In this document: positions 1 to 64,000 of the stretch, piece after piece
How the letters are laid out: the number at the start of each line of letters is the position of its first letter
Position numbering within the stretch: the stretch's first letter is position 1
DNA from: a virus
Virus record (IMG/VR): IMGVR_UViG_3300044716_000883
Span: 32,001-96,000 of that record
Strand: one strand, 5' to 3'
Length of the DNA: 64,000 nucleotides
The notes under the pieces: model-generated
Told to the model about the DNA's origin: nothing
Seen by the model: the letters and a program-made list of their open reading frames with translations, nothing else
Databases searched by the model: none
Translations under genes and position numbers: made by a program

Positions 1-18
1 AATCCCTGAGCTTCCGCA
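1..18 (+). tRNA. 3' fragment of a tRNA truncated by the window edge (possibly tRNA-Ser)
   Basis: AATCCCTGAG-CTTCCG looks like the end of a T-loop, T-stem 3' strand and acceptor 3' strand; lies just before tRNA-Gln. Confidence 0.45.
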
Positions 19-21
19 AAC

Positions 22-92
22 TGCCCTTTAGTATAACGGTAGTACGACAGTTTTTGGTACTGTTTGTTGAGGTTCGAATCCTTGAGGGGCAA
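22..92 (+). tRNA. tRNA-Gln(UUG)
   Basis: Acceptor TGCCCTT/AGGGGCA; anticodon arm ACAGT-TTTTGGT-ACTGT; GGTTCGAATCC T-arm; CCA not encoded. Confidence 0.92.
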
Positions 93-123
93 CATTAGAT
101 TATTATCTTAAAAATAAAAAATT

Positions 124-351
124 ATGTTTTGGACAATTTACGCAATAAGCGTTATTTATTGCTTTTATCAATTAGTAAAACGCTACAGAGCAACTGACTT
201 AAGAGGTGGTGGATTAGATTCAGCCCCAGGATTAGATGGAGTTATGGTACTTTTCCTAGCACCAGTATTAGCTGTAGTTGACGTTACTTTAACTTGGATA
301 AGAATTTATAAAGAAGCTGAAGAAGCAAGACGAAGAAACAATACACTGTAG
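124..351 (+). CDS. small membrane protein, hypothetical
   Basis: 75 aa ORF with two hydrophobic segments; A-rich leader. Confidence 0.65.
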   Translation: MFWTIYAISVIYCFYQLVKRYRATDLRGGGLDSAPGLDGVMVLFLAPVLAVVDVTLTWIRIYKEAEEARRRNNTL

Positions 352-505
352 GGTGGCGGAATAGAGGTAGCTCCTCGTGGCAGACGTGCCCTCTCGTCTA
401 GGGGGTGCTGATCAGAGACAGATGTAAGATATGGGTTGACCACAAAGCCGGCTTATTTGTCTTACATTGAATCGCAGCGTGCTGGTTCAACCCCAGCCCC
501 TACAG
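347..505 (+). ncRNA. oversized tRNA-like RNA (class II scaffold, GUC at anticodon position, D-loop and variable-arm insertions)
   Basis: Acceptor TGTAGGG/CCCTACA+G; TGGCGGAA...GGCAGACGTG D-arm; CCCTC-TCGTCTA-GGGGG arm; 75-nt paired variable arm; GCTGG-TTCAACC-CCAGC T-arm. Confidence 0.75.
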
Positions 506-510
506 CAAAT

Positions 511-596
511 GCCTTGGTGGTGAAATAGGTAGACACGCAGGACTTAAAATCCTGTTCGCAGCAATGCGAGTGCGAGTTCGATTCTCGCCTGAGGCA
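511..596 (+). tRNA. tRNA-Leu(UAA)
   Basis: GCCTTGG/CTGAGGC acceptor; CAGGA-CTTAAAA-TCCTG anticodon arm; long variable arm TCGCA-GCAA-TGCGA; A73. Confidence 0.95.
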
Positions 597-611
597 CAAA
601 TAATTATATAC

Positions 612-944
612 ATGGCATGTCACTGCTTATACTTGAAAAATTCAGATGAATTTTACTCATTATTAAAGAGTAGAGATTCAGATATGATCATGAAGATGGT
701 CAAATGTGTACTTAGTGCAGCTAAACGAAATAAAAAAACCATCGATATATTTGATATCACGTTCAAAAATACAGATGGTTTGATTTTTACTATTGATAAA
801 TCGCAGTATACCGAATTATTAAGCAACTGCCTAAACGATCTAATCGCACTTGAAGAATACGAATTGTGCGCTGAGATCAAGAAATTTATTGATAAGAAAT
901 CAAAAAGTAAAAAATCAGGGGATGTCCAGGTATTTGATCTATAA
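612..944 (+). CDS. hypothetical protein with UVR-like C-terminal motif
   Basis: Start moved to ATG 612 because the ORF-track start lies inside tRNA-Leu; LEEYELCAEIKK resembles a UvrB/C helix pair; last codons overlap the tmRNA. Confidence 0.65.
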   Translation: MACHCLYLKNSDEFYSLLKSRDSDMIMKMVKCVLSAAKRNKKTIDIFDITFKNTDGLIFTIDKSQYTELLSNCLNDLIALEEYELCAEIKKFIDKKSKSKKSGDVQVFDL

Positions 945-1283
945 TCTGGAGGTAGTACCACACGCGGACAAAGCATGAATGTCCTTAAACCCTTGCGAAA
1001 CAATAACTGTAGAATTATCTACTATGACCTTCGACGACATGATGTCTTTCGTAGGTGCGAACGAGTACGCATTAGCGGCTTAATTAGCGTCGGGTGTAAC
1101 ATCCTAGGAACAGAAGTTACAAGCAGTTTACCCAAACGTTAAATGGGTTGGTGGAACGCTATACTAACCATATGGCCCCAATTCTTTTGGAACAGTAGTA
1201 AGATTAAACTGTTAAACTAAGCGTGTGAGACGTTGGTATTATTGTTCGTTATAGAGACACCGGTTCGACTCCGGTCATCTCCA
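918..1283 (+). ncRNA. ssrA: tmRNA; tag ORF 1009-1083 VELSTMTFDDMMSFVGANEYALAA*
   Basis: Acceptor GGGGATG/CATCTCC with G3.U70 and A73; ACCGG-TTCGACT-CCGGT T-arm; ATAACT upstream of resume codon; tag ends YALAA-stop. Confidence 0.93.
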
Positions 1284-1289
1284 CAACTT

Positions 1290-1317
1290 AAAGCAACCGT
1301 AACTGGTTGCTTTTTTT
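1290..1317 (+). terminator. intrinsic terminator after tmRNA
   Basis: AAAGCAACC-GTAACT-GGTTGCTTT followed by T run. Confidence 0.8.
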
Positions 1318-1321
1318 CATC

Positions 1322-1329
1322 ATATTTAT
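1322..1329 (+). promoter_or_regulatory. ATATTTAT putative late-promoter box (first of at least 15 intergenic copies)
   Basis: Same octamer at 12269, 15351, 17671, 30122, 31013, 32345, 35170, 38425, 44320, 49764, 52301, 55708, 58504, 59703, 60680, mostly shortly upstream of start codons. Confidence 0.65.
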
Positions 1330-1353
1330 AGGTAACCATTATAAATTAAAAAG

Positions 1354-2004
1354 ATGAAACAAAAAATTAGTGCTATCGCCATAGGCATGCGCGACAAATT
1401 AGTACTGGGTTTTTTTATGCTTGTTGGAGTCATTATTATGGCTGCCCTAGTAGCTCAGTTGTACTTCGTATATTGTGAGATTTTCAAATCACACGAAGAA
1501 AACCTACAAATGGTTAATGAAATTAACTGGAAAATTGACGGTAGGTGGAAAAACGACCCAAACAACATTTGGTATAACGCAGATGAACATATCTGGGTTC
1601 AAAGCGTAACTAACAAAGTAGTTATCGGTAAATTAGCAGGTAACCGCAACTTAGAGTTCGGTGTTAAAAACGTACTAGAAGAGTACTTACAAGAAAAAGG
1701 ATTAAACCTATCCCCAGATGCTGAACAAAAAATTAAAGTAGAAATCATTTATTTAGATGTTTTAACTACTAAGAAAAATGTGTCTGTATTTCATAAAAAC
1801 GAACAAGAAGTCGTTATTCGCTTAAAAGGTATACTATACAAAGACGGTATTAAAGAGAAAGAGGTAATAGTTGAAGAATCATCATCTGAAATCTCTATGT
1901 CAACTCTAATAGTAGATGAAGGTGGTAAATTCAACCAAACAAGCTTAAGTAATGCACTTAAGAAGGGTTGTGATAAATTAATCACAAAACTATTAGAAAA
2001 ATAA
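1354..2004 (+). CDS. membrane-anchored exported protein (LptE/DUF4410-like alpha/beta domain, tentative)
   Basis: N-terminal hydrophobic helix then soluble domain; first gene of envelope operon. Confidence 0.5.
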   Translation: MKQKISAIAIGMRDKLVLGFFMLVGVIIMAALVAQLYFVYCEIFKSHEENLQMVNEINWKIDGRWKNDPNNIWYNADEHIWVQSVTNKVVIGKLAGNRNLEFGVKNVLEEYLQEKGLNLSPDAEQKIKVEIIYLDVLTTKKNVSVFHKNEQEVVIRLKGILYKDGIKEKEVIVEESSSEISMSTLIVDEGGKFNQTSLSNALKKGCDKLITKLLEK

Positions 2005-3633
2005 ATGAAAAAACTATTACTAATTATTGGGATACTAATAGTATCCATAACAACTAATGCTCAGATAGTTGTAAACCAATCTATTTCTGCTGGACCTTAT
2101 AAAGTAGGTGATACAGTTACTGTAACTTATACAGTTGATAAGGGTATAACTAAACCACGTTATTTCTGGTTAAGATACCAATTTAACAATAAGGCTTTAA
2201 CTTATTTATCAACTACATTCTCACAGGGTAGTCAAGCTCAAACATTCTATACTGGTTGGACTAACTATAGATTTACACCTAAATCAAATATAAGCGATAC
2301 ATCGCTGTATGGTCAGTATCAAGCTACACCTTGGTCGTATGCTGTAAACGCAGATTGGAATGTTGGACAATTAGCAATCCAAAGAGCAGACAGAAGTATA
2401 GATGGTATAATAGCAACTCAAAGATATATTCTTAAAGACCAAAATGTATATGAGAATTTTCATGATTTAGATTTATCATATGCGTTAGACAGTGCAACTG
2501 GTAATAATATTCCGTTTGTTAGAACAACTGCTGTTCCTTTATCAATTACTGGAGTAAGTGGTAATACATCTTTCTTTAAAGTAAGAGTATTATTTCCATC
2601 TGGATACAATATCAGTGATCATTCAGTTCAGTTAATGAGATTAAAAACTGATGGTAGTGGTGATATTGATTGGTCACAACAACCAATTTTACAGAAAGCA
2701 TTAGATGCTAGTGGTGAGGCTATATTCACAACAGGTGTTAAAGTTGGTGATTCGTTAGGTGTATTCGTTGGAAACGCATCATCTAAAAGCTGGATGAATA
2801 ATGTAATAACTGTATCAGATGCATATAGAGCATTTTTAGGACATTCTCAAACTGATATAGCAGGTAATAGTACATTCTTTACAAGACCTACACTTGAAAG
2901 AAGAATTGGTAATGTGACTAGAAACGATATGACATTTACTGAAGCAGATGCTTATTATTCATTTGCACACGTAATGGGAATTGATGTATCTGCTAATGCT
3001 TTCATTCCAACATCAACATCTACATCTTGGAGATGGCATAGTGGATTATTAAATCAAAGTTGGTTAGATGGTACTTCAAGATATAGAGTGTATATTACTC
3101 AACCTGCACAAACAGTAGATGCTGTATTTGCTTGGGGTGGTGACTTAGATTGGTCACATTCATCTCATCCTGATACAATCGCTGCAAGAATATCAAGTGG
3201 TGTATTTACAAATAGTACAGGTGAAACTATAAAAATTGGTACTATGTCTTACAAAGCACCAGTACTAGAGAAAGCAACATTAAGTTTAACCTCAGCAATT
3301 GAAAATAACAAAGTAACATTATCAGCAAACTTAACTAAAGCGGATTTAGCTGGTTTAGAAGTAATTATGCAATATGATAGTACTAAATTAACATTAACAG
3401 ATGTTATATTTGATGCTGGTAGCACAATTACAAATTTCTCAACACACAATGATGGTAGATTAACATTTGGTTCTATTGATCAATTAAAGACAGCTAGAAT
3501 TAAAGTTGGTACTCCATATAAATTAATATTCACGCCTAAAGTACCTTTAAGTAACACTGCAGGTTTATTCTATACAGTATTAGCAGATGCAGTTGATGCG
3601 ACTGGTAAAAAGATAGAATTAATAGTTGAATAG
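2005..3633 (+). CDS. secreted protein with dockerin-like and C-terminal cohesin-like domains
   Basis: Sec signal MKKLLLIIGILIVSITTNA-Q; ITVSDAY...GNVTRND.TFTEADAYY dockerin-like; LAGLEVIMQYDSTKLTL cohesin-like. Confidence 0.65.
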   Translation: MKKLLLIIGILIVSITTNAQIVVNQSISAGPYKVGDTVTVTYTVDKGITKPRYFWLRYQFNNKALTYLSTTFSQGSQAQTFYTGWTNYRFTPKSNISDTSLYGQYQATPWSYAVNADWNVGQLAIQRADRSIDGIIATQRYILKDQNVYENFHDLDLSYALDSATGNNIPFVRTTAVPLSITGVSGNTSFFKVRVLFPSGYNISDHSVQLMRLKTDGSGDIDWSQQPILQKALDASGEAIFTTGVKVGDSLGVFVGNASSKSWMNNVITVSDAYRAFLGHSQTDIAGNSTFFTRPTLERRIGNVTRNDMTFTEADAYYSFAHVMGIDVSANAFIPTSTSTSWRWHSGLLNQSWLDGTSRYRVYITQPAQTVDAVFAWGGDLDWSHSSHPDTIAARISSGVFTNSTGETIKIGTMSYKAPVLEKATLSLTSAIENNKVTLSANLTKADLAGLEVIMQYDSTKLTLTDVIFDAGSTITNFSTHNDGRLTFGSIDQLKTARIKVGTPYKLIFTPKVPLSNTAGLFYTVLADAVDATGKKIELIVE

Positions 3634-3634
3634 T

Positions 3635-5908
3635 ATGAAACAAATATTAGTTACATTATTCTTATTGATATCATTTTTAGGGTTCGGACAGAGTGTATCT
3701 GCTCCGGACTCTAAATCGTTCTTACCTTCTACAGCAGGGCAAGATGCTAGTGGGTTTAGTTTAAGTGGTTTTAGCTCAACTGCTAATTTACTAGCATCAA
3801 TCAGTTTAGTTAATCCACCAACTGGTACAACATTTAACCTAACTACAACAACAGGTCTAACCGCAGCAAGTGGATTCACTTTAGCAGGTAATAAAACTCG
3901 TTTAGTGGTAACAGGAACAATGGCTAATATCAATACGGCATTAGCATCTCTAAAAGTAAACACAGGTTCGGTAAGAGGTAATGTTCAATTATCGGTAGCA
4001 GCAACTGTAAACCCAACTGGTTTCTTTTACAATGGAACAAACGGACACTTTTATAGACCAATATCAACAACGGCAACTTATACAGGAGCAAGAGCGGCCG
4101 CTGAATTAACAACATTCAAAGGCCAGCAAGGATATTTAGTAACAATAACTTCAGCCGATGAAGATGCTTTTATTTTTAATAATGTACCACAAGGTAATAT
4201 TTGGTTTGCATTAACCGATGAAGCAAGTGAAGCAAGATGGACAATTGATGCAGGTCCTGAAAAAGGAACTTTAATTAAAATCAATAATGGTCAATTAAAT
4301 GGAAACATACCAGGTCAATACAATAACTGGGCACCTGGTGAACCGAACAATAGTGGTAATGAAGATTACGCAGTAACTAAATGGAGTGGTGGTTCTCAAT
4401 GGAATGATTTACCAAATGGTTTTTGGAATCCTTATGTAATTGAATATGGAACTTGGACTAATCCTGATGATGCTACATTCACTGAATTCTATACTAATAG
4501 TGTAACACACTCAAATGGTGAAGTATTAACAGCACGCTTTAATTTTGATTTTGGAGGTAATGTAGATGAAACTAGATTCTCAACTAAAGCAAATACATTT
4601 GTAAACAATACTTGGAATGAAGTAAGTAGTATAACTAGACCATTAAGTGGTTTAGGTAAAGTGGATGCAACGAGCCTATTAGATACCCTAAAAGTTAATG
4701 ATGGTATTAAAGCAACTATAGTACCAGGACAAGTAGAATGGTCACTTATAAACCCATATGAAACATCAAGAAACGGACATAGATTGCAAATCGATGAAAG
4801 AGTATTTAGTGGGACTGGTATTAACTTAAACACAGTAAAATATGTAAAGTTATTTGATATATACGAAGGTCCAATCGCACCAATGGATTTTAATGGATGG
4901 TGGAAACAATGGGTAGTACCTGGAAATGTTAATTTGGCTAGTAAAGTAACAGCAAGTTCATTTCAAAATAATATACGATTACAAGATGGGTGGTATGCAT
5001 TTAGAGCAGATTATTCATTTGCACCAAATACAATGTTTAAACAACATGGTATTGAATTAACAACTAATCAAACTGATTTAAATACATTATATAATAGTAT
5101 AGTAACTGTATCAGATGTGTTTATAGCATTTAAAGAATTATCAAATGGTGGTATATTCGGAAATGAAACTGGTAATGAGTTTGCGTATGGTATTCAATAT
5201 ATGAATGCTGATGTTGATGGCAATGGTGTATTCAATGAAGCAGATACTTATAGACTATTACAACATTTAACAGGAGTAAAATCACTTACAGAATATTCAA
5301 CATTAACGTACTTAATGAAATTGTATGGTAAATCGGATTACGACGCTATAACTAAATCAAATTGGAATACACAGTTTAACTATACAAGAAATTTATACCC
5401 ATTCAGCCTAAATACAGGTACACTTAACAACACTTACAATATAGATGTAACTTGGGTTGGTGATGTAAACTTATCCCACTCAGCAATACCTGCTTCAAAT
5501 AACGTAACAATTATGTCTGTAGGTACTACATCTGTACCAAATGAAATTAACGCTTCAATTGTTACTGAGGTAAGTGATAAAATATATGCTTACATTACTT
5601 TAGACCCACTACAACAACAAGTAGTGGGAACCCAATTCCAATTAAATTATGATAATTCAGTATTGAAATTTGAAGGTGTAGAATTTAAAACTAAGGGTAG
5701 TCCAATGAACTATGGTACTAATAAAAATAGCTTTATAAATTTAGGCTCACTAATTAGTGATGGTAGTACTACATTAGATAATACTACTGAATATAAAATA
5801 ACATTCACATCAACAACTAAACTTGATAATATATTAGGTTTAATATCAATAGGTGCTACTGATGCCGTTAATAAAGCAGGCGTACAATTAAAAGTTAAAG
5901 TAAAATAA
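3635..5908 (+). CDS. secreted C-type lectin / dockerin-like / cohesin-like protein
   Basis: Signal peptide; NGHFY..GYLVTITSADE..WAPGEPNN..EDY..WND lectin motifs; ADVDGNGVFNEADTYRLLQHLTG dockerin-like; VVGTQFQLNYDNSVLKF cohesin-like. Confidence 0.75.
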   Translation: MKQILVTLFLLISFLGFGQSVSAPDSKSFLPSTAGQDASGFSLSGFSSTANLLASISLVNPPTGTTFNLTTTTGLTAASGFTLAGNKTRLVVTGTMANINTALASLKVNTGSVRGNVQLSVAATVNPTGFFYNGTNGHFYRPISTTATYTGARAAAELTTFKGQQGYLVTITSADEDAFIFNNVPQGNIWFALTDEASEARWTIDAGPEKGTLIKINNGQLNGNIPGQYNNWAPGEPNNSGNEDYAVTKWSGGSQWNDLPNGFWNPYVIEYGTWTNPDDATFTEFYTNSVTHSNGEVLTARFNFDFGGNVDETRFSTKANTFVNNTWNEVSSITRPLSGLGKVDATSLLDTLKVNDGIKATIVPGQVEWSLINPYETSRNGHRLQIDERVFSGTGINLNTVKYVKLFDIYEGPIAPMDFNGWWKQWVVPGNVNLASKVTASSFQNNIRLQDGWYAFRADYSFAPNTMFKQHGIELTTNQTDLNTLYNSIVTVSDVFIAFKELSNGGIFGNETGNEFAYGIQYMNADVDGNGVFNEADTYRLLQHLTGVKSLTEYSTLTYLMKLYGKSDYDAITKSNWNTQFNYTRNLYPFSLNTGTLNNTYNIDVTWVGDVNLSHSAIPASNNVTIMSVGTTSVPNEINASIVTEVSDKIYAYITLDPLQQQVVGTQFQLNYDNSVLKFEGVEFKTKGSPMNYGTNKNSFINLGSLISDGSTTLDNTTEYKITFTSTTKLDNILGLISIGATDAVNKAGVQLKVKVK

Positions 5909-6243
5909 TGAAAAAATTACTATTCATATTATTACTATTATCAGCTTGTAAAAAGGTAGACGTACCACCACAACCACCAACGGTACAGGATATATTCAGC
6001 GTTGCTGAATCTACTGTGTCTAATGGTGGAGATATTTACTTTGATTTGAAAGCAGCAGGTACATATACCTTAACAATGTTAGACCAAACCCAAAACGTAA
6101 TCACAAGGGAGCGTATTAGTGGTAAAGTTGGCCAAAACAAATTAAAAATATACACTAGTTCGCTACCAGTTAAATATTTATATCTAGTACTGGAAGACCA
6201 ATCCCGTACTCAAATAGGTAAAACCGCCATTAAAATTAATTAA
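5908..6243 (+). CDS. lipoprotein with T9SS C-terminal-sorting-domain-like fold
   Basis: Lipobox LSAC; GTYTLTMLDQTQNVI...TSSLPVKYLYLVLED pattern. Confidence 0.55.
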   Translation: MKKLLFILLLLSACKKVDVPPQPPTVQDIFSVAESTVSNGGDIYFDLKAAGTYTLTMLDQTQNVITRERISGKVGQNKLKIYTSSLPVKYLYLVLEDQSRTQIGKTAIKIN

Positions 6244-6254
6244 AGATGAACGCA

Positions 6255-6620
6255 ATGAAGAAAATATTAGCAGTTGCAGCTATCCTATTTGTAGGATGTA
6301 CTAAAGTGGATGTACCAACACCACAACCCCCAGTAACAAACGCTGAATTAAAAATAACTAGCGCAGTAGGTATTAAATTACAATCACCATTCGTAACAAA
6401 CGAAGTTGCTATGAATGTTAAAAGTGATGTAGCGCAGTCAGTTACAATTAGAATATTTGATATCTCAAACAGAGTAGTATCAAAAGAAACAGTAAACGTA
6501 ATCGTTGGTGATAATATCTTAAAAGTATACACATCAGCATTACCACCATCAGCGTACAGAATTGGATTATTCGATGCTAATGGTAATCAATTAGGAATCA
6601 CAGATTTTAACAAACTATAA
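6255..6620 (+). CDS. lipoprotein with T9SS C-terminal-sorting-domain-like fold (paralog of previous gene)
   Basis: Lipobox FVGC; VTIRIFDISNRVV...TSALPPSAYRIGL pattern; shared KKVDVP-P/Q-rich linker. Confidence 0.6.
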   Translation: MKKILAVAAILFVGCTKVDVPTPQPPVTNAELKITSAVGIKLQSPFVTNEVAMNVKSDVAQSVTIRIFDISNRVVSKETVNVIVGDNILKVYTSALPPSAYRIGLFDANGNQLGITDFNKL

Positions 6621-6632
6621 AAATTAAATAAC

Positions 6633-6941
6633 ATGTCAGAAGAAGTAGAACAAGAATCAACTGGTAAATCGTTTAAAAACATTATCATTGGTCTAGTTAG
6701 TACAGTTACACTAGGTGTAGGTGGATTTATTACTAACAAATTAACAGGTGGTGGTGATGAAGCAGCTCCTGCACCAGCAGCAGCTCCAGTAATTAACATT
6801 ACTAACAGCAACCAACAACAACAAGCAGCAGGTGGTAAAACTGTAATCATTAAAGAGAAAGCAGCAGAACCAGCTAAACCAGCAGCTCCAGTTAAGAAAA
6901 AAGACGGTGACGAATTTAAAGAAAAAGAACCACAGTGGTAA
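6633..6941 (+). CDS. single-pass membrane protein with Pro/Ala-rich tail
   Basis: IIIGLVSTVTLGVGGFI helix; APAPAAAP linker. Confidence 0.65.
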   Translation: MSEEVEQESTGKSFKNIIIGLVSTVTLGVGGFITNKLTGGGDEAAPAPAAAPVINITNSNQQQQAAGGKTVIIKEKAAEPAKPAAPVKKKDGDEFKEKEPQW

Positions 6942-6958
6942 TTTATAAAAAATAAAGT

Positions 6959-7567
6959 ATGCAACCAAATACAGGATTTAGAGAACTATTAAATAAAATG
7001 ATGTCCCGCAGATGGTACATCACAGCTATGGTATTAGGTGGATTCATTGTAATCATTGCTGGTATATTCGCAGCAATCAGTTTACAAACACCAATGGCCG
7101 CAGCATGGAAAGAATTATTAATGTTATTATTAGGTGCCTTCATTGGTAGCTATGGTAAAATCATCGACTACTGGTTCAGTGATACTGACAAAGATAAAAT
7201 GTTAGTACAGAAAATGGATGAAGAAGATGGTGTAGCACTAGGTAGTGTTAATGACATTAAAGAATCAAACAAACCATTTACTCCATTAATTCCAGATGCT
7301 TTCGTAGCAGGTGCAGCAGCCGCTAGAGATTTAGCTGTAGTTGAAAACAAACAAAACTTTGAATTAGCTGCTGATCAACAAGAACATGATCAAAAGTTAG
7401 AAGCTGACCAACAAGAGCACGAGCAGGAAATGGCTAAATTAAAATTAGAACACGAACTTAAAGCACATAGATATTGCGAACATGAATGGGGTGACTCAGA
7501 CAATGATGGTGAACTAGAATGCCAAAAATGTGGTCTATTAAAAGATGCTTACGACGAATCTCACTAA
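6959..7567 (+). CDS. two-TM membrane protein (holin-like N-terminus) with coiled coil and Cys/His tail
   Basis: Two TM helices ending LLGAFIGSYGKIIDYWFS; repeated ADQQEH; C-terminal CEHEW...CQKC. Confidence 0.55.
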   Translation: MQPNTGFRELLNKMMSRRWYITAMVLGGFIVIIAGIFAAISLQTPMAAAWKELLMLLLGAFIGSYGKIIDYWFSDTDKDKMLVQKMDEEDGVALGSVNDIKESNKPFTPLIPDAFVAGAAAARDLAVVENKQNFELAADQQEHDQKLEADQQEHEQEMAKLKLEHELKAHRYCEHEWGDSDNDGELECQKCGLLKDAYDESH

Positions 7568-7585
7568 CCATTAAAAATTAAAAGT

Positions 7586-7825
7586 ATGAATTTCAAACAG
7601 TGGGTTATTGATCTATTCAAAGATGAAAGAGGATCAACTTCAGTAAAACCGGTTATCGCGTTTGTAGGTGCAATGTTTTTATGTGTAACAATGATGTTAA
7701 ATTCATTTTCACATGCAGATTTTGCTCCATCAGCAGAACTAGTAAATGCAGTAATGATTATTACTGGTATTGGAATGGGTGCTGATACATTTGACAAATT
7801 CTCTCATAAAAAGAAAGAAGATTAA
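7586..7825 (+). CDS. small two-TM membrane protein (holin candidate)
   Basis: Two hydrophobic helices and a charged C-terminus. Confidence 0.5.
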   Translation: MNFKQWVIDLFKDERGSTSVKPVIAFVGAMFLCVTMMLNSFSHADFAPSAELVNAVMIITGIGMGADTFDKFSHKKKED

Positions 7826-7835
7826 AAACAAAACT

Positions 7836-7861
7836 AAAGGGAACTTCGGTTCCCTTTTTTT
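7836..7861 (+). terminator. intrinsic terminator
   Basis: AAAGGGAAC-TTCG-GTTCCCTTT plus T run. Confidence 0.8.
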
Positions 7862-7876
7862 AAATCAAATTTATGT

Positions 7877-8593
7877 ATGAAAAATTTATTAATATTATTA
7901 GGTCTATTACTGACCATAAGTGCGGGTGCCCAAACTGTCGGATCAACGAAGACAGAGCAGTACAAAGCTTCATTCGAAACCAAAATAGACATTAGTCAAT
8001 TTTTAAATTATGAAGGCAAAACAATACCGATTCAGATTCTCAAATGCGGTATTGGTGATGATCTTTATGAGCAATATCCTGAACTCAAAGAAAAGAAAGT
8101 GGGTTTGGGTGTGGCTAACATCACGCTTGAATATCTTGAAAATCTTAACCGCTTTACATTTACAGAAGATAAAACAGAAATTAAAAACAGAATGGTAAAG
8201 CAATTCCAAGCATCACAAGCTGGAATTAGCCAAGATAAATTAGATGGTAGAGGTAAGATTAGATTAGCTCATTACTTCGTTGAAATTGAAGTATACGATT
8301 GGTCAGTTTCAGATGACGAAGAAGTAAACTTAAAAGACGGAGTTAAAAATACAATGGTTACACGTTTAGGCTTACAAGTACGCTTTACAGATGCTGAAAC
8401 AGGAGAAATTATAGCAGCATCTGGTTTAGGTGAAGCTAAAACAACAAGAGAATTAACATTATTATCTGACGCAACAATAGATCCAGTTAAATTTAATCAA
8501 TCAACAGTTAGTATTGCGACTAAAAAAGCATTAGACATTGCTTGTGCTCGTATATTACCTCGTATGATTAAAAAGGGTGTATTTCCAAACTAA
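7877..8593 (+). CDS. CsgG/HfaB-like exported protein
   Basis: Signal peptide; LGVANITLEYL..NRFTFTE..; RLGLQVRFTDAETGEIIAASGLGEA typical of the CsgG family. Confidence 0.7.
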   Translation: MKNLLILLGLLLTISAGAQTVGSTKTEQYKASFETKIDISQFLNYEGKTIPIQILKCGIGDDLYEQYPELKEKKVGLGVANITLEYLENLNRFTFTEDKTEIKNRMVKQFQASQAGISQDKLDGRGKIRLAHYFVEIEVYDWSVSDDEEVNLKDGVKNTMVTRLGLQVRFTDAETGEIIAASGLGEAKTTRELTLLSDATIDPVKFNQSTVSIATKKALDIACARILPRMIKKGVFPN

Positions 8594-8598
8594 TTAAA

Positions 8599-8706
8599 AT
8601 GGGAACAAAAGCAAAAAAGAAAAGAGCAATGAGATCTAGAAAATCTGGACTTAAAACAGTAGCTCAAATAAGCAAAAATTTAGCAATCCTTTCAAAACTA
8701 AAGTAG
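8599..8706 (+). CDS. 35-aa basic peptide (not in ORF track)
   Basis: MGTKAKKKRAMRSRKSGLKTVAQISKNLAILSKLK* fills the intergenic gap. Confidence 0.45.
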   Translation: MGTKAKKKRAMRSRKSGLKTVAQISKNLAILSKLK

Positions 8707-8707
8707 T

Positions 8708-9535
8708 ATGAAAAACTTATTATTTTTATTAGTATTTCTTCCAACATTAGCTTTATCACAAGTTAGCACTTGGAGAGGTGCTACGTCAACACCTAGAGTA
8801 TCAACACAATCATTTCAACAATCAACTCCACAGCGAAATGTTAGTAGCTGGAGAAACGAATCACCAAGAGAATTTAATAGACCTGCAAGAACAAGATCAG
8901 GCTCAAATATTATTGTTAATGATCCTTGGTTAGGTAATAACTGGGGTTGGGGATGGAATAGATGGGATATGTGGGGTGCACCAGCATTTGGTTGGAACTT
9001 TTGGCAACCAATGTGGTACTGGAATGATTGGGGTTATAGACAACCTGCAAGAATCTATGTATATGATAATGGCAAGAGAGATACTATTAAAGGCAAAAAA
9101 CCAATTATCAGCTTTGGTATTCAGGGAACAACAGATGATCAAGTGGGTGGTTTCTTTACAATAGGAAATAAAGGATACTTTATAGTAGAATATACAGCAA
9201 GTAATCTAAGAGATAACTCAACATTCTTTCCTTTTGGAAATATAGCTCAAGTTGATTTTCCAATGGTAAACGACTTAGTTCAAAGACAGAGCTTTTATGT
9301 TGGTGTAGGTAAGCGAATTAAAAGAACAGGTATCCATATGATGATTGGAACTGTAAGTGAAGACGCTAAATGGAGAGGTAAAGATGATTTAGGTTACATA
9401 ACATTTCCTAAGTACTTAGATAGATTTACAACAGTAAAAATAGGTGCACTACACGACTATAAAAATTTTACAATAAAGTTTGATTATGACCCAATAATCA
9501 ATAATAGAACTTTTGGATTGGGTGTTAATTTCTAA
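8708..9535 (+). CDS. outer-membrane beta-barrel protein with Trp/Gly/Asn-rich N-terminal region
   Basis: Signal peptide; alternating beta strands; terminal FGLGVNF (BAM-type C-terminal Phe). Confidence 0.7.
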   Translation: MKNLLFLLVFLPTLALSQVSTWRGATSTPRVSTQSFQQSTPQRNVSSWRNESPREFNRPARTRSGSNIIVNDPWLGNNWGWGWNRWDMWGAPAFGWNFWQPMWYWNDWGYRQPARIYVYDNGKRDTIKGKKPIISFGIQGTTDDQVGGFFTIGNKGYFIVEYTASNLRDNSTFFPFGNIAQVDFPMVNDLVQRQSFYVGVGKRIKRTGIHMMIGTVSEDAKWRGKDDLGYITFPKYLDRFTTVKIGALHDYKNFTIKFDYDPIINNRTFGLGVNF

Positions 9536-9536
9536 A

Positions 9537-10988
9537 ATGAAAAAATGGTTAGTAAGTATATTATTAATCGTTATATGTTTATTCGCTAAGATAGCGAACG
9601 GACAAGTTTACACTCAAACATTCATTGACAAATGCACTGGTCAAACCAAAGTAGCTACAACTACAATGGTTAACGGAAACGCTATCGTTTCATTCTATGG
9701 TCAAATTAAGACATTTACTCCAGCGCAAGTAACAAACGGAGAATTACAAGCTTGGCTTCAAGCAACGTATGTATCCTACAATTCACTAGCATGTCCAGTA
9801 TCAACTCCCGTAGTAACACAGACAGTGACTCAGGCAGTGTCGCAGGCAGCATCACAAGCAGCATCATCAGCAGCAAGCTCAGCAGCGTCATCAGCCGCTT
9901 CATCAGCAGCCTCAAGCGCAGCAAGTGGAGCAGCTTCAGGAGCAGCAAGCGGAGCCGCAAGTGGAGCAGCATCAAGCGGAGCAGCAGCTTCAAGTGGCGC
10001 TTCAGCCTCAAGCGGTACAGCAGCATCCTCGAGTGGATCTTCATCCCAATCATCATCGGGTTCGTCCTCGTCTTCATCTTCTGGTTCGTCATCCTCATCT
10101 GGGGAATCGTCTTCATCAAGCTCATCTGGAAGCAGCAAAAGCGAAAGCAAATCAGAGACAAAATCAGAATCAAAGAGCGAATCTAAATCTGAAAGTAAAA
10201 GCGAATCTAAAGAAGAAAAGAAATCAGAAACTAAAGAGGAAAAAAAAGAGGAGAAGAAAGAAGAATCTAAAGAGGAAAAAAAGGAAGAGAAAAAAGAAGA
10301 TAAGAAAGAAGACAAAAAGGATGATAAGAAACAAGCCAAAATGAATCCTATAATGATAGGTTCAGATCTAACTGTAGCACAAAATCCTACAGGTGGATTC
10401 ACACCAATCATATCATTAAGTATGTCTCAAGCATCTGCTACAGGCGAATCAAGTTGGGGTATATCAAGTATGGTATGGGCTGATTTAAAGTCATTCGCTT
10501 TATCTGCGAATAAAAGCGATATGAACTTTAAGAACGGAGTACTCAAATCAATAGATGCTTATTCATATACCGTTGCTTACGTCGCAGGTACGCATATGAC
10601 TTTTGGTGGTTATACTCACATTATACCACATCCAAAATATGGTACGTTCGGCTATAACTTATCTGTTATTAATATTAAATTGAAAGAAGCTGTTGGTTAC
10701 TCATATTCAATGATGTCATCAACAACAGCATTCTGGACTAAACCATATCAAATAAGCAGAAAATCAACATTATCTCCAGGTGTATTCTTAATGGCGTCGC
10801 CATACACGTACAACAGCAAATCAGGCAGTACATGGAATTACAATGTAATGGGTTTGGTGGGCACAGGATATAGTTTTAAATTGAGTAAACGATTTGGGTT
10901 TAATATTGACTATAAAGCAAGCTTATCAACAGTACCAGGTACACCAATACTTAGCTTCTTCCTTGTAGGTTCAAGATTACAACTATAA
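9537..10988 (+). CDS. exported protein: Ala/Ser-rich and EKKEE-rich stalk plus C-terminal beta-barrel-like domain
   Basis: Signal peptide; AASSAA/SSGSS/SKSE/EKKEE low-complexity tracts; amphipathic strands ending GSRLQL. Confidence 0.65.
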   Translation: MKKWLVSILLIVICLFAKIANGQVYTQTFIDKCTGQTKVATTTMVNGNAIVSFYGQIKTFTPAQVTNGELQAWLQATYVSYNSLACPVSTPVVTQTVTQAVSQAASQAASSAASSAASSAASSAASSAASGAASGAASGAASGAASSGAAASSGASASSGTAASSSGSSSQSSSGSSSSSSSGSSSSSGESSSSSSSGSSKSESKSETKSESKSESKSESKSESKEEKKSETKEEKKEEKKEESKEEKKEEKKEDKKEDKKDDKKQAKMNPIMIGSDLTVAQNPTGGFTPIISLSMSQASATGESSWGISSMVWADLKSFALSANKSDMNFKNGVLKSIDAYSYTVAYVAGTHMTFGGYTHIIPHPKYGTFGYNLSVINIKLKEAVGYSYSMMSSTTAFWTKPYQISRKSTLSPGVFLMASPYTYNSKSGSTWNYNVMGLVGTGYSFKLSKRFGFNIDYKASLSTVPGTPILSFFLVGSRLQL

Positions 10989-10989
10989 A

Positions 10990-11021
10990 TTTGGGTTGGG
11001 CAAAATTTTAACGTATATTTA
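10990..11021 (+). promoter_or_regulatory. early-type promoter motif TTTG-N4-GGGCA-N10-GTATATTTA (first of about 27 copies)
   Basis: RGGCA box recurs at 12512, 16388, 16836, 18469, 19494, 19970, 20476, 20775, 21034, 21945, 23190, 24632, 25534, 25741, 26021, 26668, 27485, 27809, 28085, 50541 and others, each followed after 10-11 nt by RTAKATTYA. Confidence 0.8.
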
Positions 11022-11056
11022 TTCTCGCTTAATTAATTAACAAAAACACAATTATT

Positions 11057-11218
11057 ATGAAAAAAGCAACATTAGTATTCGTAGTAGCATTAACATTAGC
11101 TGCTTGCGGAACTGGAAACACTGAGACTGTAGCAACTGATTCAACTGCTGTGTCTGCTGATACTACTGCTGTAGTAGCTGCTGACTCGACGAGTGTTGAT
11201 TCAACTACTACTAAGTAA
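11057..11218 (+). CDS. 53-aa lipoprotein with D-S/T-T repeats (not in ORF track)
   Basis: MKKATLVFVVALTLAA-C lipobox; DST, DTT, DST, DST. Confidence 0.8.
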   Translation: MKKATLVFVVALTLAACGTGNTETVATDSTAVSADTTAVVAADSTSVDSTTTK

Positions 11219-11270
11219 TGATCGTGGCCTGTCTTTTGGACGGGCCAACTTTCTGCTTTAAATTAACATT

Positions 11271-11636
11271 ATGTATAAGATTAAGAACAAAATAAGACAA
11301 ATACGTAAATTAATACGTTGGATACCTATCTTATGGAGAGATAGAGATTGGGATTATTATTTTGTTTATGAAATATTAAAACAAAAATTAATTGATACTG
11401 AAAAGTATATTCGTAGAGATGGTTTACATGTATTTAATGAGCACGATGCTGATAGTATTAAAACAGCAATCGAAATGATAGAGAAAGTACAAACTGAATA
11501 TCATCTTGATAAATACTTATCAGAAGCAACTGAGTGGACTACTGAGGGAATGAATAAAGCTATAAAGGATCATAATAAAGCTAAACAAGAATTATTCAAA
11601 TATCTAAACAATAACATTGAAAAATGGTGGGACTAG
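11271..11636 (+). CDS. hypothetical phage protein
   Basis: 121 aa ORF with A-rich leader. Confidence 0.7.
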   Translation: MYKIKNKIRQIRKLIRWIPILWRDRDWDYYFVYEILKQKLIDTEKYIRRDGLHVFNEHDADSIKTAIEMIEKVQTEYHLDKYLSEATEWTTEGMNKAIKDHNKAKQELFKYLNNNIEKWWD

Positions 11637-11854
11637 GTAAAAAATGTATTAAATGTTTACGTTGGTATCCTAAATTTATGTTTAGAAAGGATGGTAGGGT
11701 ATACCAAGTTGCAACTGAATTAGGTAAAGTTAGAACATGTAGAATATGTTCTTGGAAAGAATCAGGTAGAGATAGTGTTGTAAGATGGAATGGAACTAAA
11801 TTTGAAGTTGTAACTTTAACATTAAAGCAACGAATTAAAGAATTATTAGGATGA
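11624..11854 (+). CDS. small Cys-containing (zinc-ribbon-like) protein
   Basis: CIKC...CRIC. Confidence 0.5.
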   Translation: MVGLGKKCIKCLRWYPKFMFRKDGRVYQVATELGKVRTCRICSWKESGRDSVVRWNGTKFEVVTLTLKQRIKELLG

Positions 11855-11987
11855 TAGCACTAATTATATCAATTGCAGTAGCAACTATTATATCTATACT
11901 TTGGGTTAGAGGTATAGATAACATGAAACAAAATCCTGACTATAAGGGATACGATTTATTTGATGAAGAAGATAAAAACAATATAAT

Positions 11988-12248
11988 ATGAAACAATACA
12001 TTAGCCCAATATTAACAGCATGCTCATTAATTGCCCTGTTAACAACAATTTACTTTCAGAATGAAAGAGTTAATCAATTTAAATTTGAAGTAAAAACATT
12101 AAAATCAACAGCAGATAGTTTACACGATGAATTATTTATTAGACACGTTATAAATGAAAGATACGAGTTATCTCTAGATCATTTACAGAAAGTAAATCCA
12201 AATGCTGCTCTTGAGTTTGTAAATTTTATGAACCACGAGACTGAATAG
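11988..12248 (+). CDS. membrane-anchored hypothetical protein
   Basis: N-terminal hydrophobic helix plus coiled coil. Confidence 0.6.
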   Translation: MKQYISPILTACSLIALLTTIYFQNERVNQFKFEVKTLKSTADSLHDELFIRHVINERYELSLDHLQKVNPNAALEFVNFMNHETE

Positions 12249-12283
12249 TATCACTTCCTAATTAGCGTATATTTATATATGCT

Positions 12284-12511
12284 ATGATACGATACGCTAA
12301 ACATAATAATAAAGAATACATCGTAATAGATAGCTCGTTTGAAATTAACGGGCTAAAATCCCCACTGCACGTTCAAATTAATATTAATGGTTTTACTCAA
12401 GAGGAAAAAGACTTACTGTATAAAACATCTGCAGTAGCTTTTAATCGTCACATCAATTTCTCTAAAAAACCTACAGTAGCTCCTAAGAAACCTTGGTGGA
12501 ATATTTGGTGA
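12284..12511 (+). CDS. hypothetical protein
   Basis: ORF after ATATTTAT box; KKPWWNIW C-terminus. Confidence 0.6.
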   Translation: MIRYAKHNNKEYIVIDSSFEINGLKSPLHVQININGFTQEEKDLLYKTSAVAFNRHINFSKKPTVAPKKPWWNIW

Positions 12512-12539
12512 AGGCAAAACAATAGCTTAGATTTAAGCT

Positions 12540-13340
12540 ATGAAATTAGTAGTAATAGGCGATATTCATGGTCGTGATATATGGAAACAAATCGTAGCTA
12601 AAGAGCACGACGATACAGATGAATTTATATTTGTAGGTGATTACTTTGATTCATTTACAGTTAAAGGTCTAGACCAAATAAATAACTTTCTAGACATTAT
12701 TGATTTCAGAAACACATCTATATACCATAAAGTAACATTATTAATTGGTAACCACGATTATCATTATTACCCAGGTATTGAGGATAATGGCACCTCAGGC
12801 TACCAAACATTAATGGCGCCATCAATCAAACACGTAGTAAGCGAAAATAAACAATATCTACAAGCAGCTTATCAAGTTGACGAATTTGTTTTTACACACG
12901 CTGGATTAAGTAGTGAATGGTTAGATGATAATATTGTAATGTGGGATGTACCTAATTTAGCAATGTATGTTAATGATTTATTCTATTATCAACCTCAAAA
13001 ATTAGCTTATCGTTCATATAAACAAGTTGGAGATAAAGTATATGGAGTTGGTGGTTATGGTAATGAAACATTTCAGGGTCCACTTTGGATCAGACCTAAA
13101 GCATTAATGGCTGCTAATAAGTCTACTCAAGACGGTAAACTTACTAATAAAGAAACCCTTAAAAACCATATCATTCAGGTAGTAGGACATACACCACAAG
13201 ATACAATTGATATTAAAGGTAAATCTACTGGCGGTAGATATTACTTCATAGACACACTTGAATATGGACAAAATCAATATTTGGTGATCAAAGATGGAGT
13301 CGTATCTTTAGGAGAATTAAATAATAAAGATGAAAAGTAA
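12540..13340 (+). CDS. calcineurin-like metallophosphoesterase
   Basis: GDIHG, GDYFD, GNHD, THAG, GHT motifs. Confidence 0.9.
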   Translation: MKLVVIGDIHGRDIWKQIVAKEHDDTDEFIFVGDYFDSFTVKGLDQINNFLDIIDFRNTSIYHKVTLLIGNHDYHYYPGIEDNGTSGYQTLMAPSIKHVVSENKQYLQAAYQVDEFVFTHAGLSSEWLDDNIVMWDVPNLAMYVNDLFYYQPQKLAYRSYKQVGDKVYGVGGYGNETFQGPLWIRPKALMAANKSTQDGKLTNKETLKNHIIQVVGHTPQDTIDIKGKSTGGRYYFIDTLEYGQNQYLVIKDGVVSLGELNNKDEK

Positions 13341-13950
13341 ATTCTACATCAAGGATAAACGAACACTAAAACAGAAACTAACTGACTTTGGTCATAGTAT
13401 GTTGTTCTGGAGGGGTAGAAAGAAAGGTATGATTCATACTAGGAATATTACTTGGAATGATATTAGAGCTGTATTCTTCCCTAAGAACTTCTATGAAAAA
13501 TATCATTACTTAGGATCAGTTCCATATAATAAGTTAGGTCCTATTTTTGAAGCAATGGAGCCGTTAGTAATCTTTATGGATTATAAAGCAAAGCCTTGGT
13601 GGTGTCCTAGATGGTTTCTTAGATTCTTACATTTGTTTGGTGATGATAATTCAATAGTGAGAGTTAGGAATAGGTTTCTAAGCAATCTAAAATGCAAAAT
13701 CACAGGACACATTGCAATGATGGACTACAAAACCAAATGGACTGATTATGATTTAAGAATATCAGTTGTAGGAAATAGGCAAGTACAAAATTTAACTGAT
13801 GCTATTGAAGCTAGATACTATGAAGTAGGTTATAGAACAGACCTTGCAGATCAAATCAAAAAATTAGATCCAGATACGGTATATAATAGTGGTTATACAA
13901 TTAGTAGTATGAAAGCAGAATTAATGAGATTAGGACATGAAGAATATTAA
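13330..13950 (+). CDS. hypothetical protein
   Basis: 206 aa ORF overlapping previous stop. Confidence 0.65.
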   Translation: MKSKFYIKDKRTLKQKLTDFGHSMLFWRGRKKGMIHTRNITWNDIRAVFFPKNFYEKYHYLGSVPYNKLGPIFEAMEPLVIFMDYKAKPWWCPRWFLRFLHLFGDDNSIVRVRNRFLSNLKCKITGHIAMMDYKTKWTDYDLRISVVGNRQVQNLTDAIEARYYEVGYRTDLADQIKKLDPDTVYNSGYTISSMKAELMRLGHEEY

Positions 13951-13965
13951 ACCAAAATATTTGAA

Positions 13966-14274
13966 ATGAAACGAGAAGATAAAAATAAGTTAATATTAAA
14001 GGAACTGATTGATAAGATGTTTGAGATGGCAGGACACGATCTTAAATTTGAAGATGTAGAAGATAGAAAGGATAATTGGTTTCAACAATACACAATGACT
14101 GAGGCTCAAAATGAGGAGTGGAGGGATTGGGGTATTAAATTAATAATGAAAAAGCGACGTTATAATAGGTACTTAGCAGATCGCGAAATGAGAATGTTAG
14201 ATTTATATTGTGGACTAAAAATATCAGATTCAAAATATGACACCAAAAGAAAAAGCAATAGAAATAGTAAATAA
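13966..14274 (+). CDS. hypothetical protein
   Basis: 102 aa ORF in co-directional array. Confidence 0.6.
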   Translation: MKREDKNKLILKELIDKMFEMAGHDLKFEDVEDRKDNWFQQYTMTEAQNEEWRDWGIKLIMKKRRYNRYLADREMRMLDLYCGLKISDSKYDTKRKSNRNSK

Positions 14275-14467
14275 ATACATGAGTATAAGAAGTATTAATT
14301 TACATGATCATTCAATAATATACTTACTACAACATAAACAGTGTGCATTGGTAGCAGTAGATGAGATAATAAAAGCAACAAAAGGATATTCATATGTAGT
14401 GGGATATGATATGTTGAGTCACGATATCTATTGGGAAGATGTAAAACAAGAAATAGAAAACCTATGA
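14237..14467 (+). CDS. hypothetical phage protein (MTPKEKA-type)
   Basis: MTPKEKA...AKQCALVAVDEII...YWEDVKQEIENL pattern. Confidence 0.6.
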   Translation: MTPKEKAIEIVNKYMSIRSINLHDHSIIYLLQHKQCALVAVDEIIKATKGYSYVVGYDMLSHDIYWEDVKQEIENL

Positions 14468-14667
14468 CAGGTAAAAAACAACCTAAACGCAACTGGTTCA
14501 TTGTAATGAACTCACAACTAGAATACTTTTGTGGATTAATGTATGGTGGTCAGTTAGTATGGAGTAGTGATTACAACGAAGCAAAACCACTAGACGACGA
14601 ACGCAAATTTAGAACGTTACAAATGCTTTGTATGGGCGAGGAACTAGTCTTAGATTATATTAAATAA
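14464..14667 (+). CDS. hypothetical protein
   Basis: ATGA overlap with previous stop. Confidence 0.6.
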   Translation: MTGKKQPKRNWFIVMNSQLEYFCGLMYGGQLVWSSDYNEAKPLDDERKFRTLQMLCMGEELVLDYIK

Positions 14668-14673
14668 GTAGTT

Positions 14674-14862
14674 ATGGAAGACGAATATATGAAACGCGTT
14701 CGAGAACGCTTCTATAAACAGGTAAGAGAAACAAATTGGGGAGCTGGTGATGAGAAAGTATGTAAACCTAGAGGCCGCAAACCAAAACAATACACTAGAC
14801 CAGATTCAGTCCCTTATAAATCACTAAACGATATAAAACAATCTAAATACAATTGGCTATGA
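14674..14862 (+). CDS. hypothetical basic protein
   Basis: 62 aa ORF with AAGTAGTTATG leader. Confidence 0.55.
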   Translation: MEDEYMKRVRERFYKQVRETNWGAGDEKVCKPRGRKPKQYTRPDSVPYKSLNDIKQSKYNWL

Positions 14863-15143
14863 GTAGTATCAGTATAGACGTAGACATTGATGATATCATC
14901 TGGGGAATGGGCTCTTATGATAGAAGAGAATTCTTTAAATCAATGCAAGATGAAGGTTACATTTCTAAATCATGTATCATTACAAAGGATGGTGAAGTTA
15001 AAGCAGCAGGCCATATAGAACGAAATAAAATAGCTGAAAGTAATGATGATTTTAACAAAGCGCTACAAATATTATTTGGTAGGGGTTGGCTGTTAACTAA
15101 GGAACAAGAACAATATGTAATTGAACTAGCAAAACGATTCTAA
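14853..15143 (+). CDS. hypothetical protein
   Basis: 96 aa ORF. Confidence 0.55.
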   Translation: MAMSSISIDVDIDDIIWGMGSYDRREFFKSMQDEGYISKSCIITKDGEVKAAGHIERNKIAESNDDFNKALQILFGRGWLLTKEQEQYVIELAKRF

Positions 15144-15144
15144 T

Positions 15145-15339
15145 ATGGAAAATAAGTATAAGTTACTACCTCACAATTATTTCGGATTTGAATTATTCGA
15201 AGAAGTATTTAAAGTAATTAATGAGCGTGGTTATCAACACGATGATCAAATGTTTAAAGCTGGTGTAGCAAGCGCCGAAGCTGCAGTTAGACGTTTACGT
15301 GAAGAATACTACGAAGCGATCTCAACCACTCCGTTCTAG
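15145..15339 (+). CDS. hypothetical protein
   Basis: 64 aa ORF. Confidence 0.55.
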   Translation: MENKYKLLPHNYFGFELFEEVFKVINERGYQHDDQMFKAGVASAEAAVRRLREEYYEAISTTPF

Positions 15340-15362
15340 TAGAGTTATGGATATTTATAGGC

Positions 15363-15995
15363 ATGAAGAAATGCCTAATATCCCTACTATTAACATTAGT
15401 AGCAGTTATATCTTATAGTCAAGATGTAGTTACATTAACACACAAGTCGTATACAACACATTATAGTAAGTCAAAACACTATCCAGTTAAGGTAGAGTGG
15501 TGGGTTACTAGAGCAAATTTAACATGTGCTGTTAAAGCCAAGCGTGGTGATAAATTTATAGCTGATCCTAAATTACCAGCCGAAACAAATTTACAAGCAG
15601 ATTATACAGGTCAAGGATTCGATCGTGGACACAATTTCCCAGCAGCAGACGCTGCTTGTGATCAAGTGGCAAACGACGAATCATTTTATTTTAGTAACAT
15701 GACCGCTCAATACCCAGCACTCAATCGTGGTGATTGGAAAGCATTAGAAACATTAGTACGCGACTACGCTATTAAAGAAGATTCAGTACACGTTTGGTGT
15801 GGGTCAGTAGGTGTAGCTAAGAAAATTGGTACAACATCAGTTCCAACACAGTGTTGGAAAGTAATATACTTCAAGAAATCAAACGAATGGATGGCTTTCT
15901 TATTTGATAACAATACAAGTAAAGCAGACGGACTTAAGAATAATGAAGCAACATTAGCTGATATTGAAAAATTAACTGGCTTTAAATTTAAGTAA
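15363..15995 (+). CDS. secreted DNA/RNA non-specific endonuclease (NucA/EndA family)
   Basis: Signal peptide; FDRGHNFPAAD; FYFSNMTAQY..LNRG.W motifs. Confidence 0.9.
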   Translation: MKKCLISLLLTLVAVISYSQDVVTLTHKSYTTHYSKSKHYPVKVEWWVTRANLTCAVKAKRGDKFIADPKLPAETNLQADYTGQGFDRGHNFPAADAACDQVANDESFYFSNMTAQYPALNRGDWKALETLVRDYAIKEDSVHVWCGSVGVAKKIGTTSVPTQCWKVIYFKKSNEWMAFLFDNNTSKADGLKNNEATLADIEKLTGFKFK

Positions 15996-15999
15996 AACA

Positions 16000-16398
16000 A
16001 TGTTTACCCCAAACCACTTACACCTATTAGTGAAAGGTTATATCACTAACCCCCCAAAATCAGAAGAAACTTTAAATATTTGGTTTCGAGAATTAGTAAA
16101 TAAAGTAGGAATGGTTGTTGTCGCAGGACCAACTTCAGTTTATGTTAATGAACCTGGAAATGAGGGCATAACAGGAACCGTAACTTTAGCTACATCACAT
16201 GCTTCAATTCACGTGTGGGATGCTTTAGAATTACCTATGTTCCAATTTGATTTATATAGTTGTTCAGATTTTACTCCTGAACAAGTACTAAATCACATCG
16301 ATGAGAATTTCTCATTACAATCAGCAACATGGCAGTTCATAGATAGGAATAGCGATGATTTCAAGTTGATTGATAGTGGGAAGTGGAAGGCAGAGTAA
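16000..16398 (+). CDS. speD: pyruvoyl-dependent S-adenosylmethionine decarboxylase family proenzyme
   Basis: HLHLLVKG; GITGTVTLATSHASIHVW; FDLYSC. Confidence 0.8.
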   Translation: MFTPNHLHLLVKGYITNPPKSEETLNIWFRELVNKVGMVVVAGPTSVYVNEPGNEGITGTVTLATSHASIHVWDALELPMFQFDLYSCSDFTPEQVLNHIDENFSLQSATWQFIDRNSDDFKLIDSGKWKAE

Positions 16399-16429
16399 TG
16401 GTCGTAGATTTACGTCAAATAAATAAATA

Positions 16430-16636
16430 ATGGCAATACAAACTAGAGACGAAGCACAAGACAAATTCAGTAGAAGAGTAGACAAAACATTATTTAAAAA
16501 GAAAAAACATGTGCCATTGAGCCAAGAGTCATGGGATGACTTGAGTCGTAGAGGTGCATCGTTGGCTGAGCAGGAAGAGTGGATTAAATTGAGACGTAGA
16601 CAAAAAGAACGAGAAGACAACATTAAAAATAGCTAA
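16430..16636 (+). CDS. hypothetical basic protein
   Basis: Follows promoter motif at 16388. Confidence 0.6.
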   Translation: MAIQTRDEAQDKFSRRVDKTLFKKKKHVPLSQESWDDLSRRGASLAEQEEWIKLRRRQKEREDNIKNS

Positions 16637-16637
16637 G

Positions 16638-16832
16638 ATGACAACCAACACAGAGTTAGAACTTAAATGCCTTAAAATTGAGGCAATGGTTAGAGCAATG
16701 GTAATGAATGGCGTTACGGATAATCGAAAGTTAGTTGACGCTGTTAGCAACTATTACCCACCACTATCAGCATGGGAACAAGAAATGTTCAGTGAAGCGA
16801 TTATATACGCAAAGTATGGAGTCCTAAATTAG
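16638..16832 (+). CDS. hypothetical protein
   Basis: 64 aa ORF. Confidence 0.55.
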   Translation: MTTNTELELKCLKIEAMVRAMVMNGVTDNRKLVDAVSNYYPPLSAWEQEMFSEAIIYAKYGVLN

Positions 16833-16889
16833 GGCAGGCAGGGTAGATAGTGTAGATTTAAGTATTATAAAAAATTAAAATAAAAGGTT

Positions 16890-17636
16890 ATGACTTACAG
16901 TATTGAAAGAATCAAGGAATTAGCACCGTCAGTATTTACAACTGAAAAAGCTTCACATTTAACGGATAAATATATCCAAACTCCTACAATTAGAGTAGTA
17001 GAAGATTTAATGAACTTAGGTTGGGAAGTAACTAAAGCCCAAGAGGTTAAAGCTCGTAAGAATAAGGGCTTCCAAAAACACTTGTTAGTGTTTCGTCATC
17101 CTGAAATCACAATTAAGGGTGCAAATGGAGATGATTCATTCCCTCAAATCCTATTAACCAACTCACATGACGGTAAAGCCGCATTTAACTTTAGAGTGGG
17201 TATCTTCAGAATGGTATGTAGTAATGGATTGGTAATTAGCGATGCTGATTTCGGAGTGATGTCTATTAGACATATGAATTATACCTTCGAATCATTGCAA
17301 TCTAAAGTTGCTGAAATGATTAGTAAGTTACCTGGATTAGTTCAGAAAATTAACTTATTCAAATCAACTCAGTTGACTGAAGCTCAAATGAATGAGTTTG
17401 CTACTAAAGCATCTGAATTGAGAACTAAGCAACGTGTTAATATTATGGACATGCTTACTCCAACACGTGCTGAAGATCAAGGTAATGATCTATGGGTTGT
17501 ATTCAATCGTATCCAAGAGAAAGTGTTAGGTGGTTCATACACATATGGTGGCCGTAAGGCTAGATCAGTAAAGAACTTCCAACAGGATATTAAATTAAAC
17601 GAACAATTGTTCGAATTAGCTGAAGCATATCTTTAA
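16890..17636 (+). CDS. DUF932/DUF945-family protein
   Basis: ILLTNSHDG..AFNFRVGIFRMVCSNGLV; DLWVVFNRIQE. Confidence 0.85.
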   Translation: MTYSIERIKELAPSVFTTEKASHLTDKYIQTPTIRVVEDLMNLGWEVTKAQEVKARKNKGFQKHLLVFRHPEITIKGANGDDSFPQILLTNSHDGKAAFNFRVGIFRMVCSNGLVISDADFGVMSIRHMNYTFESLQSKVAEMISKLPGLVQKINLFKSTQLTEAQMNEFATKASELRTKQRVNIMDMLTPTRAEDQGNDLWVVFNRIQEKVLGGSYTYGGRKARSVKNFQQDIKLNEQLFELAEAYL

Positions 17637-17642
17637 TTTTGA

Positions 17643-17670
17643 AAGGTGGGGGTGTCAAAGCCCTCACCTT
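17643..17670 (+). terminator. GC-rich hairpin abutting an ATATTTAT box
   Basis: AAGGTGGGG...CCCTCACCTT. Confidence 0.55.
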
Positions 17671-17693
17671 ATATTTATCTAAATAAATAAGTT

Positions 17694-17903
17694 ATGAACG
17701 AATCATATCAAGAAGAAATAGATAAACTAATAGCTAAGTTTTCATTAGCAATACTAGCCGAATTAGGACATAAATTACCTATGGACCAAGTCAAATCACT
17801 AGCTAAAGCAATAACAGTGGTTGCTATGGAGGAATTGGATAAGGAAGAATATGAAACCCATTTTTGGATGGAAGCAAGGGAATATTATACAAATCAAAAA
17901 TAA
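17694..17903 (+). CDS. hypothetical protein
   Basis: 69 aa ORF, AAGTTATG leader. Confidence 0.6.
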   Translation: MNESYQEEIDKLIAKFSLAILAELGHKLPMDQVKSLAKAITVVAMEELDKEEYETHFWMEAREYYTNQK

Positions 17904-17908
17904 AAGTT

Positions 17909-18187
17909 ATGAGAGTTATAGCAATTAGAGATAGTTACTTTAGTGATGGTAAAACATTAACTGATTTAGCTATTCATAAAGGTTCAGTCTACCACGTAAC
18001 AGAGACGTACTTCAAACCAGGAAAGCATTATTTCCAAGATACGGGAAGTTATTATCCAAACGGTGTTGGCTTCTACAGGTTATTAGAACAAACAGGTTCA
18101 CATGTTGAAGATATGTTCCTTGAATTACCTGATGATCTATTTGAAACTGAAACTGAAACTGAAGAAATACAATATGAACGAAAATAA
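17909..18187 (+). CDS. hypothetical protein
   Basis: Start chosen at AAAAGTTATG. Confidence 0.55.
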   Translation: MRVIAIRDSYFSDGKTLTDLAIHKGSVYHVTETYFKPGKHYFQDTGSYYPNGVGFYRLLEQTGSHVEDMFLELPDDLFETETETEEIQYERK

Positions 18188-18482
18188 AAACGAAATACAT
18201 TTAATACATTTAGGATTTGGTTCACATCTAAACGTTCAAACGTCACAACTAGTATCAATTAACGAAACACTAATATTGATTAATGGAGCTAAAGACCCAA
18301 TTGAATTAAACGTTAAAATCGAAGCGGACTTTAACAGTATACCTTCAGAATACCATGAAATATTCTTAAACATGTTAACGTCTAAATATAGTAACAAAGC
18401 ATCATTTGGTGATAATCCGTTCTCAGTATGTCAACCCAAACCGAAACGCAAATGGTACCAGCTTTGGAAGGCGAAGTACTAA
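18174..18482 (+). CDS. hypothetical protein
   Basis: Ends KRKWYQLWKAKY. Confidence 0.55.
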   Translation: MNENKNEIHLIHLGFGSHLNVQTSQLVSINETLILINGAKDPIELNVKIEADFNSIPSEYHEIFLNMLTSKYSNKASFGDNPFSVCQPKPKRKWYQLWKAKY

Positions 18483-18512
18483 GCGTACATTGACGTTATA
18501 AAATTAAAGGTT

Positions 18513-18869
18513 ATGTCAGTTATAGTAGGAGGCGACAAGATAATTGTCCATAGTTACATTCCACCAATTGTGTTTACAGACCCAATTAAATCAGATAAGC
18601 GTTTCGTTATTGCTGATGGTAAATGGACTGAAATACCATTTCATTTAGGCCAAAAACACATCATACATTTCAAGAAAGAGTATAAAAACTCTAAAAACGA
18701 AGCGTTCAAAAACACATTTGAACAGGAAGTAGATGGCAGTAAAGGTAAGAAGTATACAGTTAAAAATGAAGATGATAGATGGAGCTGTACTTGCCCTGCA
18801 TTTGGTTGGTCAGGTAATAGTGGATGTAAACACATTAAACAAGTAAAAGCTGATAACGGATGGAACTAA
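18513..18869 (+). CDS. SWIM zinc-finger protein
   Basis: WSCTCPAF...GCKHI. Confidence 0.8.
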   Translation: MSVIVGGDKIIVHSYIPPIVFTDPIKSDKRFVIADGKWTEIPFHLGQKHIIHFKKEYKNSKNEAFKNTFEQEVDGSKGKKYTVKNEDDRWSCTCPAFGWSGNSGCKHIKQVKADNGWN

Positions 18870-19297
18870 AAGATAAAATTGAAACATACACCCCAACAAA
18901 ATACAATCCGTATTACTGGTGGAGGCGTTTTAAGGGTAGAGAAACACTTCATAAGTATCAGCCACTTAAAGATAAAATAGTAAATGGCGATTACGAACCA
19001 AGTGATTATCATTGGTGGATGTTATGGGAGGATGAATTAGAACAGGAATCATTATCTAAAATAACTGATGTAGGTAAACAACACGAAGCAAGATGTTTAT
19101 TTGGGGAGCGTAGACGTAGATTAATAAATGACTTTGAAAAAGACGAAGCCAAAATATTAGAGGCAATGTATAAGGATTTCTGGTTAGCATTTAGAATGAA
19201 ACGAGATGAAGTTGAAGATGAAATGTTCAATTTCGATGGTACGTTGCTTGAATTCTATCATTATATTTATAGTAAAAAGAAACAAAATGGAAATTAA
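18860..19297 (+). CDS. hypothetical protein
   Basis: 145 aa ORF. Confidence 0.6.
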   Translation: MELKDKIETYTPTKYNPYYWWRRFKGRETLHKYQPLKDKIVNGDYEPSDYHWWMLWEDELEQESLSKITDVGKQHEARCLFGERRRRLINDFEKDEAKILEAMYKDFWLAFRMKRDEVEDEMFNFDGTLLEFYHYIYSKKKQNGN

Positions 19298-19505
19298 AGA
19301 CATTCTTAGTGAATTAATTACAGTAGCTACCTCAGCATTAAATGAACGTGGTGTACCTGAAAACTTCGATTTGGAAGACTTCATTGACACATTAGAAAGT
19401 TACTACAGTGAACTAGATGAAATAAGTGAATTCGTTTACATTGATGATAAAGACGAATACGATTTCAGTGATGATGGAGATGATTATTATAGAGGGCAAG
19501 ATTAA
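19287..19505 (+). CDS. acidic hypothetical protein
   Basis: 72 aa, very D/E-rich. Confidence 0.55.
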   Translation: MEIKDILSELITVATSALNERGVPENFDLEDFIDTLESYYSELDEISEFVYIDDKDEYDFSDDGDDYYRGQD

Positions 19506-19537
19506 GGTTATATATTCACGTTATAAAAATTAAAGTT

Positions 19538-19798
19538 ATGTCAAGAAATAATGAACGCGTATTAAGCGATCAAATGATTTCAGATATCAAAGATTCAATT
19601 TTCATTGATTTGGTAAATGAACCTGATTCAGTATATCACTTAGTAGATGATGTTATGAATGCTTATTTAACTAATGATTGGAGTACAATTAAGGAAACCA
19701 TGACTGAAATTATTGAAGCCACAGAAGACGATATCTTACTAACACTGAATATGGAATTAGCAGAAGACGCATTTAATCAAGCAGAGAATGGTAATTAA
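19538..19798 (+). CDS. acidic hypothetical protein
   Basis: Follows promoter motif at 19494. Confidence 0.6.
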   Translation: MSRNNERVLSDQMISDIKDSIFIDLVNEPDSVYHLVDDVMNAYLTNDWSTIKETMTEIIEATEDDILLTLNMELAEDAFNQAENGN

Positions 19799-20022
19799 AT
19801 TGATATTGATTTGGTTTGCATGTGTAGCATTATTTGGAATAACAGCACTTACAATGGTATTATTAACAGGCTATTTGGGTGGTAAACCAAAATCAAATAA
19901 ATTTAGGAAGTGGTGGAGTGCAAATGTAGTGGATTTAGATAATTTATATCATTAAGATATAAGTTGGTTGGGCAAAATAAGAGTTGTAGATTTAAGTATA
20001 TTAAAATTAAAAAATTAAAGTT

Positions 20023-20403
20023 ATGGCTACAAGATCATTGATTGCAAAACAAACAAACGACGGTTACAAAGCGGTTTATTGTCATTGGGATGGTTACCCT
20101 TCACACAATGGAGCTGTATTAGTAGAAAACTACAATACACCAATAATGGCAGATAATTTATTAGCACTTGGAGATTTAAGTTCTTTAGATGTAACACTTC
20201 AAACAACTAAAGCATACCATAGAGATATGGGTCGCGATTATGAAGCAGCTGACTTTGTAAAGACATTCAGTGAGTTAAAGCAATTTGGAAAAGAATGTTG
20301 GGCTGATTACATTTACATATATAATAACGAATTAGAATGGGATTGCTATAATTCACAAGGCGTCCTATTAAATATATTAACCGATAATTTAATAACGGTT
20401 TAA
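20023..20403 (+). CDS. conserved phage protein (MATRS..YCHWDGYP family)
   Basis: MATRSLIA..YCHWDGYPSHNG..L..Y motif. Confidence 0.65.
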   Translation: MATRSLIAKQTNDGYKAVYCHWDGYPSHNGAVLVENYNTPIMADNLLALGDLSSLDVTLQTTKAYHRDMGRDYEAADFVKTFSELKQFGKECWADYIYIYNNELEWDCYNSQGVLLNILTDNLITV

Positions 20404-20519
20404 AGAGGGTTCATACTTTTAATTTTTAATGGTTAGATTGAGCTGGGTTTCTACCCGGCTCTCTCGCTGCTTGGGAGGCAGAATAATAGTCGTAGATTCA
20501 CGTTATAAAATTATTAAGT

Positions 20520-20771
20520 ATGCCATATGTAGATCTAGAAAGTGTTAATAAAAACACAATAGTAAGTGATTTAAAATCAGTAATTGGTAAGAGAGTATCA
20601 CAAAACCAATCACCAACACTCGTAGCCAAATTAATTAAAGTTGGTAAAGTAAATTGCGTATTCGAATCAGTAGAATCCGATTTCAAATTATCTACTTTAG
20701 CACCTGGATATAAGGTAGGAGTGCAATATAAAGTACCTACACAATTCGCTTGGAACTCGTTCTTCTACTAG
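20520..20771 (+). CDS. hypothetical protein
   Basis: Follows promoter motif at 20476. Confidence 0.6.
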   Translation: MPYVDLESVNKNTIVSDLKSVIGKRVSQNQSPTLVAKLIKVGKVNCVFESVESDFKLSTLAPGYKVGVQYKVPTQFAWNSFFY

Positions 20772-20822
20772 GGAGGGCGGGGTTCGAATCGTAGATTTAA
20801 GTATATTAAAAAATTAAAAGTT

Positions 20823-21035
20823 ATGAATACAGTTGAAACAATGAAATTTACAAAACGCGATTTAGTGTATTTAGACACAATTGAACAAGCTTGGGATGGT
20901 AGTGAATTAAAGATTGAAGATGGTGATGTTAGGATATGGCTTAACCCACGTGAAAATAGAGCATACGATGGTGACTATACCCTCGAAACACGAATCAATG
21001 GTAAATGGTCCCAAACCAAATGTTACTTTGAATAG
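20823..21035 (+). CDS. hypothetical protein
   Basis: Follows promoter motif at 20775. Confidence 0.6.
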   Translation: MNTVETMKFTKRDLVYLDTIEQAWDGSELKIEDGDVRIWLNPRENRAYDGDYTLETRINGKWSQTKCYFE

Positions 21036-21085
21036 GCAAAACAACAACCGTAGATTTAAGTATATTAAAAATAAAAATAAAAGTT

Positions 21086-21964
21086 ATGAGTAAACAAATT
21101 ATCCTAGATGCATTAGCAGCACAATTTGCAGTTAAGCAAAATGAATTCACACAATACGATACAACAGTATATCAACCAGCATTAGCCGAACTGAATAAGA
21201 CTGTCAGTGATTGGTTCAGTATGGTATTAGACTTAAATCCATACCGCCTTACATTCAATGGTGATTATGTAGAAATTACTCCATCAGATGAAGGTAAATG
21301 GCATAGCATGATTACTATTAAAAGAAATTCAGGTTGGGGTATTGAAAAAGATACATATTCCATTGATTACAGAAGCGGTTATGGTAAAGCAGAAAATCAA
21401 ACTGACATGTACTACCTAACTACATTAGGTAAAGTAGCACAGAACATTGACTTGATAGTTGAAAATATGAAGTCTGAATGGAAACCAACACATCAATCGA
21501 TTTACAAGCCATATTATGAACTAAGTAATGAATTAGGTAAATTAGAGAGTGAAATAAATGGAGTTAAACAAGATATTCACAATGATAAACGTGAAGTATA
21601 TAAAGCACCAGGATTCGAACATACAGTAACATCTCAGCTTGCTTGTAAAATGAACTACGATACTAATGAATATGAATTAAAAACAGTACCGTATACAATT
21701 AGATTAGAGACAGGAAGTGGTAAGTGGGATTACATGTGGGTTAACTCATATAAAGTAATTGGACCTGCTAAATATAGAAAAATAGCTATACAAGTTAAAC
21801 GTAATGAAGGTGATGAGCGTTGGGAAGATATTGAAGTTAAAGGCGAATTCTTCGATCAATTCATCGCAGAGGTATATAATTGGGAAACTAGATTGAGAGA
21901 GAAGCGTGACGAAGACGAAACTAAACGCTACAATAAGTTCGTTGAGGCAAAGCAAACAGCATAG
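21086..21964 (+). CDS. hypothetical protein (292 aa)
   Basis: Follows promoter motif at 21034. Confidence 0.7.
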   Translation: MSKQIILDALAAQFAVKQNEFTQYDTTVYQPALAELNKTVSDWFSMVLDLNPYRLTFNGDYVEITPSDEGKWHSMITIKRNSGWGIEKDTYSIDYRSGYGKAENQTDMYYLTTLGKVAQNIDLIVENMKSEWKPTHQSIYKPYYELSNELGKLESEINGVKQDIHNDKREVYKAPGFEHTVTSQLACKMNYDTNEYELKTVPYTIRLETGSGKWDYMWVNSYKVIGPAKYRKIAIQVKRNEGDERWEDIEVKGEFFDQFIAEVYNWETRLREKRDEDETKRYNKFVEAKQTA

Positions 21965-21988
21965 ATTCACGTTATAAAATTAATAAGT

Positions 21989-22198
21989 ATGAGTTTAACA
22001 ATTGAGGATTTAAAGACAATCAGAATCGGATTAAATAAAGTAGCATTCAGCGATAGAAATAATATACTTGAAACAATGAAGAATGTAGATGCAATGTTAG
22101 CAGAGCATAATTTAAAGTTCGAAATGGAAGCTAGACCAAAACGTAAATGGCAGCGTGACACTATTTACGACTATGTATTTAACCCTATAAATAACTAA
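21989..22198 (+). CDS. hypothetical protein
   Basis: Follows promoter motif at 21945. Confidence 0.6.
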   Translation: MSLTIEDLKTIRIGLNKVAFSDRNNILETMKNVDAMLAEHNLKFEMEARPKRKWQRDTIYDYVFNPINN

Positions 22199-22199
22199 T

Positions 22200-22475
22200 A
22201 TGAAAACGTTTAACGATTTAGAATTCAAACAAGACATACAACGAGGACTAAACGCAGCTCGAATCATGTTCGATAATGGATACGGAGCGAGTGTAGTAAT
22301 AGGACCACACACATACGGTGGTGAAGATGGATTATATGAATTAGCCGTTATTTTAGGTAGTGATGGTAAATTAACATACGATACACCTGTAACAGATGAT
22401 GTTGAAGGATATCTAACAGAAGATGATGTGACTAAATTACTAGAACAAATACAGAACCTAGAAATAGCACCATAA
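22200..22475 (+). CDS. conserved phage protein (F.NGYGASV..YGG..GLYELA family)
   Basis: FDNGYGASVV.GPHTYGGEDGLYELAV...TPVTDDVEGYLT. Confidence 0.7.
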   Translation: MKTFNDLEFKQDIQRGLNAARIMFDNGYGASVVIGPHTYGGEDGLYELAVILGSDGKLTYDTPVTDDVEGYLTEDDVTKLLEQIQNLEIAP

Positions 22476-22592
22476 AATTCAGCTTAAGCTTTATGGCTCA
22501 CACACCACATATATAAATACGTATATACGATCCAATATGAATAGATTCATACCATGGTACCCAATTAACGAAGTAATTAAAACGAAGGATAG

Positions 22593-22841
22593 ATGATACT
22601 AATGCTAATATACCCACTTGGATTCTTAATAACGTTAACGTTCTTCAAATACTTTGGAAAGCGAATCGGATTCGATTATGATAATGAAGAAAAAACATAT
22701 GCCGACTATGGCGATTGGGAGAGTAATGAAGAGGCATATTTCGGATTCGCAACAATGTGGTTCATGATAGTACCAGTATTAATCGCAGTTGGATTATGTA
22801 AGGGACTATACATGATTAGTAAATGGTATTTAAAATTATAG
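22593..22841 (+). CDS. small membrane protein
   Basis: Two hydrophobic segments. Confidence 0.55.
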   Translation: MILMLIYPLGFLITLTFFKYFGKRIGFDYDNEEKTYADYGDWESNEEAYFGFATMWFMIVPVLIAVGLCKGLYMISKWYLKL

Positions 22842-22845
22842 ATAG

Positions 22846-23190
22846 ATGGATAGCAATATTATAGAACGTTTAGAACGTATCGAAACGAAACTAGATGCAG
22901 TAATTAAGGCAATGTATGATTATGATGAAGGTACGTTGCATTGTGAATACAGTGGATTACCATCAGTTGAAGCATATAGCGACGAGGCGTATGGAGAATC
23001 ATCATTCGAAGCGTTTATAGATAACGAAGAAGAACTAAATAGACGAATGGACATTATAGGACAGAACGGTAATGAAGGAATACACTACGTGACGAACGAG
23101 GAAGCGGATGAAGATGCTATTAATACTCAGCCTAAACAAAAACGGTATTACAAAAATAAACGTAGTAAACGTAGCGAAAATAAAAAATAA
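22846..23190 (+). CDS. hypothetical protein
   Basis: 114 aa, acidic core and basic tail. Confidence 0.55.
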   Translation: MDSNIIERLERIETKLDAVIKAMYDYDEGTLHCEYSGLPSVEAYSDEAYGESSFEAFIDNEEELNRRMDIIGQNGNEGIHYVTNEEADEDAINTQPKQKRYYKNKRSKRSENKK

Positions 23191-23235
23191 GGCAGAGTAG
23201 TAGTCGTATATTCATGGTATAAAAATTAATGATAG

Positions 23236-23442
23236 ATGAAAACAGCAATGCAAGAATTAATTGATGAACTAAAACTTATTGAGGCTTATCCTATGTCACC
23301 TTTAGTATTAAGAATGGCTAATGATTTACTTGAAAAAGAAAAACAGCAGATAATACAAGCAGCATACGAATTTATGGGAACTAACTTCGATTCTAATATG
23401 GGTAGAGCGGAATTATATTATAACGAAAAATATAAAAATTAA
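23236..23442 (+). CDS. hypothetical phage protein (MKTAMQELI-type)
   Basis: LLEKEKQQIIQA motif; follows promoter motif at 23190. Confidence 0.6.
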   Translation: MKTAMQELIDELKLIEAYPMSPLVLRMANDLLEKEKQQIIQAAYEFMGTNFDSNMGRAELYYNEKYKN

Positions 23443-23447
23443 GGATA

Positions 23448-23750
23448 GTGGAAGGTAAAATAGATAGATGTCAACATTGTGGTGAGGATAAAGCAGATTG
23501 TTATTACGGGTTTATAGCAATGACAATCCCAATTCCCGAAGCCGAAGCATTAATTGATAAATGGGGTAGAGCCAATTGGTGGGAGAATTTAGAGCGAATC
23601 GATCTAACAGATGATGAAATGAAGGAATTAGATGGTTTAAATACATACGATCAATTATTAAACACAGTAAGTAGAGGAGTTCAATGTAATGATTGTGCTA
23701 AAAAAGAAGACGAGTTATATAAAATATATTATAATAATAAAAAACGATAG
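23448..23750 (+). CDS. Cys-containing hypothetical protein
   Basis: CQHC...CNDC. Confidence 0.55.
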   Translation: MEGKIDRCQHCGEDKADCYYGFIAMTIPIPEAEALIDKWGRANWWENLERIDLTDDEMKELDGLNTYDQLLNTVSRGVQCNDCAKKEDELYKIYYNNKKR

Positions 23751-23753
23751 ACA

Positions 23754-23993
23754 GTGGCAGACTTCTCAAAACAATGGTGTGATATAAATGACCCGGATAT
23801 GCCGAGCGATTTCTGTATTGACGAAATATTCAATGGATTGAGCGAAAACTCGTATGTAAATTATATATGTGAAGGATTTGGATTTGATGCGATCGGGAAT
23901 ATAAATGGTGAGTTGATGGTGTCAATGCCGACTGGATCACATCAATTCAAGTGGATAACGTACGATGAACTGATAAATAAGCATAGGGGGTAG
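23754..23993 (+). CDS. hypothetical protein
   Basis: MADFSKQWC...ICEGFG. Confidence 0.55.
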   Translation: MADFSKQWCDINDPDMPSDFCIDEIFNGLSENSYVNYICEGFGFDAIGNINGELMVSMPTGSHQFKWITYDELINKHRG

Positions 23994-24032
23994 TGGGGGA
24001 TAGAGATACTCAGGATAATAAAATAAAATGAT

Positions 24033-24254
24033 ATGAATATGAAGAATCTAAAGAACATGTTGACGAATGAGAGAAGAAATGAAGTGGCAGCATTATTAAC
24101 AGTGTTATTCTGTTTGGGGTATGCGGCTCTATTAGTGAATGAAACAGCACGTGTTGTGATGGAATATACTTTAGTTGGGATGATAGGTGTAATGGCTGTG
24201 TGGTTTATATTTTCTATGATTAAGGATGTATTGGAGCAATTAGGCAAACGATAG
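24033..24254 (+). CDS. two-TM membrane protein
   Basis: Two hydrophobic helices. Confidence 0.55.
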   Translation: MNMKNLKNMLTNERRNEVAALLTVLFCLGYAALLVNETARVVMEYTLVGMIGVMAVWFIFSMIKDVLEQLGKR

Positions 24255-24630
24255 AATGCATGCGTTTTTTTGCGCGTTAAATGCGCAAGTAACGCGCTTT
24301 TTTTATCACAACGAACATGAGTTTTTTTGTTGCAATGGGTGGATAACTACACAATGTAGGGAACTACGGATAGTAGTACTACCTATACTAACGTTTTTAG
24401 TGTGATAGTATATGACATGATGTTGCTGTATGGGGATAGGGTGTTGCGACCCGACCAGTTTTTTTTCTTGCCACTCCACCTCCTTTTTATCGACGAAATA
24501 TATACTACTTTTTTTAGTCGATACTAATTTGTGTAGTACTAAGTTTTTTAGTAAAATTGTTTTTGTTGCAGCAAGGTTTTTTTCTTAATTTTTAACCAAT
24601 TTCTTTTTTTTCTTGAAAATTTTTTTTTCT
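24255..24630. other. non-coding region with many oligo-T tracts
   Basis: About 375 bp without a credible ORF; repeated T5-T9 runs on the + strand. Confidence 0.7.
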
Positions 24631-24660
24631 GAGGCAGAATTAGGGATGTAGATTTACGTC

Positions 24661-25305
24661 ATGAAAATTATAGATAAACCATTAATAGTTGGAGGTGTTC
24701 AGTTGGGTGTTTTTCAAGCATACACCGACATCGAACCAGAACTAATCGCTACGGAATACCGTTCCCGTGTTTTACCCGCTCCTTTTTTTTATGAAAAGCG
24801 GTTGTTTTTTTATTTAGTTAAACGACACGAGCCGGGACAGAATAAGTTTTTTCCTAATGGTGGATTTGAGGTACGCGACGAGAGTGGTGGACTGAGATGT
24901 TATGATTTGGATCAGGTTATTATACATCCAGCCGTAATTAAACATAAGAAGACATTAGACAAAATGCACCGCACCGCGGAGAAAATTGCTAAGCAGAAAG
25001 AACGCGACGCGAAGCGTAGCGCTAAACCGAAACCGGAATCAACAGGGAAACGGGGTAGACCAGCACTAGACCCAGCACTTAAGGCAGCACGCGACGCCGA
25101 GAAAATAGCTAAATCGGAACGTAGTGGTGGTAAACGTGGCCGTCCAAAATCAGATAAAACACCAATCGTTAAGGCTAAAACAGGGGGTAAACGCGGCCGA
25201 CCAAAAGTAAGCGACGCTGTTATTGCGAGTCGTGTTGCAGCGAAAGCAGCGACTCGTGTCCGTACAGGGGGTAAACGTGGACGACCTAAATCAAATCGTA
25301 GGTAG
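24661..25305 (+). CDS. multi-AT-hook DNA-binding protein (4 x KRGRP)
   Basis: TGKRGRPA, GGKRGRPK x3 in basic C-terminal half. Confidence 0.8.
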   Translation: MKIIDKPLIVGGVQLGVFQAYTDIEPELIATEYRSRVLPAPFFYEKRLFFYLVKRHEPGQNKFFPNGGFEVRDESGGLRCYDLDQVIIHPAVIKHKKTLDKMHRTAEKIAKQKERDAKRSAKPKPESTGKRGRPALDPALKAARDAEKIAKSERSGGKRGRPKSDKTPIVKAKTGGKRGRPKVSDAVIASRVAAKAATRVRTGGKRGRPKSNRR

Positions 25306-25350
25306 GCCAAATTGTGTTCATATATTTGTGTTACACAAAAATTAAAATAT

Positions 25351-25524
25351 ATGCCAAAAGAATTAGACGAAGAACTAACACAACTAAACTACATGGAAAA
25401 GTTAGCTATTATCAATGCTAATGTTAAACATTTGGTTGACTACTACGATGACAACAATATGATGGATATGATTCCTGATTATGTTTGGGGTTACATTCTT
25501 AAAATTGAAAAATATAGTAAATAA
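25351..25524 (+). CDS. hypothetical protein
   Basis: Start moved downstream of promoter motif. Confidence 0.5.
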   Translation: MPKELDEELTQLNYMEKLAIINANVKHLVDYYDDNNMMDMIPDYVWGYILKIEKYSK

Positions 25525-25784
25525 TTTGAAGCGGGGCAAAACCCGCTTCTTATATTTACGTTATAAAATTAATAAGTATGTATAGTTTAAAATGTGATTA
25601 TTACGGAGCCGAATTTACCTGCATTGGTGATTTGATTGCTCATATTATGATTTCAGGTATGGATCCTGATTATGAAATTACTAAAGATGGTAAATCGATA
25701 GGTCAAAAAGCCATTGATTATATTTCATTTTAGTGGGGTGGGGCAGGACCCAATTCATATCTTCATGTTATAAAATTAAAAAAT

Positions 25785-26003
25785 ATGAAAGAATTAAGTA
25801 AAAGAAGTAAAAAAATTGTAGATAATTGTATTATTAAAATTTATAATAATGAATTAAGTATAGGTGAAGTATATAATAAATGTGTTAAATATTATGGGAA
25901 TAGTGCATTTTGTTATTTTATAGATGAATTAGAAAGATTAAATATGTGTTATATAAGTGAAGGTATATTAGAAGAAAATAATAGATGTGATTGGAAAAAT
26001 TAA
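25785..26003 (+). CDS. hypothetical protein
   Basis: Follows promoter motif at 25741; unusually AT-rich. Confidence 0.5.
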   Translation: MKELSKRSKKIVDNCIIKIYNNELSIGEVYNKCVKYYGNSAFCYFIDELERLNMCYISEGILEENNRCDWKN

Positions 26004-26064
26004 TTAAATAAAATAGGGTGGGGCAAAACACAATTTATATCTTCACGTTATAAAATTAATAGTT

Positions 26065-26289
26065 ATGATAACATTTGAACAATTAAAAGGCATATTATGT
26101 CAGGGCGAAGTAGAAATACAATACGATAATGAAGTACCTGATTCTGTTATTGGTGAAACAGAAAATAAATTTGAAAGGGCAAATACGTTGCTCGACCTAG
26201 TTAACATTTATGAAGATATGGGTTATGAAACACACACTGCCCATGAAGTAATTGTTAATACTATGATGCAATTAGCAACATTAGATTAG
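26065..26289 (+). CDS. hypothetical acidic protein
   Basis: Follows promoter motif at 26021. Confidence 0.6.
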   Translation: MITFEQLKGILCQGEVEIQYDNEVPDSVIGETENKFERANTLLDLVNIYEDMGYETHTAHEVIVNTMMQLATLD

Positions 26290-26338
26290 GCAGCGTTTCG
26301 TTTATATATTTACGTTACACAATTAAAAATTAAAAAAT

Positions 26339-26653
26339 ATGAAAGTTACACAAACGTTATTAATGGTTATGGTCGAAGTTCCGGTCCAAGTAGGTGAATT
26401 AAAATGTAAAGCACAAATGCAAGTTTGTAGAACACTTGGCACATTAAATGAGCCCAATGAAGGGGAAGATGAAATTGAATTTGCAGATATAAGTGATATT
26501 ACATATATGGGCATACCAATTGAAGGTTATAATAATTGGAGAAAGTTTAAGCAATTTCATTTGGAAATGGGAATTGATTGGGACAAGGCCCTTGCCCAAA
26601 AAATAAATGAAATGACAAATGATATTATAGAAGAAGTTAATGTAAGTTACTAA
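26339..26653 (+). CDS. hypothetical protein
   Basis: Follows promoter motif near 26288. Confidence 0.6.
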   Translation: MKVTQTLLMVMVEVPVQVGELKCKAQMQVCRTLGTLNEPNEGEDEIEFADISDITYMGIPIEGYNNWRKFKQFHLEMGIDWDKALAQKINEMTNDIIEEVNVSY

Positions 26654-26718
26654 GTAAAAATGAGGCGGGGCAAAACCCGCTTCATACATTTACGGTACAC
26701 AAATAAAAATTAAAAGTT

Positions 26719-26922
26719 ATGAAATTAGAATTAGCGATTACAAAGGAAAGAGTACCTTACTTAGTAGAAGAATTAGGTGAAGATCGTATTGAAGTTAGAG
26801 AATACAATGACAACCAAGATTTAATCATATTTGAAGTGAATGATGGTATGGATGTATTATGTATATTTCATGCTGGGATTAGGTTTGGTAGTGATAGTAT
26901 GAGAAACGCTGTAGTGAGATAA
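26719..26922 (+). CDS. hypothetical protein
   Basis: Follows hairpin-promoter at 26662-26684. Confidence 0.6.
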   Translation: MKLELAITKERVPYLVEELGEDRIEVREYNDNQDLIIFEVNDGMDVLCIFHAGIRFGSDSMRNAVVR

Positions 26923-26990
26923 TTAGTCGAGGCAGAATTAAGTTCCGATATTTACAATACACAAATAATAAATAAATAAAACAAAAGGTT

Positions 26991-27245
26991 ATGTCAAAAA
27001 GTACAACAGTAAAAAACACAGGTAAAAGAGGTCGTCCAACAGTAAGTAATTCAGCTCGTCAAGCGCGTTTAGCAGCAAGAGCGGCTCGCGTAGCAGCGGG
27101 TGGTGAAGTAAAGCGTGGTAGACCCGCTAGTCAAGGTTCAGCACGTCAAGCGAAATTAGCAGCTCAAGCAGCTAGAATCGCAGCTGGTGAAACGATTAAG
27201 CGTGGTCGCCCAGCAAAAGCATTGATCGTTGAATCAGTAGCTTAA
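26991..27245 (+). CDS. small HMGA-like AT-hook protein (3 x KRGRP)
   Basis: GKRGRP, VKRGRP, IKRGRP separated by repeated SARQA(R/K)LAA..AR..AG. Confidence 0.85.
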   Translation: MSKSTTVKNTGKRGRPTVSNSARQARLAARAARVAAGGEVKRGRPASQGSARQAKLAAQAARIAAGETIKRGRPAKALIVESVA

Positions 27246-27299
27246 TTAAAGTGGGTGGGGCGTAGCTCCACCCATATATTTACCACACAAATAAAAGTT

Positions 27300-27485
27300 A
27301 TGATAAATATACTAATAGAATTTCTATTTGGGGTTAAAGTCGTGGGTGAACCAATCAACATGGAATATGGCGTTGAGCAACCTAAACGCACCGTACAACC
27401 TCCGTCTAAGTTACCCGAGTTCGAATGGTGTCAACACGTACGATTCGGAAGCCTACACAACGTAGTGCAACGCGTCCACTTGTAG
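27300..27485 (+). CDS. hypothetical protein
   Basis: AAAAGTTATG start after hairpin-promoter. Confidence 0.5.
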   Translation: MINILIEFLFGVKVVGEPINMEYGVEQPKRTVQPPSKLPEFEWCQHVRFGSLHNVVQRVHL

Positions 27486-27528
27486 GGCAATGTCCCGTTC
27501 ATATATTCACGGTATAAAATTAAATGAT

Positions 27529-27816
27529 ATGAATAAGAAAGAAATTAAGAACATGATTACAAGGACAGTATGTCAGTTCGTTAGTGATTTAGGTTACAGT
27601 GTTGACGATGATGGGTTTCATGGTTCATTAACATTCCAAAAACACGGCTCATCAATTGATGATTCAATCGAATGGAATCGTAGTTACCAAGATGCAATAT
27701 GCCTTAATTGGGCGAGCGATGAAGCTAAAGCCGATTGTGAGGCGATTAACGAGTATATGAAATCAATAATCATATATTGGGAAGCTCAATATACACCGAA
27801 ACGTGCCGTGGCATAG
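27529..27816 (+). CDS. hypothetical protein
   Basis: Follows promoter motif at 27485. Confidence 0.6.
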   Translation: MNKKEIKNMITRTVCQFVSDLGYSVDDDGFHGSLTFQKHGSSIDDSIEWNRSYQDAICLNWASDEAKADCEAINEYMKSIIIYWEAQYTPKRAVA

Positions 27817-27846
27817 TTCGGTTCGTATATTCACGGTATAAAATTA

Positions 27847-28095
27847 ATGAGTATGAAACAAAAGATGATTAAAGCGTACCACATCGAGCATGATGGATGC
27901 TATAGTAACATAGTAGTAATCAACACACATAAAGAACACGTTGATAATTACCACACTACGTTCTTCAAATTAGCAGACGCTAAACGTGAGTTATTGAGTA
28001 GCCTAAAGTTACATATAGATGAATACACATATGCTGCTAAACGTATTAGAGCGATTAATAACGAAACAGTACCTCAACGCGCTACGGCAGAGTAA
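27847..28095 (+). CDS. hypothetical protein
   Basis: Follows promoter motif at 27809. Confidence 0.6.
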   Translation: MSMKQKMIKAYHIEHDGCYSNIVVINTHKEHVDNYHTTFFKLADAKRELLSSLKLHIDEYTYAAKRIRAINNETVPQRATAE

Positions 28096-28131
28096 CAATC
28101 GTATATTCACGTCATGATAAAATTAAAACGT

Positions 28132-28332
28132 ATGAAACAAACAGTAAGTAAAACAGGTGCTGCGTTATTAGCAGTATGGGCAGTAGTAATGGTAGCAGTA
28201 ATAGTAATTGGAGCTGGATCAGACGGTCCGATTGATGGCCCTGAACTCATTAACGCATGGACGTTCTACGGGTTCGTATTAGGTTTACCTACAATATCAG
28301 TTGCAATGATGAGATGGGGTGGTCAGAAATAA
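28132..28332 (+). CDS. two-TM membrane protein
   Basis: Two hydrophobic helices. Confidence 0.6.
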   Translation: MKQTVSKTGAALLAVWAVVMVAVIVIGAGSDGPIDGPELINAWTFYGFVLGLPTISVAMMRWGGQK

Positions 28333-28363
28333 ACACATATATTCACGTCATAATAATAATGAT

Positions 28364-28594
28364 ATGAAACAAATAACAACACAACCAGTAGTAACATTTC
28401 AAGTAGGTGATCGCGTTCAATTCAACAGATCAATTAACGATCGAGGTATGAGTATGTGGTTAAACACTGAGTACGGTATCATAATTAAAATGAACAAAGT
28501 AACGGCGTTAGTTAAAACACAAACCGCAACGTGGAAAATAGACATAGATGAATTAACTCAATATGTTGATCCATTTAGCGGTTGGGCTGAGTAA
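28364..28594 (+). CDS. small SH3/KOW-like hypothetical protein
   Basis: FQVGDRVQF..YGIIIKMNKVTALV. Confidence 0.5.
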   Translation: MKQITTQPVVTFQVGDRVQFNRSINDRGMSMWLNTEYGIIIKMNKVTALVKTQTATWKIDIDELTQYVDPFSGWAE

Positions 28595-28630
28595 CGATCA
28601 TATATTCACGTCATGATAAAATTAAAACGT

Positions 28631-28825
28631 ATGGAATTAACATTACAAGAGTTAAATGAAGTGTATTACAGCTTAAATGTATTACTAAACGACAAAGATT
28701 CACATTTCGTTAATGTGGATGTAGTAACTAACCTGATAGATAAAATCGGTGATGAGATTGGACGTCTAGCTATGGATGAAGTAAATGAGGAAATAAACGA
28801 ATTAAAATTAACAGGTAAACTATAA
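28631..28825 (+). CDS. hypothetical protein
   Basis: Follows second copy of the 45-bp repeat. Confidence 0.55.
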   Translation: MELTLQELNEVYYSLNVLLNDKDSHFVNVDVVTNLIDKIGDEIGRLAMDEVNEEINELKLTGKL

Positions 28826-28995
28826 TTAAAGTATGAACACAAACGAATTAAAAGAACAACTACAACAGGACTTATTAAGTCTATTAGATGGAATGGGTAT
28901 TGAAGATACATTATCACCTAGTGATTATGAAAACCTCAAAAACGAAGTATGTGATATAGTAATTACTAACGTTAATAAATTAAAATAACCAGAGT

Positions 28996-29202
28996 ATGAA
29001 CGTAAACGAATTAATGAACATGAATGATATGTACTATGTAGGTAACATATACGATGTTGATGGTGATGGATGGGTATCGAAAGCGGAAGCACAAGCGATA
29101 TTAAATGAGATAGGCATGGGTGATGATAACTCAGGCGGATACGGTGACGAGTCACCAGATGAATACAAGCGCATGATGGCTACCGTGGGAATTAAAATCT
29201 AA
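28996..29202 (+). CDS. small acidic protein with EF-hand-like loop
   Basis: DVDGDGWVSKAEA matches an EF-hand loop pattern. Confidence 0.5.
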   Translation: MNVNELMNMNDMYYVGNIYDVDGDGWVSKAEAQAILNEIGMGDDNSGGYGDESPDEYKRMMATVGIKI

Positions 29203-29340
29203 TGGGCATGATGCTCGGGCATACAAAGTTCTGAAGGATCGGGTCGCTAGCGGTTGTTAGCGTCCCGATAGCGGTCTGACGACGGAATGCTCCCATGATA
29301 ATTGCGGTCCATCGACGGGCCGTGGTTGCGCACAAAAAAG
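29201..29340. other. GC-rich non-coding structured island
   Basis: Hairpins 29238-29269 and 29304-29323; GGGCAT/ATGCTC possible closing stem. Confidence 0.5.
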
Positions 29341-29675
29341 CTATGGGGATTTTCAACTCGCACACGATCTCTACGCCCCGACAGTATATACGCATATCCC
29401 CCATATTTATACCCGCATTTTCATTTAACCCATTTTGGAACCACTTGCGAAAACCTCAAAATCTCTTTTAAACAAAATTTTTTATGTCGAAAAAGTATAT
29501 ACAGGATTCATTGATGTTAACTAAAGAAGCATTCATCGAAGCGGCGTTACGTCAACAAACCGCGGAAGCCGCGCAATACGGATTAACACTTGATGAATGG
29601 CAACAAGCAATAATGAGTGGATCAGTTGTTCAGGCAAAACCTCCATCGGATATTTAACCAAACAAATAAAAGGTT

Positions 29676-29873
29676 ATGGAAATGTTCTTATTTTACGTGT
29701 TATTCAGCGGATTATTCATCGCTGGGTTCGTCAGTATACGCGAACACGAAAACAATCATCGTCACACACTACTTGATCTATCAATTAACTTTATCGGTGG
29801 TATATTATTCGGTTGGTTAATGCTACCGATAGTTGTAATAATTTATTTAGGACAAATTCGATTAAAAAAATAG
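29676..29873 (+). CDS. two-TM membrane protein
   Basis: Hydrophobic; AAAAGGTTATG leader. Confidence 0.55.
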   Translation: MEMFLFYVLFSGLFIAGFVSIREHENNHRHTLLDLSINFIGGILFGWLMLPIVVIIYLGQIRLKK

Positions 29874-30137
29874 TTTAAAACCACAAATCAAATGAAATTA
29901 ACTAATATCTTACTAGTTTTATTAGGTCATATGGCCTTAATTTACCTTCATCGCTATCGTATGTCTGTCGTTGGAATTAGCCCATTACAATTTATGGGAT
30001 TTATGCTATTACACGCGATATGGCATTTCTTTACTGCTAAACGTGCGTATATACGTATCTAAAGATTGGTGTTGGTAGCCACAAGACTATAATAGGGAGC
30101 GATGGCTTATTGCTGTTTGATATATTTATTGTAAACA

Positions 30138-30851
30138 ATGGCTACATTCAAAATAAAACTAGAAGACAAAGCTGCTTTTCTTAATCAAATGGAAAAAGCA
30201 GATGTTGAATTAAATACCAATCAAATGGTAGATAATGAGTTTAAGGGATATTTTGAAGTGACTATTGACGAACCAAAACAATTACAAATAGCTAAAGGTA
30301 TTTTAAAACAATCTCCAAAAATTAACACCATAAAAGAAATGGAAAATAACAAGAAAAAAATGACTAAAGACGAATTAAAAGAAATGGTTCGTCAAGAATT
30401 ACAAGCTGTATTAGCTGAAAAGAAAAAAGTTAAAGACGAAGACAAAGAAAAATTAGACGAGAACGAAGAAATTCTAGAAGAATCTCCTGCAGTTGAAATT
30501 TTATCTATCTTAGCTGGTGTTGCTGGTTTAGGTTTAGGTAGTGCGGCTATTATGAAAGCACAAGATGTTTTAAAAGCTAAAAAGCCAGAATTATTTAAGA
30601 AATTACAAGGTATCAGCGGTGCAATTGGTAAAGCAGATCCTTCTAAAAACTTAGAAGAAACTGAAGTAATTGAAGAATCTCCAGTAATGGATATCTTAGG
30701 TGTTTTAGCAGGTGTAGGTGGTTTAGGGTTAGGCAGTGCTGCTATCATGAAGTTACAAGATAAAATCAAACAAAAGAATCCAGAATTATACGCAAAATTA
30801 CAAAAGGCAAGTAGCGCTATTGGTGCAGCTGATCCTTCTAAGAAATTGTAA
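30138..30851 (+). CDS. putative virion/internal protein with duplicated ~60-aa glycine-zipper repeat
   Basis: EESP..ILxxLAGVxGLGLGSAAIMK...ADPSK twice; LxE sites; ATATTTAT upstream. Confidence 0.65.
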   Translation: MATFKIKLEDKAAFLNQMEKADVELNTNQMVDNEFKGYFEVTIDEPKQLQIAKGILKQSPKINTIKEMENNKKKMTKDELKEMVRQELQAVLAEKKKVKDEDKEKLDENEEILEESPAVEILSILAGVAGLGLGSAAIMKAQDVLKAKKPELFKKLQGISGAIGKADPSKNLEETEVIEESPVMDILGVLAGVGGLGLGSAAIMKLQDKIKQKNPELYAKLQKASSAIGAADPSKKL

Positions 30852-30876
30852 TAATTCACACATAATATAGAAAAGT

Positions 30877-30908
30877 AGGGTATCTTGAAAAAGATGCCCT
30901 TTTTCTTT
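30877..30908 (+). terminator. intrinsic terminator
   Basis: AGGGTATCTT-GAAA-AAGATGCCCT plus T run. Confidence 0.8.
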
Positions 30909-30945
30909 GGAGGTATAAAATCCCCTTCGTAACTTCCACCTACGC

Positions 30946-31003
30946 GGGTTGGGAAAAAGGGAATGGGGGAAATGGGAAAAACGGCGAGGGGTTGGGGAAC
31001 GGG
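30946..31003 (+). other. eight-G-tract polypurine segment (G-quadruplex-forming pattern)
   Basis: GGG-TT-GGG-AAAAA-GGG-AAT-GGGGG-AAAT-GGG-N11-GGGG-TT-GGGG-AAC-GGG. Confidence 0.75.
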
Positions 31004-31035
31004 AAAGCACATATATTTATATATAAACATATATT

Positions 31036-31233
31036 ATGAGATACAAAAATAACGTATTAGATAAATTAACACAATTAGAATCTACTATTACTAAAATTCA
31101 ATTCCAAGTAAATAGAGGAATGGATCAAGATCAAATTTTAGAGTCTATTGAAGATTTAAAAGAACAAGTAGAAAAAACACGTGAAATGATTTCTTTAGAA
31201 GGAGATGATTTTGCACAACAATTCGCTAGATAA
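31036..31233 (+). CDS. hypothetical coiled-coil protein
   Basis: 65 aa ORF after ATATTTAT. Confidence 0.6.
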   Translation: MRYKNNVLDKLTQLESTITKIQFQVNRGMDQDQILESIEDLKEQVEKTREMISLEGDDFAQQFAR

Positions 31234-31235
31234 TT

Positions 31236-31508
31236 ATGTGGTTAACATTATTAATTGTACATATTGTTGAGTTAGCTGTAGTTGGTGGTATATTACTAAT
31301 TAGACGTAATGCTGCGCTTGAAAAAGCAGTTGTTGAACAACGTCAATATATTGATGCTATTAGTATTATAATTGCTAATTCGGATGCTAAATTAAAGGAA
31401 TTAGATATTCAAGGTGCATTTGAAGCAGATGATGAAGTAGGAACATTCTTTAATAATTTAAAGGAAATCCAAACCATCATAAGTGATTTTAATAATTCTA
31501 GAAACTAG
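31236..31508 (+). CDS. membrane-anchored coiled-coil protein
   Basis: N-terminal TM; FEADDEVGTFF motif. Confidence 0.6.
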   Translation: MWLTLLIVHIVELAVVGGILLIRRNAALEKAVVEQRQYIDAISIIIANSDAKLKELDIQGAFEADDEVGTFFNNLKEIQTIISDFNNSRN

Positions 31509-31540
31509 TTTGGTTACGTAACTTTCCTTCCATATATTGG
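31509..31540 (+). promoter_or_regulatory. Bacteroidota-type housekeeping promoter candidate for the sigma gene
   Basis: TTTG-N20-TATATTGG versus consensus TTTG-N19-21-TAnnTTTG; similar TTTG-N20-TATATTAT at 47549-47580. Confidence 0.45.
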
Positions 31541-31561
31541 GAGTAAAATTAGGAAATCACT

Positions 31562-32338
31562 ATGTCATATTATGATAATTACGGTGCTGATATTTTCGCC
31601 GATGATGATAAATTAGCACTTACTAAACGAGGTAAACCGCGTAAGCGTAAACCAAAAGAACCTCGTATTTATTTCACTCAAGATACTGAAGACGCTATTG
31701 TAGAATATTTAGCTTGTATTGATCAAGCTGAACGTAATCGCATTTATAACGACCGTATTGAATATGGTTTTTATAAACTGTCCGAAAACATTATCCATAC
31801 ATTTAAGTTCTACTACACTGATACTGATACTATTGAGGAATTAAAGCACGAGGTAATTACATTCCTACTCGAAAAACTCCACTTATATAAACCTGAGAAG
31901 GGTAAAGCATTCTCTTATTTTGGTACTATTGCCAAACGCTATCTTATTGTATATAATGAAAATAACTACAAGAAACTTCAAGAAAAAGTTGATGTAGATG
32001 AATCTGATGAGGAACAAATGTCATTATATGAAAATGATAAGAATATTGAGAGTATGCTGGATGGTAATACATTCATGGATCAATATATTAGGTATATAGA
32101 CAAATATCTGTTTAAACTGTTCCCTAAAAAACAAGATGCTCAAACAGCAGATGCTATTGTTGAATTATTCCGCAAACGCGAAACATTAGAAATATTCAAT
32201 AAAAAAGCATTATACATTTATATACGCGAAATCACCGACGTATCTACTCCTCAGATTACTAAAATAATTAAAAAACTTAAATTAATATACGTTCAGCTAT
32301 ATAATGAATATTACGAGCACGGACATATAAAGATTTAG
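31562..32338 (+). CDS. phage RNA polymerase sigma factor (T4 gp55-like / sigma70 region 2)
   Basis: YFTQDTEDAIVEYL; IEELKHEVITFLLEKLHLYKPEKGKAFSYFGTIAKRYL. Confidence 0.75.
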   Translation: MSYYDNYGADIFADDDKLALTKRGKPRKRKPKEPRIYFTQDTEDAIVEYLACIDQAERNRIYNDRIEYGFYKLSENIIHTFKFYYTDTDTIEELKHEVITFLLEKLHLYKPEKGKAFSYFGTIAKRYLIVYNENNYKKLQEKVDVDESDEEQMSLYENDKNIESMLDGNTFMDQYIRYIDKYLFKLFPKKQDAQTADAIVELFRKRETLEIFNKKALYIYIREITDVSTPQITKIIKKLKLIYVQLYNEYYEHGHIKI

Positions 32339-32366
32339 TTATTTATATTTATTGATAAACGCATTT

Positions 32367-32750
32367 ATGGCAAATTTTGATGACGTGACAGTATTCGGTA
32401 GCACGTCTCTATCGGATCTGTTCAAACAAATACACAAGAATAATAAAGACATCGACAAACAAATCGGTGATTTTATTGATACTATGAAACCAATGGCGAC
32501 AGCTAACGCGGGTTCTGCAACAATGTTAATGCCTACTGTCAAGGATTTAATTGATGTTAACGTAAAAAATAACGAACAGCTAATTAAAATGGCAGCTATT
32601 GCGCAACGTGCAGCAACTGTTAGTAATAATTCGAATAACGAGCTTATTGATATGAGTGAGATTGAAGCTTTGTTGGCTGAACAGAAAGAAGTTCAAGAAC
32701 AAGGAAAAAAACTATTAGAACAAGCACCTGTTGTTGCAATAAATAACTAA
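32367..32750 (+). CDS. conserved hypothetical phage protein (helical)
   Basis: LSDLFKQI...DVNVKNNEQLIKMAAIAQR. Confidence 0.6.
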   Translation: MANFDDVTVFGSTSLSDLFKQIHKNNKDIDKQIGDFIDTMKPMATANAGSATMLMPTVKDLIDVNVKNNEQLIKMAAIAQRAATVSNNSNNELIDMSEIEALLAEQKEVQEQGKKLLEQAPVVAINN

Positions 32751-32751
32751 T

Positions 32752-33921
32752 ATGAAGTATACTATTGGATCAGCAAACTCTTTTAAAGGATTTGGAAATA
32801 ATAATTTCTCAAATATTCCACCTCCAACTACTGGTAGAGTATATGGTGTTGTTACAACTAAAGATACACCTACAAAAGCAATGTTTGAAAAAGTAGGTGG
32901 ATTTAATGCTATTGGTACTGTTTTTTATCTTAGTTACAATGAATCAATTGGTATTGCTGGACGTACAGATGATGCTTTTTTAGATGATTGTAATATTGCT
33001 AAACCATTATCATCTCAAATAGCAAATTATCCTGTATTAGGTGAATTAGTTAATATTTTAAACTTACCATCCTCAGATACTCAACAATCACCTTCTTCTA
33101 CTTTTCCATACTATACTCTTATAAATTTATGGAATAGTGTTCAACAAAATGCCCAACCAGCAAACTATGATGCTAATTTAGGAGTTACATTTGTTGAAAA
33201 CTCAAACATTAGATCACTACTACCTTTTGAAGGTGATTATATAATACAAGGTAGACAAGGTGGATCTATAAGATTTAGTTCTACAACAAAATTACATAGT
33301 GATTCGAATGAATGGAGTAGCATAGGAAATGAAGATAGCCCTATTACAATAGTAACAAACGGACTTAAATTTGATCCTAAGAAAAATTATTATGTTGAAC
33401 AAATAAATAAAGATGACTCTTCACTTTATCTAACATCAACACAACAATTACCATTACAAACAGATAAAACAGGAGTATTAAATCCACTTACTAATCCTAT
33501 TGATCCATCAAAATACTTTAATTCTCAAGCTATTTTAAATAGTGATAGAATTGTTTTAAATTCTAAGAAGGATGAAGTAATGTTGTTTGCTAAAACAAAT
33601 ATTGAGATAAGTACTAAAAATATTATTAACTTAAATGCTGATGATAGAGTACATCTTAATGGAGGGAAAGTTTTTTTAGGTACTGTAAATAATCAATTGC
33701 CAACTGAAAATATAGTATTGGGTGGTAAATTACACGATTTATTACTTAATCTGATGGATTCACTACATGAATTCGGAACTGGCCTTTCAAGTGTTGTTGG
33801 TAGTCCTGAAGGAACACCAGCTACCGATATAATAACTGCTGCTAGGGGTTTATGTACTTCAATTGATAGAATTGAAAAGGATTTAGAAGGAATTTTATCA
33901 CAACAAAACTTTACAGCGTAA
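32752..33921 (+). CDS. baseplate hub/central spike protein (gp5/VgrG-like)
   Basis: LLPFEGD.IIQGR.G.SIRF; LNSDRIVLNSK..; beta-helix-like C-terminal repeats; position before gp25. Confidence 0.65.
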   Translation: MKYTIGSANSFKGFGNNNFSNIPPPTTGRVYGVVTTKDTPTKAMFEKVGGFNAIGTVFYLSYNESIGIAGRTDDAFLDDCNIAKPLSSQIANYPVLGELVNILNLPSSDTQQSPSSTFPYYTLINLWNSVQQNAQPANYDANLGVTFVENSNIRSLLPFEGDYIIQGRQGGSIRFSSTTKLHSDSNEWSSIGNEDSPITIVTNGLKFDPKKNYYVEQINKDDSSLYLTSTQQLPLQTDKTGVLNPLTNPIDPSKYFNSQAILNSDRIVLNSKKDEVMLFAKTNIEISTKNIINLNADDRVHLNGGKVFLGTVNNQLPTENIVLGGKLHDLLLNLMDSLHEFGTGLSSVVGSPEGTPATDIITAARGLCTSIDRIEKDLEGILSQQNFTA

Positions 33922-35168
33922 TGGCAAATAATTTAAATGTAGGATCTGTAGTTTCTCCTGATGTTTTAAAAACAATATCTGCATCAACAGCAATTAAAAC
34001 TTTTGGTGATCAGTTAAAGGATAAAGCTAAAGAAAAAGTTGTAGCTGTTATTAGAGATAAAGCTGGAGAATTAGCATCTAATCTTGAACAAGTAATTAAA
34101 GATGAATACCAAGCTGGAATTGATCATAATAATGAATTAAAAAGACTAGAAACATTATATCAGCAAGGACAAATTCCTACTAAAGAAGAATATGATAAAG
34201 CTGTTTTAGCAGAAAATGAGGCTTATAAAAAACAACAAGAATCTTTTGATCTTCAAAAGAAAAAAATAAACAAGGATATAAATGATATTAATCTAGATCC
34301 AGAAAAAAAAATAAAAGAAGATAGAAAAAAAAGAAAAGCACAAAGGCAAGAAAAACGAGCAAAAAATAAAGCTAGAGATACTCAAGCAAAAAGAGATCTT
34401 AATAAAAAAGTAATAAAAAATGCTAAAAAAACTTTAGCCCCTATTATAGGATTACAAATCGCTAATCAACTTTCTTCTATTATATCTCAAAGATCAAAAT
34501 TAGAAGAATTAGTAGATCAAGTAAATACTTATATTGATACAGCTAATACTCCTGAAACCACCACTATTGCTACTAATTTAAGAAATAATACTATTACTTT
34601 GATTAATAGCAGTATAGATAAATTACAAAATCTACAAACTATATTAAATCAGATAAATACATATCTAGCTATATTTAATGCTATTGTAACAGTATTATCT
34701 GCCATCCCAATACCAACCTCAGTACCTCCTGGTGTTGGTATTCCCGTTAATATAATTACTAGGATTGTTAATACTATTGAAAAAGCTAATAAATTAGTAT
34801 CTGCATTAAATGTGGTATTGGCTGTTGCTACAATAGCATTGGAAAATGAGGTAAATAAACTAAATGAATTAATACTAAAATTAAAAAATATTAATTTAGA
34901 TGGATTAAATAGTCAACAATTATCTGATCTTACTTCATCTATATATAATAATGTGGATCAATTTCCACCATATAAAGGATTTAAATTTAAAATTAAAGAA
35001 GAACAAAATCAAGCATTTGTTGTTAAAGGCAATAAACGCCGCTACGCAGTTGCGACTAATCGTGACGGTGTAGAGGTTTTAAAAAGCGATTTTTCATTTA
35101 CGCTAGATCCCAATGATCTAGTAGACCAATTGAAACTAATTATTGATCAACGAAATTTACAAGGATAA
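33921..35168 (+). CDS. coiled-coil hypothetical protein in baseplate module
   Basis: 415 aa; IPIPTSVPPGVGIP motif. Confidence 0.6.
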   Translation: MANNLNVGSVVSPDVLKTISASTAIKTFGDQLKDKAKEKVVAVIRDKAGELASNLEQVIKDEYQAGIDHNNELKRLETLYQQGQIPTKEEYDKAVLAENEAYKKQQESFDLQKKKINKDINDINLDPEKKIKEDRKKRKAQRQEKRAKNKARDTQAKRDLNKKVIKNAKKTLAPIIGLQIANQLSSIISQRSKLEELVDQVNTYIDTANTPETTTIATNLRNNTITLINSSIDKLQNLQTILNQINTYLAIFNAIVTVLSAIPIPTSVPPGVGIPVNIITRIVNTIEKANKLVSALNVVLAVATIALENEVNKLNELILKLKNINLDGLNSQQLSDLTSSIYNNVDQFPPYKGFKFKIKEEQNQAFVVKGNKRRYAVATNRDGVEVLKSDFSFTLDPNDLVDQLKLIIDQRNLQG

Positions 35169-35181
35169 AATATTTATAATT

Positions 35182-35547
35182 ATGAACACTAAAGCATTTA
35201 AAAGACTAATTAAAGAAGCCGTAATCGATGCTATTCATGAAGAGTTACCATACATTCTTGAAGAGCACATGGCTAAACAAGAGAAAAAATCATTGCGTGA
35301 AAACAGAACAATGAGTTTTACTAGCGCCGATGTAATGACAGGAGCAGGCAACCCAGACGTTAGATCGTCACTTCGTAGTAAAATGGGTGAAGCATTTGGG
35401 TTTCAACAACCACAACAACAGTTAAAAGTAATTGATGCTGTTGATGAAGCTACAGGTGAAAGGGTAAATCCATTCGCTGCGTTTATTGCTGATGCTGCTG
35501 CTAACATGACATCAATGGATAAATCAGGATTAAGAAATTTAGATTAA
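35182..35547 (+). CDS. hypothetical protein with FKRLIKEAV leader
   Basis: Start after ATATTTAT 35170. Confidence 0.6.
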   Translation: MNTKAFKRLIKEAVIDAIHEELPYILEEHMAKQEKKSLRENRTMSFTSADVMTGAGNPDVRSSLRSKMGEAFGFQQPQQQLKVIDAVDEATGERVNPFAAFIADAAANMTSMDKSGLRNLD

Positions 35548-35548
35548 T

Positions 35549-35962
35549 ATGCCACTACCTCAAACAATACGTGTAAATCCGTTAGATTTACGTAAAAATA
35601 TTGCTATTGGGGTATCGCTACCTTTTAAAGGACCTTTTACAAGTACTTTTACTACTAAGGATCAAATTAAATCTAATTTAATCAATCTTTTACTTACTAA
35701 TAAAGGTGAAAGAATAATGAATCCTACTTTTGGATGTGATATAAAAAAACAATTATTTCAAAATATTACTACTGAATTACAACAAAAAATTATAGATATT
35801 ATTGTAGAAGCTGTTAGTATATTCATGCCTGAAATACAAGTTGGATTAATAGAAGTAGTTCCAAATACTGATTATAATCAAATAAATATAACAATATACT
35901 ATAAAATTATAATATCTAACACCCCAGGCCAAGTAACAATTCAATTTGAAACACTTAGATAA
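35549..35962 (+). CDS. baseplate wedge protein, gp25-like
   Basis: DQIKSNLINLLLTNKGERIMNPTFGCDI. Confidence 0.9.
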   Translation: MPLPQTIRVNPLDLRKNIAIGVSLPFKGPFTSTFTTKDQIKSNLINLLLTNKGERIMNPTFGCDIKKQLFQNITTELQQKIIDIIVEAVSIFMPEIQVGLIEVVPNTDYNQINITIYYKIIISNTPGQVTIQFETLR

Positions 35963-35964
35963 AA

Positions 35965-37788
35965 ATGACAAACGAAGATAAAAATATATCATATTTAAAT
36001 AAAGATTTTGGTTCCTTTAAAGCAGAATTACAACAATACGCCAAAACTTATTTTCCAACAACTTATAATGACTTTACAGAAGCCACACCAGGTAATATGT
36101 TTATTGAAATGGCATCTTACGTTGGTGATGTTATGTCATTTTATTTAGATACTCAAGTACAAGAAAATTTCTTATTATACGCTAAAGAAAAAGAAAATTT
36201 ATATGCACAAGCATATGTAATGGGTTATCGCCCTAAAGCATCTTATGCTTCAAATACTACTGTTGATATATATCAATTGGTTCCTTCTATTACTAATGGT
36301 GGTGTTACAACTCCGGATTATGCTACTTATGGAATTATAGTCCCAACAAATACATCACTCACCTCAACAACAAACGGAACTAAATTTTTAACTACACAAC
36401 AAGTTGATTTTACAGACACTGGTAGTACTGAAATTACTTTTGTAGACTCTAACTATTATCTACTCAAAAAATCAGTTCCTGCTATATCAGCAGAAATAAA
36501 AGAAACTACAATTAATGTAGGTACAAATCAAAAATTTGCTACTACAACTATTACTGACGATAATATATTACAAATATTAAATGTTACTGGTAGTATGGGT
36601 AATCAGTGGTATGAAGTTCCTTATTTAGCACAATCATCTATTTTTCAACAAATAGCTAATCCATCATACAATACCGATCAGGTTCCCTATTTATTGCAAT
36701 TACAAAGAGCCCCTAGACGTTTTGTTTCTAGAATATTATCAGACAATACCTTACAATTAGAATTTGGAGCTGGTTTATCTATAAATAAAACTGATACTCA
36801 AATAATTCCAACTCCATCTAATATTCAAGCGGGTATTGTACCTGGTATTTCATTATTAACAAATAATTACAATGAAGCTGGTACTTTCTTTACTCAAGAA
36901 TATGGTTTAGTACCTAATGGTGATTTAATAGTAAAGTATTTAGTTGGTGGTGGTATTACATCAAATGTACCTGCTAATGATTTAACTACTATAGATACAA
37001 CAGGTGTAACATTTCCTGGTGGTGGTGGGGCTTTAAATGCTACTGTATTGCAAAGTATAGTATCATCAAATCCAAATCCATCTTCGGGTGGGAGAAATGG
37101 AGATACAGTTGATGAAATTAGACAAAACGCTTTATATGCTTATTCAACTCAATTAAGAGCTGTAACTAAAGATGATTATATAGTAAGAGCAATGTCAATG
37201 CCTGCTGATTATGGTACTGTAGCTAAAGCATATATTTCACAAGATTTAAATACAAATCCTCAAGAAACGGTAGCCTACACAAGTCCCTTTAATCCACTAG
37301 CTTTAGATCTATATATTTTATCATATAATAGTGATAAACAATTAACTACAGCAGTACCAACATTAAAACAAAATTTAGTAACTTATCTTAATCAATATAG
37401 AATGGTTACTGATGCTATTAATATTAAAGATGCATATTATATCAATATTGGACTTAACTTTGATATTATTATATTGAGTGGATATTCTAATAAAGATGTA
37501 ATAACTAATTGTATAACTACATTAAAAGACCATTTTAATACAGATAAATGGCAAATTAACCAACCAATTATCATTTCAGATATTACTTCTAAATTATTAC
37601 AAGTTAAAGGCGTTCAATCTGTAGTTAAGTTAGAAATAACAAACAAACAAGGAGGAAATTATTCTCAATACGGATATGATATTGCTGGGGCTACTAAAAG
37701 TGGAAATATTTACCCTTCATTAGATCCAGCTATATTTGAAATTAGATTCCCTGATGTTGATATACAAGGTAGAGTAGTAGTAAGTTAA
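35965..37788 (+). CDS. baseplate wedge protein, gp6/baseplate-J-like
   Basis: YNDF.EATPGNMFIEMASYVGDVMSFYLD; SGGRNGDTVDEIR...QLRAVTKDDY. Confidence 0.88.
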   Translation: MTNEDKNISYLNKDFGSFKAELQQYAKTYFPTTYNDFTEATPGNMFIEMASYVGDVMSFYLDTQVQENFLLYAKEKENLYAQAYVMGYRPKASYASNTTVDIYQLVPSITNGGVTTPDYATYGIIVPTNTSLTSTTNGTKFLTTQQVDFTDTGSTEITFVDSNYYLLKKSVPAISAEIKETTINVGTNQKFATTTITDDNILQILNVTGSMGNQWYEVPYLAQSSIFQQIANPSYNTDQVPYLLQLQRAPRRFVSRILSDNTLQLEFGAGLSINKTDTQIIPTPSNIQAGIVPGISLLTNNYNEAGTFFTQEYGLVPNGDLIVKYLVGGGITSNVPANDLTTIDTTGVTFPGGGGALNATVLQSIVSSNPNPSSGGRNGDTVDEIRQNALYAYSTQLRAVTKDDYIVRAMSMPADYGTVAKAYISQDLNTNPQETVAYTSPFNPLALDLYILSYNSDKQLTTAVPTLKQNLVTYLNQYRMVTDAINIKDAYYINIGLNFDIIILSGYSNKDVITNCITTLKDHFNTDKWQINQPIIISDITSKLLQVKGVQSVVKLEITNKQGGNYSQYGYDIAGATKSGNIYPSLDPAIFEIRFPDVDIQGRVVVS

Positions 37789-37807
37789 AAATTAAAAATA
37801 ATAAAGT

Positions 37808-38407
37808 ATGAATTTAGACAAATTAAAAGGACATATTCCTGACAAAGTAATTGAACAAATCCCTGGTGTTATAGAAAAATTCCAAATTAACACTCCACTA
37901 CGCTTAGCTCACTTTTTAGCTCAATGTGGTCATGAATCAGGTGGTTTTCGTTTAACAAAAGAAAATTTAAATTACTCAGCTAAAGGTTTAATGGGTATTT
38001 TTAAAAAATATTTCCCAAATGAAGCATTAGCAAATCAATACGCTCGTAAGCCTGAAAAGATTGCTAATAAAGTATATGGTAATAGAATGGGTAATGGCCC
38101 TGAAACATCTGGTGATGGTGCTAAGTACTGCGGCCGTGGTTATATCCAGTTAACTGGTAAAGACAATTATACCGCATTTGGTAAATCAATCAACGAAGAT
38201 ATTGCATCTAACCCAACAGTAGTAGCAGAGAAATATGCTCTATTATCAGCTGCTTGGTTTTTTAGTAAAAATGGTTTACATAAATTAGCTGATGGTGGTG
38301 CAACTGACGCAGTTGTTACACAAATTACTAAACGTGTTAATGGTGGTACTATTGGTTTAGCTGATAGAATCAAACATTTTAAAGAATATCACGCATTGTT
38401 AGCATAA
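37808..38407 (+). CDS. glycoside hydrolase family 19 endolysin
   Basis: RLAHFLAQCGHESGGF; YCGRGYIQLTGKDNY; TKRVNGGTIGLADR. Confidence 0.92.
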   Translation: MNLDKLKGHIPDKVIEQIPGVIEKFQINTPLRLAHFLAQCGHESGGFRLTKENLNYSAKGLMGIFKKYFPNEALANQYARKPEKIANKVYGNRMGNGPETSGDGAKYCGRGYIQLTGKDNYTAFGKSINEDIASNPTVVAEKYALLSAAWFFSKNGLHKLADGGATDAVVTQITKRVNGGTIGLADRIKHFKEYHALLA

Positions 38408-38450
38408 CAAAATTATATACTGCCATATTTATATGTAGTAATTACTAATT

Positions 38451-39548
38451 ATGGCGGTATATAAAATTTTTCCTGAAAAAAGTGCTACTATATATTCATT
38501 CTACCCAACATTAAACACGGGTATTGATGAAATATTGGAAATTAGTACTTTCGAATCTATAAATGGTACTAATGAAGTATCACGGGTATTAATTAAATTC
38601 CCAACAGATCAAATAAACGATACAATCCAGAATAAAGTATCTGGTAAGACTTATGATGCTTATCTTAAAGGATACTTAGCTAATGCTTCTGAAATTCCTT
38701 TAAATTATACTCTATTTTCCCATCCTGTAGCTGCTAATTGGAATCAAGGCACTGGGAGGTTAAGCAATGTTCCAACAACAACAGACGGAGTAGGTTGGAA
38801 ATACACAGATCAATCAGGAAGTATAGTATGGACTAATGGTACATTTTCTAGTGGCATAACAGGATCTTATACTGGGTCTGATATAGGTGGTGGTACTTGG
38901 TATACCGCTTCATCTTATCAATCAACTCAATCGTTTACTAACATTTCAACTAAAGACATTGAAATGAAAGTAACAAATACTGTAGCTGCATGGTATGGTA
39001 TTGCAATACCTAATCATGGTTTTATTTTAAAACATAGCAGCTCATTAGAATTTACTACTACTTCTAAATTTGAAACTAAATACTTCTCAGCAAATACACA
39101 TACTATTTATCCTCCGTGTCTGGAAATTAGATGGGATGATTTTTCATATAGTACAGGTTCATTAACAGTAGTAACGTCTAGTTATTTTGCCGCTGTTATA
39201 AACAACAACAAAGCAGAATATCAACAAGACTCAATTCAACGTTTTAGAGTTGCTGTTAGGGGATTATATGTTCCAACAGCATTTAGAACTATATTAAGTT
39301 ATGGCAATACACATGCTTTACCTACTTCTTCATATTGGGCAATAAAAGATTTGGATACTGAAGAAATGGTCGTAGATTACGATACATCATATACTAAGAT
39401 CAGTTGTGATAGTGTTAGTAATTATTTTGATGTATACATGAATGGTTTAGAACCAGAACGTTACTATAAATTACTTATTAAAACAATCCTCCCAACTAAG
39501 GAAGTAATAGTAGCTGATAAAGATTATATTTTTAAAGTTGTAAGATAA
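38451..39548 (+). CDS. putative virion structural protein
   Basis: NTGIDEILEI..SRVLIKF; NHGFILK; HTIYPPCLEIRWDD; tail-module position. Confidence 0.6.
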   Translation: MAVYKIFPEKSATIYSFYPTLNTGIDEILEISTFESINGTNEVSRVLIKFPTDQINDTIQNKVSGKTYDAYLKGYLANASEIPLNYTLFSHPVAANWNQGTGRLSNVPTTTDGVGWKYTDQSGSIVWTNGTFSSGITGSYTGSDIGGGTWYTASSYQSTQSFTNISTKDIEMKVTNTVAAWYGIAIPNHGFILKHSSSLEFTTTSKFETKYFSANTHTIYPPCLEIRWDDFSYSTGSLTVVTSSYFAAVINNNKAEYQQDSIQRFRVAVRGLYVPTAFRTILSYGNTHALPTSSYWAIKDLDTEEMVVDYDTSYTKISCDSVSNYFDVYMNGLEPERYYKLLIKTILPTKEVIVADKDYIFKVVR

Positions 39549-39880
39549 TGTCTCAAATACCAGTACAGAAAACTGTATTTAATAAGGATAGTTATGGCAG
39601 AGTAATTGACACTCAATTTAGTCAATTATTAAACCAAACTGTAGAAGAAACTGATACTTTTACAGTGGATGATTTCTTTCAACTGTATGAAGATTTATTT
39701 TATCAAATTCCTAAAGAAGGAGATACTAATTCTCATAGATATATTTTACAACGTGAGGCTGATTATTTAGGTGTTAGTATTAGTCAAGATGATATTCAAG
39801 CATTATTAAATGAAATTACATCATTAAGACAACAAGTACTTGAATCACAACAAACAATAAACGAATTGACTAAGAGATAA
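39548..39880 (+). CDS. hypothetical structural-module protein
   Basis: TVDDFFQLYEDLFYQIPKEG..NSH.YI. Confidence 0.6.
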   Translation: MSQIPVQKTVFNKDSYGRVIDTQFSQLLNQTVEETDTFTVDDFFQLYEDLFYQIPKEGDTNSHRYILQREADYLGVSISQDDIQALLNEITSLRQQVLESQQTINELTKR

Positions 39881-42800
39881 TGGCAGATAATATTAAAATA
39901 GTAGGAAACATATTAAGCGAACAGCAGGTACCTCGTTATGATGCTGCTGATGTTAATTTACTTGCTACTCAAACAATCCAAGAAGATTTTGGTTTAACTA
40001 ATGATTATATTGAATATTTTGTTTATGATGCTGGTGAGAATTTATTAAATACAAATTATACTTATAGAGATTTTAAAGCACCATCTACATCATATGTTAA
40101 TCCAAAAAATAATGGATTACCTATTATTGAGATTGATCCCGTTAAAGATTTACAAAATTTAGGTTATAGATCTGGGGAATTTAGAGTTCAATATAATTTA
40201 TTTACTAATAAAATTTCAAATTCTGATGCTGAATTATTCTTAAAAGAAATATCAGCAGACAGAACTGAATTAAGAGTAGGATCTACTATTTTAACTAATG
40301 AACAAATTGAAAGTGGATCTTTAGAACTTATAAATGAATATACTAATTCTCCTTATTTTGTAGATTATCTTTTAAATTTTAGTAATAATACTCAAGTAGT
40401 AGTAGTAAACGTTGCTCTTAATAAGGTAGAAAGTGGATATGAAATACTATTTAAATTATACCACCCACTCCCAGACAATATTCAAGAAAAAAGTACATTG
40501 TGGGTAGTACAGGAAAAATCAAATCCTTACTCTTTTGATATTAATTTAGATACACTAATAATTCAGGCTCCCGGTCCTAAACTAAGAGGTCCTAATTTTA
40601 ATATTGATATTCCAAACCAAAACAACATTGCTACATCATATCAAAATTATACTAGTTTAGTTAATAGTATTCAAAATGTATCTACATCTTCATATCAACA
40701 ATTATTAAGTCTAATTACATCACAAAGTATTGATATAAATGTAGACTATACTAACTTTACAAATTTTTCATTTTTTGGTTCTGCTAAACAGAGAGTTATT
40801 AATTTTTATGGTAAAGTAAAACAAATAGAAGATTATAATAACCTTATAGTTAGTTACATACCTAATGTTTCTACTATTGGTAATTTAGCTTTAGAAATAT
40901 CATCATCTAAAAACGCAATTAACACCATTATATCTCAGTTTGATGGATATGAACAATACTTATATTTTGAATCAAGTTCATACGCATGGCCCAAAACTAC
41001 TACTACTACTCCTTATGCTTTAGCAACAACAGCATCTGCTCAAACATGGTATAGTGCTCTTACAGGTAGTGCTGAGGTTTATGATGAAAATAACCAAAAT
41101 AATTTATCATTTACTTTACCTTCATTTATTAAAGATGATGAAGATAATGATCCATATATTACATTCCTTAATATGGTTGGTCATTATTTTGATAATATTT
41201 GGATTTTCTTACAAGCAATAACTGATATTAATCTAGCAAATAACAACCTAGAAAAAGGCGTTTCTAAGGATTTAGTATACAATGTACTACAATCATTGGG
41301 AGTAAAATTATACAACCAATACGGCGATTCAAACAATATTAATTTTTTAGTTGGTGTGAGTGGTAGTTCTAATTGGGATAATAACTTTACCTCAACTGGT
41401 TCTTATTTAAATGCAATACCACGTAAGGATTTACTTGCTGAATCTTATAAAAGAATTTATCATAACTTACCTCTATTATTAAAAACAAAAGGTACAGCTT
41501 ATGGTTTACAAACATTAGTTTCTACTTTTGGTATTACTGGTAGTGTATTACAAATAAAAGAATATGGTGGGGATATTAAATCAGGGTTATTAGATGAATT
41601 TAACAATGATAAAATTAGAATTGTATCTAATACCGTTACTGGTAGTGTGTTATCTCCATTTATTAGTTTACAACAGCAACCTACATCATCAACCCAATTT
41701 AGAACAAATGATTTACATTATGTAGATATATCATTTTCACCACAAGATAAAATTGATATATTTACTTCTGCTTCTATAGCTGTAGCATCACCAACTTGGA
41801 GTTTAGATGATTTTATTGGTGACCCTAGATTTCAATATAACCAGATTTATCCTACATTAGAAACTGAGCGTACAATTTATTTATCTCCACTAACGGCCTC
41901 TATAGTACCCTATACTGGTTCTTTAGCTAGTGGATCAATTGGGGCTACTGACTATAATAGCTTTATTCGTTTAATTCAGTTTTTTGATAATTCATTATTT
42001 AAAATGTTGAAAGATTATGTTCCCGCAAGAACAAGTCTATCAACAGGTATTACTATTAGTTCTCCTATTTTAGAGAGAAACAAATGGGTTTTCGCAAATC
42101 CATCTTCTACCTCTGAAATTGAGGTAGAGGATGGTACTATCAATGGTCCTTCTATTCAAACAGAATATACTGATCTTTATCAAGGTATTAATTATGATAA
42201 TAAGGTAGCTTATTATGATGGTAATTTAACTGGAAGTGGAATTAATGTTCATAGTTATTTTGTTAGTGGAAATATAAATCCTTATTTATCCAATATAGCT
42301 GTTTGGAATGCTCAAAATCCAATATCTGAAAGTATTGATTTAAATAAATTTGCTCATTCTGATTATAATGTAATGTTAAATAATGTTTCTAAAAGTTTAA
42401 CATCACGTAATAGACAAGATATTGAATATATTTTTGGTACAACACAAAGCATCATATCACCAGTTGAATTACAAGACTCATACGAATCTTTAAAAACCCA
42501 CCAACTATCAAGATATGATGGTGTTAAAATATCTAGTTTAAAATATAATACTTACACTAGTGCTTCATCAACTTATGAAGGTGATACTTCATTTGGTAAA
42601 ACAGCTACAATAGATAAAAACGTAGTTAAATTAGGTCTATTTTCTGAAATAACAGAAAATGTATATTTACCAAAACGTAACAATGCTATATTAAAATATT
42701 TAGTGGATATTGATGGTAATTTAACTGAACTTAACCTTCGCAATACACATTGGGAAGAAATTCAAAATACCTTTATAGCAGGAGATACAGGAAGTATATC

Positions 42801-44289
42801 CCAATTCAACAACCAGCTATATTCTAATCAAAAGACTACGGATGGTGAAAAAATAATTTATAGCAGTGGATATAGTTATTCTCCACTATTATATTTTTCT
42901 ACATGTTCATCTGATCCTAAATTATCTTTCCAAAATCAAGGAAACCAATCAGCTTACTTAGCTACAGCTCAAAACTTAAGCTCATCTTTCTTTGTAAGCG
43001 GAAGTCCAATACTAGGATTCCCAGTAACAATGAGTGCAGGTATTGGAGGAACTAATGCTGTTGTTAATATATTTAACAATGCAATCAATACACCTTCTAC
43101 ACCAGTACAGTATTACTACCCAGGAGCTTTAAATCATGTACCTACATACTCAGCTCAAGAAACAGGACAATATAGAGTAAATGCTTCTGTGGGTATGAAT
43201 ATTACTATGGCTGATGGTGCTCATGCTACTTGGAGTTTAGAAATGTATAAAAATGGCACTTTAGCAGCTAGTTCAACTCAACAAATGTATTTTGGGAATG
43301 TAATAGGGGATTGTTTCGGGTATGATGTTACAAACAATACTCCATCTACCAACTTTGTTATTAGTTATCCCTTATGTGCTGATGGAACAACACAAAACAT
43401 AAGCCTACCCCCAGGCACTACTGTTCCTATATGCTCTAGGTCATACCCTATAGTAAGAAGAAGTTCTGGAGACCCAGCAAGTCCTGCAGAAGTTACTGTA
43501 TTAAATGTTCTTACACCATGTGATACTTACACAGTTTCTGTGGGAACTACTCAAAATGTAAACTTTAATATTGATAAAGGAACTAATAATACTGATTATA
43601 TTTCTCTTACAGGTGGAACAGGATTAACTGGGGATAAATTATATTTCCAATTAAGACTATTAGGTATAAGTAGCGACAACTATACTGCTTCTCTTACTCC
43701 TAGTAATTTATCTGTTGGATCTTTAGCACTAAGTACTGGATATTCTGTTACAAACTGCCCTTATATAACCGGTTCAACTTCTACTTCAATTACATTTACT
43801 AATTCATTATCTAATTTTTACAATGGTGGGTACTTATTCACACCAAACCCAGTATCCGGTTCTAAAAACAGTTTATATGGAACTTATTTCGATGTAGATT
43901 ATACATTTGATCCTAAAGAAAACGATATAGTTGTTTTACATTTATCTGATAGTAGTGTTTTAGAATATGTTATTAGTAAATTAAGTGTAAATCCAACAAC
44001 AAATGAATTAACATTGCATTTTAATGAAGAGTTATCATTATCAACTATATATGATTTAACAAATAATAATTATAGAAGATTTTTATTACTATCAAGAAGA
44101 AAAGATGAAACTAACGTTGTATTAAACTTTGTTAGACGTAATGGTAAATCATCAAATGGGTTCTTAATACCTGAAAATATTAGTCAAACCGTATTGAACA
44201 ATATTGATGTAATAACTAAAGAAGTAAAGCAAAAAATACTTGGAGATCAACCAATAATTAATGACCTTAATGGTGGAACTTTTCCTTAA
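39880..44289 (+). CDS. large baseplate/tail structural protein (1469 aa)
   Basis: N/S/T-rich; YKRIYHNLP.LLKTKGT.YGL..L wedge-type motif; Cys-containing insert near the C-terminus. Confidence 0.65.
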   Translation: MADNIKIVGNILSEQQVPRYDAADVNLLATQTIQEDFGLTNDYIEYFVYDAGENLLNTNYTYRDFKAPSTSYVNPKNNGLPIIEIDPVKDLQNLGYRSGEFRVQYNLFTNKISNSDAELFLKEISADRTELRVGSTILTNEQIESGSLELINEYTNSPYFVDYLLNFSNNTQVVVVNVALNKVESGYEILFKLYHPLPDNIQEKSTLWVVQEKSNPYSFDINLDTLIIQAPGPKLRGPNFNIDIPNQNNIATSYQNYTSLVNSIQNVSTSSYQQLLSLITSQSIDINVDYTNFTNFSFFGSAKQRVINFYGKVKQIEDYNNLIVSYIPNVSTIGNLALEISSSKNAINTIISQFDGYEQYLYFESSSYAWPKTTTTTPYALATTASAQTWYSALTGSAEVYDENNQNNLSFTLPSFIKDDEDNDPYITFLNMVGHYFDNIWIFLQAITDINLANNNLEKGVSKDLVYNVLQSLGVKLYNQYGDSNNINFLVGVSGSSNWDNNFTSTGSYLNAIPRKDLLAESYKRIYHNLPLLLKTKGTAYGLQTLVSTFGITGSVLQIKEYGGDIKSGLLDEFNNDKIRIVSNTVTGSVLSPFISLQQQPTSSTQFRTNDLHYVDISFSPQDKIDIFTSASIAVASPTWSLDDFIGDPRFQYNQIYPTLETERTIYLSPLTASIVPYTGSLASGSIGATDYNSFIRLIQFFDNSLFKMLKDYVPARTSLSTGITISSPILERNKWVFANPSSTSEIEVEDGTINGPSIQTEYTDLYQGINYDNKVAYYDGNLTGSGINVHSYFVSGNINPYLSNIAVWNAQNPISESIDLNKFAHSDYNVMLNNVSKSLTSRNRQDIEYIFGTTQSIISPVELQDSYESLKTHQLSRYDGVKISSLKYNTYTSASSTYEGDTSFGKTATIDKNVVKLGLFSEITENVYLPKRNNAILKYLVDIDGNLTELNLRNTHWEEIQNTFIAGDTGSISQFNNQLYSNQKTTDGEKIIYSSGYSYSPLLYFSTCSSDPKLSFQNQGNQSAYLATAQNLSSSFFVSGSPILGFPVTMSAGIGGTNAVVNIFNNAINTPSTPVQYYYPGALNHVPTYSAQETGQYRVNASVGMNITMADGAHATWSLEMYKNGTLAASSTQQMYFGNVIGDCFGYDVTNNTPSTNFVISYPLCADGTTQNISLPPGTTVPICSRSYPIVRRSSGDPASPAEVTVLNVLTPCDTYTVSVGTTQNVNFNIDKGTNNTDYISLTGGTGLTGDKLYFQLRLLGISSDNYTASLTPSNLSVGSLALSTGYSVTNCPYITGSTSTSITFTNSLSNFYNGGYLFTPNPVSGSKNSLYGTYFDVDYTFDPKENDIVVLHLSDSSVLEYVISKLSVNPTTNELTLHFNEELSLSTIYDLTNNNYRRFLLLSRRKDETNVVLNFVRRNGKSSNGFLIPENISQTVLNNIDVITKEVKQKILGDQPIINDLNGGTFP

Positions 44290-44350
44290 TAGTCCCTAAT
44301 AATAAAATTTTAATTTAACATATTTATTAGTATATACAACATAAAGAATT

Positions 44351-45013
44351 ATGGCAATTTTAAATCCTACGACAGTAACTGTAGATGCAATATTAACCAC
44401 GAAGGGCCGCGAATTATTGGCTCGTAACGACGGTTCATTCCAAATTACTCAATTCGCATTAGCTGATGATGAGATTGATTATACTTTGTATAACCCAAAT
44501 CACCCATCAGGATCTGCGTTCTATGGTGAAGCAATTGAAAACACTCCTGTGTTAGAAGCTTTCCCTAACGAATCACAAATTATGCGTTACAAATTAGTAA
44601 CTTTACCTCGTGGTACATCTAAATTACCAGTTATTAACTTAGGTTATAACAGTATTATATTACGTCAAGGTGCTTCATTAACAATTACTCCACAAACCTT
44701 AAATTATTTAGGTTCTACAAGTACATTTGAAGCAAATGGTTACACAGCTACAATTGCTGATTCTCGTTTAGTATCTTCATTTACAGGTACAGGTATTACT
44801 TCAACAACACCACCTGCAGGATTAAACACAACTACAGGAACTGTATTATCAGTAACTCAAATTGGTACTTCATTCACGTTAACAGGTACAACAATTAATA
44901 CATTATTTGGTTCTACTTTAACTTCATTAGCTACTACAATCACTGTGATTGGTAGAGATAGTGGTGCAAGAGTTACTATTCCTCTTAATATTCAAAAAGT
45001 ATCATCAATCTAA
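44351..45013 (+). CDS. tail/baseplate protein (tail-collar-fibre N-terminal-like)
   Basis: VDAILTTKGRELLAR..FQITQFALADDEIDY. Confidence 0.6.
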   Translation: MAILNPTTVTVDAILTTKGRELLARNDGSFQITQFALADDEIDYTLYNPNHPSGSAFYGEAIENTPVLEAFPNESQIMRYKLVTLPRGTSKLPVINLGYNSIILRQGASLTITPQTLNYLGSTSTFEANGYTATIADSRLVSSFTGTGITSTTPPAGLNTTTGTVLSVTQIGTSFTLTGTTINTLFGSTLTSLATTITVIGRDSGARVTIPLNIQKVSSI

Positions 45014-45021
45014 TTTAACAT

Positions 45022-46023
45022 ATGTCATTTTCAAGATATAACACCGAAGATTCAGTAATCAGTTCAGAAACCGTAGTTAGAGGTTTATGGGGTGGAGATA
45101 ATAATTCTCTATCTACATTTTTTACCCAAAGTGGATACACTGAATATTATCTAGATGTATACAATGGAGATCCTTCAATATCAGGTTCTTCAGTACAGTT
45201 TTCAATTCAATATGGTAACCTAAATGGATCTGGATCTAATTTAATTAATCCTAATATCCCATTAGGTGGATATACTCCATCTCGTGTAGTATATGGTGAA
45301 TATAGAAATTTAGTTTACGGAACTGAAACCACAAACTTTAGCTTTGATAATGGTGCAACAACCGCAAATGATATATTTGTAATTAATGTTGCTCGTTCTC
45401 GTTATAAAGAATCTTTATTACCTAGTTCATTTAATTTAACCTTAGGAAGTGGTAGTAATACAGTTAGATTAACTGATGATAGCGGAACTACAAGTTTAAC
45501 TCGTTTTATTGGTGAAAATAAAGTATATTATGTTATTAGCGGAAGTAATGGTAATGCATATACCCCAGCTGCTTCATCTTCATATTACGGAATGGTATTT
45601 CCTGATTTAGATATTATTGTATTAAATGCTTCTGCATCATCAACAGTATCTTTAACTAATGTATTTGCTCCATTAGCTCAAACTACATCTTCAGCTAATT
45701 ATAATGCCATTAAATTATATAATTCGATTGTTAGTGGATCTTCAACATTCCCTTTTCAATTAAAATCATCTGAAACTGTTTCTTCAAGATATTTCTTTAC
45801 AAGAGTAAAAAATAGTGAGTTTAACTATACTTCAAATCCATCTATTATAGATGCAAATGGCAACTTATTATACACAACTTTAATTAACAATCCTCAAACA
45901 TACGTTACAACAGTAGGTATGTATAATGATAATAATGAGTTGTTAGCAGTAGCTAAATTAAGTAAACCATTAACTAAAGACTTTACTAAAGAAGCTCTAA
46001 TTAGAATCAAACTAGACTATTAA
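45022..46023 (+). CDS. tail/baseplate protein with tail-collar-like C-terminus
   Basis: YVTTVGMYNDNNELLAVAKLSKPL.KDF..EALIRIKLDY. Confidence 0.65.
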   Translation: MSFSRYNTEDSVISSETVVRGLWGGDNNSLSTFFTQSGYTEYYLDVYNGDPSISGSSVQFSIQYGNLNGSGSNLINPNIPLGGYTPSRVVYGEYRNLVYGTETTNFSFDNGATTANDIFVINVARSRYKESLLPSSFNLTLGSGSNTVRLTDDSGTTSLTRFIGENKVYYVISGSNGNAYTPAASSSYYGMVFPDLDIIVLNASASSTVSLTNVFAPLAQTTSSANYNAIKLYNSIVSGSSTFPFQLKSSETVSSRYFFTRVKNSEFNYTSNPSIIDANGNLLYTTLINNPQTYVTTVGMYNDNNELLAVAKLSKPLTKDFTKEALIRIKLDY

Positions 46024-46026
46024 TGC

Positions 46027-47541
46027 ATGTCTTCATTCAAAAAGTTAAGCAAATCAGACGTTACAGTAGTACCTTACCATGCTAATAAGCAATGGATACT
46101 GGATTATTGCCCATACCCTACATCATCTGACTATTTAACTATTTATAAAGGCACAAACCTTACTGGGAGTTTTTCTTTAGATGACGATCCCGTTACTGAA
46201 AATCAATATGAAAGACTAGTCTATAATCAAATCAACCAGTTATTCTATCAAGATTATACTACTTCTTTAGATACTAGTTCGTTAATGCTTTCACTTAACA
46301 ACTACGAATCTGCATCGCAGCAAAGACCAACTTCATCTTATTTTGTATATAACGACAATAAGAATTTAATTACCCTCTTCCCTACAGGTACTATGGAAGG
46401 AATCCGTGTGTTAGCTGTTAATCAAGACATTTATGGTAATAAAGTATTACCAAACCACTTTATCTTATCTTCATCTGCATATTATGTAACTGATGATGGT
46501 TTTGGTAATTTATATGATACAAAATCTACAAAAAAGCATATTGGAAATATGTTTTATGCTCATGGAATAGGAATTATAACTGACCCAGATTATCAATTAA
46601 TGTTTCCTTTACCTCCATTAGCTAAAAATGATATTGCTTATTTTCTAAATACTGATTTTCCTAAAACTATCTCTCCATTAATTAATGACGATCCTAGAGG
46701 AGGAACATTAGTACCTAGTACTTTAACTTTATCTGGTAGTGCAGCTGATTTAGTATTTTGGACTAATAACGGTGATGGAACTGTTACTCTAAATTCATCA
46801 GTTGTCGGGACATATGTAATTTATTATACTGTGGAATCTAGTTATGATTGTGGTAATATTCCAAGTAATAAAGCTAAAATAGCAGTAAATGTAAGTATAA
46901 CATTAACACCAACCACAACAACTAGTACTTCTACATCTACATCAACAAGTACTTCGACGAGTACATCTACTTCAACATCGACATCAACAAGTACATCGAC
47001 ATCAACAAGTACATCTACTTCTACAAGTACTTCAACATCGACAAGTACTTCAACATCGACAAGTACTTCAACGAGTACTTCAACATCAACATCAACAAGT
47101 ACATCGACATCAACAAGTACTAGTACAACAACTAGTACAACAACTGCTCCTCCAATAATATTATCTATAGCTTATGTTGATGCAGCAGGAAATATAAGAT
47201 TAGAAGGAAATTCAGCAACTACTTTAACTGAAAATATTGAATTTCAAGTAATTAGAAGTGTTAGTCATGCTTATACATCACTAAATTGTGGAGCAGGGGA
47301 AATATCACAAAGTAATTTCTTTACAGCACAAACAACAACAATATTTTCTGGTAATACTACAGGACAAAGTGTTGATATATTCTCTACAGGAACTGTTCAA
47401 ACAACTAAAATAGATTCAGTAACAATACTTTGGTCAGATTCATCATCAACTGCCGTACCAAATAATAACACTACTGTCACATCACCAGTAACAGGAAAGA
47501 ATTATAAAATAACTAATATTGATACTTGTACTCCTATTTAA
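46027..47541 (+). CDS. structural protein with Ig/cadherin-like domain and ~80-aa (Thr-Ser)n mucin-like tract
   Basis: HIGNMFYAHGIGIIT; PLAKND..INDD..TNNGDGTV..YTV Ig-like; TSTS tract encoded about 46905-47145. Confidence 0.7.
   Translation: MSSFKKLSKSDVTVVPYHANKQWILDYCPYPTSSDYLTIYKGTNLTGSFSLDDDPVTENQYERLVYNQINQLFYQDYTTSLDTSSLMLSLNNYESASQQRPTSSYFVYNDNKNLITLFPTGTMEGIRVLAVNQDIYGNKVLPNHFILSSSAYYVTDDGFGNLYDTKSTKKHIGNMFYAHGIGIITDPDYQLMFPLPPLAKNDIAYFLNTDFPKTISPLINDDPRGGTLVPSTLTLSGSAADLVFWTNNGDGTVTLNSSVVGTYVIYYTVESSYDCGNIPSNKAKIAVNVSITLTPTTTTSTSTSTSTSTSTSTSTSTSTSTSTSTSTSTSTSTSTSTSTSTSTSTSTSTSTSTSTSTSTSTSTSTSTTTSTTTAPPIILSIAYVDAAGNIRLEGNSATTLTENIEFQVIRSVSHAYTSLNCGAGEISQSNFFTAQTTTIFSGNTTGQSVDIFSTGTVQTTKIDSVTILWSDSSSTAVPNNNTTVTSPVTGKNYKITNIDTCTPI
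46905..47145 (+). repeat. Thr-Ser dipeptide repeat, synonymously diversified
   Basis: ACA/ACT/ACG alternating with TCA/TCT/TCG/AGT. Confidence 0.9.
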
Positions 47542-47584
47542 TAAAAAATTTGGAGTCATAAATTAGGATAATTATATTATAGTT

Positions 47585-48526
47585 ATGAAAAATTTACGTT
47601 ATATTTGCGTTCAACCTCGTCTGATATATTATGCCTGGCAAGTAGAAGTTATGATTAATAACTTTATTAAAAATGGAATCAGTGGTAATAATATTGATAT
47701 TCTAGTTGCTTGGAACTCCAATGACGATACTAATACCCCAGAAGTAATAGAAGCTTGGAATAAATTAGCTAATACATACAATTATGTTAGATTCTTCTTC
47801 TATGAAGATACTAGAGAAGATATGAATTATATTCCTTCTATTTACTTTAATATATTAAAACAACACATTAAGGCCCACCCAGAACTAATAGACCAACCTC
47901 TATTTTTACACGATTCTGATATCTTATTTACAAAACCAGTTGATTTTAGCAGTATGCTAAATGATAAAATTTGGTATTTAAGTGATACTGTTGGTTATAT
48001 TGGAACTCAATATGTTTTAACAAAAGGTGAAGATGTTTATAAAGGAATGTGTAATATAATAGGAATTGATCCTTTAATACCTAAACTATTAAATTCAAAT
48101 TCTGGGGGTGCTCAACATATTGTTAAAGGTTCTACTTATGAATATTGGGATAAAGTAGAAAAAGATTCAATTAGATTATATAGATGGTTTTGTGAACAAG
48201 AACCTTTATGGAAGGGTGAAGGATATCCAATTCAAAAGTGGACTGCAGGTATGTGGTCACTATTATGGAATGCTTGGTTATTTGGTAATGAAACTAAAGT
48301 AGATAAAAGATTAGATTTTTGTTGGGCAACTGACCCTATTAATGGATGGAATAATGTATCAATATTCCATAATGCTGGTGTGACAGAACATGGTAAGTTA
48401 TTTATGAAGGGTAATTATATTAATTCATATCCATATGGCATAGAAAACACGTTTGATTCTAATTTTTGTTCATATAACTATGTTAATGAAATTATAGAAA
48501 CTTCTAAAAAAACATGTTTAATATGA
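47585..48526 (+). CDS. putative GT-A glycosyltransferase (peptide-O-glycosyltransferase-like, tentative)
   Basis: YYAWQVEVMINNF; LFLHDSDILF (DxD); KWTAGMWSLLWNAW; IFHNAGV. Confidence 0.6.
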   Translation: MKNLRYICVQPRLIYYAWQVEVMINNFIKNGISGNNIDILVAWNSNDDTNTPEVIEAWNKLANTYNYVRFFFYEDTREDMNYIPSIYFNILKQHIKAHPELIDQPLFLHDSDILFTKPVDFSSMLNDKIWYLSDTVGYIGTQYVLTKGEDVYKGMCNIIGIDPLIPKLLNSNSGGAQHIVKGSTYEYWDKVEKDSIRLYRWFCEQEPLWKGEGYPIQKWTAGMWSLLWNAWLFGNETKVDKRLDFCWATDPINGWNNVSIFHNAGVTEHGKLFMKGNYINSYPYGIENTFDSNFCSYNYVNEIIETSKKTCLI

Positions 48527-49263
48527 TTTTACCAAAAATATCTTGTATATGTCCTACCTTTTCCAGGGCATATCTGTTGGAAGAAGCTCTTGAATCTTTC
48601 TTAAAACAAGATTACCAAGGAGAAAAAGAATTAATAATATATAATGATTTCTCCCAACAAGAATTTATATTTGAACACCCAGAAGTAAAAATAATTAACT
48701 CATTAGAAAGATCCCCTAATTTAGGACACAAATGGAATGTAACTTATAGTTATGCTACTGGAGAATATTTACTAACATGGGGGGATGATGATATTTACTT
48801 ACCAGGCAGAATAAGTAGAATGGTTAACAATTTAAATCAGTCTGATTTTTTATATGAAGGTCCATTTTATATACTCTACGGAGATGTTCTTTACAAAAAA
48901 CCAAATCAAACACAAGGAGCAAATATAGTTTCAAGAAAATTATTTGATGCAGTAGGAGGAGTACCAGAAAAAAATACAGGAGAAGATGCCGCTTTTAATA
49001 ATAGAATAGCAGAGTATTTAGGTAAACCCCTTGATGTTTGTAAAGATGAACCACAATTTCTATATAGGTGGTCATCACCAAGAAATCATATATCTCAATT
49101 TGGAGAAGATAAAGAAGGTGAAATCACCAGTTATCAAAGAATGTTAGAAGCAGCAAATATATACATTGAATCCGGTAAAGAGCCTAAAGGTACTTATCAT
49201 TTAAATCCTCATTGGAAATTAAATTGGGTAGAAGAGGTAAAAACTGCTACTTTAGAACCCTAA
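48523..49263 (+). CDS. glycosyltransferase family 2
   Basis: ISCICPTF.R..LLEEALESFLKQDY..ELIIYND; TGEYLLTWGDDDIYLP. Confidence 0.88.
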   Translation: MILPKISCICPTFSRAYLLEEALESFLKQDYQGEKELIIYNDFSQQEFIFEHPEVKIINSLERSPNLGHKWNVTYSYATGEYLLTWGDDDIYLPGRISRMVNNLNQSDFLYEGPFYILYGDVLYKKPNQTQGANIVSRKLFDAVGGVPEKNTGEDAAFNNRIAEYLGKPLDVCKDEPQFLYRWSSPRNHISQFGEDKEGEITSYQRMLEAANIYIESGKEPKGTYHLNPHWKLNWVEEVKTATLEP

Positions 49264-49272
49264 CTAAAAAAT

Positions 49273-49755
49273 ATGAACTACATTCACCCTACAGCTCTGG
49301 TTGAATCTAATGTAATAATTGAAGAAGATGTTTATATTGGACCTTATTGTATAATCGGATTTCCACCTGAATGGAAAAAAAGAGAAGACGAAGGTAAGGG
49401 TGTATTGATTAAAAAAGGAACTAGATTAACTGGATTTGTAACAGTAGATGCAGGTGCAGAAAGAAGAACTGAAATAGGTGAAAATTGCTATATAATGAAA
49501 TATGGTTATGTTGCTCATGATTGTATACTAGGAAATAATGTAACAATGAGTGCTGGCTCAAAATTAGCAGGCTTCTGCTATATTTCTGAAAATGTAAATC
49601 TAGGAATGGGAGTTGCTATCCATCAAAAATCAACAATACCCCCAGGAGTGATGATAGGAATGAATGGAGTAGTAACTAAACAAAGTAAATTATTACCTAA
49701 TCAAAAATATGTGGGTATACCTGTTAAACATATAGGAAGTAATGAAAGACATTAA
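49273..49755 (+). CDS. hexapeptide-repeat (left-handed beta-helix) acyltransferase, LpxA/NeuD-like
   Basis: IHPTALV..VYIGPYCIIG; TEIGENCYI..VAHDCILGNNV. Confidence 0.85.
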   Translation: MNYIHPTALVESNVIIEEDVYIGPYCIIGFPPEWKKREDEGKGVLIKKGTRLTGFVTVDAGAERRTEIGENCYIMKYGYVAHDCILGNNVTMSAGSKLAGFCYISENVNLGMGVAIHQKSTIPPGVMIGMNGVVTKQSKLLPNQKYVGIPVKHIGSNERH

Positions 49756-49775
49756 AATTATAGATATTTATAACC

Positions 49776-50084
49776 ATGCCAGTAACACACACAGGACCAT
49801 TCACCATACTATTTAAAAATGAACATACCATCTACGAAAATGAAATTCGTTGTTTGGTAAAGGAAAGTGATTACAACTTATCATACAACCCAACATTAGT
49901 GTCAGGTAGCTATGAAAGTGGATCCTTAAAGAATTTTGCTACTGCTTCTACTTTCTATACTTACGCTACAACAATAGGTTTGTATGATGATGACAATCAA
50001 CTATTAGCTGTTGCTAAATTGGGTAAACCAATTATGATGTCACCTGATACAGATATGACGTTCGTAGTTAAGTATGATGAATAA
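49776..50084 (+). CDS. tail-collar-like C-terminal module protein
   Basis: YATTIGLYDDDNQLLAVAKLGKPI paralogous to the C-terminus of 45022-46023. Confidence 0.65.
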   Translation: MPVTHTGPFTILFKNEHTIYENEIRCLVKESDYNLSYNPTLVSGSYESGSLKNFATASTFYTYATTIGLYDDDNQLLAVAKLGKPIMMSPDTDMTFVVKYDE

Positions 50085-50098
50085 AATAAATTTTAGTT

Positions 50099-50542
50099 AT
50101 GTTACAAACATCTAATCCTCTTTATGTTGAGGATTTAATAAATGATCCCAATTTTAATATTGATGACTACTGTGGTTATGTCTATATGACTTGTCATGAT
50201 TTAACAGGTCGTAGATACATTGGTAAAAAAGTATTTCATCACACCACTACTAAAAAATTAGGCAAGAAAGAACTAACTGAAATTCCAGTTACCAGAGGTA
50301 AACGCCCATCTAAAAAAACAGTAGTTAAGGAAAGTGATTGGAAAACATATTATGGTTCCAATACTGAAGTAAAGTCATTACCTAAAGACGAAATGACTCG
50401 TATCGTATTGCGTTTATGCAAAACAAAAAAAGAACTAACATACTACGAAACAAAATTCCTATTTGATTATAACGTGTTGGAAAATGACACTTATATGAAC
50501 GATAATATATTAGGTAAATTCTATCGAAAAGACTTGTTATAG
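50099..50542 (+). CDS. GIY-YIG family endonuclease
   Basis: GYVY...RRYIGKK; SDWKTYYGS; LTYYE. Confidence 0.75.
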   Translation: MLQTSNPLYVEDLINDPNFNIDDYCGYVYMTCHDLTGRRYIGKKVFHHTTTKKLGKKELTEIPVTRGKRPSKKTVVKESDWKTYYGSNTEVKSLPKDEMTRIVLRLCKTKKELTYYETKFLFDYNVLENDTYMNDNILGKFYRKDLL

Positions 50543-50569
50543 GCAAAATAGAGTCGTACATTCGAGGTT

Positions 50570-51520
50570 ATGGATAATACAGCTTTACTATTTCTAACTG
50601 AATCGGTGCTAGGCAAGGGACAATCTACAAGCAAAGGTAACTATGCTTTTAAGTGTCCATTCTGTACTCACCACAAAAATAAGATGGAAATTAGCATGCG
50701 CACAACGGAAAAGAAAGAAAATTTCTGGCATTGTTGGGTGTGTGGGGCTAAAGGCAAAACATTACTATCCTTATTCAAGAAAATCAAAGCACCAGCTGCT
50801 AAAATAGCAGAATTGAACATATTAGTAGTACCTAATAAAGCACATCAGCAAACTGAAAAAGGTGCTCTTGAACTACCTAAAGAGTTTATTGCGTTTGATG
50901 ATCACGAAAAATTTATAACTGATAGAGTTGCTCAAATCGAATCAAAACACGCTCTTAGATTTTTAAGAAGAAGAGGTATTACTGTAGACGATATTACAAA
51001 ATACAATATAGGCTTTTGTAAGGACGGAAAATACGGCGGTAGAGTAATTATACCATCATTTGATGAATTAGGAAAACTTAATTATTTTATAGCTAGAGAT
51101 TACAAAGACGAAGCTAGTCAAAAATATAAAAATCCTCCTGTTGCCTCTAAAGAGATTATAGGCTGGGAGTTATTCATAAATTGGGATGCACCAATTATAC
51201 TTGTTGAAGGTATTTTTGATGCTCTAACTATCAAACGAAACGTCATTCCTTTGTTTGGTAAGGTATTGCACGATAAACTAATGCAAAAGTTAGTTATGTC
51301 TTCTGTTAATAGAATTTATATTGCTTTAGACCAAGACGCAAGACGAGATGCTTTAAAACAAGCAGAAAAACTTATGTCATATGGTAAAGAAGTATACATG
51401 GTAGAATTAGAAGGTAAAGACGCTAATGAAATTGGTTTTGAAGCATTTTTAAACACAATTGAGCAAACACAACCACTGACATTTCAGAGTTTGCTTGAGA
51501 AAAAATTACAATTAATATGA
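50570..51520 (+). CDS. DNA primase (zinc finger + TOPRIM)
   Basis: CPFC..WHCWVC; VIIPSF..YFIAR; ILVEGIFDA; ALDQDA; KDANE. Confidence 0.92.
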   Translation: MDNTALLFLTESVLGKGQSTSKGNYAFKCPFCTHHKNKMEISMRTTEKKENFWHCWVCGAKGKTLLSLFKKIKAPAAKIAELNILVVPNKAHQQTEKGALELPKEFIAFDDHEKFITDRVAQIESKHALRFLRRRGITVDDITKYNIGFCKDGKYGGRVIIPSFDELGKLNYFIARDYKDEASQKYKNPPVASKEIIGWELFINWDAPIILVEGIFDALTIKRNVIPLFGKVLHDKLMQKLVMSSVNRIYIALDQDARRDALKQAEKLMSYGKEVYMVELEGKDANEIGFEAFLNTIEQTQPLTFQSLLEKKLQLI

Positions 51521-52299
51521 TTGACAAAAATTCAAACATTATAAAAGATCCTAAAATCAAGCGTATTGTAGAATACAAAGAAGGGGATAAACAAGTAAAT
51601 GTTTTAGATTCTAGATTTTACAGACGTAAAGAAGAATATTACCCATCAGTAACATCTGTTTTAAATTATTTTCCTAAAAATCAATTCTTCCATTCTTGGT
51701 TGAAAGATGTAGGACATAACAGTGATATTATTGCTGCTAAAGCAGCTGGTGAAGGTACTCAAGTACATAATGCTGTAGATGCTTTCTTAAACGGACAAGA
51801 AATTACTTGGATTGATGAACACGGAAATGCTAAGTACAATTTAGATGTTTGGAGAATGATTTTACGTTTTGCTGATTTCTGGAATACACATAAACCAGAA
51901 TTAATTGCAACTGAATATCATTTATTCTCAGACGAACACAAATATGCTGGTACAGCGGATTTAGTTGTTAGATTATTTGATAACATTTGGTTATTAGATC
52001 TTAAGACATCAAATTCACTTCATACGAGCTATGATTTGCAATTAGCTGCTTATGCTCAAGCATGGAATGAAACACATGATGAGAAAGTAACTCACACAGG
52101 TATCTTATGGGTTAAAGCAAATACTCGTGGAGAAGGAAAGAATGGAAAGATACAGGGTAAAGGATGGGAATTAAAGTTCGTAAATGAAATTGATAAGAAC
52201 TTTGACATGTTTAAGAAAATATATGACATATACAAGTTAGAAAACCCTGATTTCAAGCCTATGACTGAATTATTACCCACATCAGTCAAAATTTCTTAA
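51517..52299 (+). CDS. PD-(D/E)XK exonuclease (Cas4/RecB-like)
   Basis: YPSVTSVL; GTQVH; YAGTAD; LDLKTS; QLAAYA. Confidence 0.85.
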   Translation: MIDKNSNIIKDPKIKRIVEYKEGDKQVNVLDSRFYRRKEEYYPSVTSVLNYFPKNQFFHSWLKDVGHNSDIIAAKAAGEGTQVHNAVDAFLNGQEITWIDEHGNAKYNLDVWRMILRFADFWNTHKPELIATEYHLFSDEHKYAGTADLVVRLFDNIWLLDLKTSNSLHTSYDLQLAAYAQAWNETHDEKVTHTGILWVKANTRGEGKNGKIQGKGWELKFVNEIDKNFDMFKKIYDIYKLENPDFKPMTELLPTSVKIS

Positions 52300-52370
52300 T
52301 ATATTTATGCTTGAAAACCAAAAGTTTTTATATTGTTACACAAATATTACAAGATTGTAAATAACGATTT

Positions 52371-52402
52371 GAGCGGGGATATTGTCTCCGCTCTTTTTTT
52401 TT
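52371..52402 (+). terminator. terminator-like hairpin in the leader of the TonB-dependent transporter gene
   Basis: GAGCGGGGA-TATTG-TCTCCGCTC plus T run. Confidence 0.7.
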
Positions 52403-52420
52403 AACCAAAACAAAACACAA

Positions 52421-55400
52421 ATGAAAAAAGCGATTTTATCGTTACTTCTTTCTGCACTATTTTTAGTGGGATTTGGTCAGGTTACCACATCCTCTATCTC
52501 TGGTGTTGTTAAGAATGAAAAGCAAGAAGTACTAGCAGGTACCGTTGTAGAAGCAATTCACGTTCCTACAGGTACAAAGTACAAGACCGTTGCAAACAAG
52601 AATGGTGTTTATGTGTTACCTGCTGTTAGAGTAGGTGGTCCATATGTAATCCATGCTTCGTTTGTAGGATTTAAAAAGAGTGAAGAAACAGATGTAAACG
52701 CTCAATTGGGTGTTACTACAAACGTTGACTTTGCTTTAGTGGATGAGAAATCAACTCTTAAAGAAGTAGTTGTGACTGGAACAAAATCTGTTTTATTTTC
52801 TAAAGAAAAAACAGGTGCTGCTCAACAATTTGGAAGAAGAGAATTAACTACTATTCCAATTACAGGTGCTAGAACAATTGATGGTATTACCAAGTACAAC
52901 CCATTTGGTAATGGTAACTCATTTGGCGCACAAGACTCTCGTTTGAACAACTTCACAATCGATGGTTCTCAATTTAACAACAACTTCGGTTTAGGTTCTT
53001 CAGCAGCAGCAGGTGGCCGTACAGGCGCTTCAGCAATTTCACTTGACGCGATTGATCAATTACAAGTTAACGTAGCACCATTTGACATTCGTCAATCTGG
53101 ATTTACAGGTGCTGGTATTAACGCTGTAACAAGATCAGGTACAAATGAAATTGAAGGATCCGTTTATCAAACACAACGTGATAATTCATCTCGTTATGTA
53201 GGTGATAACGCTAGAGGAACAAAAGTAACTGCATCTAAATTTGATGAAAAAGTACAAGGTTTTAGATTAGGTTTACCTGTTATTAAAAACAAATTATTTT
53301 TGTTTGGTAACTATGAAGGTATTACAAGAACTGAACCTGGTACAACTTGGATTTCAGCAGGATCACCACTTACAGGTACTCAAGTATCTCGTGTGAAATA
53401 TTCTGACATGGATGCTTTATCTAAATTCATGAAAGAAAAATTTGATTATACAACTGGTCCTTGGGAAGGTTACTCAAATCAGAATTCATCAAATAAATTT
53501 TTGATTCGTGCTGACTGGAATATTAACGACAAAAATAAATTAACTGCTCGTTATGTTCACCATAATTCATCTGCTGAAATTAACGTTTCAAACTCTCAAT
53601 CAGCAGGTGCTGGTAATAGAACAACTCAATTCAATGCTATGAGTTTCCAAAATAGTGGTTACATTATTATGGATAACACTCGTTCAGCAGTATTAGAATT
53701 GAACTCTAAAATCTCTAACACTTTACACAATAGTTTAATCGTTTCTTACGATAAGCAAATTGAAGATAGAGCTTATATGAGTAACATATTCCCAACTATT
53801 GATATCAGAGACGGTTCAGCAACTTACACTTCTGTAGGTTTCGATCCATTTACTCCAGATAACAAATTAGATTATTGGACACTTAATGTTACTAACAACT
53901 TAACTAAGTATTTAGGTAAACATACAGTAGTTGGTGGTTTTAACTTCCAACAATACCAATCTAATAACTTATTCTTCCCAGCATCTAATGGTGTTTATAT
54001 CTTCAATAGTTTGAATGACTTCTACACTGCCGCTAACCAATCATTAGCTAATGGTGGTCGTCCATCAACATTTGCTCCTGCTCGTTTCCAATTTAGATAC
54101 TCAGCATTACCTAGTGGAGCTGCACCAATGCAAACTTTAGAATCTTATAGAACCGATTTATATTTACAAGATGAATATAACGTAAATAAGAATTTAAAGT
54201 TAACTGCTGGTATTAGAGCAAATATTATTTCAATTAACAACACAGCATTAGAAAATAAAGCAGTAACTGCTATGACTTTTGCTAATGGTGAAAAATGGAA
54301 TACAGGTGTAATGCCTGAAACACAGTTATTATTCGAACCTCGTTTCGGATTTAACTGGGATGTAAAAGGTGAAAAGAAAACACAAGTTAGAGGTGGTACT
54401 GGTATTTTTACTGGTCGTCCTCCTTATGTATTCTTATCTAACCAAATTGGTAATACAGGTGTATTATCAGGATTTATTGATGTATCAGGTGCAGCAGCTG
54501 CTAATTATGGCTTTACTGCTAACCCAAATCAATACTTTATTCCTTCAACACCAACTTTACCATCTACATTTGATTTAGCTTTAACAGATGCTAATTATAA
54601 GTTTCCTCAAGTTTGGAAAAATAACTTAGCTGTTGATCAAAAATTACCTTGGTTAGGTTTAATTGCTAGTGTTGAATTATTATACAATAGAACTTTAAAT
54701 GCAGTTCATTATTACAACGCTAACTTAGATGCTCCTGTTGGTAAATTAGGTGGTGTTGATCAAAGACCACTTTATGCAGGTAATGATAACGGTGTTCGTG
54801 TAAACGATAACGTTTCAATGGCTGCAGTATTAACTAATAGAAATGGTGCCTTTAACAAATCAGCAACATTTAAATTAGAAAAACCAGCATCTAAAGGTAT
54901 TTGGGGTTATGTAGCTTATACAGCTGCAGACGCACAAGACTTTATGGACGCAGGTTCAATTGCTAGTGGTTCTTGGCAATCAGCATTATCAGTTAATGGT
55001 AATAATGATTTAGGTTTAACAACTTCATCATTTGTAGTTAGAAATCGTATCGTAGGTTTATTAGGATACCGTTTAGACTATGGTAAGAAATATGGTGGTG
55101 CTACTACATTCACATTAGGATATGTAGGTTCACAAAACAATCCATTCTCTTATATCGTAGCAGGTGACTTAAATGGTGACAGAGTAAATAATAATGATTT
55201 AGTATTTGTACCAAATAAAGCATCAGACATTCGTTTTGCATCTTTAACAGTAGGTACAACAGTTTATACTGAAGCTCAACAACAAGAAGCTTTTGATAAA
55301 TTCATTGATCAAGATCCTTACTTATCAACTCGCAGAGGTCAATATGCTGAAAGAAATGCAATTGCATTACCTTTCCTACATAGATTTGACTTATCAGTTG

Positions 55401-55693
55401 CTCAAGATTTCTTTGTAAAGATTAAAGGTAAGCGCAATGCTTTCCAAATTAGAGCTGATATCTTGAACTTTGGTAATATGTTAAATAATAATTGGGGTGT
55501 ATCTCAACGTGCAGGTGCTCCACAATTGTTGAACTTTGTAAGCCGCGACGCTGCAGGTGTTCCAACATACAGATTATCAACACAGAGAGATGCTACAAGT
55601 ACTTTCTTAGCAAGAGACACATATCAATTCAACTCATCAGTATTTGATGTATGGACTGCTCAATTAGGTATTCGTTACACTTTCGGTAAGTAA
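52421..55693 (+). CDS. TonB-dependent outer-membrane transporter (Oar-like, carboxypeptidase-regulatory-like N-domain)
   Basis: Signal peptide; GVVKNE..GVYVLPAVRVGGPY; LKEVVVTG; NNFTIDG..plug; INAVTRSGTN; terminal QLGIRYTF. Confidence 0.92.
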   Translation: MKKAILSLLLSALFLVGFGQVTTSSISGVVKNEKQEVLAGTVVEAIHVPTGTKYKTVANKNGVYVLPAVRVGGPYVIHASFVGFKKSEETDVNAQLGVTTNVDFALVDEKSTLKEVVVTGTKSVLFSKEKTGAAQQFGRRELTTIPITGARTIDGITKYNPFGNGNSFGAQDSRLNNFTIDGSQFNNNFGLGSSAAAGGRTGASAISLDAIDQLQVNVAPFDIRQSGFTGAGINAVTRSGTNEIEGSVYQTQRDNSSRYVGDNARGTKVTASKFDEKVQGFRLGLPVIKNKLFLFGNYEGITRTEPGTTWISAGSPLTGTQVSRVKYSDMDALSKFMKEKFDYTTGPWEGYSNQNSSNKFLIRADWNINDKNKLTARYVHHNSSAEINVSNSQSAGAGNRTTQFNAMSFQNSGYIIMDNTRSAVLELNSKISNTLHNSLIVSYDKQIEDRAYMSNIFPTIDIRDGSATYTSVGFDPFTPDNKLDYWTLNVTNNLTKYLGKHTVVGGFNFQQYQSNNLFFPASNGVYIFNSLNDFYTAANQSLANGGRPSTFAPARFQFRYSALPSGAAPMQTLESYRTDLYLQDEYNVNKNLKLTAGIRANIISINNTALENKAVTAMTFANGEKWNTGVMPETQLLFEPRFGFNWDVKGEKKTQVRGGTGIFTGRPPYVFLSNQIGNTGVLSGFIDVSGAAAANYGFTANPNQYFIPSTPTLPSTFDLALTDANYKFPQVWKNNLAVDQKLPWLGLIASVELLYNRTLNAVHYYNANLDAPVGKLGGVDQRPLYAGNDNGVRVNDNVSMAAVLTNRNGAFNKSATFKLEKPASKGIWGYVAYTAADAQDFMDAGSIASGSWQSALSVNGNNDLGLTTSSFVVRNRIVGLLGYRLDYGKKYGGATTFTLGYVGSQNNPFSYIVAGDLNGDRVNNNDLVFVPNKASDIRFASLTVGTTVYTEAQQQEAFDKFIDQDPYLSTRRGQYAERNAIALPFLHRFDLSVAQDFFVKIKGKRNAFQIRADILNFGNMLNNNWGVSQRAGAPQLLNFVSRDAAGVPTYRLSTQRDATSTFLARDTYQFNSSVFDVWTAQLGIRYTFGK

Positions 55694-55756
55694 CATTATA
55701 TTCCTGAATATTTATAGGTGGCTTGGCTCGTCCAGGTCACCTATTTATATTCACGT

Positions 55757-56512
55757 ATGATCAAGTTATTAGATTTAATTAAGGAAATACAAGGTAAACC
55801 AAAAGCCATATTCCTAGCGGGTCCCGCTGGTTCTGGTAAAACGTTTACTTCTGCTCAAATAATACCGAAAAAACTAACGGTAGTTAATGTCGATGACACT
55901 TACGAAGAATTATTGAAAGCAGCAGGTTTAGGCACTAAAATCGCAGATTTCACGCAGGATCAATTGTCGCAAGCGGCTAAATTAATGGGTCAAGCTCAAA
56001 AGCAAACTAAGGAAAAATATGCACAATTAACTGGGGATAAACAAGACATTATTGTTGATGGTACAGGTGCAGCTAGTAAGCCTTTATTAAAGAAAAAACA
56101 AGAATTAGAAGCGTTAGGATACGATACAATGATGGTCATGATTTGGGTTTCACCTTACACATCATTAGAACGTAATGCTAGTCGCGATCGTGCATTGCAA
56201 CCATCTATTGTTTTAAGAACATGGGTTGGTGTAAATCAAAATATTGATACATACAGACAAGTATTTGGTGATAATTTTATTTTAATTAACAATGATCCAA
56301 ATGGTAAATTAGAATATGATCCTGCTTACGCTAAAGAGAAATTCTTTAAAACAGTTAAAGGTAGCGGTAAAGTTTATACACCAGATGAGAAAGCTAAACG
56401 TGATAAAGAAATAGCAGACTTAAATGCTAATCTACAACAACTAATACAATCAACACCAGAATTTACATCTATGGGTGATGCTAAATCTAAAATAAATAAT
56501 TTTATAAAGTAA
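55757..56512 (+). CDS. zeta-toxin/AAA_33-like P-loop kinase with MIKLLDLIKE leader
   Basis: FLAGPAGSGKT; VNVDD; IIVDGTG; SLERNASR. Confidence 0.8.
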   Translation: MIKLLDLIKEIQGKPKAIFLAGPAGSGKTFTSAQIIPKKLTVVNVDDTYEELLKAAGLGTKIADFTQDQLSQAAKLMGQAQKQTKEKYAQLTGDKQDIIVDGTGAASKPLLKKKQELEALGYDTMMVMIWVSPYTSLERNASRDRALQPSIVLRTWVGVNQNIDTYRQVFGDNFILINNDPNGKLEYDPAYAKEKFFKTVKGSGKVYTPDEKAKRDKEIADLNANLQQLIQSTPEFTSMGDAKSKINNFIK

Positions 56513-57450
56513 TGAATTTAGGACAATATCTAGTACAACAACTGTTAGAAGCAGAACAAACAACAATTGCTTTGTTTCCTGGTGCTTTTAAACCACCACA
56601 TAAAGGTCACTTTGCTGTAGTTAAAAAATTATTAGAAAATGCTGATCAAGTAACTGTACTAATATCACCTAAAACACGTGAAGGTATTACTGCAGATGAA
56701 AGTGTTGCTGTATGGGAATTATATAAAACATTATTAGATGGTTCTGTTGAAATAAGAGTTGCAGCAGAAAATCCAGTTAGAGAAACATACGACGTAATTA
56801 AAAACAATCCTGATACTAATTTTATAGTAGCATTCGGTAAAAACGATGCTGACAGATTTAAACAAATGGGTAAAAACCCAAATGCAAAAGTATTTGATGC
56901 TGGTAATTTTGATGGTGCAAACGCAACTGGATTAAGAGCAGCATTATTAGCTAATAATGAAGACGCAATTAAAGAATACCTCCCAGAAGGTATTGATATA
57001 GCTGATTTCTTAATGGCTTTAAGTAAAACTAAAAAAGAGGAACCGCCAGTAGAAGAACCTGAAGCTGCTCCTTTAAAAGAAAGTAAGTTAAACGAAAGCG
57101 AAACTGCAACCATTGAAGAATTTATAAAATATGCTATTAAAAACTTGGGAATTCAAAATCCCCCCCGTAACTTATCCTTATCATACGATACAAATAAAGC
57201 AAAGGAAATGAGGAGTTTTGGATATTTTAGCCCAAATGATAATAAAATATGGGTTTATTGCGGAAATAGAAACATGGCTGACATTTTGAGAACGCTAGCG
57301 CATGAACTAGTACACCGCAAGCAAGATGAGGATGGAAGAATAAGCTACGAAAGTGGCAAAACTGGAAGCGACATTGAAAATGAAGCAAACGCTAAAGCGG
57401 GAGTATTACTACGCGACTTTGGCAAACAACATGAGGAAATTTATCAATAG
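56512..57450 (+). CDS. HIGH-type nucleotidyltransferase fused to HExxH metallopeptidase-like domain
   Basis: LFPGAFKPPHKGH; linker LKESKLNESE; DILRTLAHELVHRKQ. Confidence 0.8.
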   Translation: MNLGQYLVQQLLEAEQTTIALFPGAFKPPHKGHFAVVKKLLENADQVTVLISPKTREGITADESVAVWELYKTLLDGSVEIRVAAENPVRETYDVIKNNPDTNFIVAFGKNDADRFKQMGKNPNAKVFDAGNFDGANATGLRAALLANNEDAIKEYLPEGIDIADFLMALSKTKKEEPPVEEPEAAPLKESKLNESETATIEEFIKYAIKNLGIQNPPRNLSLSYDTNKAKEMRSFGYFSPNDNKIWVYCGNRNMADILRTLAHELVHRKQDEDGRISYESGKTGSDIENEANAKAGVLLRDFGKQHEEIYQ

Positions 57451-57452
57451 TT

Positions 57453-57920
57453 ATGTATACAATTTACTGTGACATGGACGGTGTCCTTGTCGATTTTGAA
57501 AAAGGTTATTATGACGCCACAGGCGCTCATACAAAACAATTTGCTAAAGGCGATAACAATTTTTGGGAGCCTATAGACGCTAAAGGTCCATCTTTTTGGG
57601 CTAATTTACCCTGGATGCCTGATGGGCAAGAATTATGGCGTTATATTAAAAAATATAAGCCAAATATTTTATCCTCTCCATCACGTAGTTCAACATCTAA
57701 AGTAGGTAAAGAAGCATGGTTAAAAATGCATCTACAAAACAGCTACAAAAAAGCATATTTCTACCCAAGAAATCAAAAACAATTATTCTCAGATGTAAAT
57801 AGAATATTGATTGATGATTTACCAAATACCATTGAAGAATGGAATGCTAAAGGAGGTACAGGTATATTACACACCTCAGCAGCCAATACAATAAAGGAAC
57901 TTAAAAAATTAGGGTTATAA
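57453..57920 (+). CDS. HAD-family 5'(3')-deoxyribonucleotidase-like phosphatase
   Basis: IYCDMDGVLVDF; LPWMPDG; ILIDD...EWNAKGG. Confidence 0.88.
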   Translation: MYTIYCDMDGVLVDFEKGYYDATGAHTKQFAKGDNNFWEPIDAKGPSFWANLPWMPDGQELWRYIKKYKPNILSSPSRSSTSKVGKEAWLKMHLQNSYKKAYFYPRNQKQLFSDVNRILIDDLPNTIEEWNAKGGTGILHTSAANTIKELKKLGL

Positions 57921-58504
57921 TGGAAGAATCAAAACTACAACGGGAGTTTAATCAACGCGACGTTCAACGTATGCGTAATATCATTACTAAAGATTATAAC
58001 GCTAAAACCACTACTCAAATTGGTTATTCTAAATCTCAAACAGAACATAAAGAAGGTGATGTTTGGGAAGAAGGTGGTAAACAATGGACTTTAAAAAATG
58101 GTATTAAACAAACCATAACTCGTTTTGATGAATTAAAAAAAGTAATATCGTTACCATTAGCATGTCCTAAATGCAGTAAGGCTATGCAGTCAACTACGTT
58201 GAATAAAAAGATGTGGCCTATACATAAAATGTGTTTTGATTGCGTTGTTAAAATGGAAACTGACCTAAAACGTACAGGGAAATATGAAGAATATGCACGT
58301 AATATAGTTAATCGTGGCGCTACAACATACATTAAAGATTTAGAAGACGCTTTACTAGAATTAGCATTATACGAAGACAACGAAAGTTTTGTAACTGAAG
58401 CGGGAGATGTTGAAAAATGGACTGGTAAAGGTATAAATAAAGAGAAACTCACCCAAGATATACAGGAACACATACAAGAAATCAAGGATCAAATTAAAGA
58501 TTAA
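57920..58504 (+). CDS. hypothetical protein with zinc finger
   Basis: CPKC...CFDC. Confidence 0.65.
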   Translation: MEESKLQREFNQRDVQRMRNIITKDYNAKTTTQIGYSKSQTEHKEGDVWEEGGKQWTLKNGIKQTITRFDELKKVISLPLACPKCSKAMQSTTLNKKMWPIHKMCFDCVVKMETDLKRTGKYEEYARNIVNRGATTYIKDLEDALLELALYEDNESFVTEAGDVEKWTGKGINKEKLTQDIQEHIQEIKDQIKD

Positions 58505-58538
58505 TATTTATAGCCATAAACTACTATAAATTTCTTTA

Positions 58539-58817
58539 ATGGAGAATATATATTCCGTTGTTATTACAGCAATTACCGTATTAGGAGGCACAACAGCGTT
58601 TCGTTTTTATGAAAAACGCGCTATGCGTAAAGAACGTGATGATGAATTTATCCGTCATGACTGCAAAGACCGCATCACAAAATTAGAAGCATTATTAGAA
58701 AGATCATCTCGAGAAAAAGATGAGATGCGCCAACAGATTTTAGATTTAGTATCTGAGGTTGCTTCATTACGTACCGAAATTAAATACCTAACCGATAGAC
58801 GCACTGGAGGCATATGA
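58539..58817 (+). CDS. single-TM coiled-coil protein
   Basis: VVITAITVLGG helix then heptads. Confidence 0.6.
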   Translation: MENIYSVVITAITVLGGTTAFRFYEKRAMRKERDDEFIRHDCKDRITKLEALLERSSREKDEMRQQILDLVSEVASLRTEIKYLTDRRTGGI

Positions 58818-59044
58818 TAAAGCTATCAGAACTTATCCTTAAAGAAGGACCAGCCGAATACCCATCAAATCACAAACCAGGAATGCGCGTAACTAAAGGC
58901 GGTTCAATGTGTGCTAATTGTGAATATCATGAAGATGAAGGTAATTTATGTAATAACAAATATTGGTTAAAATGGCACGATGGTGATGCAAATATTCCTT
59001 ACCCTGCTAATGAATATTGTTGCAACTGGTGGCATGAAGAATAA
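58814..59044 (+). CDS. small Cys-rich protein (HiPIP-like spacing) with MIKLSELILKE leader
   Basis: CANC...C...CCNWW. Confidence 0.55.
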   Translation: MIKLSELILKEGPAEYPSNHKPGMRVTKGGSMCANCEYHEDEGNLCNNKYWLKWHDGDANIPYPANEYCCNWWHEE

Positions 59045-59047
59045 ATT

Positions 59048-59698
59048 ATGATATACTACTCAGAATATGATTTAGTCTTTATTACTATTCTTAAGAATGG
59101 TACTAATGCCTTTGAAAAACTATTTACATATGTTATGGGTAAAGAGCCTGAACCATTATTTTTTACAAGGCAACCAACAATTCATATGACTGTTGTTAGA
59201 AATCCATATGAAAGATTATTAACACAGTTTTATCACGCAAATAGACAACAACTTTGGAAAGAATTTAAGTATACGGTACACCACCCTTTTTTTAGAAAGT
59301 GGGTTAAAGAAACCTATAGTAATGGTTATAATGGAGAGGATGGCCATTTATATACTCAATCCCAATTTTTACAATTTGCTGAAATTCAAATGGAATATAA
59401 AGTATTTAAAACAGAAGAATTTTCTGCACATGAATTATTCTTTTTTTTAAATTTAACAGAAGAACGTAAGGCTGAAATAGATAACGAATATTCAAAAATA
59501 ATAATTGAGTTAGAAACAAGCGCTCATCATGCTACTAATAGTATAAAACAAGGAGTCTGGCAGAGTTTTTATGATGCTGAAACTATTAAGATATGTAACA
59601 ATCATTATGCAGACGATTTTAAAGCATTTAACTACGAAATTATTAAACCTGAGGAATTTAAACCTATATATTTTGAATATAAAACTACCCTGATTTAG
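59048..59698 (+). CDS. sulfotransferase family 2 protein
   Basis: FITILKNGT; TVVRNPYERL; DGHL.TQ; YADDF..FNY. Confidence 0.75.
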   Translation: MIYYSEYDLVFITILKNGTNAFEKLFTYVMGKEPEPLFFTRQPTIHMTVVRNPYERLLTQFYHANRQQLWKEFKYTVHHPFFRKWVKETYSNGYNGEDGHLYTQSQFLQFAEIQMEYKVFKTEEFSAHELFFFLNLTEERKAEIDNEYSKIIIELETSAHHATNSIKQGVWQSFYDAETIKICNNHYADDFKAFNYEIIKPEEFKPIYFEYKTTLI

Positions 59699-59714
59699 TT
59701 AAATATTTATTATT

Positions 59715-60125
59715 ATGATCAAATTAACAGAAATATTAGACGAAATACTAACCGAAAAACTTTGCAAAAAGGGTAGGGCTTACTATAATCGTCGTAGAGC
59801 TGCTGGTGAAAAACCATCAGCTTACCTTTCTGGTCGTGCTGTTAAAGTGTGTAAGGGTTTAATGGAAGAAGATGATTTAGATATGCACGAATCGCTTCGT
59901 GATTGGTTTAAAAAAGAAGATTGGGTTCGTATTGATACAGCAGGCAACATAACTGGACCTTGTGGTACAATGAAAAAAGGTAATAAAACGACTCGTTGTT
60001 TACCTCGTGCTAAAGCAAACAGCTTATCTAAAGCTGAACGCGCTGCTACATCAAAGAAAAAAGCAGCATCTGATAAGCAATTTGTACCTAATACTAAAAA
60101 AGCAAAAGTAAAACTTAATAAGTAA
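59715..60125 (+). CDS. conserved basic phage protein with MIKLTEILDE leader
   Basis: PSAYLSG..VK; LRDWFKKEDWV; CLPRAKA..LS. Confidence 0.65.
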   Translation: MIKLTEILDEILTEKLCKKGRAYYNRRRAAGEKPSAYLSGRAVKVCKGLMEEDDLDMHESLRDWFKKEDWVRIDTAGNITGPCGTMKKGNKTTRCLPRAKANSLSKAERAATSKKKAASDKQFVPNTKKAKVKLNK

Positions 60126-60129
60126 ACTA

Positions 60130-60666
60130 ATGAAAATATCAGAATTAAGACAATTAATTAAAGAAACCGTTGAAGAAGCATTCTTCATTGGTGAAGATGA
60201 TATCGATAATGTAGAGTGTAAAAAGTGTGGATGGAAATGGAAATTATCAAATGGTGGTGAAAATCCATATCTTTGCCACAAATGCGATTATGATAATAGT
60301 TATGCTTACAACGATAGTATAGACGAATACGACGTAGAAAATGCAGACGATATAAAAGAATTTGTTGAATTCATGCGTGAATATACACAGCAACTAAACG
60401 AAGCTGATTGTGACTGCCTATTAGAAGCTAAATATCAGGGCCGTACAGTGCCATTAGGTAAACCAATGCGCGGTGATTCTAAAAAATTCAAAGTATACGT
60501 TAAAAACCCTAAAACTGGCAAAGTAGTTAAAGTTAACTTCGGTGCTAAGGGAATGAATATTAAGAAAAACAACCCAGTAAGACGTAGAGCATTCAGGGCA
60601 AGACATAACTGCTCAAATCCAGGACCACGTACTAAAGCTAGATACTGGTCATGTAGAAAATGGTAG
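60130..60666 (+). CDS. conserved phage protein with LIKE leader
   Basis: EAKYQGRTV.LGKP; KKFKVYVKNP..VKVNFG; RARHNC..ARYWSC. Confidence 0.7.
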   Translation: MKISELRQLIKETVEEAFFIGEDDIDNVECKKCGWKWKLSNGGENPYLCHKCDYDNSYAYNDSIDEYDVENADDIKEFVEFMREYTQQLNEADCDCLLEAKYQGRTVPLGKPMRGDSKKFKVYVKNPKTGKVVKVNFGAKGMNIKKNNPVRRRAFRARHNCSNPGPRTKARYWSCRKW

Positions 60667-60705
60667 TTCAAATTTTAACATATTTATACATATAAACACA
60701 ACAAA

Positions 60706-61548
60706 ATGAATATTACAGAAGTACGTAACGTCATCAAACAAGTTATTGCTGAAGCAATGAGTAAAGAAGGTGGCTTACCTAAAAGCGGTGGAAAATTAGT
60801 ACACCTTAAGAAAGAATTAGCTAGCTTAAAGAACATGAGAGAATCTTTAGGTCAATTACAAATCGCTGAAGGCGGTGAGCAATCATTCGTAGCTGAATAT
60901 GCACATATGCAAAAATTCGTTAACGAATTAGAAAAAATCAAAACTGCTCATGCTAAATTAGCTGAAATGTTAGACAATCAAATTTCTGAAGTTGAAGGTA
61001 AAGTTTCATCTGAGACTGAAAAGATCAAAGAAATGGTTGGTTTAATCGAAAAAGCACCTAAAGCTCCTAAGAAAGACGCTAAGAAAGCTCCTGCTAAAAA
61101 AGACGATAAAAAAGCAGAACCTAAAAAAGCTGAAAAGAAAGAAGAGCCTAAGGCTGACGACTCAAAAAAAAAAGCTAAAAAATTAGACGAAGCATCTTTC
61201 TCAAGTACTGATGTTAATGCTATTTTAAAAGCTGCTAGAGCTGCTGTTGAAGCAGGTAAAGAGGTAACTGTTGATGGTATTAAAATAGGAAAGGTAGTAT
61301 CTGGATTAGGAAGATTTATTCCTGCTGATGGTAGTCAATCTTTAAAAATTATGGATTACGTTGGTGAACCGGAAAAAATTGTAATTGATGGAGTACCTGC
61401 AGAATTAAAACCTTACGAACCAAAAAGCGAACCTCGAGTTGACACAAGGACTCCAGAAGAAAAAGCAAAAGCACAAGCTGCGTTTGATGACAGATATGGA
61501 CCAGGTGGAGGATACGATACAGCATTTGGAAGATACACAGGCGATTAA
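60706..61548 (+). CDS. putative internal head protein
   Basis: IKQVIAE leader; coiled coil; K/A/D-rich linker; LDE site. Confidence 0.55.
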   Translation: MNITEVRNVIKQVIAEAMSKEGGLPKSGGKLVHLKKELASLKNMRESLGQLQIAEGGEQSFVAEYAHMQKFVNELEKIKTAHAKLAEMLDNQISEVEGKVSSETEKIKEMVGLIEKAPKAPKKDAKKAPAKKDDKKAEPKKAEKKEEPKADDSKKKAKKLDEASFSSTDVNAILKAARAAVEAGKEVTVDGIKIGKVVSGLGRFIPADGSQSLKIMDYVGEPEKIVIDGVPAELKPYEPKSEPRVDTRTPEEKAKAQAAFDDRYGPGGGYDTAFGRYTGD

Positions 61549-61559
61549 TATAAATAAAA

Positions 61560-62000
61560 ATGATTAAATTACTTGACATATTAGCCGAACGCGATTTATC
61601 CGCTAAGGAAGAAAAAATAGTTAAAGCATTAAAGAAAACAGGGAAGTTTAAAAAGAACGACCCTGCTCTTTATGCTATTGCTGCTTCAAAAGCTGAAGGA
61701 TTAGATCCAGTAGGCAAAGAAGATGACGACATCAACAACGATGGTAAGGTAGATAAGACAGATAAATACTTAGCTAATCGTCGTAAAGCAGTAGCTGCTA
61801 ATATTAAAGAAGGTGATCATGAAGTATCTATGGCTGTATCTAGTCTAGAAGCAATTGCAGAAGCAATTATCGAATTAAGACAAAAACTTGGCAATACTGA
61901 ACGTAATATTCCAGGATGGATTCAAGACCACATTGCTAAAGCAGAAAACTACATTGAGCAAGCAGCTCAAGGTTTTCACGAACTAAAACATAATGGATAA
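61560..62000 (+). CDS. putative internal head protein with MIKLLDILAE leader
   Basis: GKEDDDINNDGKVDKTDKYL; EGDHEVSMA; IPGWIQDHI. Confidence 0.65.
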   Translation: MIKLLDILAERDLSAKEEKIVKALKKTGKFKKNDPALYAIAASKAEGLDPVGKEDDDINNDGKVDKTDKYLANRRKAVAANIKEGDHEVSMAVSSLEAIAEAIIELRQKLGNTERNIPGWIQDHIAKAENYIEQAAQGFHELKHNG

Positions 62001-62514
62001 AAAATTAATATTAGAAAAATACATTAAAGTAGCTGTTCGTAAAGCACTTCAAGAAGAAGAAGCTAGACAACAGAAAGCTACTAAAGCGATGTATCTAGTA
62101 TATCGTTTTCCTGGTTTAAAAAAAATAATGGAAGACTTAATGTCTCCATCTTTTGGTCGCTTCATCACAGATGTTGCTGTTGTAGCTCCAAAACCAACAA
62201 CATTCTCAGCTAAATTAATTAACGAACAAGATTTCGGAATTATATACAATGGTAAAGGTAAATTTACCGTTAAAGTAGCAGGTAAAAAATACAACGTCCA
62301 AAATTTAGGTGAATTAGAAAGAGCTCAACAAGCAATAGCTGATTTATTAGAATTAAACTACGCTATTGATGAAAAAGTAGCAGGCGGAGCTGAAGCTCCA
62401 GCTGCAGATGCAGGTGCTGAAGCATTTAGTGCAGCCGCAGCCGCTCCAGCAGGTGAAACACCAGCAGAAACTCCAGCAGAAGAAGAAACTCCTGAAGAAA
62501 CCCCAGCAGCATAA
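61993..62514 (+). CDS. hypothetical protein with acidic Pro/Ala tail
   Basis: ALQEE site; GETPAETPAEEETP tail. Confidence 0.6.
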   Translation: MDKKLILEKYIKVAVRKALQEEEARQQKATKAMYLVYRFPGLKKIMEDLMSPSFGRFITDVAVVAPKPTTFSAKLINEQDFGIIYNGKGKFTVKVAGKKYNVQNLGELERAQQAIADLLELNYAIDEKVAGGAEAPAADAGAEAFSAAAAAPAGETPAETPAEEETPEETPAA

Positions 62515-63650
62515 TGACAGTTATAGATAAAATATTACGTGAATGGTCATTTAGATGCCATGATGGGATTGTTGATATCAACGATCCTATTAAACTGTCT
62601 ATATTAAATGAAATACTTGGTTTTAATTTAGATGAAGTGAGACAACCATATGAATCTTTAACAGGAGCAGCTAAAGAAGAAGCTGATAAGTTAATTGAAT
62701 TATTTAACTTAACTAAAGACAATATTCAAAAACAGACCTCTAAAAGAATAATAATTTTATCTGATATACCTAGAAATGAAGTTTTTAAGAAATTACAAGA
62801 TTTAGGATATAAACAAGATAGAACTATTTCTGGCTCATCAGCAGGTGGATTTATAACACCAGAAGGTATAGAAATTATAGTTAAATCTGAGACATCTTCT
62901 AAAATAGGTGGCGCTGGAGTAGGTAATGAAAGATTTTTTGTAGATGCAATAAATAACCTTATTCAAGAAAGTGATGGTTCTGTTACTGTTACTATCAACG
63001 GTGGTGGTAAAACTTTAAAATATGCTAACATAACTGAAGCCAAACATGTTGGTAAAGAAGGTGAGAAAAAAGGATGGAAAGCAGATGCTTTATTAATAGC
63101 AGGAAATGAAACATATCCAATTTCTTTAAAAGAAGATGGTCCATTCCGTTGGGCTAGTGCTATGGGAGATCTTAAAGATCTTTACACAACACTACTTACT
63201 AAAGCTAGTAAAGATGAAATACCAAATCTTCAATTAAAAACAGACCCTGAAAATCCTAGGGTACTTCAGATGTATAATCCTAGAACAAATTCACCTTATG
63301 GTAGAATATTTGTAACAGATGTACCTCAATTAACTCAAGCAGAAAATATAAATAAAATTATTTTTGGAGCTGATAATGCTATTGTTGTACAGCGAACCTT
63401 TACTGAATCTGATTTTGCACTGACTGGAAATACTATAAATGTAACTGCTACTAAAATTATTACATCAATTGAAGATTTAAGTCCTGAAGATTATCCTATA
63501 GTAGAATTTGAACGTAATGCTTCAAAAGCAACTCAAACAAGTGGATTAACAGGTAGGGGTATTATAATAAGAATATCACCTAAAGGAAGAATGGATAAAG
63601 CAGGATCTAAAGCTAATAATTTAATATTAAACTATAACGATATAATGTAA
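62514..63650 (+). CDS. hypothetical protein, possible PD-(D/E)XK nuclease fold
   Basis: IDKILREW leader; GNE..F; KAD...ISLKE. Confidence 0.5.
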   Translation: MTVIDKILREWSFRCHDGIVDINDPIKLSILNEILGFNLDEVRQPYESLTGAAKEEADKLIELFNLTKDNIQKQTSKRIIILSDIPRNEVFKKLQDLGYKQDRTISGSSAGGFITPEGIEIIVKSETSSKIGGAGVGNERFFVDAINNLIQESDGSVTVTINGGGKTLKYANITEAKHVGKEGEKKGWKADALLIAGNETYPISLKEDGPFRWASAMGDLKDLYTTLLTKASKDEIPNLQLKTDPENPRVLQMYNPRTNSPYGRIFVTDVPQLTQAENINKIIFGADNAIVVQRTFTESDFALTGNTINVTATKIITSIEDLSPEDYPIVEFERNASKATQTSGLTGRGIIIRISPKGRMDKAGSKANNLILNYNDIM

Positions 63651-63653
63651 AAT

Positions 63654-63914
63654 ATGGAACAATTTAACCCATCAGACAAAATAACACTAGACGTACCTTT
63701 ATTTATCCGTCTATTAGAATATGCTCGCGAAGACGCTAAAACCGATATGGATTTACACAATGTAGCTGAAAAAGCAATCGTAGCAAGTGAAACTGGAAAG
63801 ACATTAACTATGGCTGACTATGATGGTTTAGTAGCGGGTAATAGTGAAGATCAAGAAATGAACGAAATAAAAAGAATGATTGAGTTAGCTAACATCAAGT
63901 CTTTCTTTAACTAA
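63654..63914 (+). CDS. conserved hypothetical phage protein
   Basis: ITLDVPLFIRLLEYAREDAKTDMDLH. Confidence 0.65.
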   Translation: MEQFNPSDKITLDVPLFIRLLEYAREDAKTDMDLHNVAEKAIVASETGKTLTMADYDGLVAGNSEDQEMNEIKRMIELANIKSFFN

Positions 63915-64000
63915 CATATAGACAGATTCACATTCTGTCGCATTAAATGATATTATATAGTTGTGGTGCACCTAAAAAGTGTGCCACCTTCTATTTTGAA

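Follow-up and report, generated by a model that had tools for sequence, protein, structure and literature searches.

A conserved tRNA-like RNA family with a long variable arm and tRNA-Asp-type marks in Bacteroidota and their phages

The class II tRNAs (Leu, Ser, Tyr; RF00005) carry a variable arm of 13–21 nt between the anticodon and T stems, and SerRS does not read the anticodon. In staphylococci, a non-proteinogenic tRNA-Gly of normal size and with a normal anticodon loop serves cell-wall synthesis; it is charged by the normal synthetase and kept from the ribosome. The triplet U33-G34-U35 is recognized by tRNA-guanine transglycosylase, and anticodon nucleases are countered by phage tRNA clusters. 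The strong determinants of bacterial tRNA-Asp are G73, G34, U35, C36 and C38, with G2–C71 as a minor one, and the strictly conserved first pair G1–C72 helps E. coli AspRS to position the 3′ end (PMC9976931). In asparagine synthesis by AspRS and GatCAB, a U1–A72 pair promotes amidation by the bacterial GatCAB, and additional nucleotides in the D loop block the amidation of tRNA-Asp (PMC1635274). E. coli AsnC, a regulator that is relevant below, activates asnA unless L-asparagine is present and controls little else (PMC4482635).

The RNA described here lies in a window of 64,000 nt, i.e., bases 32001–96000 of a virus record. This record is 179 kb long, has a G+C content of 33% and direct terminal repeats, and includes baseplate-wedge genes. 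The RNA occupies 347–505 on the plus strand (159 nt) and belongs to a cluster with the order tRNA-Glu, Thr, Ser(UGA), Gln, a 75-aa ORF, the RNA, tRNA-Leu(UAA) and tmRNA. The tRNA-Glu, Thr and Ser genes are immediately upstream of the window, and its neighbours inside the window are the following.

22–93, plus strand: tRNA-Gln(UUG), found by ARAGORN and Rfam, a member of the phage tRNA cluster
124–350, plus strand: hydrophobic 75-aa ORF, whose TAG stop (348–350) overlaps the 5′ end of the RNA
511–597, plus strand: tRNA-Leu(UAA), found by ARAGORN and Rfam, starting 5 nt past the RNA
918–1313, plus strand: phage tmRNA (918–1286) with an intrinsic terminator (1290–1313), the single one in the cluster

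The original prediction had described the RNA as tRNA-like, with intact acceptor, D and T arms, a hairpin in the D loop, and a 75-nt variable arm with a 10-bp stem and the palindrome AAGCCGGCUU. Each of these lies where it had been placed.

347–353, plus strand: 5′ strand of the acceptor stem, UGUAGGG, paired with 498–504; U1 and G2 are near-invariant in the family
354–358, plus strand: U8 and G9 (354–355) and the 5′ strand of the D stem, GCG (356–358), paired with 385–387 and including G10·U25
359–384, plus strand: class II-type D loop with G18 G19 at 379–380 and an inserted hairpin at 364–376
385–388, plus strand: 3′ strand of the D stem, CGU, the partner of 356–358, and G26
389–405, plus strand: anticodon-like stem-loop with a 5-bp stem (389–393/401–405) and the loop UCGUCUA (394–400)
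406–480, plus strand: 75-nt variable arm of three stacked helices (407–410/475–478, 415–416/472–473 and, 10 bp long, 422–431/458–467)
433–443, plus strand: apical motif GGGUUGACCAC, conserved in the family
445–454, plus strand: perfect 10-nt palindrome AAGCCGGCUU, 3′ of the apical motif
481–497, plus strand: T arm of GCUGG, loop UUCAACC and CCAGC, whose 5-bp stem covaries
498–506, plus strand: 3′ strand of the acceptor stem, CCCUACA, the discriminator G505 and an encoded C74 (506), without an encoded CCA

The tRNA marks kept in the window copy are the 7-bp acceptor stem, the 5-bp T stem, U8, G18 G19, the standard T loop and G73-C74. The core of the D loop, AAAUUGGCAGA, is conserved, and the hairpin inserted into it (GAGG/UAGCU/CCUC; 4-bp stem, 5-nt loop, −5.1 kcal/mol) represents an insertion of about 15 nt relative to insert-free family members. 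The loop UCGUCUA places GUC at positions 34–36, C33 at C395, U37 at U399 and A38 at A400. No call is made for 347–505 by default ARAGORN or, even at E ≤ 10, by Rfam RF00005; ARAGORN in its intron-tolerant mode at default settings returns no tRNA model for it, and the Rfam models of tmRNA and other RNAs do not match it. Folding the window RNA as a single sequence was uninformative (z = −1.2).

Homologues were sought among other viruses and in bacteria by pattern and by model. Exact-word scans led to one further copy (L002), homologues of the 75-aa ORF led to diverged RNA copies sharing a motif, and the pattern GGGTTGACCAC followed by the T loop was scanned in viral contigs, at least 120 of which match. 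The alignment consists of the window and 72 distinct full-length phage copies of 141–176 nt (n = 73). Covariation among homologues, which the original prediction had proposed as a check, is present: the RNAalifold consensus contains 36 base pairs, and 29 of these show compensatory changes among the 73 phage sequences. Paired cells amount to 97.8%, compared with 76% in shuffles (0 of 500 attain the observed value) and 39–53% with slid partners, and the covariation score is 0.605 compared with at most 0.123 in the slid controls. This support extends to the acceptor stem (all 7 pairs), the D stem (pairs 10–25 and 11–24), the anticodon-like stem (whose fourth pair occurs as AU, UA, UG and CG), the three helices of the long arm and the T stem. 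For the variable arm, consensus helices 4–7 all covary, and a regular 4-bp helix forms its base. Neither U8 nor G9 varies in the phage alignment. The T-arm residues G52, G53, U54, U55, C56 and A58 are invariant as well, but the phage set was chosen by the apical motif and the search pattern demanded GGTTCRA in the T arm.

At close range, L002 differs from the window RNA at 3 of 159 positions (413, 452 and 456), all of them unpaired or exchanging G–C for G·U; the change of C452 to U in the palindrome retains a G·U pair. The 227-nt ORF beside the RNA differs at about 17 positions between the same two copies. Homologues of this ORF occur in 22 viral contigs, several of which have the RNA directly 3′ of it. 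tRNAs are near the RNA at 54 of the 72 phage loci, with tRNA-Leu(UAA) as the most frequent neighbour within 300 nt (16 loci), and 18 loci have a tmRNA. BLAST of two family members against GenBank phages gave no match. We conclude that 347–505 is a real, strongly conserved RNA gene.

A covariance model built from the phage copies only (R1) scores the window RNA at 135.3 bits over model positions 1–155, with the window in the seed, and scores bacterial copies outside the seed at 74–138 bits over their full length. The next-best R1 matches in the same genomes reach 43–49 bits over 82–84 nt and are class II tRNAs judging by length alone. A stricter pattern scan covered one genome per prokaryote species, and among the matches listed all are from Bacteroidota, i.e., Chitinophaga, Pedobacter, Spirosoma, Cytophagales, Saprospiraceae, Cyclobacteriaceae, Aquirufa and others. 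Cultured carriers include Chitinophaga pinensis, Pedobacter zeae and Spirosoma luteum. Rfam has nothing at the bacterial RNA loci. In an even sample of 151 Bacteroidota genomes, 15 contain the RNA, with one locus each and two copies in three of the genomes. Of the bacterial copies detected through R1 alone, most retain the apical motif with single-base variants; short tandem copies lack it. Conservation spans the phages and at least four bacterial orders, and the RNA is a family native to Bacteroidota with phage-borne copies.

The positions that decide tRNA identity and decoding were counted in 43 bacterial and 59 phage copies (102 genes), with the following results.

U1, G2, C71 and A72: 43 of 43 bacterial and 58 of 59 phage copies
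G73: 43 of 43 bacterial and 59 of 59 phage copies
G34: 41 of 43 bacterial and 59 of 59 phage copies
U35 and C36: 43 of 43 bacterial and 59 of 59 phage copies
C38: 43 of 43 bacterial and 52 of 59 phage copies, with A38 in 6 phage copies
Position 37: U in 41 and C in 2 bacterial copies; U in 57 and A in 2 phage copies
U33: 40 of 43 bacterial and 24 of 59 phage copies, with C33 in 33 phage copies
G10: 4 of 43 bacterial and 41 of 59 phage copies

All five strong Asp determinants are thus found in the family consensus, and four of the five in the window copy, which has A400 at position 38. The first pair, however, is U1–A72 rather than the G1–C72 of tRNA-Asp in 101 of the 102 copies; the window carries the family marks U1–A72, G2–C71, G73 and C74 as U347–A504, G348–C503, G505 and C506. 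From these column counts, the RNA is an AspRS determinant set placed on a class II body, with the first pair switched to U1–A72. Judging from the same columns, GUC and G73 are under selection as Asp-type marks, which upholds that part of the original prediction; G10·U25, which it had also listed as an Asp feature, does not hold as a feature of the family. C74 is encoded after G73 in 102 of 102 genes, positions +2 to +4 are variable, and CCA is encoded in 9 of 102. The tRNA-Asn genes of the hosts have the same 3′ ending as the RNA genes, and they also have U1–A72 and G73. The proposal that this is no normal decoder is borne out by position 37, a pyrimidine in 100 of the 102 copies, and by C33, which the window copy shares with more than half of the phage copies counted.

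The bacterial loci add a candidate regulator. A divergent AsnC-type gene is located upstream of the RNA in 87 of the 120 bacterial loci listed, at a median distance of 179 nt; it encodes about 156 aa with an AsnC-type HTH and a ligand domain, and sufB follows it in 34 bacterial loci. Both suf and feoB often lie near the RNA. An orthologue of this regulator (50–79% identity) is beside the RNA in 5 of 5 genomes that have the RNA, and no match at E ≤ 1e-25 was found in 12 tested genomes that lack it. In five genomes without the RNA that were inspected (four of them among the 12), the best matches are paralogues of 25–32% identity. AsnC-like paralogues in genomes without the RNA adjoin FKBP isomerases, a phosphatase or a radical-SAM gene, and R1 run with filters off found no copy of the RNA near them. 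Across these 5 and 12 genomes, the regulator occurs where the RNA does and is lacking where the RNA is lacking, a comparison that ignores kinship. Among solved structures, the regulator matches E. coli AsnC best (2CG4; full-length score of 116 bits, about 41% identity), and the next-best Lrp-family structure reaches 72 bits. An AsnC domain is absent across the 179-kb phage genome, such a neighbour being a trait of the chromosomal copies only.

Taken together, we propose that the RNA is processed as tRNAs are and aminoacylated by AspRS, yet stays away from the ribosome, a reading to which we assign a probability of roughly 0.5. RNase P and the 3′ tRNA processing enzymes would excise the RNA, and the host would add CCA. 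AspRS would then read G34-U35-C36, C38 (A38 in the window copy), G73 and G2–C71; because the marks read by AspRS are invariant, the RNA is most likely aspartylated. Three observations count against charging by AspRS, namely U1–A72 in place of G1–C72, the scarcity of G10 in the bacterial copies and A38 in the window copy. The pyrimidine at 37, the loss of U33 in the window's phage clade and the structured arm of 60–90 nt would make the RNA unsuited to ordinary decoding, and an RNA unfit for decoding would presumably act off the ribosome, as a charged carrier, a cofactor or a signal in an amino-acid-responsive circuit. In cells, this circuit would be controlled by the dedicated, co-inherited AsnC orthologue. 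Since the phage has no such regulator and would express the RNA together with its own tRNAs, the phage copy may escape host control. Of the four options offered by the original prediction, a non-coding RNA on a tRNA scaffold comes closest to this proposal. As a tentative extension, which we would not favour over its negation, the RNA could be a dedicated non-decoding Asp carrier, amidated or otherwise used off the ribosome under its own AsnC regulator, and captured several times by Bacteroidota phages to override host amino-acid control.

A more specific and rather doubtful alternative is that the RNA is a scaffold for making asparagine: AspRS would load Asp, GatCAB would recognize U1–A72 and amidate the Asp to Asn, and the Asn would be released or passed on. 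The AsnC orthologue would turn the RNA on at low Asn, and an AT-rich, Asn-hungry phage would supply its own copy. The near-universal U1–A72 pair is what this alternative predicts for a GatCAB substrate, but the tRNA-Asn of the hosts has U1–A72 and G73 itself, so that a special substrate is not obviously needed. The D loop is a further difficulty, as the RNA has an enlarged one, with a hairpin in the window's clade, and additional nucleotides there are known to block amidation of tRNA-Asp. GatB is found in 15 of 15 genomes with the RNA, compared with 126 of 151 overall; however, this association is weak (p about 0.06) and, like all of the gene-content profiles, confounded by phylogeny. AsnRS and GlnRS occur in 15 and 13 of the 15 genomes with the RNA, respectively, and GlnRS occurs in 4 of 15 genomes that have GatB and lack the RNA, again confounded by phylogeny. 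With both synthetases in most of the genomes that have the RNA, GatCAB would be without a compulsory canonical task there.

The regulator speaks for asparagine in that it is a true relative of AsnC, the activator of asnA in E. coli. AsnA was found in none of the genomes with the RNA and is rare everywhere (4 of 151); in the four Bacteroidota genomes that have it, the 3 kb on either side of asnA contain no AsnC-type gene. That the RNA occupies the place of asnA next to asnC in Bacteroidota is therefore unsupported. We also considered the RNA as a stand-in for a missing asparagine synthetase and rejected this, because an AsnB-type synthetase is about equally common with and without the RNA (13 of 15 and 11 of 15 genomes), i.e., the RNA fills no missing pathway. 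On the phage side, Asn makes up 6.9% of the ORF residues, in keeping with a demand for Asn, and a search of the phage genome found no asparagine synthase. Two ATP-dependent steps would be spent per Asn, and no second, dedicated AspRS accompanies the RNA, since aspS is single in 22 of 22 genomes tested. Because these tests of amidation are mixed, we retain the asparagine scaffold as a specific rival and commit ourselves only to an RNA that is charged, non-decoding and active off the ribosome.

The invariant loop could also be read by some protein other than AspRS. The RNA would then be an uncharged mimic or sponge that titrates a reader of the tRNA-Asp anticodon loop, such as AspRS itself, tRNA-guanine transglycosylase or an anticodon nuclease of the colicin E5 type, acting as a regulator in cells and as a decoy in phages. 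This is unlikely, although it would explain why the loop is invariant at 34–36 and 38 despite its lost decoding features. The recognition triplet of the transglycosylase, U33-G34-U35, is kept in 40 of 43 bacterial copies, but U33 is lost in 35 of 59 phage copies, contrary to what this enzyme would require. A role of the loop alone leaves the invariant G73-C74 and U1–A72 unexplained. The original prediction had included a decoy against anticodon nucleases among its options; such a decoy is not expected to have a dedicated, co-inherited host regulator of the AsnC type, and the chromosomal copies would be left without an explanation.

The long arm together with G73 and G2–C71 could attract SerRS instead, as in tRNA-Ser and tRNA-Sec, and the resulting Ser-RNA would be converted or used elsewhere. 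The class II body, the conservation of G73 and G2–C71, the regular 4-bp helix at the arm base and the R1 runners-up in the host genomes (82–84 nt, class II tRNAs by length alone) are consistent with this reading. However, an anticodon that SerRS does not read leaves the invariance of G34-U35-C36-C38 unexplained, and the RNA has no linked converting enzyme, SelA-like or other, making charging with serine very improbable.

That the RNA is an ordinary tRNA, whether a working tRNA-Asp, a precursor that loses its inserts or a decayed pseudo-tRNA, is scarcely credible despite the GUC anticodon and the perfect tRNA frame: the model with a 74-nt intron that ARAGORN can be forced to make with relaxed thresholds and introns is a tRNA-Gln with a poor D arm and a poor anticodon stem; no removable insert would take away the abnormal positions 33 and 37, the variable arm is itself conserved and covarying, and the bacterial short copies (109–114 nt, with simple arms) retain the same anticodon-like loop, all of which argues against the excised precursor that had been suggested; a canonical tRNA-Asp(GUC) accompanies the RNA at 10 of the 72 phage loci, so the RNA is no substitute for it; and decay, which the original prediction had named as an outcome that would overturn it, is excluded by the covariation and by conservation over phages and bacterial orders.

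Two features are peculiar to phage copies. In a tree computed from 142 columns, which is indicative only because the alignment is short, the window copy falls among 41 sequences that form a clade of phage copies only (support 0.94), and there are two further phage clades, one of which is nested among bacterial copies. In the window's clade, the hairpin-bearing part of the D loop has a median length of 15 nt, compared with 5–6 nt in the other clades. Of the 73 phage copies, 46 have the insert; it is rare in bacterial ones, where this part is 5–7 nt in most tree clades. From these lengths, the hairpin was added by one phage lineage and is no family trait. Perfect palindromes of at least 6 nt are found in 30 of the 46 D-loop inserts (shuffle mean 8.4, maximum 17). 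The same holds for the segments after GGGUUGACCAC, where 65 of the 73 phage copies have one, with 21 different palindromes among them (shuffle mean 17, maximum 29). The phage clade gained two palindromic inserts, the D-loop hairpin and the hairpin 3′ of the apical motif. These phage-specific inserts might let the RNA pair with itself; self-pairing between molecules and fold-back duplication as their origin are both possibilities. A pairing between GUCU of the anticodon loop and GAGAC of the arm can be drawn in the window copy; it was dropped because it is unconserved in other subfamilies.

If the proposal is correct, Chitinophagales, Cytophagales, Sphingobacteriales, Saprospirales and many phages carry an unannotated RNA derived from a tRNA, which would have kept the marks for charging, given up decoding and acquired a private regulator of the amino-acid type, a new example of the use of tRNA outside translation. 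It would also connect an AsnC regulator to an RNA target in a concrete, testable way and add a new class to the auxiliary genes of phages. Neither Rfam nor the tRNA finders pick up the gene; with a covariance model like R1, thousands of loci would be annotated, and the model may help to mark the hosts of uncultured Bacteroidota phages.

The family has no entry in Rfam 15, and no description of it was found in the literature searched. A candidate named 'DNAVirus_1850', which occurs 27 times in IMG/VR with one overlap with a tRNA-Asp call (PMC10690425), could be the same family, judged by its description. Species 1 and 2 of T4 (rnaC and rnaD) are likewise stable RNAs of about 120–140 nt and of unexplained role in a phage tRNA cluster, and rnaC can be aligned to a tRNA-like fold in its 3′ part. 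Homology to them was rejected, however, as R1 gives 15.6 bits for rnaC, the level of ordinary T4 tRNAs, and nothing for rnaD. Allo-tRNAs, tmRNA and YrlA are, like the RNA, non-standard tRNA shapes from genome mining, some of them phage-borne; the allo-tRNAs differ in having 8/4 or 9/3 acceptor/T branches and usable anticodon loops (PMC5389517), and the tRNA-like domains of tmRNA and YrlA differ in being without an anticodon arm. For the staphylococcal tRNA-Gly, the likeness lies in the same kind of non-ribosomal role that is proposed here, although the RNA has no linked aminoacyl-transferase.

Three comparisons remain. First, tRNA-Asn in asparagine synthesis by AspRS and GatCAB (PMC1635274) shares U1–A72 and G73 with the RNA, whose genomes all have GatB and whose regulator is an AsnC orthologue, whereas its anticodon is GUU; the RNA has GUC and an enlarged D loop, an anti-determinant for GatCAB (with a 13-nt hairpin here), and would be unusable in translation. 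Second, the class II tRNAs agree with the RNA in the 7-bp acceptor stem, the 5-bp T stem, U8, the 3-bp D stem, a D loop of the AAAUUGGCAGA type with G18 G19, the standard T loop and an arm between the anticodon and T stems, and the RNA is located in a tRNA cluster and ends like a host tRNA gene; they differ from it in their short arm, compared with 60–90 nt and three helices in the RNA, which also has a pyrimidine at 37, a dispensable U33 and no match to RF00005 or in default ARAGORN. Third, bacterial tRNA-Asp(GUC) and the family have G34, U35, C36, C38, G73 and G2–C71 in common, whereas tRNA-Asp has G1–C72 and a purine at 37, and the RNA has U1–A72 and U37 on a class II body.

The two phage-specific inserts of the RNA (window 364-376 and 445-454) are both mostly perfect palindromes in alignment A2, which comprises the window copy and 72 further distinct full-length phage copies, and palindromes in both inserts are far commoner there than in shuffles. 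The 4-nt centres of these palindromes, i.e., GUAC, CUAG, UAUA, CCGG, UGCA and GCGC, are self-complementary. The window has the following features near the RNA.

Window 124-350: hydrophobic ORF of 75 aa, whose TAG stop overlaps the 5'-most bases of the RNA
Window 918-1313: tmRNA, last in the tRNA cluster, and intrinsic terminator

The 75-aa ORF found no match in PHROG. Homologues with 46-100% identity occur on 22 viral contigs, many of them immediately 5' of a tRNA or of the tRNA-like RNA. The phage tmRNA encodes the tag peptide ANEYALAA and is followed by a 10-bp terminator; of 72 related phage loci with the RNA, 18 likewise have a tmRNA.

The chromosomal copies, most of which lie divergent from an AsnC-type regulator gene, have their own surroundings, exemplified as follows.

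L149:2771-4216: sufB, near the regulator gene
L179:2048-4156: feoB, near the regulator gene
L147:3391-4098: TrmB-type tRNA (m7G46) methyltransferase gene
L179:5197-5310; L278:1201-1310 and 1423-1531; L276:1201-1340: short tandem copies of the RNA

Among the matches listed, sufB-sufC follows the regulator gene in 34 of 120 bacterial loci, and feoB adjoins it in Pedobacter. This is an iron/Fe–S neighbourhood, which is not predicted by the rival proposal that Asp carried on the RNA is amidated to Asn by GatCAB. The AsnRS gene asnS lies just 6-7 kb from the RNA in two RNA-positive Bacteroidota genomes (G001:C17 and G009:C2), and is distant or on a separate contig in the remaining ones. Downstream of the RNA by about 150 nt, on the same strand, at least 16 loci carry the TrmB-type gene, its place being taken by an AMP-binding enzyme in at least 21 others. 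In some bacteria a further copy stands in tandem; it is shorter, at 109-140 nt, and its simple arm lacks GGGUUGACCAC. The loop of both L278 copies reads UUC, not GUC.

Two further tRNA-like sequences were considered. A 127-nt sequence on a viral contig (L138:2983-3109) contains GGGGTTGACCAC and has a tRNA-like acceptor and T arm, but its body differs, and it was excluded from the alignment. T4 rnaC was rejected as a homologue of this family; its 3' 92 nt (L145:2910-3001) align to the covariance model built from the phage copies as a generic tRNA-like fold of acceptor and T arm.

Follow-up and report, generated by a model that had tools for sequence, protein, structure and literature searches.

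Two adjacent genes in the window (the whole stretch of viral DNA analysed here, 64,000 nt) encode the proteins P1 and P2, which may be a phage-encoded cohesin-dockerin kit for the display of a swappable lectin in the envelope of infected cells. We put the probability of this reading at about one half. It is built on the folds, motifs, signal peptides, conservation and gene coupling of the pair and on a split counterpart in a cultured relative, and from these we infer export, docking, location, sugar binding and purpose. Both proteins would be exported via Sec, after which their dockerin-like units and cohesins would dock, within one chain or from P1 to P2, and the resulting defined complex would keep an exchangeable sugar-binding head in the infected-cell envelope. 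P2 would be the working head and P1 an adaptor-scaffoldin-like partner with a free N-terminal cohesin, while the dockerin-like unit would comprise one working Ca-binding F-hand and an extension ending in GDxxxSHS. Possible purposes are the masking or binding of host surface glycans, or the sticking of infected cells to polysaccharide.

The gene pair and its surroundings

The source record is a complete virus of 179,381 bp with terminal repeats, and its genome includes genes for baseplate, endolysin, primase and exonuclease. The closest cultured relative is Flavobacterium phage vB_FspM_immuto (NC_055915, hereafter immuto; 44.9% identity for the baseplate wedge) and, as part of the overall reading and at the same even odds, the virus would be a lake-water myovirus with Flavobacteriales-type hosts. 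The P1 and P2 genes lie about 30 kb away from the baseplate and fibre genes, surrounded by tRNAs and small early-type genes and adjoined by lipoproteins and barrel-like proteins.

All features described here are on the plus strand of the window. The P1 gene (2005..3633, from the ORF and its translation) specifies 542 aa, laid out as a signal peptide, an N-terminal cohesin fold, a small beta sandwich, a dockerin-like unit, a linker and a C-terminal cohesin fold. The P2 ORF (3635..5908) specifies 757 aa from the ATG at 3635 and is identical to a 757-aa database protein (P0001); its order is signal peptide, N domain, C-type lectin, middle domain, dockerin-like unit, linker and cohesin fold, and its residue numbers are counted here from the TTG at 3626 (760 aa). 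The P1 stop codon is TAG (3631-3633) and the P2 ATG begins one base further on. At E<=1e-3, P1 has 3406 homologues among 8000 scored candidates and P2 has 2897 among 7987, the best 120 of the 2897 being full-length with 75–100% identity. A P1-like gene immediately precedes the P2-like gene at 70 of 80 viral loci, and the remaining 10 end at a contig edge, so the pair is adjacent in 70/70 loci with enough upstream DNA; in 69 of these the spacing between the two genes is -8 to +4 nt. The proteins would be a translationally coupled pair of Sec-exported envelope proteins, a view that shares the even odds of the reading as a whole.

That both proteins are secreted, as originally predicted, agrees with candidate N-terminal signal peptides with cleavage before Gln, which are kept in the orthologues. 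The P1 signal peptide (aa 1-20, 2005..2064), read from the sequence, is MKKLLLIIGILIVSITTNA followed by Q, with a TNA/Q cleavage site at which the Q is nearly invariant in its alignment column. That of P2 (3635..3691), read in the same way, is MKQILVTLFLLISFLGFG followed by Q, with a GFG/Q site, and ..GFGQSVSAP is found in 120/120 close homologues (118 by regular expression, two from their printed N-termini). Cleavage before Gln (the Q-rule) is described as specific to Bacteroidetes SPI substrates (PMC5837995), and the rule has been noted in P. gingivalis phage proteins (PMC10367356). ORFs 7877, 8708 and 9513 likewise encode signal peptides with cleavage before Gln. A T9SS tail, lipid anchor and barrel are absent from P1 and P2.

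Directly downstream of P2 are the genes for two small paralogous lipoproteins (5908..6243 and 6246..6620), each with a T9SS-tail-like or DUF3244-like beta domain, and these are found at 78-79 of 81 related loci. Their Cys18 is invariant, and among their orthologues 31/55 give a sub-threshold Por_Secre_tail match (best 3.4e-4) and 30/55 a DUF3244 match. A search of the complete phage genome gave no other Por_Secre_tail match than theirs (E 0.014, under the cut-off).

The shared C-terminal module

P1 and P2 have in common a C-terminal module of about 280 aa, in which a dockerin-like Ca-loop unit, half-degenerate and closing with an invariant GDxxxSHS, is followed by a cohesin fold at the extreme C-terminus. 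BLASTP aligns P1 with P2 across the whole module (E 8e-10), and a module HMM matches P1 at aa 260-541 (i-E 3.1e-59). The motifs quoted in the original prediction were found in both proteins (VITVSDAY and NVTRNDMTFTEADAYY in P1, VTVSDVF and DVDGNGVFNEADTY in P2). The window's own proteins score just under the Pfam gathering thresholds, with 18.1 and 22.3 bits for Cohesin (against 24.1) and 12.8 bits for Dockerin_1 (against 22.9). The features nevertheless go beyond chance, with strong support at family level and from structure; a Cohesin match at E<=0.01 is present in 36 of 78 family members (best 3.3e-10). Compared with the PDB, the family profile gave 30 sequences at E<=10, namely nine cohesins, 18 dockerins (18 of the 21 non-cohesin matches; best 6kg9_A, 8.2e-4) and three others.

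The dockerin-like unit and extension of P1 occupy about aa 256-386 (2770..3162), with a degenerate Ca loop (NVTRNDMTFTEAD) and a terminal GDLDWSHS (aa 379-386) that is kept in 120/120 P1-like homologues. Those of P2 (aa 481-619, 5066..5482; Pfam Dockerin_1 E 0.14, or 0.001 in a six-frame search) consist of a remnant first repeat (VTVSD and a helix), a canonical Ca loop and helix, an alpha/beta extension and the invariant GDVNLSHS (aa 612-619), which takes the form GD[VI]N[LM]SHS in 120/120 close homologues. The canonical loop, DVDGNGVFNEAD (aa 529-540, 5210-5245), is read from the sequence and conserved. Across the 78 members, loop 1 is canonical in none, and loop 2 in 38/46 P2-like against 5/27 P1-like members. 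Within the module, conservation is highest in the Ca loop, at GDxxxSHS and in the core of the cohesin.

An AF2 model of the P2 module (pLDDT 93.2, pTM 0.89) has DSSP helices at residues 16-27, 43-49 and 59-70, and its sole lower-confidence stretch (block pLDDT 73 and 65) is the linker (aa 620-639, 5483..5542) to the cohesin-fold domain (aa 640-760, 5543..5905; Pfam Cohesin E 1.6e-4). When this module was compared by VIA with 48,161 PDB representatives, cohesins filled ranks 1-19 (Z 14.2-10.2), the best rows for the P2 cohesin superposing with an rmsd of 2.0-2.5 over 118-124 residues, and Foldseek returned 69 PDB matches at E<=1e-3, those listed being all cohesins (best 2jh2_A, 2e-7). Each chain had been predicted to carry a dockerin-like unit and then a cohesin, and these structure matches bear out a true cohesin fold; the possibility of a generic Ig fold had been raised, and solved cohesins outrank every other beta sandwich. 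The P1 C-terminal domain (about aa 422-542, 3268..3630; Pfam Cohesin E 0.0032 at aa 440-491) is cohesin-like by homology to the modelled P2 cohesin. The cohesin domain is always terminal: among 131 representatives that reach the module end, 123 stop within 5 aa and eight within 16 aa.

In the AlphaFold prediction, the dockerin-like unit and the cohesin of the same chain form a single rigid body across the 20-residue linker; as a monomer model, it fits a cis contact and a domain-swapped trans contact equally. Because of this predicted packing, a self-capped intramolecular pair is at least as likely as a head-to-tail polymer. If each dockerin-like unit is satisfied in cis, trans assembly need not form; were all docking in cis, the free cohesin of P1 would have no identified partner.

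Exchangeable heads and the split counterpart in immuto

The P2 lectin domain covers about aa 136-280 (4031..4465; Pfam Lectin_C E 4.9e-4, 21.3 bits against a gathering threshold of 22.6). Its EPN (4340-4348) lies within NWAPGEPNN (aa 234-242), its WND is at aa 259-261 (4400-4408), Glu246 completes the EPN/Glu/WND site, and the WIGL-like core reads WFALTD. A phmmer search of the PDB with P2 found SP-D (1.2e-4) with EPN and WND aligned, and the P2-family profile matched C-type lectin-like domains (CTLDs) down to 2.7e-9 (CD23), all 60 matches listed being CTLDs. These results uphold the C-type lectin with WAPGEPNN and WND motifs as a canonical EPN/WND domain; WND is kept in 120/120 and GEPN in 119/120 close homologues. 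The site predicts Ca-dependent binding of mannose/glucose/GlcNAc/fucose-type sugars.

The N-terminal domain of P2 (about aa 23-135, 3692..4030) is conserved in orthologues, belongs to no Pfam, PHROG or NCBIfam family and has no PDB row among the 60 matches listed for the family profile. The middle domain (about aa 281-480, 4466..5065), aligned in the homologues P0241, P0243 and P0244, also occurs in PA14-headed relatives, and family and profile searches found no family for it. Related phages, judging from domain matches, exchange the P2 lectin head for PA14/GLEYA, LCCL or other domains: the heads on the constant module in the 78 members scanned are PA14 (19), GLEYA (17), Lectin_C (3), fn3 (3) and LCCL (2).

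P1 has a different head, which in its predicted structure is a second cohesin fold that the original prediction had missed (about aa 21-185, 2065..2559). The AF2 model of P1 aa 21-262 has a pLDDT of 92.7, and VIA places cohesins at ranks 1-15 for the head (Z 13.2-11.5, model range 1-165), with an rmsd of 2.1-2.6 over 126-131 residues for the single-cohesin rows. A putative small beta-sandwich spacer follows (about aa 186-255, 2560..2769; DSSP strands at model residues 171-235). The best Foldseek match is 2w1n (9.4e-6), a C. perfringens GH84C cohesin+FN3 construct in which a beta sandwich likewise comes after the cohesin, and the match covers the double module. P1 orthologues also give weak repeated matches at aa 33-91 to the cohesin part of the module HMM. 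Since its head is a second, free cohesin and it has no lectin, P1 resembles an adaptor scaffoldin.

A further feature absent from the original prediction is that immuto, by sequence comparison, splits the same parts over three genes, annotated only as 'lectin C-type domain-containing' (gp013), 'hypothetical' (gp014) and 'cohesin domain-containing' (gp015). Immuto belongs to the same broad phage group, and all three products have Q-rule signal peptides. Like P2, gp013 is an EPN/WND C-type lectin (Lectin_C 3e-15, 57.3 bits, over the Pfam cut-off; 36% identity to the P2 lectin, E 3e-20), and its heads differ among relatives as they do for P2. Gp014 begins like P1 (hhalign probability 88.7%). Both gp013 and gp014 have a dockerin-like Ca loop (..DVNNDSRFTVSD..) with an extension, and end at the very G(D/Y)xN motif beyond which P1 and P2 run on into cohesin. 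In gp015, a cohesin (5.9e-9) related to that of the window (probability 78.6%) and a T9SS Por_Secre_tail (2.4e-8), both over the Pfam cut-offs, are separate adjacent domains. Immuto has the cohesin in its own gene with a T9SS tail and dockerin-like proteins without a cohesin, whereas P1 and P2 of the window each join the dockerin-like unit to a C-terminal cohesin on the same chain and have no T9SS tail. In the immuto clade, the lectin and a cohesin-headed adaptor would each have a dockerin-like unit, and the third component would be a cohesin bearing a T9SS sorting tail. Of 20 immuto-like loci, 18 retain the trio; profile-profile links between window and trio are weak (probability 70-89%; 5-80% for single-sequence versions). 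Among the papers listed by literature searches, none was found to discuss gp013-gp015.

Known systems and alternative explanations

The cohesin folds superpose at Z 12-14 on those of cellulosomal scaffoldins and type I/II cohesin-dockerin pairs (PDB 1ohz, 2b59, 3kcp, 4ums, 5nrk). As in cellulosomal pairs, the window proteins have a dockerin-type F-hand loop and helix, and as in cellulosomes a modular, swappable cargo is placed on a constant docking unit. Unlike cellulosomes, the system belongs to a virus and is set among Gram-negative Bacteroidota, its cargo is a lectin or adhesin domain and not an enzyme, SLH and sortase anchors are absent from the phage proteins, and the phage cohesin, invariably C-terminal, is predicted to pack against its own dockerin-like unit, which differs from cellulosomal dockerins in having one canonical Ca loop instead of two and an extension of about 85 aa ending in GDxxxSHS. 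The best Foldseek matches for the P2 cohesin and the P1 head come from non-cellulosomal modules of C. perfringens GH84/GH33 toxin complexes (2jh2, 2w1n, 2o4e, 2vo8), a group that also includes an Archaeoglobus fulgidus cohesin (2xdh) and was reportedly surveyed by Peer et al. in 2009. Those modules join secreted proteins outside cellulose degradation and are found on glycoside hydrolases of cellular organisms, whereas here they are on lectin-headed, enzyme-free phage proteins. Animal EPN-class C-type lectin CRDs (mannose-binding protein, SP-D, DC-SIGN, langerin, CD23) match the family profile at 2.7e-9 to 1e-3 and share with P2 the aligned EPN, Glu and WND ligands of the sugar/Ca site and the WIGL-like core; unlike them, P2 has no neck or collagen region, and it lacks the conserved CRD disulfides because its lectin has no cysteines.

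The original prediction had each cohesin binding the dockerin-like unit of the next chain, so that P1 and/or P2 would build head-to-tail polymers, as a filament or lattice with many sugar-binding sites. Both modules are present on each chain, a linker of only some 20 residues could favour swapping, and P1 has one more cohesin than dockerin-like units, which would permit branching. Polymerisation does not follow from co-occurring modules; cellulosomal adaptor scaffoldins, like P1 and P2, carry cohesins and a dockerin on one chain and are not known to polymerise. With the module modelled as one compact, rigid, cis-packed body, only one canonical Ca loop, those of the P1 type mostly degenerate, and an immuto clade that arranges the parts as anchor, adaptor and head in place of a self-complementary monomer, the polymer is not supported as stated and we consider it unlikely. 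We also doubt that P1 and P2 bind glycans independently of each other in the periplasm or envelope (serving, for instance, superinfection exclusion, receptor masking or lysis timing) with the module as a mere structural stalk. Phage-encoded receptor-masking envelope proteins such as T5 Llp are known, and this explanation would suit the signal peptides, the missing outer-membrane targeting feature, the degenerate dockerin signature and the lipoprotein and barrel-like neighbours. It sits poorly with a P1 that has cohesin folds only and no lectin head, with the conservation of precisely the Ca loop, GDxxxSHS and cohesin core, and with the dockerin-like and cohesin proteins that immuto exports separately, which are hard to explain without an interaction.

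Quite improbable, in our view, is a C-terminal domain that serves mainly for sorting or secretion, as a non-canonical CTD for the host type IX or another exporter, with no dockerin socket. P1 and P2 do resemble T9SS cargo (type A CTD, PF18962 / TIGR04183) in having an N-terminal Sec signal that follows the Q-rule, an adhesin-like build of several domains and a beta-sandwich domain at the extreme C-terminus, a position held in 131/131 representatives reaching the module end. An invariant motif and flexible linker precede the domain, as they would a sorting domain that is cleaved off; the hosts are likely to be Flavobacteriales with a T9SS, and the top viral match by structure (A0A6J5M064, E 7e-13) carries the name 'Secretion system C-terminal sorting domain'. 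However, the terminal domain has a cohesin fold and spans about 120 aa; Pfam-type searches gave no Por_Secre_tail or CHU_C match in P1 or P2 (for Por_Secre_tail none at E<=1, and 0/78 members at E<=0.01), cohesins fill the top structural ranks with no T9SS C-terminal domain among the 50 rows listed, and the model has the domain packed onto the dockerin-like unit. Immuto gp015, by Pfam a bona fide T9SS-cargo-type member, keeps cohesin and tail apart. Many virions are decorated by lectin-like and Ig-like domains, and the heads vary among related phages as those of receptor-binding proteins do, but it is very improbable that P1 and P2 are virion-associated adhesins (decoration or fibre) sticking the particle to glycans, with an N-terminal hydrophobic stretch that is no working signal peptide. 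P1 and P2 have typical signal peptides whose Q-rule sites are conserved in both families, the genes are remote from those for baseplate and fibres, lie amid tRNAs and small early-type genes and have lipoproteins and barrel-like proteins as neighbours, PHROG structural families give no match to P1 or P2, and the immuto cohesin bears a T9SS tail.

Counting against the preferred reading, an envelope-displayed cohesin-dockerin kit, are the single canonical Ca loop of the dockerin-like unit (degenerate in P1), the sub-threshold Pfam scores of all the window proteins, the lack of a T9SS tail, lipid anchor or barrel in P1 and P2, and the weakness of the immuto links. Searches of the rest of the phage genome found no dockerin or cohesin beyond P1 and P2. 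The kit appears self-contained, because Pfam Cohesin matches in 151 genomes of the likely host order were weak and only two in number. Contigs of related phages were seen in one RNA library, which may contain DNA.

A conserved gene pair and its neighborhood

The virus record is complete (179,381 bp) with direct terminal repeats, the window being its bases 32001-96000, and the + strand carries nearly all long ORFs of the window. Among these are two adjacent genes, P1 (2005..3633, +; 542 aa) and P2 (3626..5908, +; 760 aa counted from a TTG start). A database protein identical to P2 is annotated as 757 aa from the ATG at 3635, a codon that starts one base after the stop codon of P1. The sequence motifs quoted in the original prediction for these two proteins were all found in their translations. 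Genes downstream of the pair match baseplate wedge, endolysin, primase and exonuclease families, and among cultured phages Flavobacterium phage vB_FspM_immuto (NC_055915; hereafter immuto) is the closest relative, with 44.9% identity over 99% of the baseplate wedge protein.

Of the candidates that were scored, 2897 reach E<=1e-3 as homologues of P2 and 3406 as homologues of P1. A scan of viral contigs confirmed 281 viral stretches. In 70 of the 80 loci retained from these, the gene immediately upstream of the P2-like gene is P1-like, and a contig end cuts the other 10. The two genes are separated by -8 to +4 nt in all but one of the 70 loci, and the flanking genes starting at 1354, 5908, 6246, 6633, 6959 and 7877 are found again in 71-79 of the 81 loci compared. 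Neither protein matched a family in PHROGs or NCBIfam, and the Protein Atlas has no model for either; the leads it returned for P1 (dockerin, cohesin and CarboxypepD_reg clusters) all scored below 0.9.

The ORF preceding P1 (1354-2004) specifies a 216 aa protein with an N-terminal membrane segment that scores 24.6 bits against Pfam Lipoprotein_16 (cut-off 25), and its counterpart precedes P1 in 75/81 related loci. Pfam CsgG has no match anywhere in the phage genome at E<=10. Directly after P2 are the genes for two paralogous small lipoproteins (5908-6243 and 6246-6620) with an invariant Cys18 and a body of about 90 aa that resembles a T9SS sorting domain in 31/55 orthologues, or DUF3244 in 30/55, all below threshold. 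Those two are the only sequences of the genome with any likeness, again sub-threshold, to a T9SS sorting domain. Further along are two putatively exported proteins (8708-9535 and 9513-10988) with C-termini of the outer-membrane-barrel type (..FGLGVNF), for which Pfam returned no family. The product of ORF 9513 has about 170 residues of low complexity, Ser/Ala/Gly-rich and then Lys/Glu-rich, between its N-terminal domain and a beta-rich C-terminal part. Some relatives carry an inserted gene after P2 for a protein of about 295 aa with a barrel-type C-terminus (..MIGTNFQF), as in loci L014 (9182-10069) and L028 (8864-9757). Just upstream of this block of envelope proteins are genes for a tmRNA (tag peptide ANEYALAA), tRNA-Gln(ttg) and tRNA-Leu(taa), at 918-1284, 22-93 and 511-597 of the window, and the tRNA-Leu region is 85.9% identical to a tRNA-Leu of Leptolyngbya phage Lbo-JY46.

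Cohesin folds and a dockerin-like unit

Similarity between P1 and P2 is confined to their last ~280 residues (22% identity, E 8e-10), and no other such module is present in the phage genome. It consists of a dockerin-like unit with an extension, a linker and a cohesin. HMMER, run exhaustively with the P2 module as query, retrieved 145 cluster representatives at E<=1e-3, and a module HMM re-detected 143 of these. For P2 aa 480-760, the AF2 model based on 78 sequences reached a mean pLDDT of 93.2 and a pTM of 0.89. Foldseek identified its residues 161-281 (P2 aa 640-760) as a cohesin, with 69 PDB chains at E<=1e-3 and with every match listed being a cohesin or cohesin-like module (best 2jh2_A, 2e-7). 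When compared by VIA with 48,161 PDB representatives, cohesins occupied ranks 1-19 (Z 14.2-10.2), the best rows superposing with an rmsd of 2.0-2.5 Å over 118-124 residues, and the Ig-like domains of pilins and adhesins ranked lower. The cohesin-like domain of the original prediction is therefore a cohesin and not a generic Ig fold, since solved cohesins head both searches.

A second cohesin fold, which is new relative to that prediction, occurs in the head of P1. The AF2 model of P1 aa 21-262 (pLDDT 92.7) shows a cohesin fold and, after it, a small beta sandwich; for aa 21-185, VIA places cohesins at ranks 1-15 (Z 13.2-11.5), and the best Foldseek match of the head is a construct of cohesin plus FN3 (2w1n, 9.4e-6). 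Both P2 aa 640-760 and P1 aa 21-185 form the nine-stranded beta-sandwich that superposes on solved cohesins, and the C-terminal copy in P1 is probably also a cohesin, as judged by homology. Scores against Pfam Cohesin (PF00963) are just below the gathering score of 24.1 bits for P1 (18.1) and P2 (22.3-23.5), and 36/78 members of the module family match it at E<=0.01 (best 3.3e-10). With its two cohesin folds, a single degenerate dockerin-like unit and no lectin, P1 resembles an adaptor scaffoldin.

The dockerin-like unit is less regular. A search of all PDB sequences with the family profile gave 30 matches at E<=10, consisting of 18 dockerins, nine cohesins, two serine-protease entries and caltractin; the solved dockerins were matched at E 8.2e-4 (6kg9_A) to 1.2, mostly over one repeat. 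P2 has a canonical 12-residue Ca loop, DVDGNGVFNEAD, and the helix TYRLLQHL, where canonical is taken as D/N at positions 1 and 3, D/N/S at position 5 and D/E at position 12. This second loop is canonical in 38/46 P2-like members, and the corresponding loop of P1, NVTRNDMTFTEAD, is not, in common with all except five of 27 P1-like members, so that the Ca ligands of a second dockerin loop appear to be present in P2 and not in P1. Loop 1 is canonical in none of the 78 members, its distal part alone being kept (..T-V-S/T-D, in P2 ..VTVSD, plus helix), and the AF2 model has a helix where it would be. Because this first repeat is degenerate throughout, the unit is not a full dockerin by the two-repeat definition of type I (PF00404). 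The dockerin-like segments of the original prediction accordingly stand in part: P2 has a single canonical Ca loop, and the first repeat, as well as the loop of P1, is degenerate. Pfam scored the dockerin at 12.8 bits (E 0.14), or 17.1 bits in six-frame translation, for a cut-off of 22.9, and three of the 78 family members match at E<=0.01.

Helices lie at module residues 16-27, 43-49 and 59-70, in a helix-linker helix-helix order, and cohesin matches fill the lists of the module's fold searches. After the Ca-loop helix there is an alpha/beta extension of ~85 residues, which closes with the motif best conserved across the module, GD[VI]N[LM]SHS in 120/120 P2-like and GDLDWSHS in 120/120 P1-like proteins. 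Variant builds were seen in three proteins of the family, P0362 (669 aa), P0268 (638 aa) and P0378 (376 aa); one has the 'middle domain' inserted inside the dockerin-like unit, and the others stop shortly after GDxxLSHS with no cohesin, which could mean that they are split forms or that their gene calls are truncated.

The lectin head and the split counterpart in immuto

Residues ~136-280 of P2 form a C-type lectin domain. The score against Pfam PF00059 is 21.3 bits (E 4.9e-4; cut-off 22.6), the same family is precomputed on many P2 orthologues, and a search of the PDB with the P2 family profile matched CD23 at 2.7e-9, all 60 matches listed being C-type lectin domains. Alignment with SP-D brings the EPN and WND motifs into register and pairs E239-P-N241, E246 and W259-N-D261 with its Ca/sugar ligands. 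WND is kept in 120/120 P2 homologues and GEPN in 119/120, which agrees with the EPN/WND lectin assignment made earlier, and the sequence is that expected of a Ca-dependent carbohydrate-recognition type. C-type lectin domains of animals have two conserved disulfide bonds, whereas the P2 lectin has no cysteine and so lacks both. The C-type lectin folds of phages are often the targets of diversity-generating retroelements; such a role was judged unlikely for P2, since its lectin has the build of a canonical CRD and the residues of its site are invariant. The N-terminal domain of P2 (aa 23-135) matched no family in Pfam or in the PDB profile search, and the same was true of the middle domain (aa 281-480) in Pfam, the PDB profile search and the Protein Atlas.

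The heads differ across the module family. Among the 78 members they are PA14 (19), GLEYA (17), Lectin_C (3), fn3 (3) and LCCL (2), and the pattern is that of a constant C-terminal module joined to exchangeable, mostly sugar-binding heads.

In immuto the corresponding parts are found on three adjacent genes, gp013-gp015 (NC_055915 10527-13422; locus L087), all with Q-rule signal peptides, in which the predicted cleavage leaves Gln at position +1. The product of gp013 consists of a C-type lectin and a dockerin-like unit with a canonical loop, DVNNDSRFTVSD, and ends ..YYITRVGYNN; its lectin scores 57.3 bits on Lectin_C and is 36% identical to that of P2 (E 3e-20). That of gp014 starts like P1, ends ..LLVLGDVNGTGLN and is the cohesin-headed adaptor of the trio. 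The third, gp015, carries a Cohesin (5.9e-9) and a Por_Secre_tail (2.4e-8), both above the Pfam cut-offs. Both gp013 and gp014 end exactly where P1 and P2 go on into SHS, linker and cohesin. The three-gene arrangement is kept in 18/20 immuto-like viral loci (L090-L109), the other two being cut. Heads of the gp013-like proteins are C-type lectins in 8/11, one with a large insertion, and the other three differ, one being PA14-like in look.

Alignment of profiles by hhalign linked the module cohesin to gp015-like proteins (probability 78.6%, E 1.7e-5), the P1 family to gp014-like proteins (88.7%, 2.6e-6) and the dockerin-like part of the module to gp013-like proteins (70.3%, 4e-5), and BLASTP of P1 against gp014 gave E 0.005. 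Probabilities were 5-80% against single immuto proteins and 70-89% against alignments of the immuto-like orthologues. These comparisons lend moderate support to a correspondence between the parts of P1/P2 and those of gp013-gp015.

Probable export, proposed docking and occurrence

Both proteins are probably exported. The predicted cleavage of the signal peptide falls between TNA and Q in P1 and between GFG and Q in P2, as read from the sequence, which places Gln at +1 as in the Q-rule substrates of Sec/SPI in Bacteroidota, and ORFs 7877, 8708 and 9513 of the same block likewise have signal peptides with a predicted cleavage that exposes Gln. A regular expression found the site in 118/120 P2-like and 111/120 P1-like homologues, and in 69/75 long cluster representatives; the misses are upstream-extended or truncated ORFs, and the printed N-termini mostly show the same site. 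These conserved signal peptides are consistent with the secretion originally proposed. An earlier paper points out the Q-rule for proteins of Porphyromonas gingivalis phages (PMC10367356). A very unlikely competing explanation is that P1 and P2 are virion adhesins; lectin-like domains decorate many virions, but the conserved Q-rule signal peptides speak against it. P1 and P2 each contain no cysteine at all, and neither a T9SS tail nor a lipid anchor nor a barrel was identified in them. The T9SS C-terminal sorting domains (PF18962/TIGR04183 and PF13585) gave no match to P1 or P2 at E<=1 and none among the 78 module-family members at E<=0.01; CHU_C had no match in the whole phage genome, and the single match to Por_Secre_tail in the genome, below cut-off, is the small lipoprotein at 6246..6620. 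The module end was reached in 131 cluster representatives, of which 123 end no more than 5 residues later and the other eight no more than 16, so the module is always C-terminal and is followed by no secretion tail. That terminal position is what a second and unlikely rival, in which the cohesin is itself a sorting signal, would build on; against it stand the lack of T9SS sorting-domain matches in the family and the solved cohesins at the head of the fold searches.

The original prediction, here judged unlikely, was of a polymer, in which P1 and P2 would join head-to-tail through docking, and the presence of both kinds of module on each chain is what speaks for it. In the AF2 model of the P2 module, the linker before the cohesin (~20 residues) has lower confidence, and a pTM of this height over two subdomains so joined means that their mutual arrangement is confidently fixed, with the dockerin-like unit predicted to be packed on its own cohesin. 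The model thus suggests docking in cis, which would leave the N-terminal cohesin of P1 free, as far as a monomer model, which cannot separate cis from swapped contacts, can tell; docking may also take place in trans between P1 and P2. A further and unlikely alternative has P1 and P2 acting as independent glycan binders with no docking; against this, P1 has no lectin. Since the parts are fused in one clade and are separate exported proteins in another, an interaction between them is to be expected. For the immuto clade at least, the T9SS tail of gp015 suggests that this would take place at the cell surface.

The reading we prefer, with a probability of roughly one half, is that the phage encodes P1 and P2 as a cohesin-dockerin kit with which an exchangeable lectin is held in the envelope of the Flavobacteriales cell that it infects. 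A bolder and rather doubtful form of this reading is a 'lectinosome', a cellulosome-like kit that large Flavobacteriales phages would have of their own. In it, the cohesin-bearing adaptor P1 and the dockerin-bearing, head-swappable lectin P2 would be exported via the host Sec pathway and assemble by cohesin-dockerin docking, with a T9SS-exported cohesin as their point of attachment in some clades. An infected cell would gain a new sugar-binding surface that might, for example, mask the glycan receptor of the phage or tether the cell to polysaccharide particles; as to purpose, receptor masking, superinfection exclusion and polysaccharide attachment are all guesses.

Cohesin-dockerin docking is known for holding together bacterial cellulosomes and a few other complexes of secreted enzymes. 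The folds and logic of P1 and P2 are the same as in these cellulosomal and non-cellulosomal systems, but the setting is viral and Gram-negative, the cargo is a lectin and not enzymes, the cohesin is fused and always terminal, and the dockerin is a half unit with a GDxxxSHS extension. Here a virus carries the same docking parts, linked to sugar-binding heads that can be exchanged. The 'lectinosome', if real, would be the first viral cohesin-dockerin system and the first with lectin cargo in place of enzymes. No publication on phage-encoded cohesin-dockerin proteins was found in a search by titles and abstract openings; phage records do include proteins annotated automatically as, for example, 'cohesin domain-containing protein'. 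Provided that docking occurs in the way the folds suggest, Flavobacteriales phages re-dress the envelope of the infected cell with a modular lectin complex. Manipulation of this kind by a phage would be new, and it would bear on adsorption, superinfection or the attachment of cells to particles. The cultured pair of immuto and Flavobacterium sp. LMO8 carries the split kit, so the idea is directly testable. The parts may also serve as tools, namely C-type lectins devoid of cysteine and perhaps cohesin-dockerin pairs that are orthogonal.

A narrow-pattern search of 185,579 species genomes gave one match, on a 3.4-kb contig in a Schleiferiaceae MAG. This suggests, weakly, that cellular genomes rarely carry the module, and it gives no more than a hint to the host. 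Across 151 genomes of the order of that MAG, Pfam Cohesin had two weak matches, neither above the cut-off, and so was not found in those searched. In one wetland RNA library, contigs of relatives cover all 30 bins of window 1-12000; such contigs cannot show transcription and may derive from DNA. A DNA contig from a lake metagenome (run X1, depth 14.7) connects 2004 directly with 6891, so that P1, P2 and both lipoproteins are missing from it. Its interpretation as a variant lacking the P1 and P2 genes was set aside as too weak (one side of 37 letters, 85% likeness), and it may come from a relative or be an artefact. The stretch itself is present in lake-water metagenomes, seven runs having at least half of its sampled words, and genes of this family turn up very often in lake metagenomes, the lake-water runs that carry them belonging to 18 coded studies.

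Follow-up and report, generated by a model that had tools for sequence, protein, structure and literature searches.

Phage virions can be glycosylated, and mycobacteriophage virion glycosylation was reportedly addressed by Freeman et al. (2023, Cell Host Microbe 31:1216). Among plant and algal enzymes, the hydroxyproline O-arabinosyltransferases HPAT (GT95, PF23452) and the peptidyl-serine alpha-galactosyltransferase SGT1 (GT96) start sugar chains directly on repetitive Ser/Hyp-rich extended segments, and in bacteria GlyE glycosylates pneumococcal serine-rich-repeat adhesins. For mycobacteriophages, two papers describe phage-encoded glycosyltransferases that decorate the phages' own virion proteins in the cytoplasm (Che8 gp108-110, Corndog gp38 and Myrna; PMC12363180, PMC12619734). 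Here we compare these systems with a locus found in a stretch of 64,000 nucleotides (the window) from a Flavobacterium-type phage with a genome of 179 kb.

The locus consists of four ORFs on the + strand, which are present as the earlier note on this DNA had described them: a tract protein of 504 aa with a pure Thr/Ser run of 78 residues (46027-47541), a first enzyme of 313 aa with a DxD motif and a GT-A fold (47585-48526), a second enzyme of the GT2 type (48514-49263) and a third enzyme, a hexapeptide acyltransferase (49273-49755). The frames are indeed overlapping or adjacent, with 43 nt between the tract gene and the first enzyme gene, an overlap of 13 nt between the first enzyme and GT2 genes, and a gap of 9 nt between the GT2 and acyltransferase genes. 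Directly 3' of the cassette and 20 nt further, a separate ORF on the + strand encodes an orphan C-terminal domain of 102 aa (49776-50084). Upstream of the tract gene, a conserved paralogous neighbour of 333 aa (45022-46023, + strand; alignment A2) has the same kind of C-terminal domain, its C-terminus being similar to the orphan ORF, and shares 47% identity with immuto35A_164. Baseplate-wedge PHROGs matched 35549-35962 and 35965-37788, and in Flavobacterium phage immuto, a cultured relative, genes annotated as tail fibre and tail spike follow the equivalent slot. Given that GIY-YIG endonuclease, primase and exonuclease genes follow 3' of the cassette, the claim that it sits within the tail gene block holds for a baseplate/fibre block, but with the cassette at its end and not in its middle. 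The same genome carries elsewhere a nucleotide-sugar gene cluster, which could supply donors to the cassette.

Judging from its gene position and from annotations in relatives, the tract protein is probably part of the virion. Its N-terminal domain (aa 1-195, 46027-46611) is conserved in 25 homologues, is modelled with a pLDDT of about 80-90 over aa 30-195 and gave no match in a fold search; it probably provides the attachment to the baseplate or fibre. Then comes a predicted cadherin/Ig-like beta-sandwich domain (aa 194-294, 46606-46908; model pLDDT 92-96), which aligned by VIA-align to cadherin/protocadherin EC domains with Z of 9-10 and rmsd of 2.4-2.6 over ~92 residues. It precedes the Thr/Ser run (aa 296-373, 46912-47145) and a C-terminal distal domain (aa 374-504, 47146-47541) with a pLDDT <50 and no predicted fold. 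The sole full-length homologue of the protein is found in L024/L089, with 75% identity throughout.

The TSTS tract, previously estimated at ~80 residues, consists of 78 consecutive Ser/Thr (43 T and 35 S) and is predicted to be disordered (pLDDT 30-40). It is the longest Ser/Thr run of the whole 179-kb genome, in which runs of at least 12 Ser/Thr were found in just two other ORFs, one of them a doubtful minus-strand ORF. Eight kinds of codons are used (ACA 28, ACT 12, ACG 2, ACC 1, AGT 13, TCA 11, TCG 6 and TCT 5) and, since Ser is taken from both the AGY and TCN boxes, the synonymous variety that had been attributed to protein-level selection is real. However, Tandem Repeats Finder detected in the tract DNA an 18-nt unit in 8 copies with 80% match, so that the tract is partly a DNA array grown by duplication and not only the outcome of codon drift under such selection. 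We propose that the run is both an O-glycosylation acceptor and a stalk.

In the first enzyme, D110-S-D112 lies inside LHDSDILF and WTAGMW occupies aa 219-224. Both motifs had already been singled out from the sequence as LHDSDILF and W-x-A-x-M-W of a DxD GT-A enzyme. In 52 homologues, D112, M223 and W224 of these motifs are invariant, as is H262 outside them, and D110 and W219 are at least 90% conserved. The enzyme matched phrog_4417 (2.5e-67); no Pfam family was found at E up to 0.1, nor any NCBIfam match, nor any PDB sequence match, family profile included. Its AF2 model (pLDDT 96.9) matched the folds of glycogenin (1ll0_A; Z 15.8, rmsd 3.2, 226 residues aligned), LgtC (1g9r; Z 15.6), Skp1 alpha-galactosyltransferase (Z 15.0), WbbM (Z 14.9), UGGT (Z 14.7) and GlyE (5gvw; Z 13.9). 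By its modelled fold it is a GT8-like retaining GT-A enzyme, while by sequence it falls outside GT8, and Pfam Glyco_transf_8 is absent among the families matched by its 52 relatives. Several of these fold-matched enzymes (glycogenin, Skp1 alpha-galactosyltransferase, UGGT and GlyE) have proteins or glycoproteins as substrates. Other enzymes with GT8-like folds modify LPS (LgtC) or polysaccharides (WbbM), and these acceptors count against a protein-glycosylation reading of the first enzyme. None of the three enzymes of the cassette has a transmembrane segment or a signal peptide, which fits the modification of virion parts assembled in the cytoplasm. Long homologues of the first enzyme are fused to GT2, GT6, GT25-like, DXD sugar-binding, radical SAM/SPASM or methyltransferase domains.

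A resemblance to GT95/GT96, put forward in the earlier note, was weakly backed by some relatives of the first enzyme but not by the enzyme itself. HPAT (PF23452) was matched weakly by 2 of the 52 relatives (best E 1.3e-4) and occurred on 10% of the members of one nearby ESM Atlas cluster, whereas PF23452 gave no match for the first enzyme, for five related viral records and for ten more family members. The fold searches were performed against solved structures, and none of HPAT or SGT1 turned up there. We propose that the first enzyme would be a soluble, initiating protein O-glycosyltransferase for Thr/Ser tracts.

Co-occurrence across relatives, which had been suggested as a check, was strongly positive for the first enzyme. 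We collected 80 IMG/VR viral contigs picked solely by a homologue of this enzyme, and counted tracts of at least 10 Ser/Thr on the same strand and within 3 kb of the enzyme gene. Of 63 testable loci, 52 had a tract upstream of the enzyme, and 1 of 62 had one downstream. Once enzymes were collapsed at 80% identity, the counts were 33/41 upstream versus 1/38 downstream (Fisher 2e-13, without correction for phylogeny). In roughly one-sixth of the loci, the enzyme is present but no tract reaching the threshold used lies nearby, suggesting that other acceptors besides tracts are possible or that the acceptor can lie elsewhere in the genome. Among these are three relatives (L010, L028 and L032) in which the upstream homologue is the N-domain alone, 176-191 aa long and devoid of tract.

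We also anchored 44 loci on the neighbour 45022-46023, independently of the enzyme: enzyme and tract were both present in 4 and both absent in 40, and no mixed locus was found (Fisher 7e-6, phylogeny not corrected for). The four positive loci, whose anchors are 87, 80, 73 and 46% identical to the neighbour, are interleaved with negative ones (75, 74, 71 and 70%). Tract and enzyme are gained and lost jointly among relatives. The same arrangement was observed in all seven cultured phages examined, namely Enterococcus phages phiFL1A and VPE25, Lactobacillus phage iLp84, Clostridium phage phiCTP1, Arcanobacterium phage TPWB06, Staphylococcus phage vB-SscS-F1 and Chryseobacterium phage MA9V-3, whose hosts belong to Bacillota, Actinomycetota and Bacteroidota. 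In each of them the enzyme gene lies in the structural module and adjoins poly-Thr-tagged proteins, which are the major capsid protein, the major tail protein or fibre proteins; in siphophages, it is flanked by capsid and tail genes encoding proteins with poly-Thr tags at their C-termini. The tract-bearing neighbours in unrelated phages fall into at least 12 homology groups, with the tract as the one feature they share. The linkage of the first-enzyme family to Thr/Ser tracts is tight, directional and phylum-spanning, and we found no paper describing this pairing.

The co-occurrence does not extend to the other two enzymes. The GT2 identity of the second one was confirmed by a match of aa 10-133 to PF00535 (Glycos_transf_2; 48.3 bits for a cut-off of 23.3, E 1.4e-12), but weak GT2 homologues (27-31% identity) were found downstream of the GT-A gene in only 6 of the 80 enzyme-anchored loci, four of them (L007, L016, L018 and L025) in the equivalent slot of related phages. 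The third enzyme has left-handed beta-helix hexapeptide repeats, with three stretches matching Pfam Hexapep (E 2.2e-19, 68.7 bits for a cut-off of 27). It also matched LpxA (2e-27, 96 bits) and NeuD (1.7e-21, 76.7 bits), to which the earlier note had likened it, but below the NCBIfam equivalog or subfamily cut-offs of 226 and 160.8, respectively; a homologue was found in none of ~160 related loci. In relatives, the slot after the first enzyme is occupied by GT6, Gly_transf_sug, GT2, a GT2-methyltransferase fusion, a TOD1/MUCI70-like protein or a radical SAM enzyme. The GT2 and the acyltransferase are swappable accessories and not conserved partners. The former may be a chain extender, the latter a decorator of the sugar or a modifier of the NDP-sugar donor.

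The locus also shows a split-gene architecture, a point absent from the earlier note. In several relatives (L096, L097, L099, L103, L106, L127 and immuto35A_165 of Flavobacterium phage immuto), a single unsplit gene is found, the N-terminal part of which is homologous to the N-domain of the tract protein. Here, the N-domain is followed by the stalk, a stop codon, the enzymes and then the C-domain as the separate ORF 49776-50084. This ORF shares 80% identity with aa 221-308 encoded by the 309-aa unsplit gene of L106 (E 1e-52) and 39% with the C-terminus of immuto35A_165 (E 7e-24), and a TATTTATA box ends 4 nt upstream of its ATG. These alignments indicate that a structural gene is interrupted here by stalk and enzymes and that its C-terminal domain persists as ORF 49776-50084. 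Enzyme-less relatives with the long form of the gene have Pro/Thr/Ala-type linkers at the position of the run and no pure Thr/Ser runs.

Since the first-enzyme family adjoins such tracts in many unrelated phages, this phage probably coats its fibre with sugars. We favour, with a probability of roughly 70%, the view that the phage encodes a cassette for the O-glycosylation of a virion fibre protein in the cytoplasm. From an NDP-sugar, and with a metal held by D110/D112 and probably also by the invariant H262, the first enzyme would transfer the first sugar to Thr/Ser of the 78-residue tract encoded just upstream; given the GT8-like fold, a retaining, hence alpha, linkage is expected. The GT2 would then lengthen the chain, and the hexapeptide transferase would acylate or acetylate the sugar or its nucleotide donor, although we infer this order of initiator, extender and O-acyl decorator. 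The product could be a "bottle-brush" stalk, stiff and resistant to proteases, that keeps the cadherin-like and distal domains at a distance from the baseplate. Such a coat might act as a shield or in adsorption, the purposes suggested in the earlier note.

Alternatively, the run might be a mere flexible linker, with the three enzymes acting during infection on a host surface glycan (LPS, capsule or glycoprotein), for instance to prevent superinfection or to alter adsorption. Polysaccharide loci typically contain GT2 enzymes and hexapeptide acyltransferases, a polysaccharide-type gene cluster is present separately in this genome, and both the fold matches to the LPS enzyme LgtC and to WbbM and the loci with the enzyme but no nearby tract would agree with such a role. 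Yet it leaves unexplained the position of the enzyme directly downstream of the tract in 52/63 loci, with hardly any case of the reverse order, the joint gain and loss of tract and enzyme, and the location of the enzyme gene of siphophages between capsid and tail genes with poly-Thr-ended products. All three enzymes also lack a membrane anchor, and we consider this role unlikely. A glycosylation of virion proteins by the first enzyme at sites off the run, for example on the N-domain or on neighbouring fibre proteins, seems to us similarly improbable: the tract would then travel with the first enzyme for another reason, such as a shared mobile insertion. That tract and enzymes resemble a single inserted block speaks for it, as do L010, L028 and L032, which keep the enzyme beside an N-domain-only gene, whereas the tract-bearing neighbours of unrelated phages, capsid and tail-tube proteins included, have nothing but the tract in common.

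Phage glycosyltransferases classically glycosylate DNA (PMC12619734), and the baseplate genes of this phage are T4-like, so we also weighed whether the glycosyltransferases here modify the phage's own DNA by the T-even route of glycosylated hydroxymethyl bases. We regard it as very improbable, because no member of the thymidylate-synthase/hydroxymethylase family was detected in the 179-kb genome, while control genomes gave matches, and because the enzyme family sits in structural modules beside Thr/Ser tracts, including in small temperate siphophages.

Beyond the fibre-glycosylation cassette that we favour at this locus, we give even odds to a broader reading, according to which poly-Thr/Ser runs would serve as portable tags for glycosylation, recognised by a single dedicated, unnamed family of initiating protein O-glycosyltransferases that may be a distant relative of the extensin-glycosylating enzymes of plants and is found in phages of at least three bacterial phyla. 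Tag, enzyme and swappable extenders would form a block movable into capsid, tail-tube or fibre genes, and here the fibre gene would have been split with both halves in use. If true, mucin-like sugar coats would be a common and fast-evolving trait of phage particles.

Compared with known systems, the run recalls the Pro/Thr-rich linkers of secreted bacterial proteins and phage fibres. Linkers of the TPTA, TAAPT and TPS types stand at its exact position in enzyme-less relatives, which suggests the same spacer role; in contrast to them, the run is Pro-free and strictly co-occurs with a dedicated glycosyltransferase. The first enzyme resembles GT8-type enzymes and UGGT (GT24) over the whole protein fold (Z 13.9-15.8, rmsd 3.2-3.6, 210-235 residues) and shares with them the DxD motif and a conserved C-terminal His, but sequence identity is just 7-10%. 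GlyE offers a close functional analogy since it acts on a Ser-rich repeat adhesin; however, it extends an existing glycan whereas the first enzyme is proposed to initiate on the peptide.

We rejected homology of the first enzyme to the Che8 glycosyltransferases, as hhalign of the family profile A1 against Che8 gp108, gp109 and gp110 gave probabilities of 0.1-0.24%, and no Mycobacterium phage was present among the 77 phage records with a first-enzyme homologue (tblastn). The likeness to the mycobacteriophage system lies in the targets: these are reportedly capsid and tail-tube C-termini, where Bacillota phages that carry the first-enzyme family bear poly-Thr tags. The Che8 enzymes are encoded at the opposite genome end from the structural genes, whereas here the enzyme gene adjoins the tract gene, and the capsid and tail-tube C-termini of Che8 are free of Thr/Ser runs, whereas here a long homopolymer-like tract is the candidate acceptor.

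The four ORFs on which the earlier note had built its proposal of a virion O-glycosylation system were all real. The ~80-residue Thr/Ser tract with synonymously varied codons was found in the first of them (46027-47541, 504 aa; hereafter the tract protein) as an unbroken run of 78 residues at aa 296-373 (43 T and 35 S), by far the longest Thr/Ser run in the genome. It is encoded by eight codons, with both Ser codon boxes in use, but its DNA also has an 18-nt period (8 copies, 80% match), so that tandem duplication accounts for at least part of the run's growth. The predicted structure of the tract protein was confident for aa 30-195 (pLDDT about 80-90) and for aa 194-294 (pLDDT 92-96), the latter being modelled as a cadherin/Ig-like sandwich (Z about 10). 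The run itself is predicted to be disordered and the C-terminal 130 aa gave no confident model. A fold search with this model returned matches for the cadherin-like domain only, and none for the N-domain. The sole other plus-strand ORF of the genome with a Thr/Ser run of at least 12 residues lies at genome positions 5535-6245 (L173:1535-2245 among the loci that we fetched). It encodes 236 aa with a 13-residue run near aa 32-44, belongs to no Pfam family, adjoins a DNA-polymerase-like gene and may be a second glycosylation acceptor.

The gene following the tract protein (47585-48526, 313 aa; hereafter the first enzyme) matched phrog_4417, whose function is not known (2.5e-67), and had no true match in Pfam, in NCBIfam or, by single sequence or by profile, in the PDB; TALE-repeat matches from the PDB profile search with its family were rejected as repeat artefacts. 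The family comprises 1534 clusters at 90% identity (E up to 0.001) and 837 clusters at 50% identity, and every named member is labelled hypothetical. In a 52-member alignment, D112 is invariant and D110 at least 90% conserved, forming a DxD motif; conservation extends to H262 and to the block W219...M223-W224. The AlphaFold2 model based on this alignment (pLDDT 96.9) matched glycogenin (Z 15.8, rmsd 3.2, 226 aligned), LgtC (Z 15.6), the Skp1 alpha-galactosyltransferase (Z 15.0), the UGGT catalytic domain (Z 14.7), LARGE1 (Z 14.0) and GlyE of the pneumococcal serine-rich-repeat adhesin pathway (Z 13.9), at sequence identities of 7-10% to all six. The nearest named predicted viral structure was Orf49 of Lactobacillus phage LP65 (TM 0.74), and giant-virus GT8-type proteins came next. 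The proposal of a DxD GT-A enzyme was thus borne out by the alignment and by the matches of the model to GT-A enzymes, and judging from its predicted fold the first enzyme belongs among the GT8-like retaining ones.

A likeness to the plant-algal peptide O-glycosyltransferases HPAT and SGT1 (GT95 and GT96) had also been raised, and for HPAT it found a weak echo among relatives: the Pfam HPAT model matched 2 of the 52 family members (best E 1.3e-4) and 10% of the members of one Atlas cluster. However, it matched neither the window protein nor any of five related viral records or of the ten least similar family members, and nothing in the phage's own genome. Longer members of the family are fusions to GT2, GT6, GT25-like, DXD sugar-binding, radical SAM/SPASM or methyltransferase domains. 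At L032:10954-11985 and in family member P0122, a radical SAM/SPASM enzyme comes after or is fused to the family member in place of further glycosyltransferases, and the chemistry of modification may differ in the phages concerned.

The co-occurrence of tract and enzyme across relatives, proposed earlier as a check, was upheld in two collections of loci. In 80 viral contigs selected solely by the presence of the enzyme, we counted a tract where 10 or more Ser/Thr residues stood at a density of 80% or above, encoded within 3 kb of the enzyme gene and on its strand. A tract was present upstream of the enzyme in 52 of the 63 loci with enough sequence and downstream in 1 of 62. When the enzymes were clustered at 80% identity, the proportions became 33/41 upstream versus 1/38 downstream (Fisher 2e-13, computed, like the other co-occurrence value, without phylogenetic correction). 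These tracts are mostly Thr (3247 T versus 836 S), and, with the tracts masked, at least 12 homology groups can be distinguished among the proteins that contain them. In roughly a sixth of the loci the enzyme stands without a tract that reaches the threshold; in one of these exceptions (L069) a Thr-rich stretch falls just short of it, and in three others (L010, L028 and L032) only a 176-191-aa N-domain gene precedes the enzyme, with no Thr/Ser tract in L032.

In order to avoid choosing loci by the enzyme, we also anchored on the conserved neighbouring gene 45022-46023. A slot bounded by the gene for the orphan C-domain (49776-50084) gave 14 loci only, and a fixed 5-kb stretch was used instead, leaving the 44 loci in which 5 kb or more of downstream sequence was available. 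Enzyme and tract were both present in 4 of these and both missing from the other 40 (Fisher 7e-6, likewise uncorrected). The identity of the anchor was 87, 80, 73 and 46% in the positives, and 75, 74, 71 and 70% in negatives interspersed among them; therefore the enzyme-tract pair was gained or lost more than once.

The same arrangement was found in seven cultured phages with a homologue, where the enzyme gene lies within the structural module and poly-Thr stretches occur on adjoining proteins. In Enterococcus phiFL1A they are carried by the probable capsid protein gp45 and by the major tail protein, whose gene is immediately followed by that of the enzyme; in Lactobacillus iLp84 by the capsid protein, by a small protein that follows it and by the major tail protein; in Enterococcus VPE25 by the major tail protein; in Clostridium phiCTP1 by the gene preceding the enzyme; and in Chryseobacterium MA9V-3 by two proteins immediately upstream. 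In Arcanobacterium TPWB06 and Staphylococcus vB-SscS-F1 they occur on the tail protein and also on a small ORF that overlaps it or lies next to it. In TPWB06 this poly-Thr-rich ORF overlaps the end of the major tail gene in another frame, and the Staphylococcus phage has an equivalent ORF (L087:5720-5926 and L088:5563-5925). Frameshift extensions are known from tail-tube genes, and the overlapping ORF of TPWB06 resembles these.

The viral record is 179,381 bp long with direct terminal repeats and is rated complete (the window being bases 32001-96000), and the + strand holds nearly all of its genes. Baseplate-wedge PHROG matches lie at 35549-35962 and 35965-37788. By gene 45022-46023, the nearest cultured relative is Flavobacterium phage vB_FspM_immuto, a 160-kb myovirus (47% identity), whose genes annotated as tail fibre and tail spike come after the equivalent slot. 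Because of these wedge matches and annotations, we regard the phage as a large myovirus of Flavobacterium type, with the cassette at the distal end of its baseplate/fibre block. Given its gene position and its relatives, the tract protein is probably a virion component. A megablast search of 44000-52300 against cultured phages gave no match. Further 3', in this lytic-type phage genome, ORF 52382-55693 encodes 1103 aa with a signal-peptide-like N-terminus and the look of a TonB-dependent receptor; it matched no NCBIfam family at E up to 0.01.

The cassette lies within what is a single structural gene elsewhere. L096, L097, L099, L103, L106, L127 and immuto have no cassette, and after the neighbour gene each has one gene of 300-357 aa (gene 165 in immuto). 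The N-terminal part of this gene shows homology to aa 1-190 of the tract protein and its C-terminal ~90-110 aa to the orphan C-domain, now a separate ORF of 102 aa at 49776-50084 (80% identity to L106, E 1e-52; 39% to immuto, E 7e-24). In the phage studied here these two parts are separated by the cadherin-like domain, the Thr/Ser run and a distal domain, then by a stop codon and the three enzyme genes. The tract protein has homologues of 176-1055 aa, which have the N-domain alone in common. At the position of the run, long-form relatives lacking the enzyme (L092, L093, L100, L113, L130 and L143) have Pro/Thr/Ala-type linkers (TPTA, TAAPT and TPS repeats), whereas enzyme-bearing relatives have nearly pure Thr/Ser runs. 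A TATTTATA box on the + strand (49765-49772) ends 4 nt 5' of the ATG of the orphan C-domain, and the same box is found on that strand at about ten other sites of the window (e.g. 1323, 15352, 32340, 38426, 55709, 58505 and 60681), 2-30 nt 5' of start codons. It may be a late-promoter-like box; the octamer (motif TATAAATA) was not enriched overall in the window (22 matches versus 18 expected).

The two accessory genes and then the orphan C-domain follow tightly, with a 13-nt overlap and then gaps of 9 and 20 nt. The second enzyme (48514-49263) is indeed a GT2. The third (49273-49755) has the hexapeptide repeats expected of the LpxA/NeuD-like acyltransferase claimed earlier, but scores under both the LpxA and NeuD cut-offs. 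No transmembrane segment was found in any of the three enzymes. The GT2 has weak homologues (27-31% identity) in 6 of the 80 enzyme-anchored loci and the acyltransferase none among about 160 loci. In relatives, the slot 3' of the first enzyme is empty or filled by GT6, Gly_transf_sug, GT2, a GT2-methyltransferase fusion, a TOD1/MUCI70-like protein, or radical SAM/SPASM or methyltransferase genes. Flanking genes are 87-97% identical in the closest relative (L024/L089, IMGVR_UViG_3300032268_000694), but the first enzyme only 56%, and a GT6-like gene and one further gene stand in place of the GT2 and acyltransferase. Exchange of the enzyme set therefore outpaces that of the rest of the genome, and this comparison points to cassette replacement. 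A SegE-like GIY-YIG homing endonuclease (50099-50542; PF19835, 6.6e-25), kept at the equivalent place in relatives, stands immediately after the cassette and the orphan C-domain, followed by a primase and an exonuclease; it could promote exchange of the adjoining cassette. An alternating Thr-Ser stalk, a split host gene, a unique acyltransferase and evidence of cassette exchange are specific to this locus.

Together, the genomic evidence for a putative enzyme-tract system is strong. This part of the earlier interpretation is backed by linkage, while glycosylation itself is read here from the genes. We consider a cytoplasmic three-step O-glycosylation of the Thr/Ser stalk the most likely reading, with a probability of roughly 70%. 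The GT8-like enzyme would initiate on the stalk, the GT2 would extend the chain and the hexapeptide transferase would decorate it, yielding a stiff, extended stalk; this fits with the Pro-rich linkers at the equivalent place in enzyme-less relatives. That the cassette acts on a surface glycan of the host seems unlikely to us, and we give equally little credit to glycosylation of virion sites other than the tract. Glycosylation of DNA is highly improbable, because a thymidylate-synthase family gene is missing from the genome. Immediately upstream of the window, a nucleotide-sugar/polysaccharide-type cluster (about 1620-14875 of L172, genome 14001-32000) encodes two GT1-type and two GT2 glycosyltransferases, a DegT/DnrJ aminotransferase, two NAD-dependent epimerase/dehydratases, a hexapeptide acetyltransferase and methyltransferases. 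The cluster might provide the fibre cassette with unusual sugar donors or have some other role.

In full-text literature, with most subscription journals outside the scope of the search, neither this family nor poly-Thr tags were found to be linked to the glycosylation of phages. To our knowledge, experimental proof that phages glycosylate their own particles comes from mycobacteriophages only. If O-glycosylation of the stalk is true, a different and much more widespread enzyme family would glycosylate virions in phages of Bacteroidota, Bacillota and Actinomycetota, and virion glycosylation could be predicted from sequence alone by a Thr/Ser run followed by this gene. The family is present in cultured Enterococcus, Lactobacillus, Staphylococcus and Clostridium phages, on which a sugar coat could influence immune recognition, stability and adsorption. 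The locus also illustrates how a cassette enters a structural gene and how enzyme sets are exchanged between near-identical phages. It is established for Che8, Corndog and Myrna, all mycobacteriophages, that enzymes encoded by the phage glycosylate the virion (Freeman et al. 2023, as cited in PMC12363180 and PMC12619734). We found no homology between the Che8 glycosyltransferases gp108-110 and the first enzyme. Unlike the tract protein, the capsid and tail C-termini of Che8 have no Thr/Ser run, and whereas the Che8 enzymes are encoded at a distance from the structural genes, here the enzyme adjoins the tract gene.
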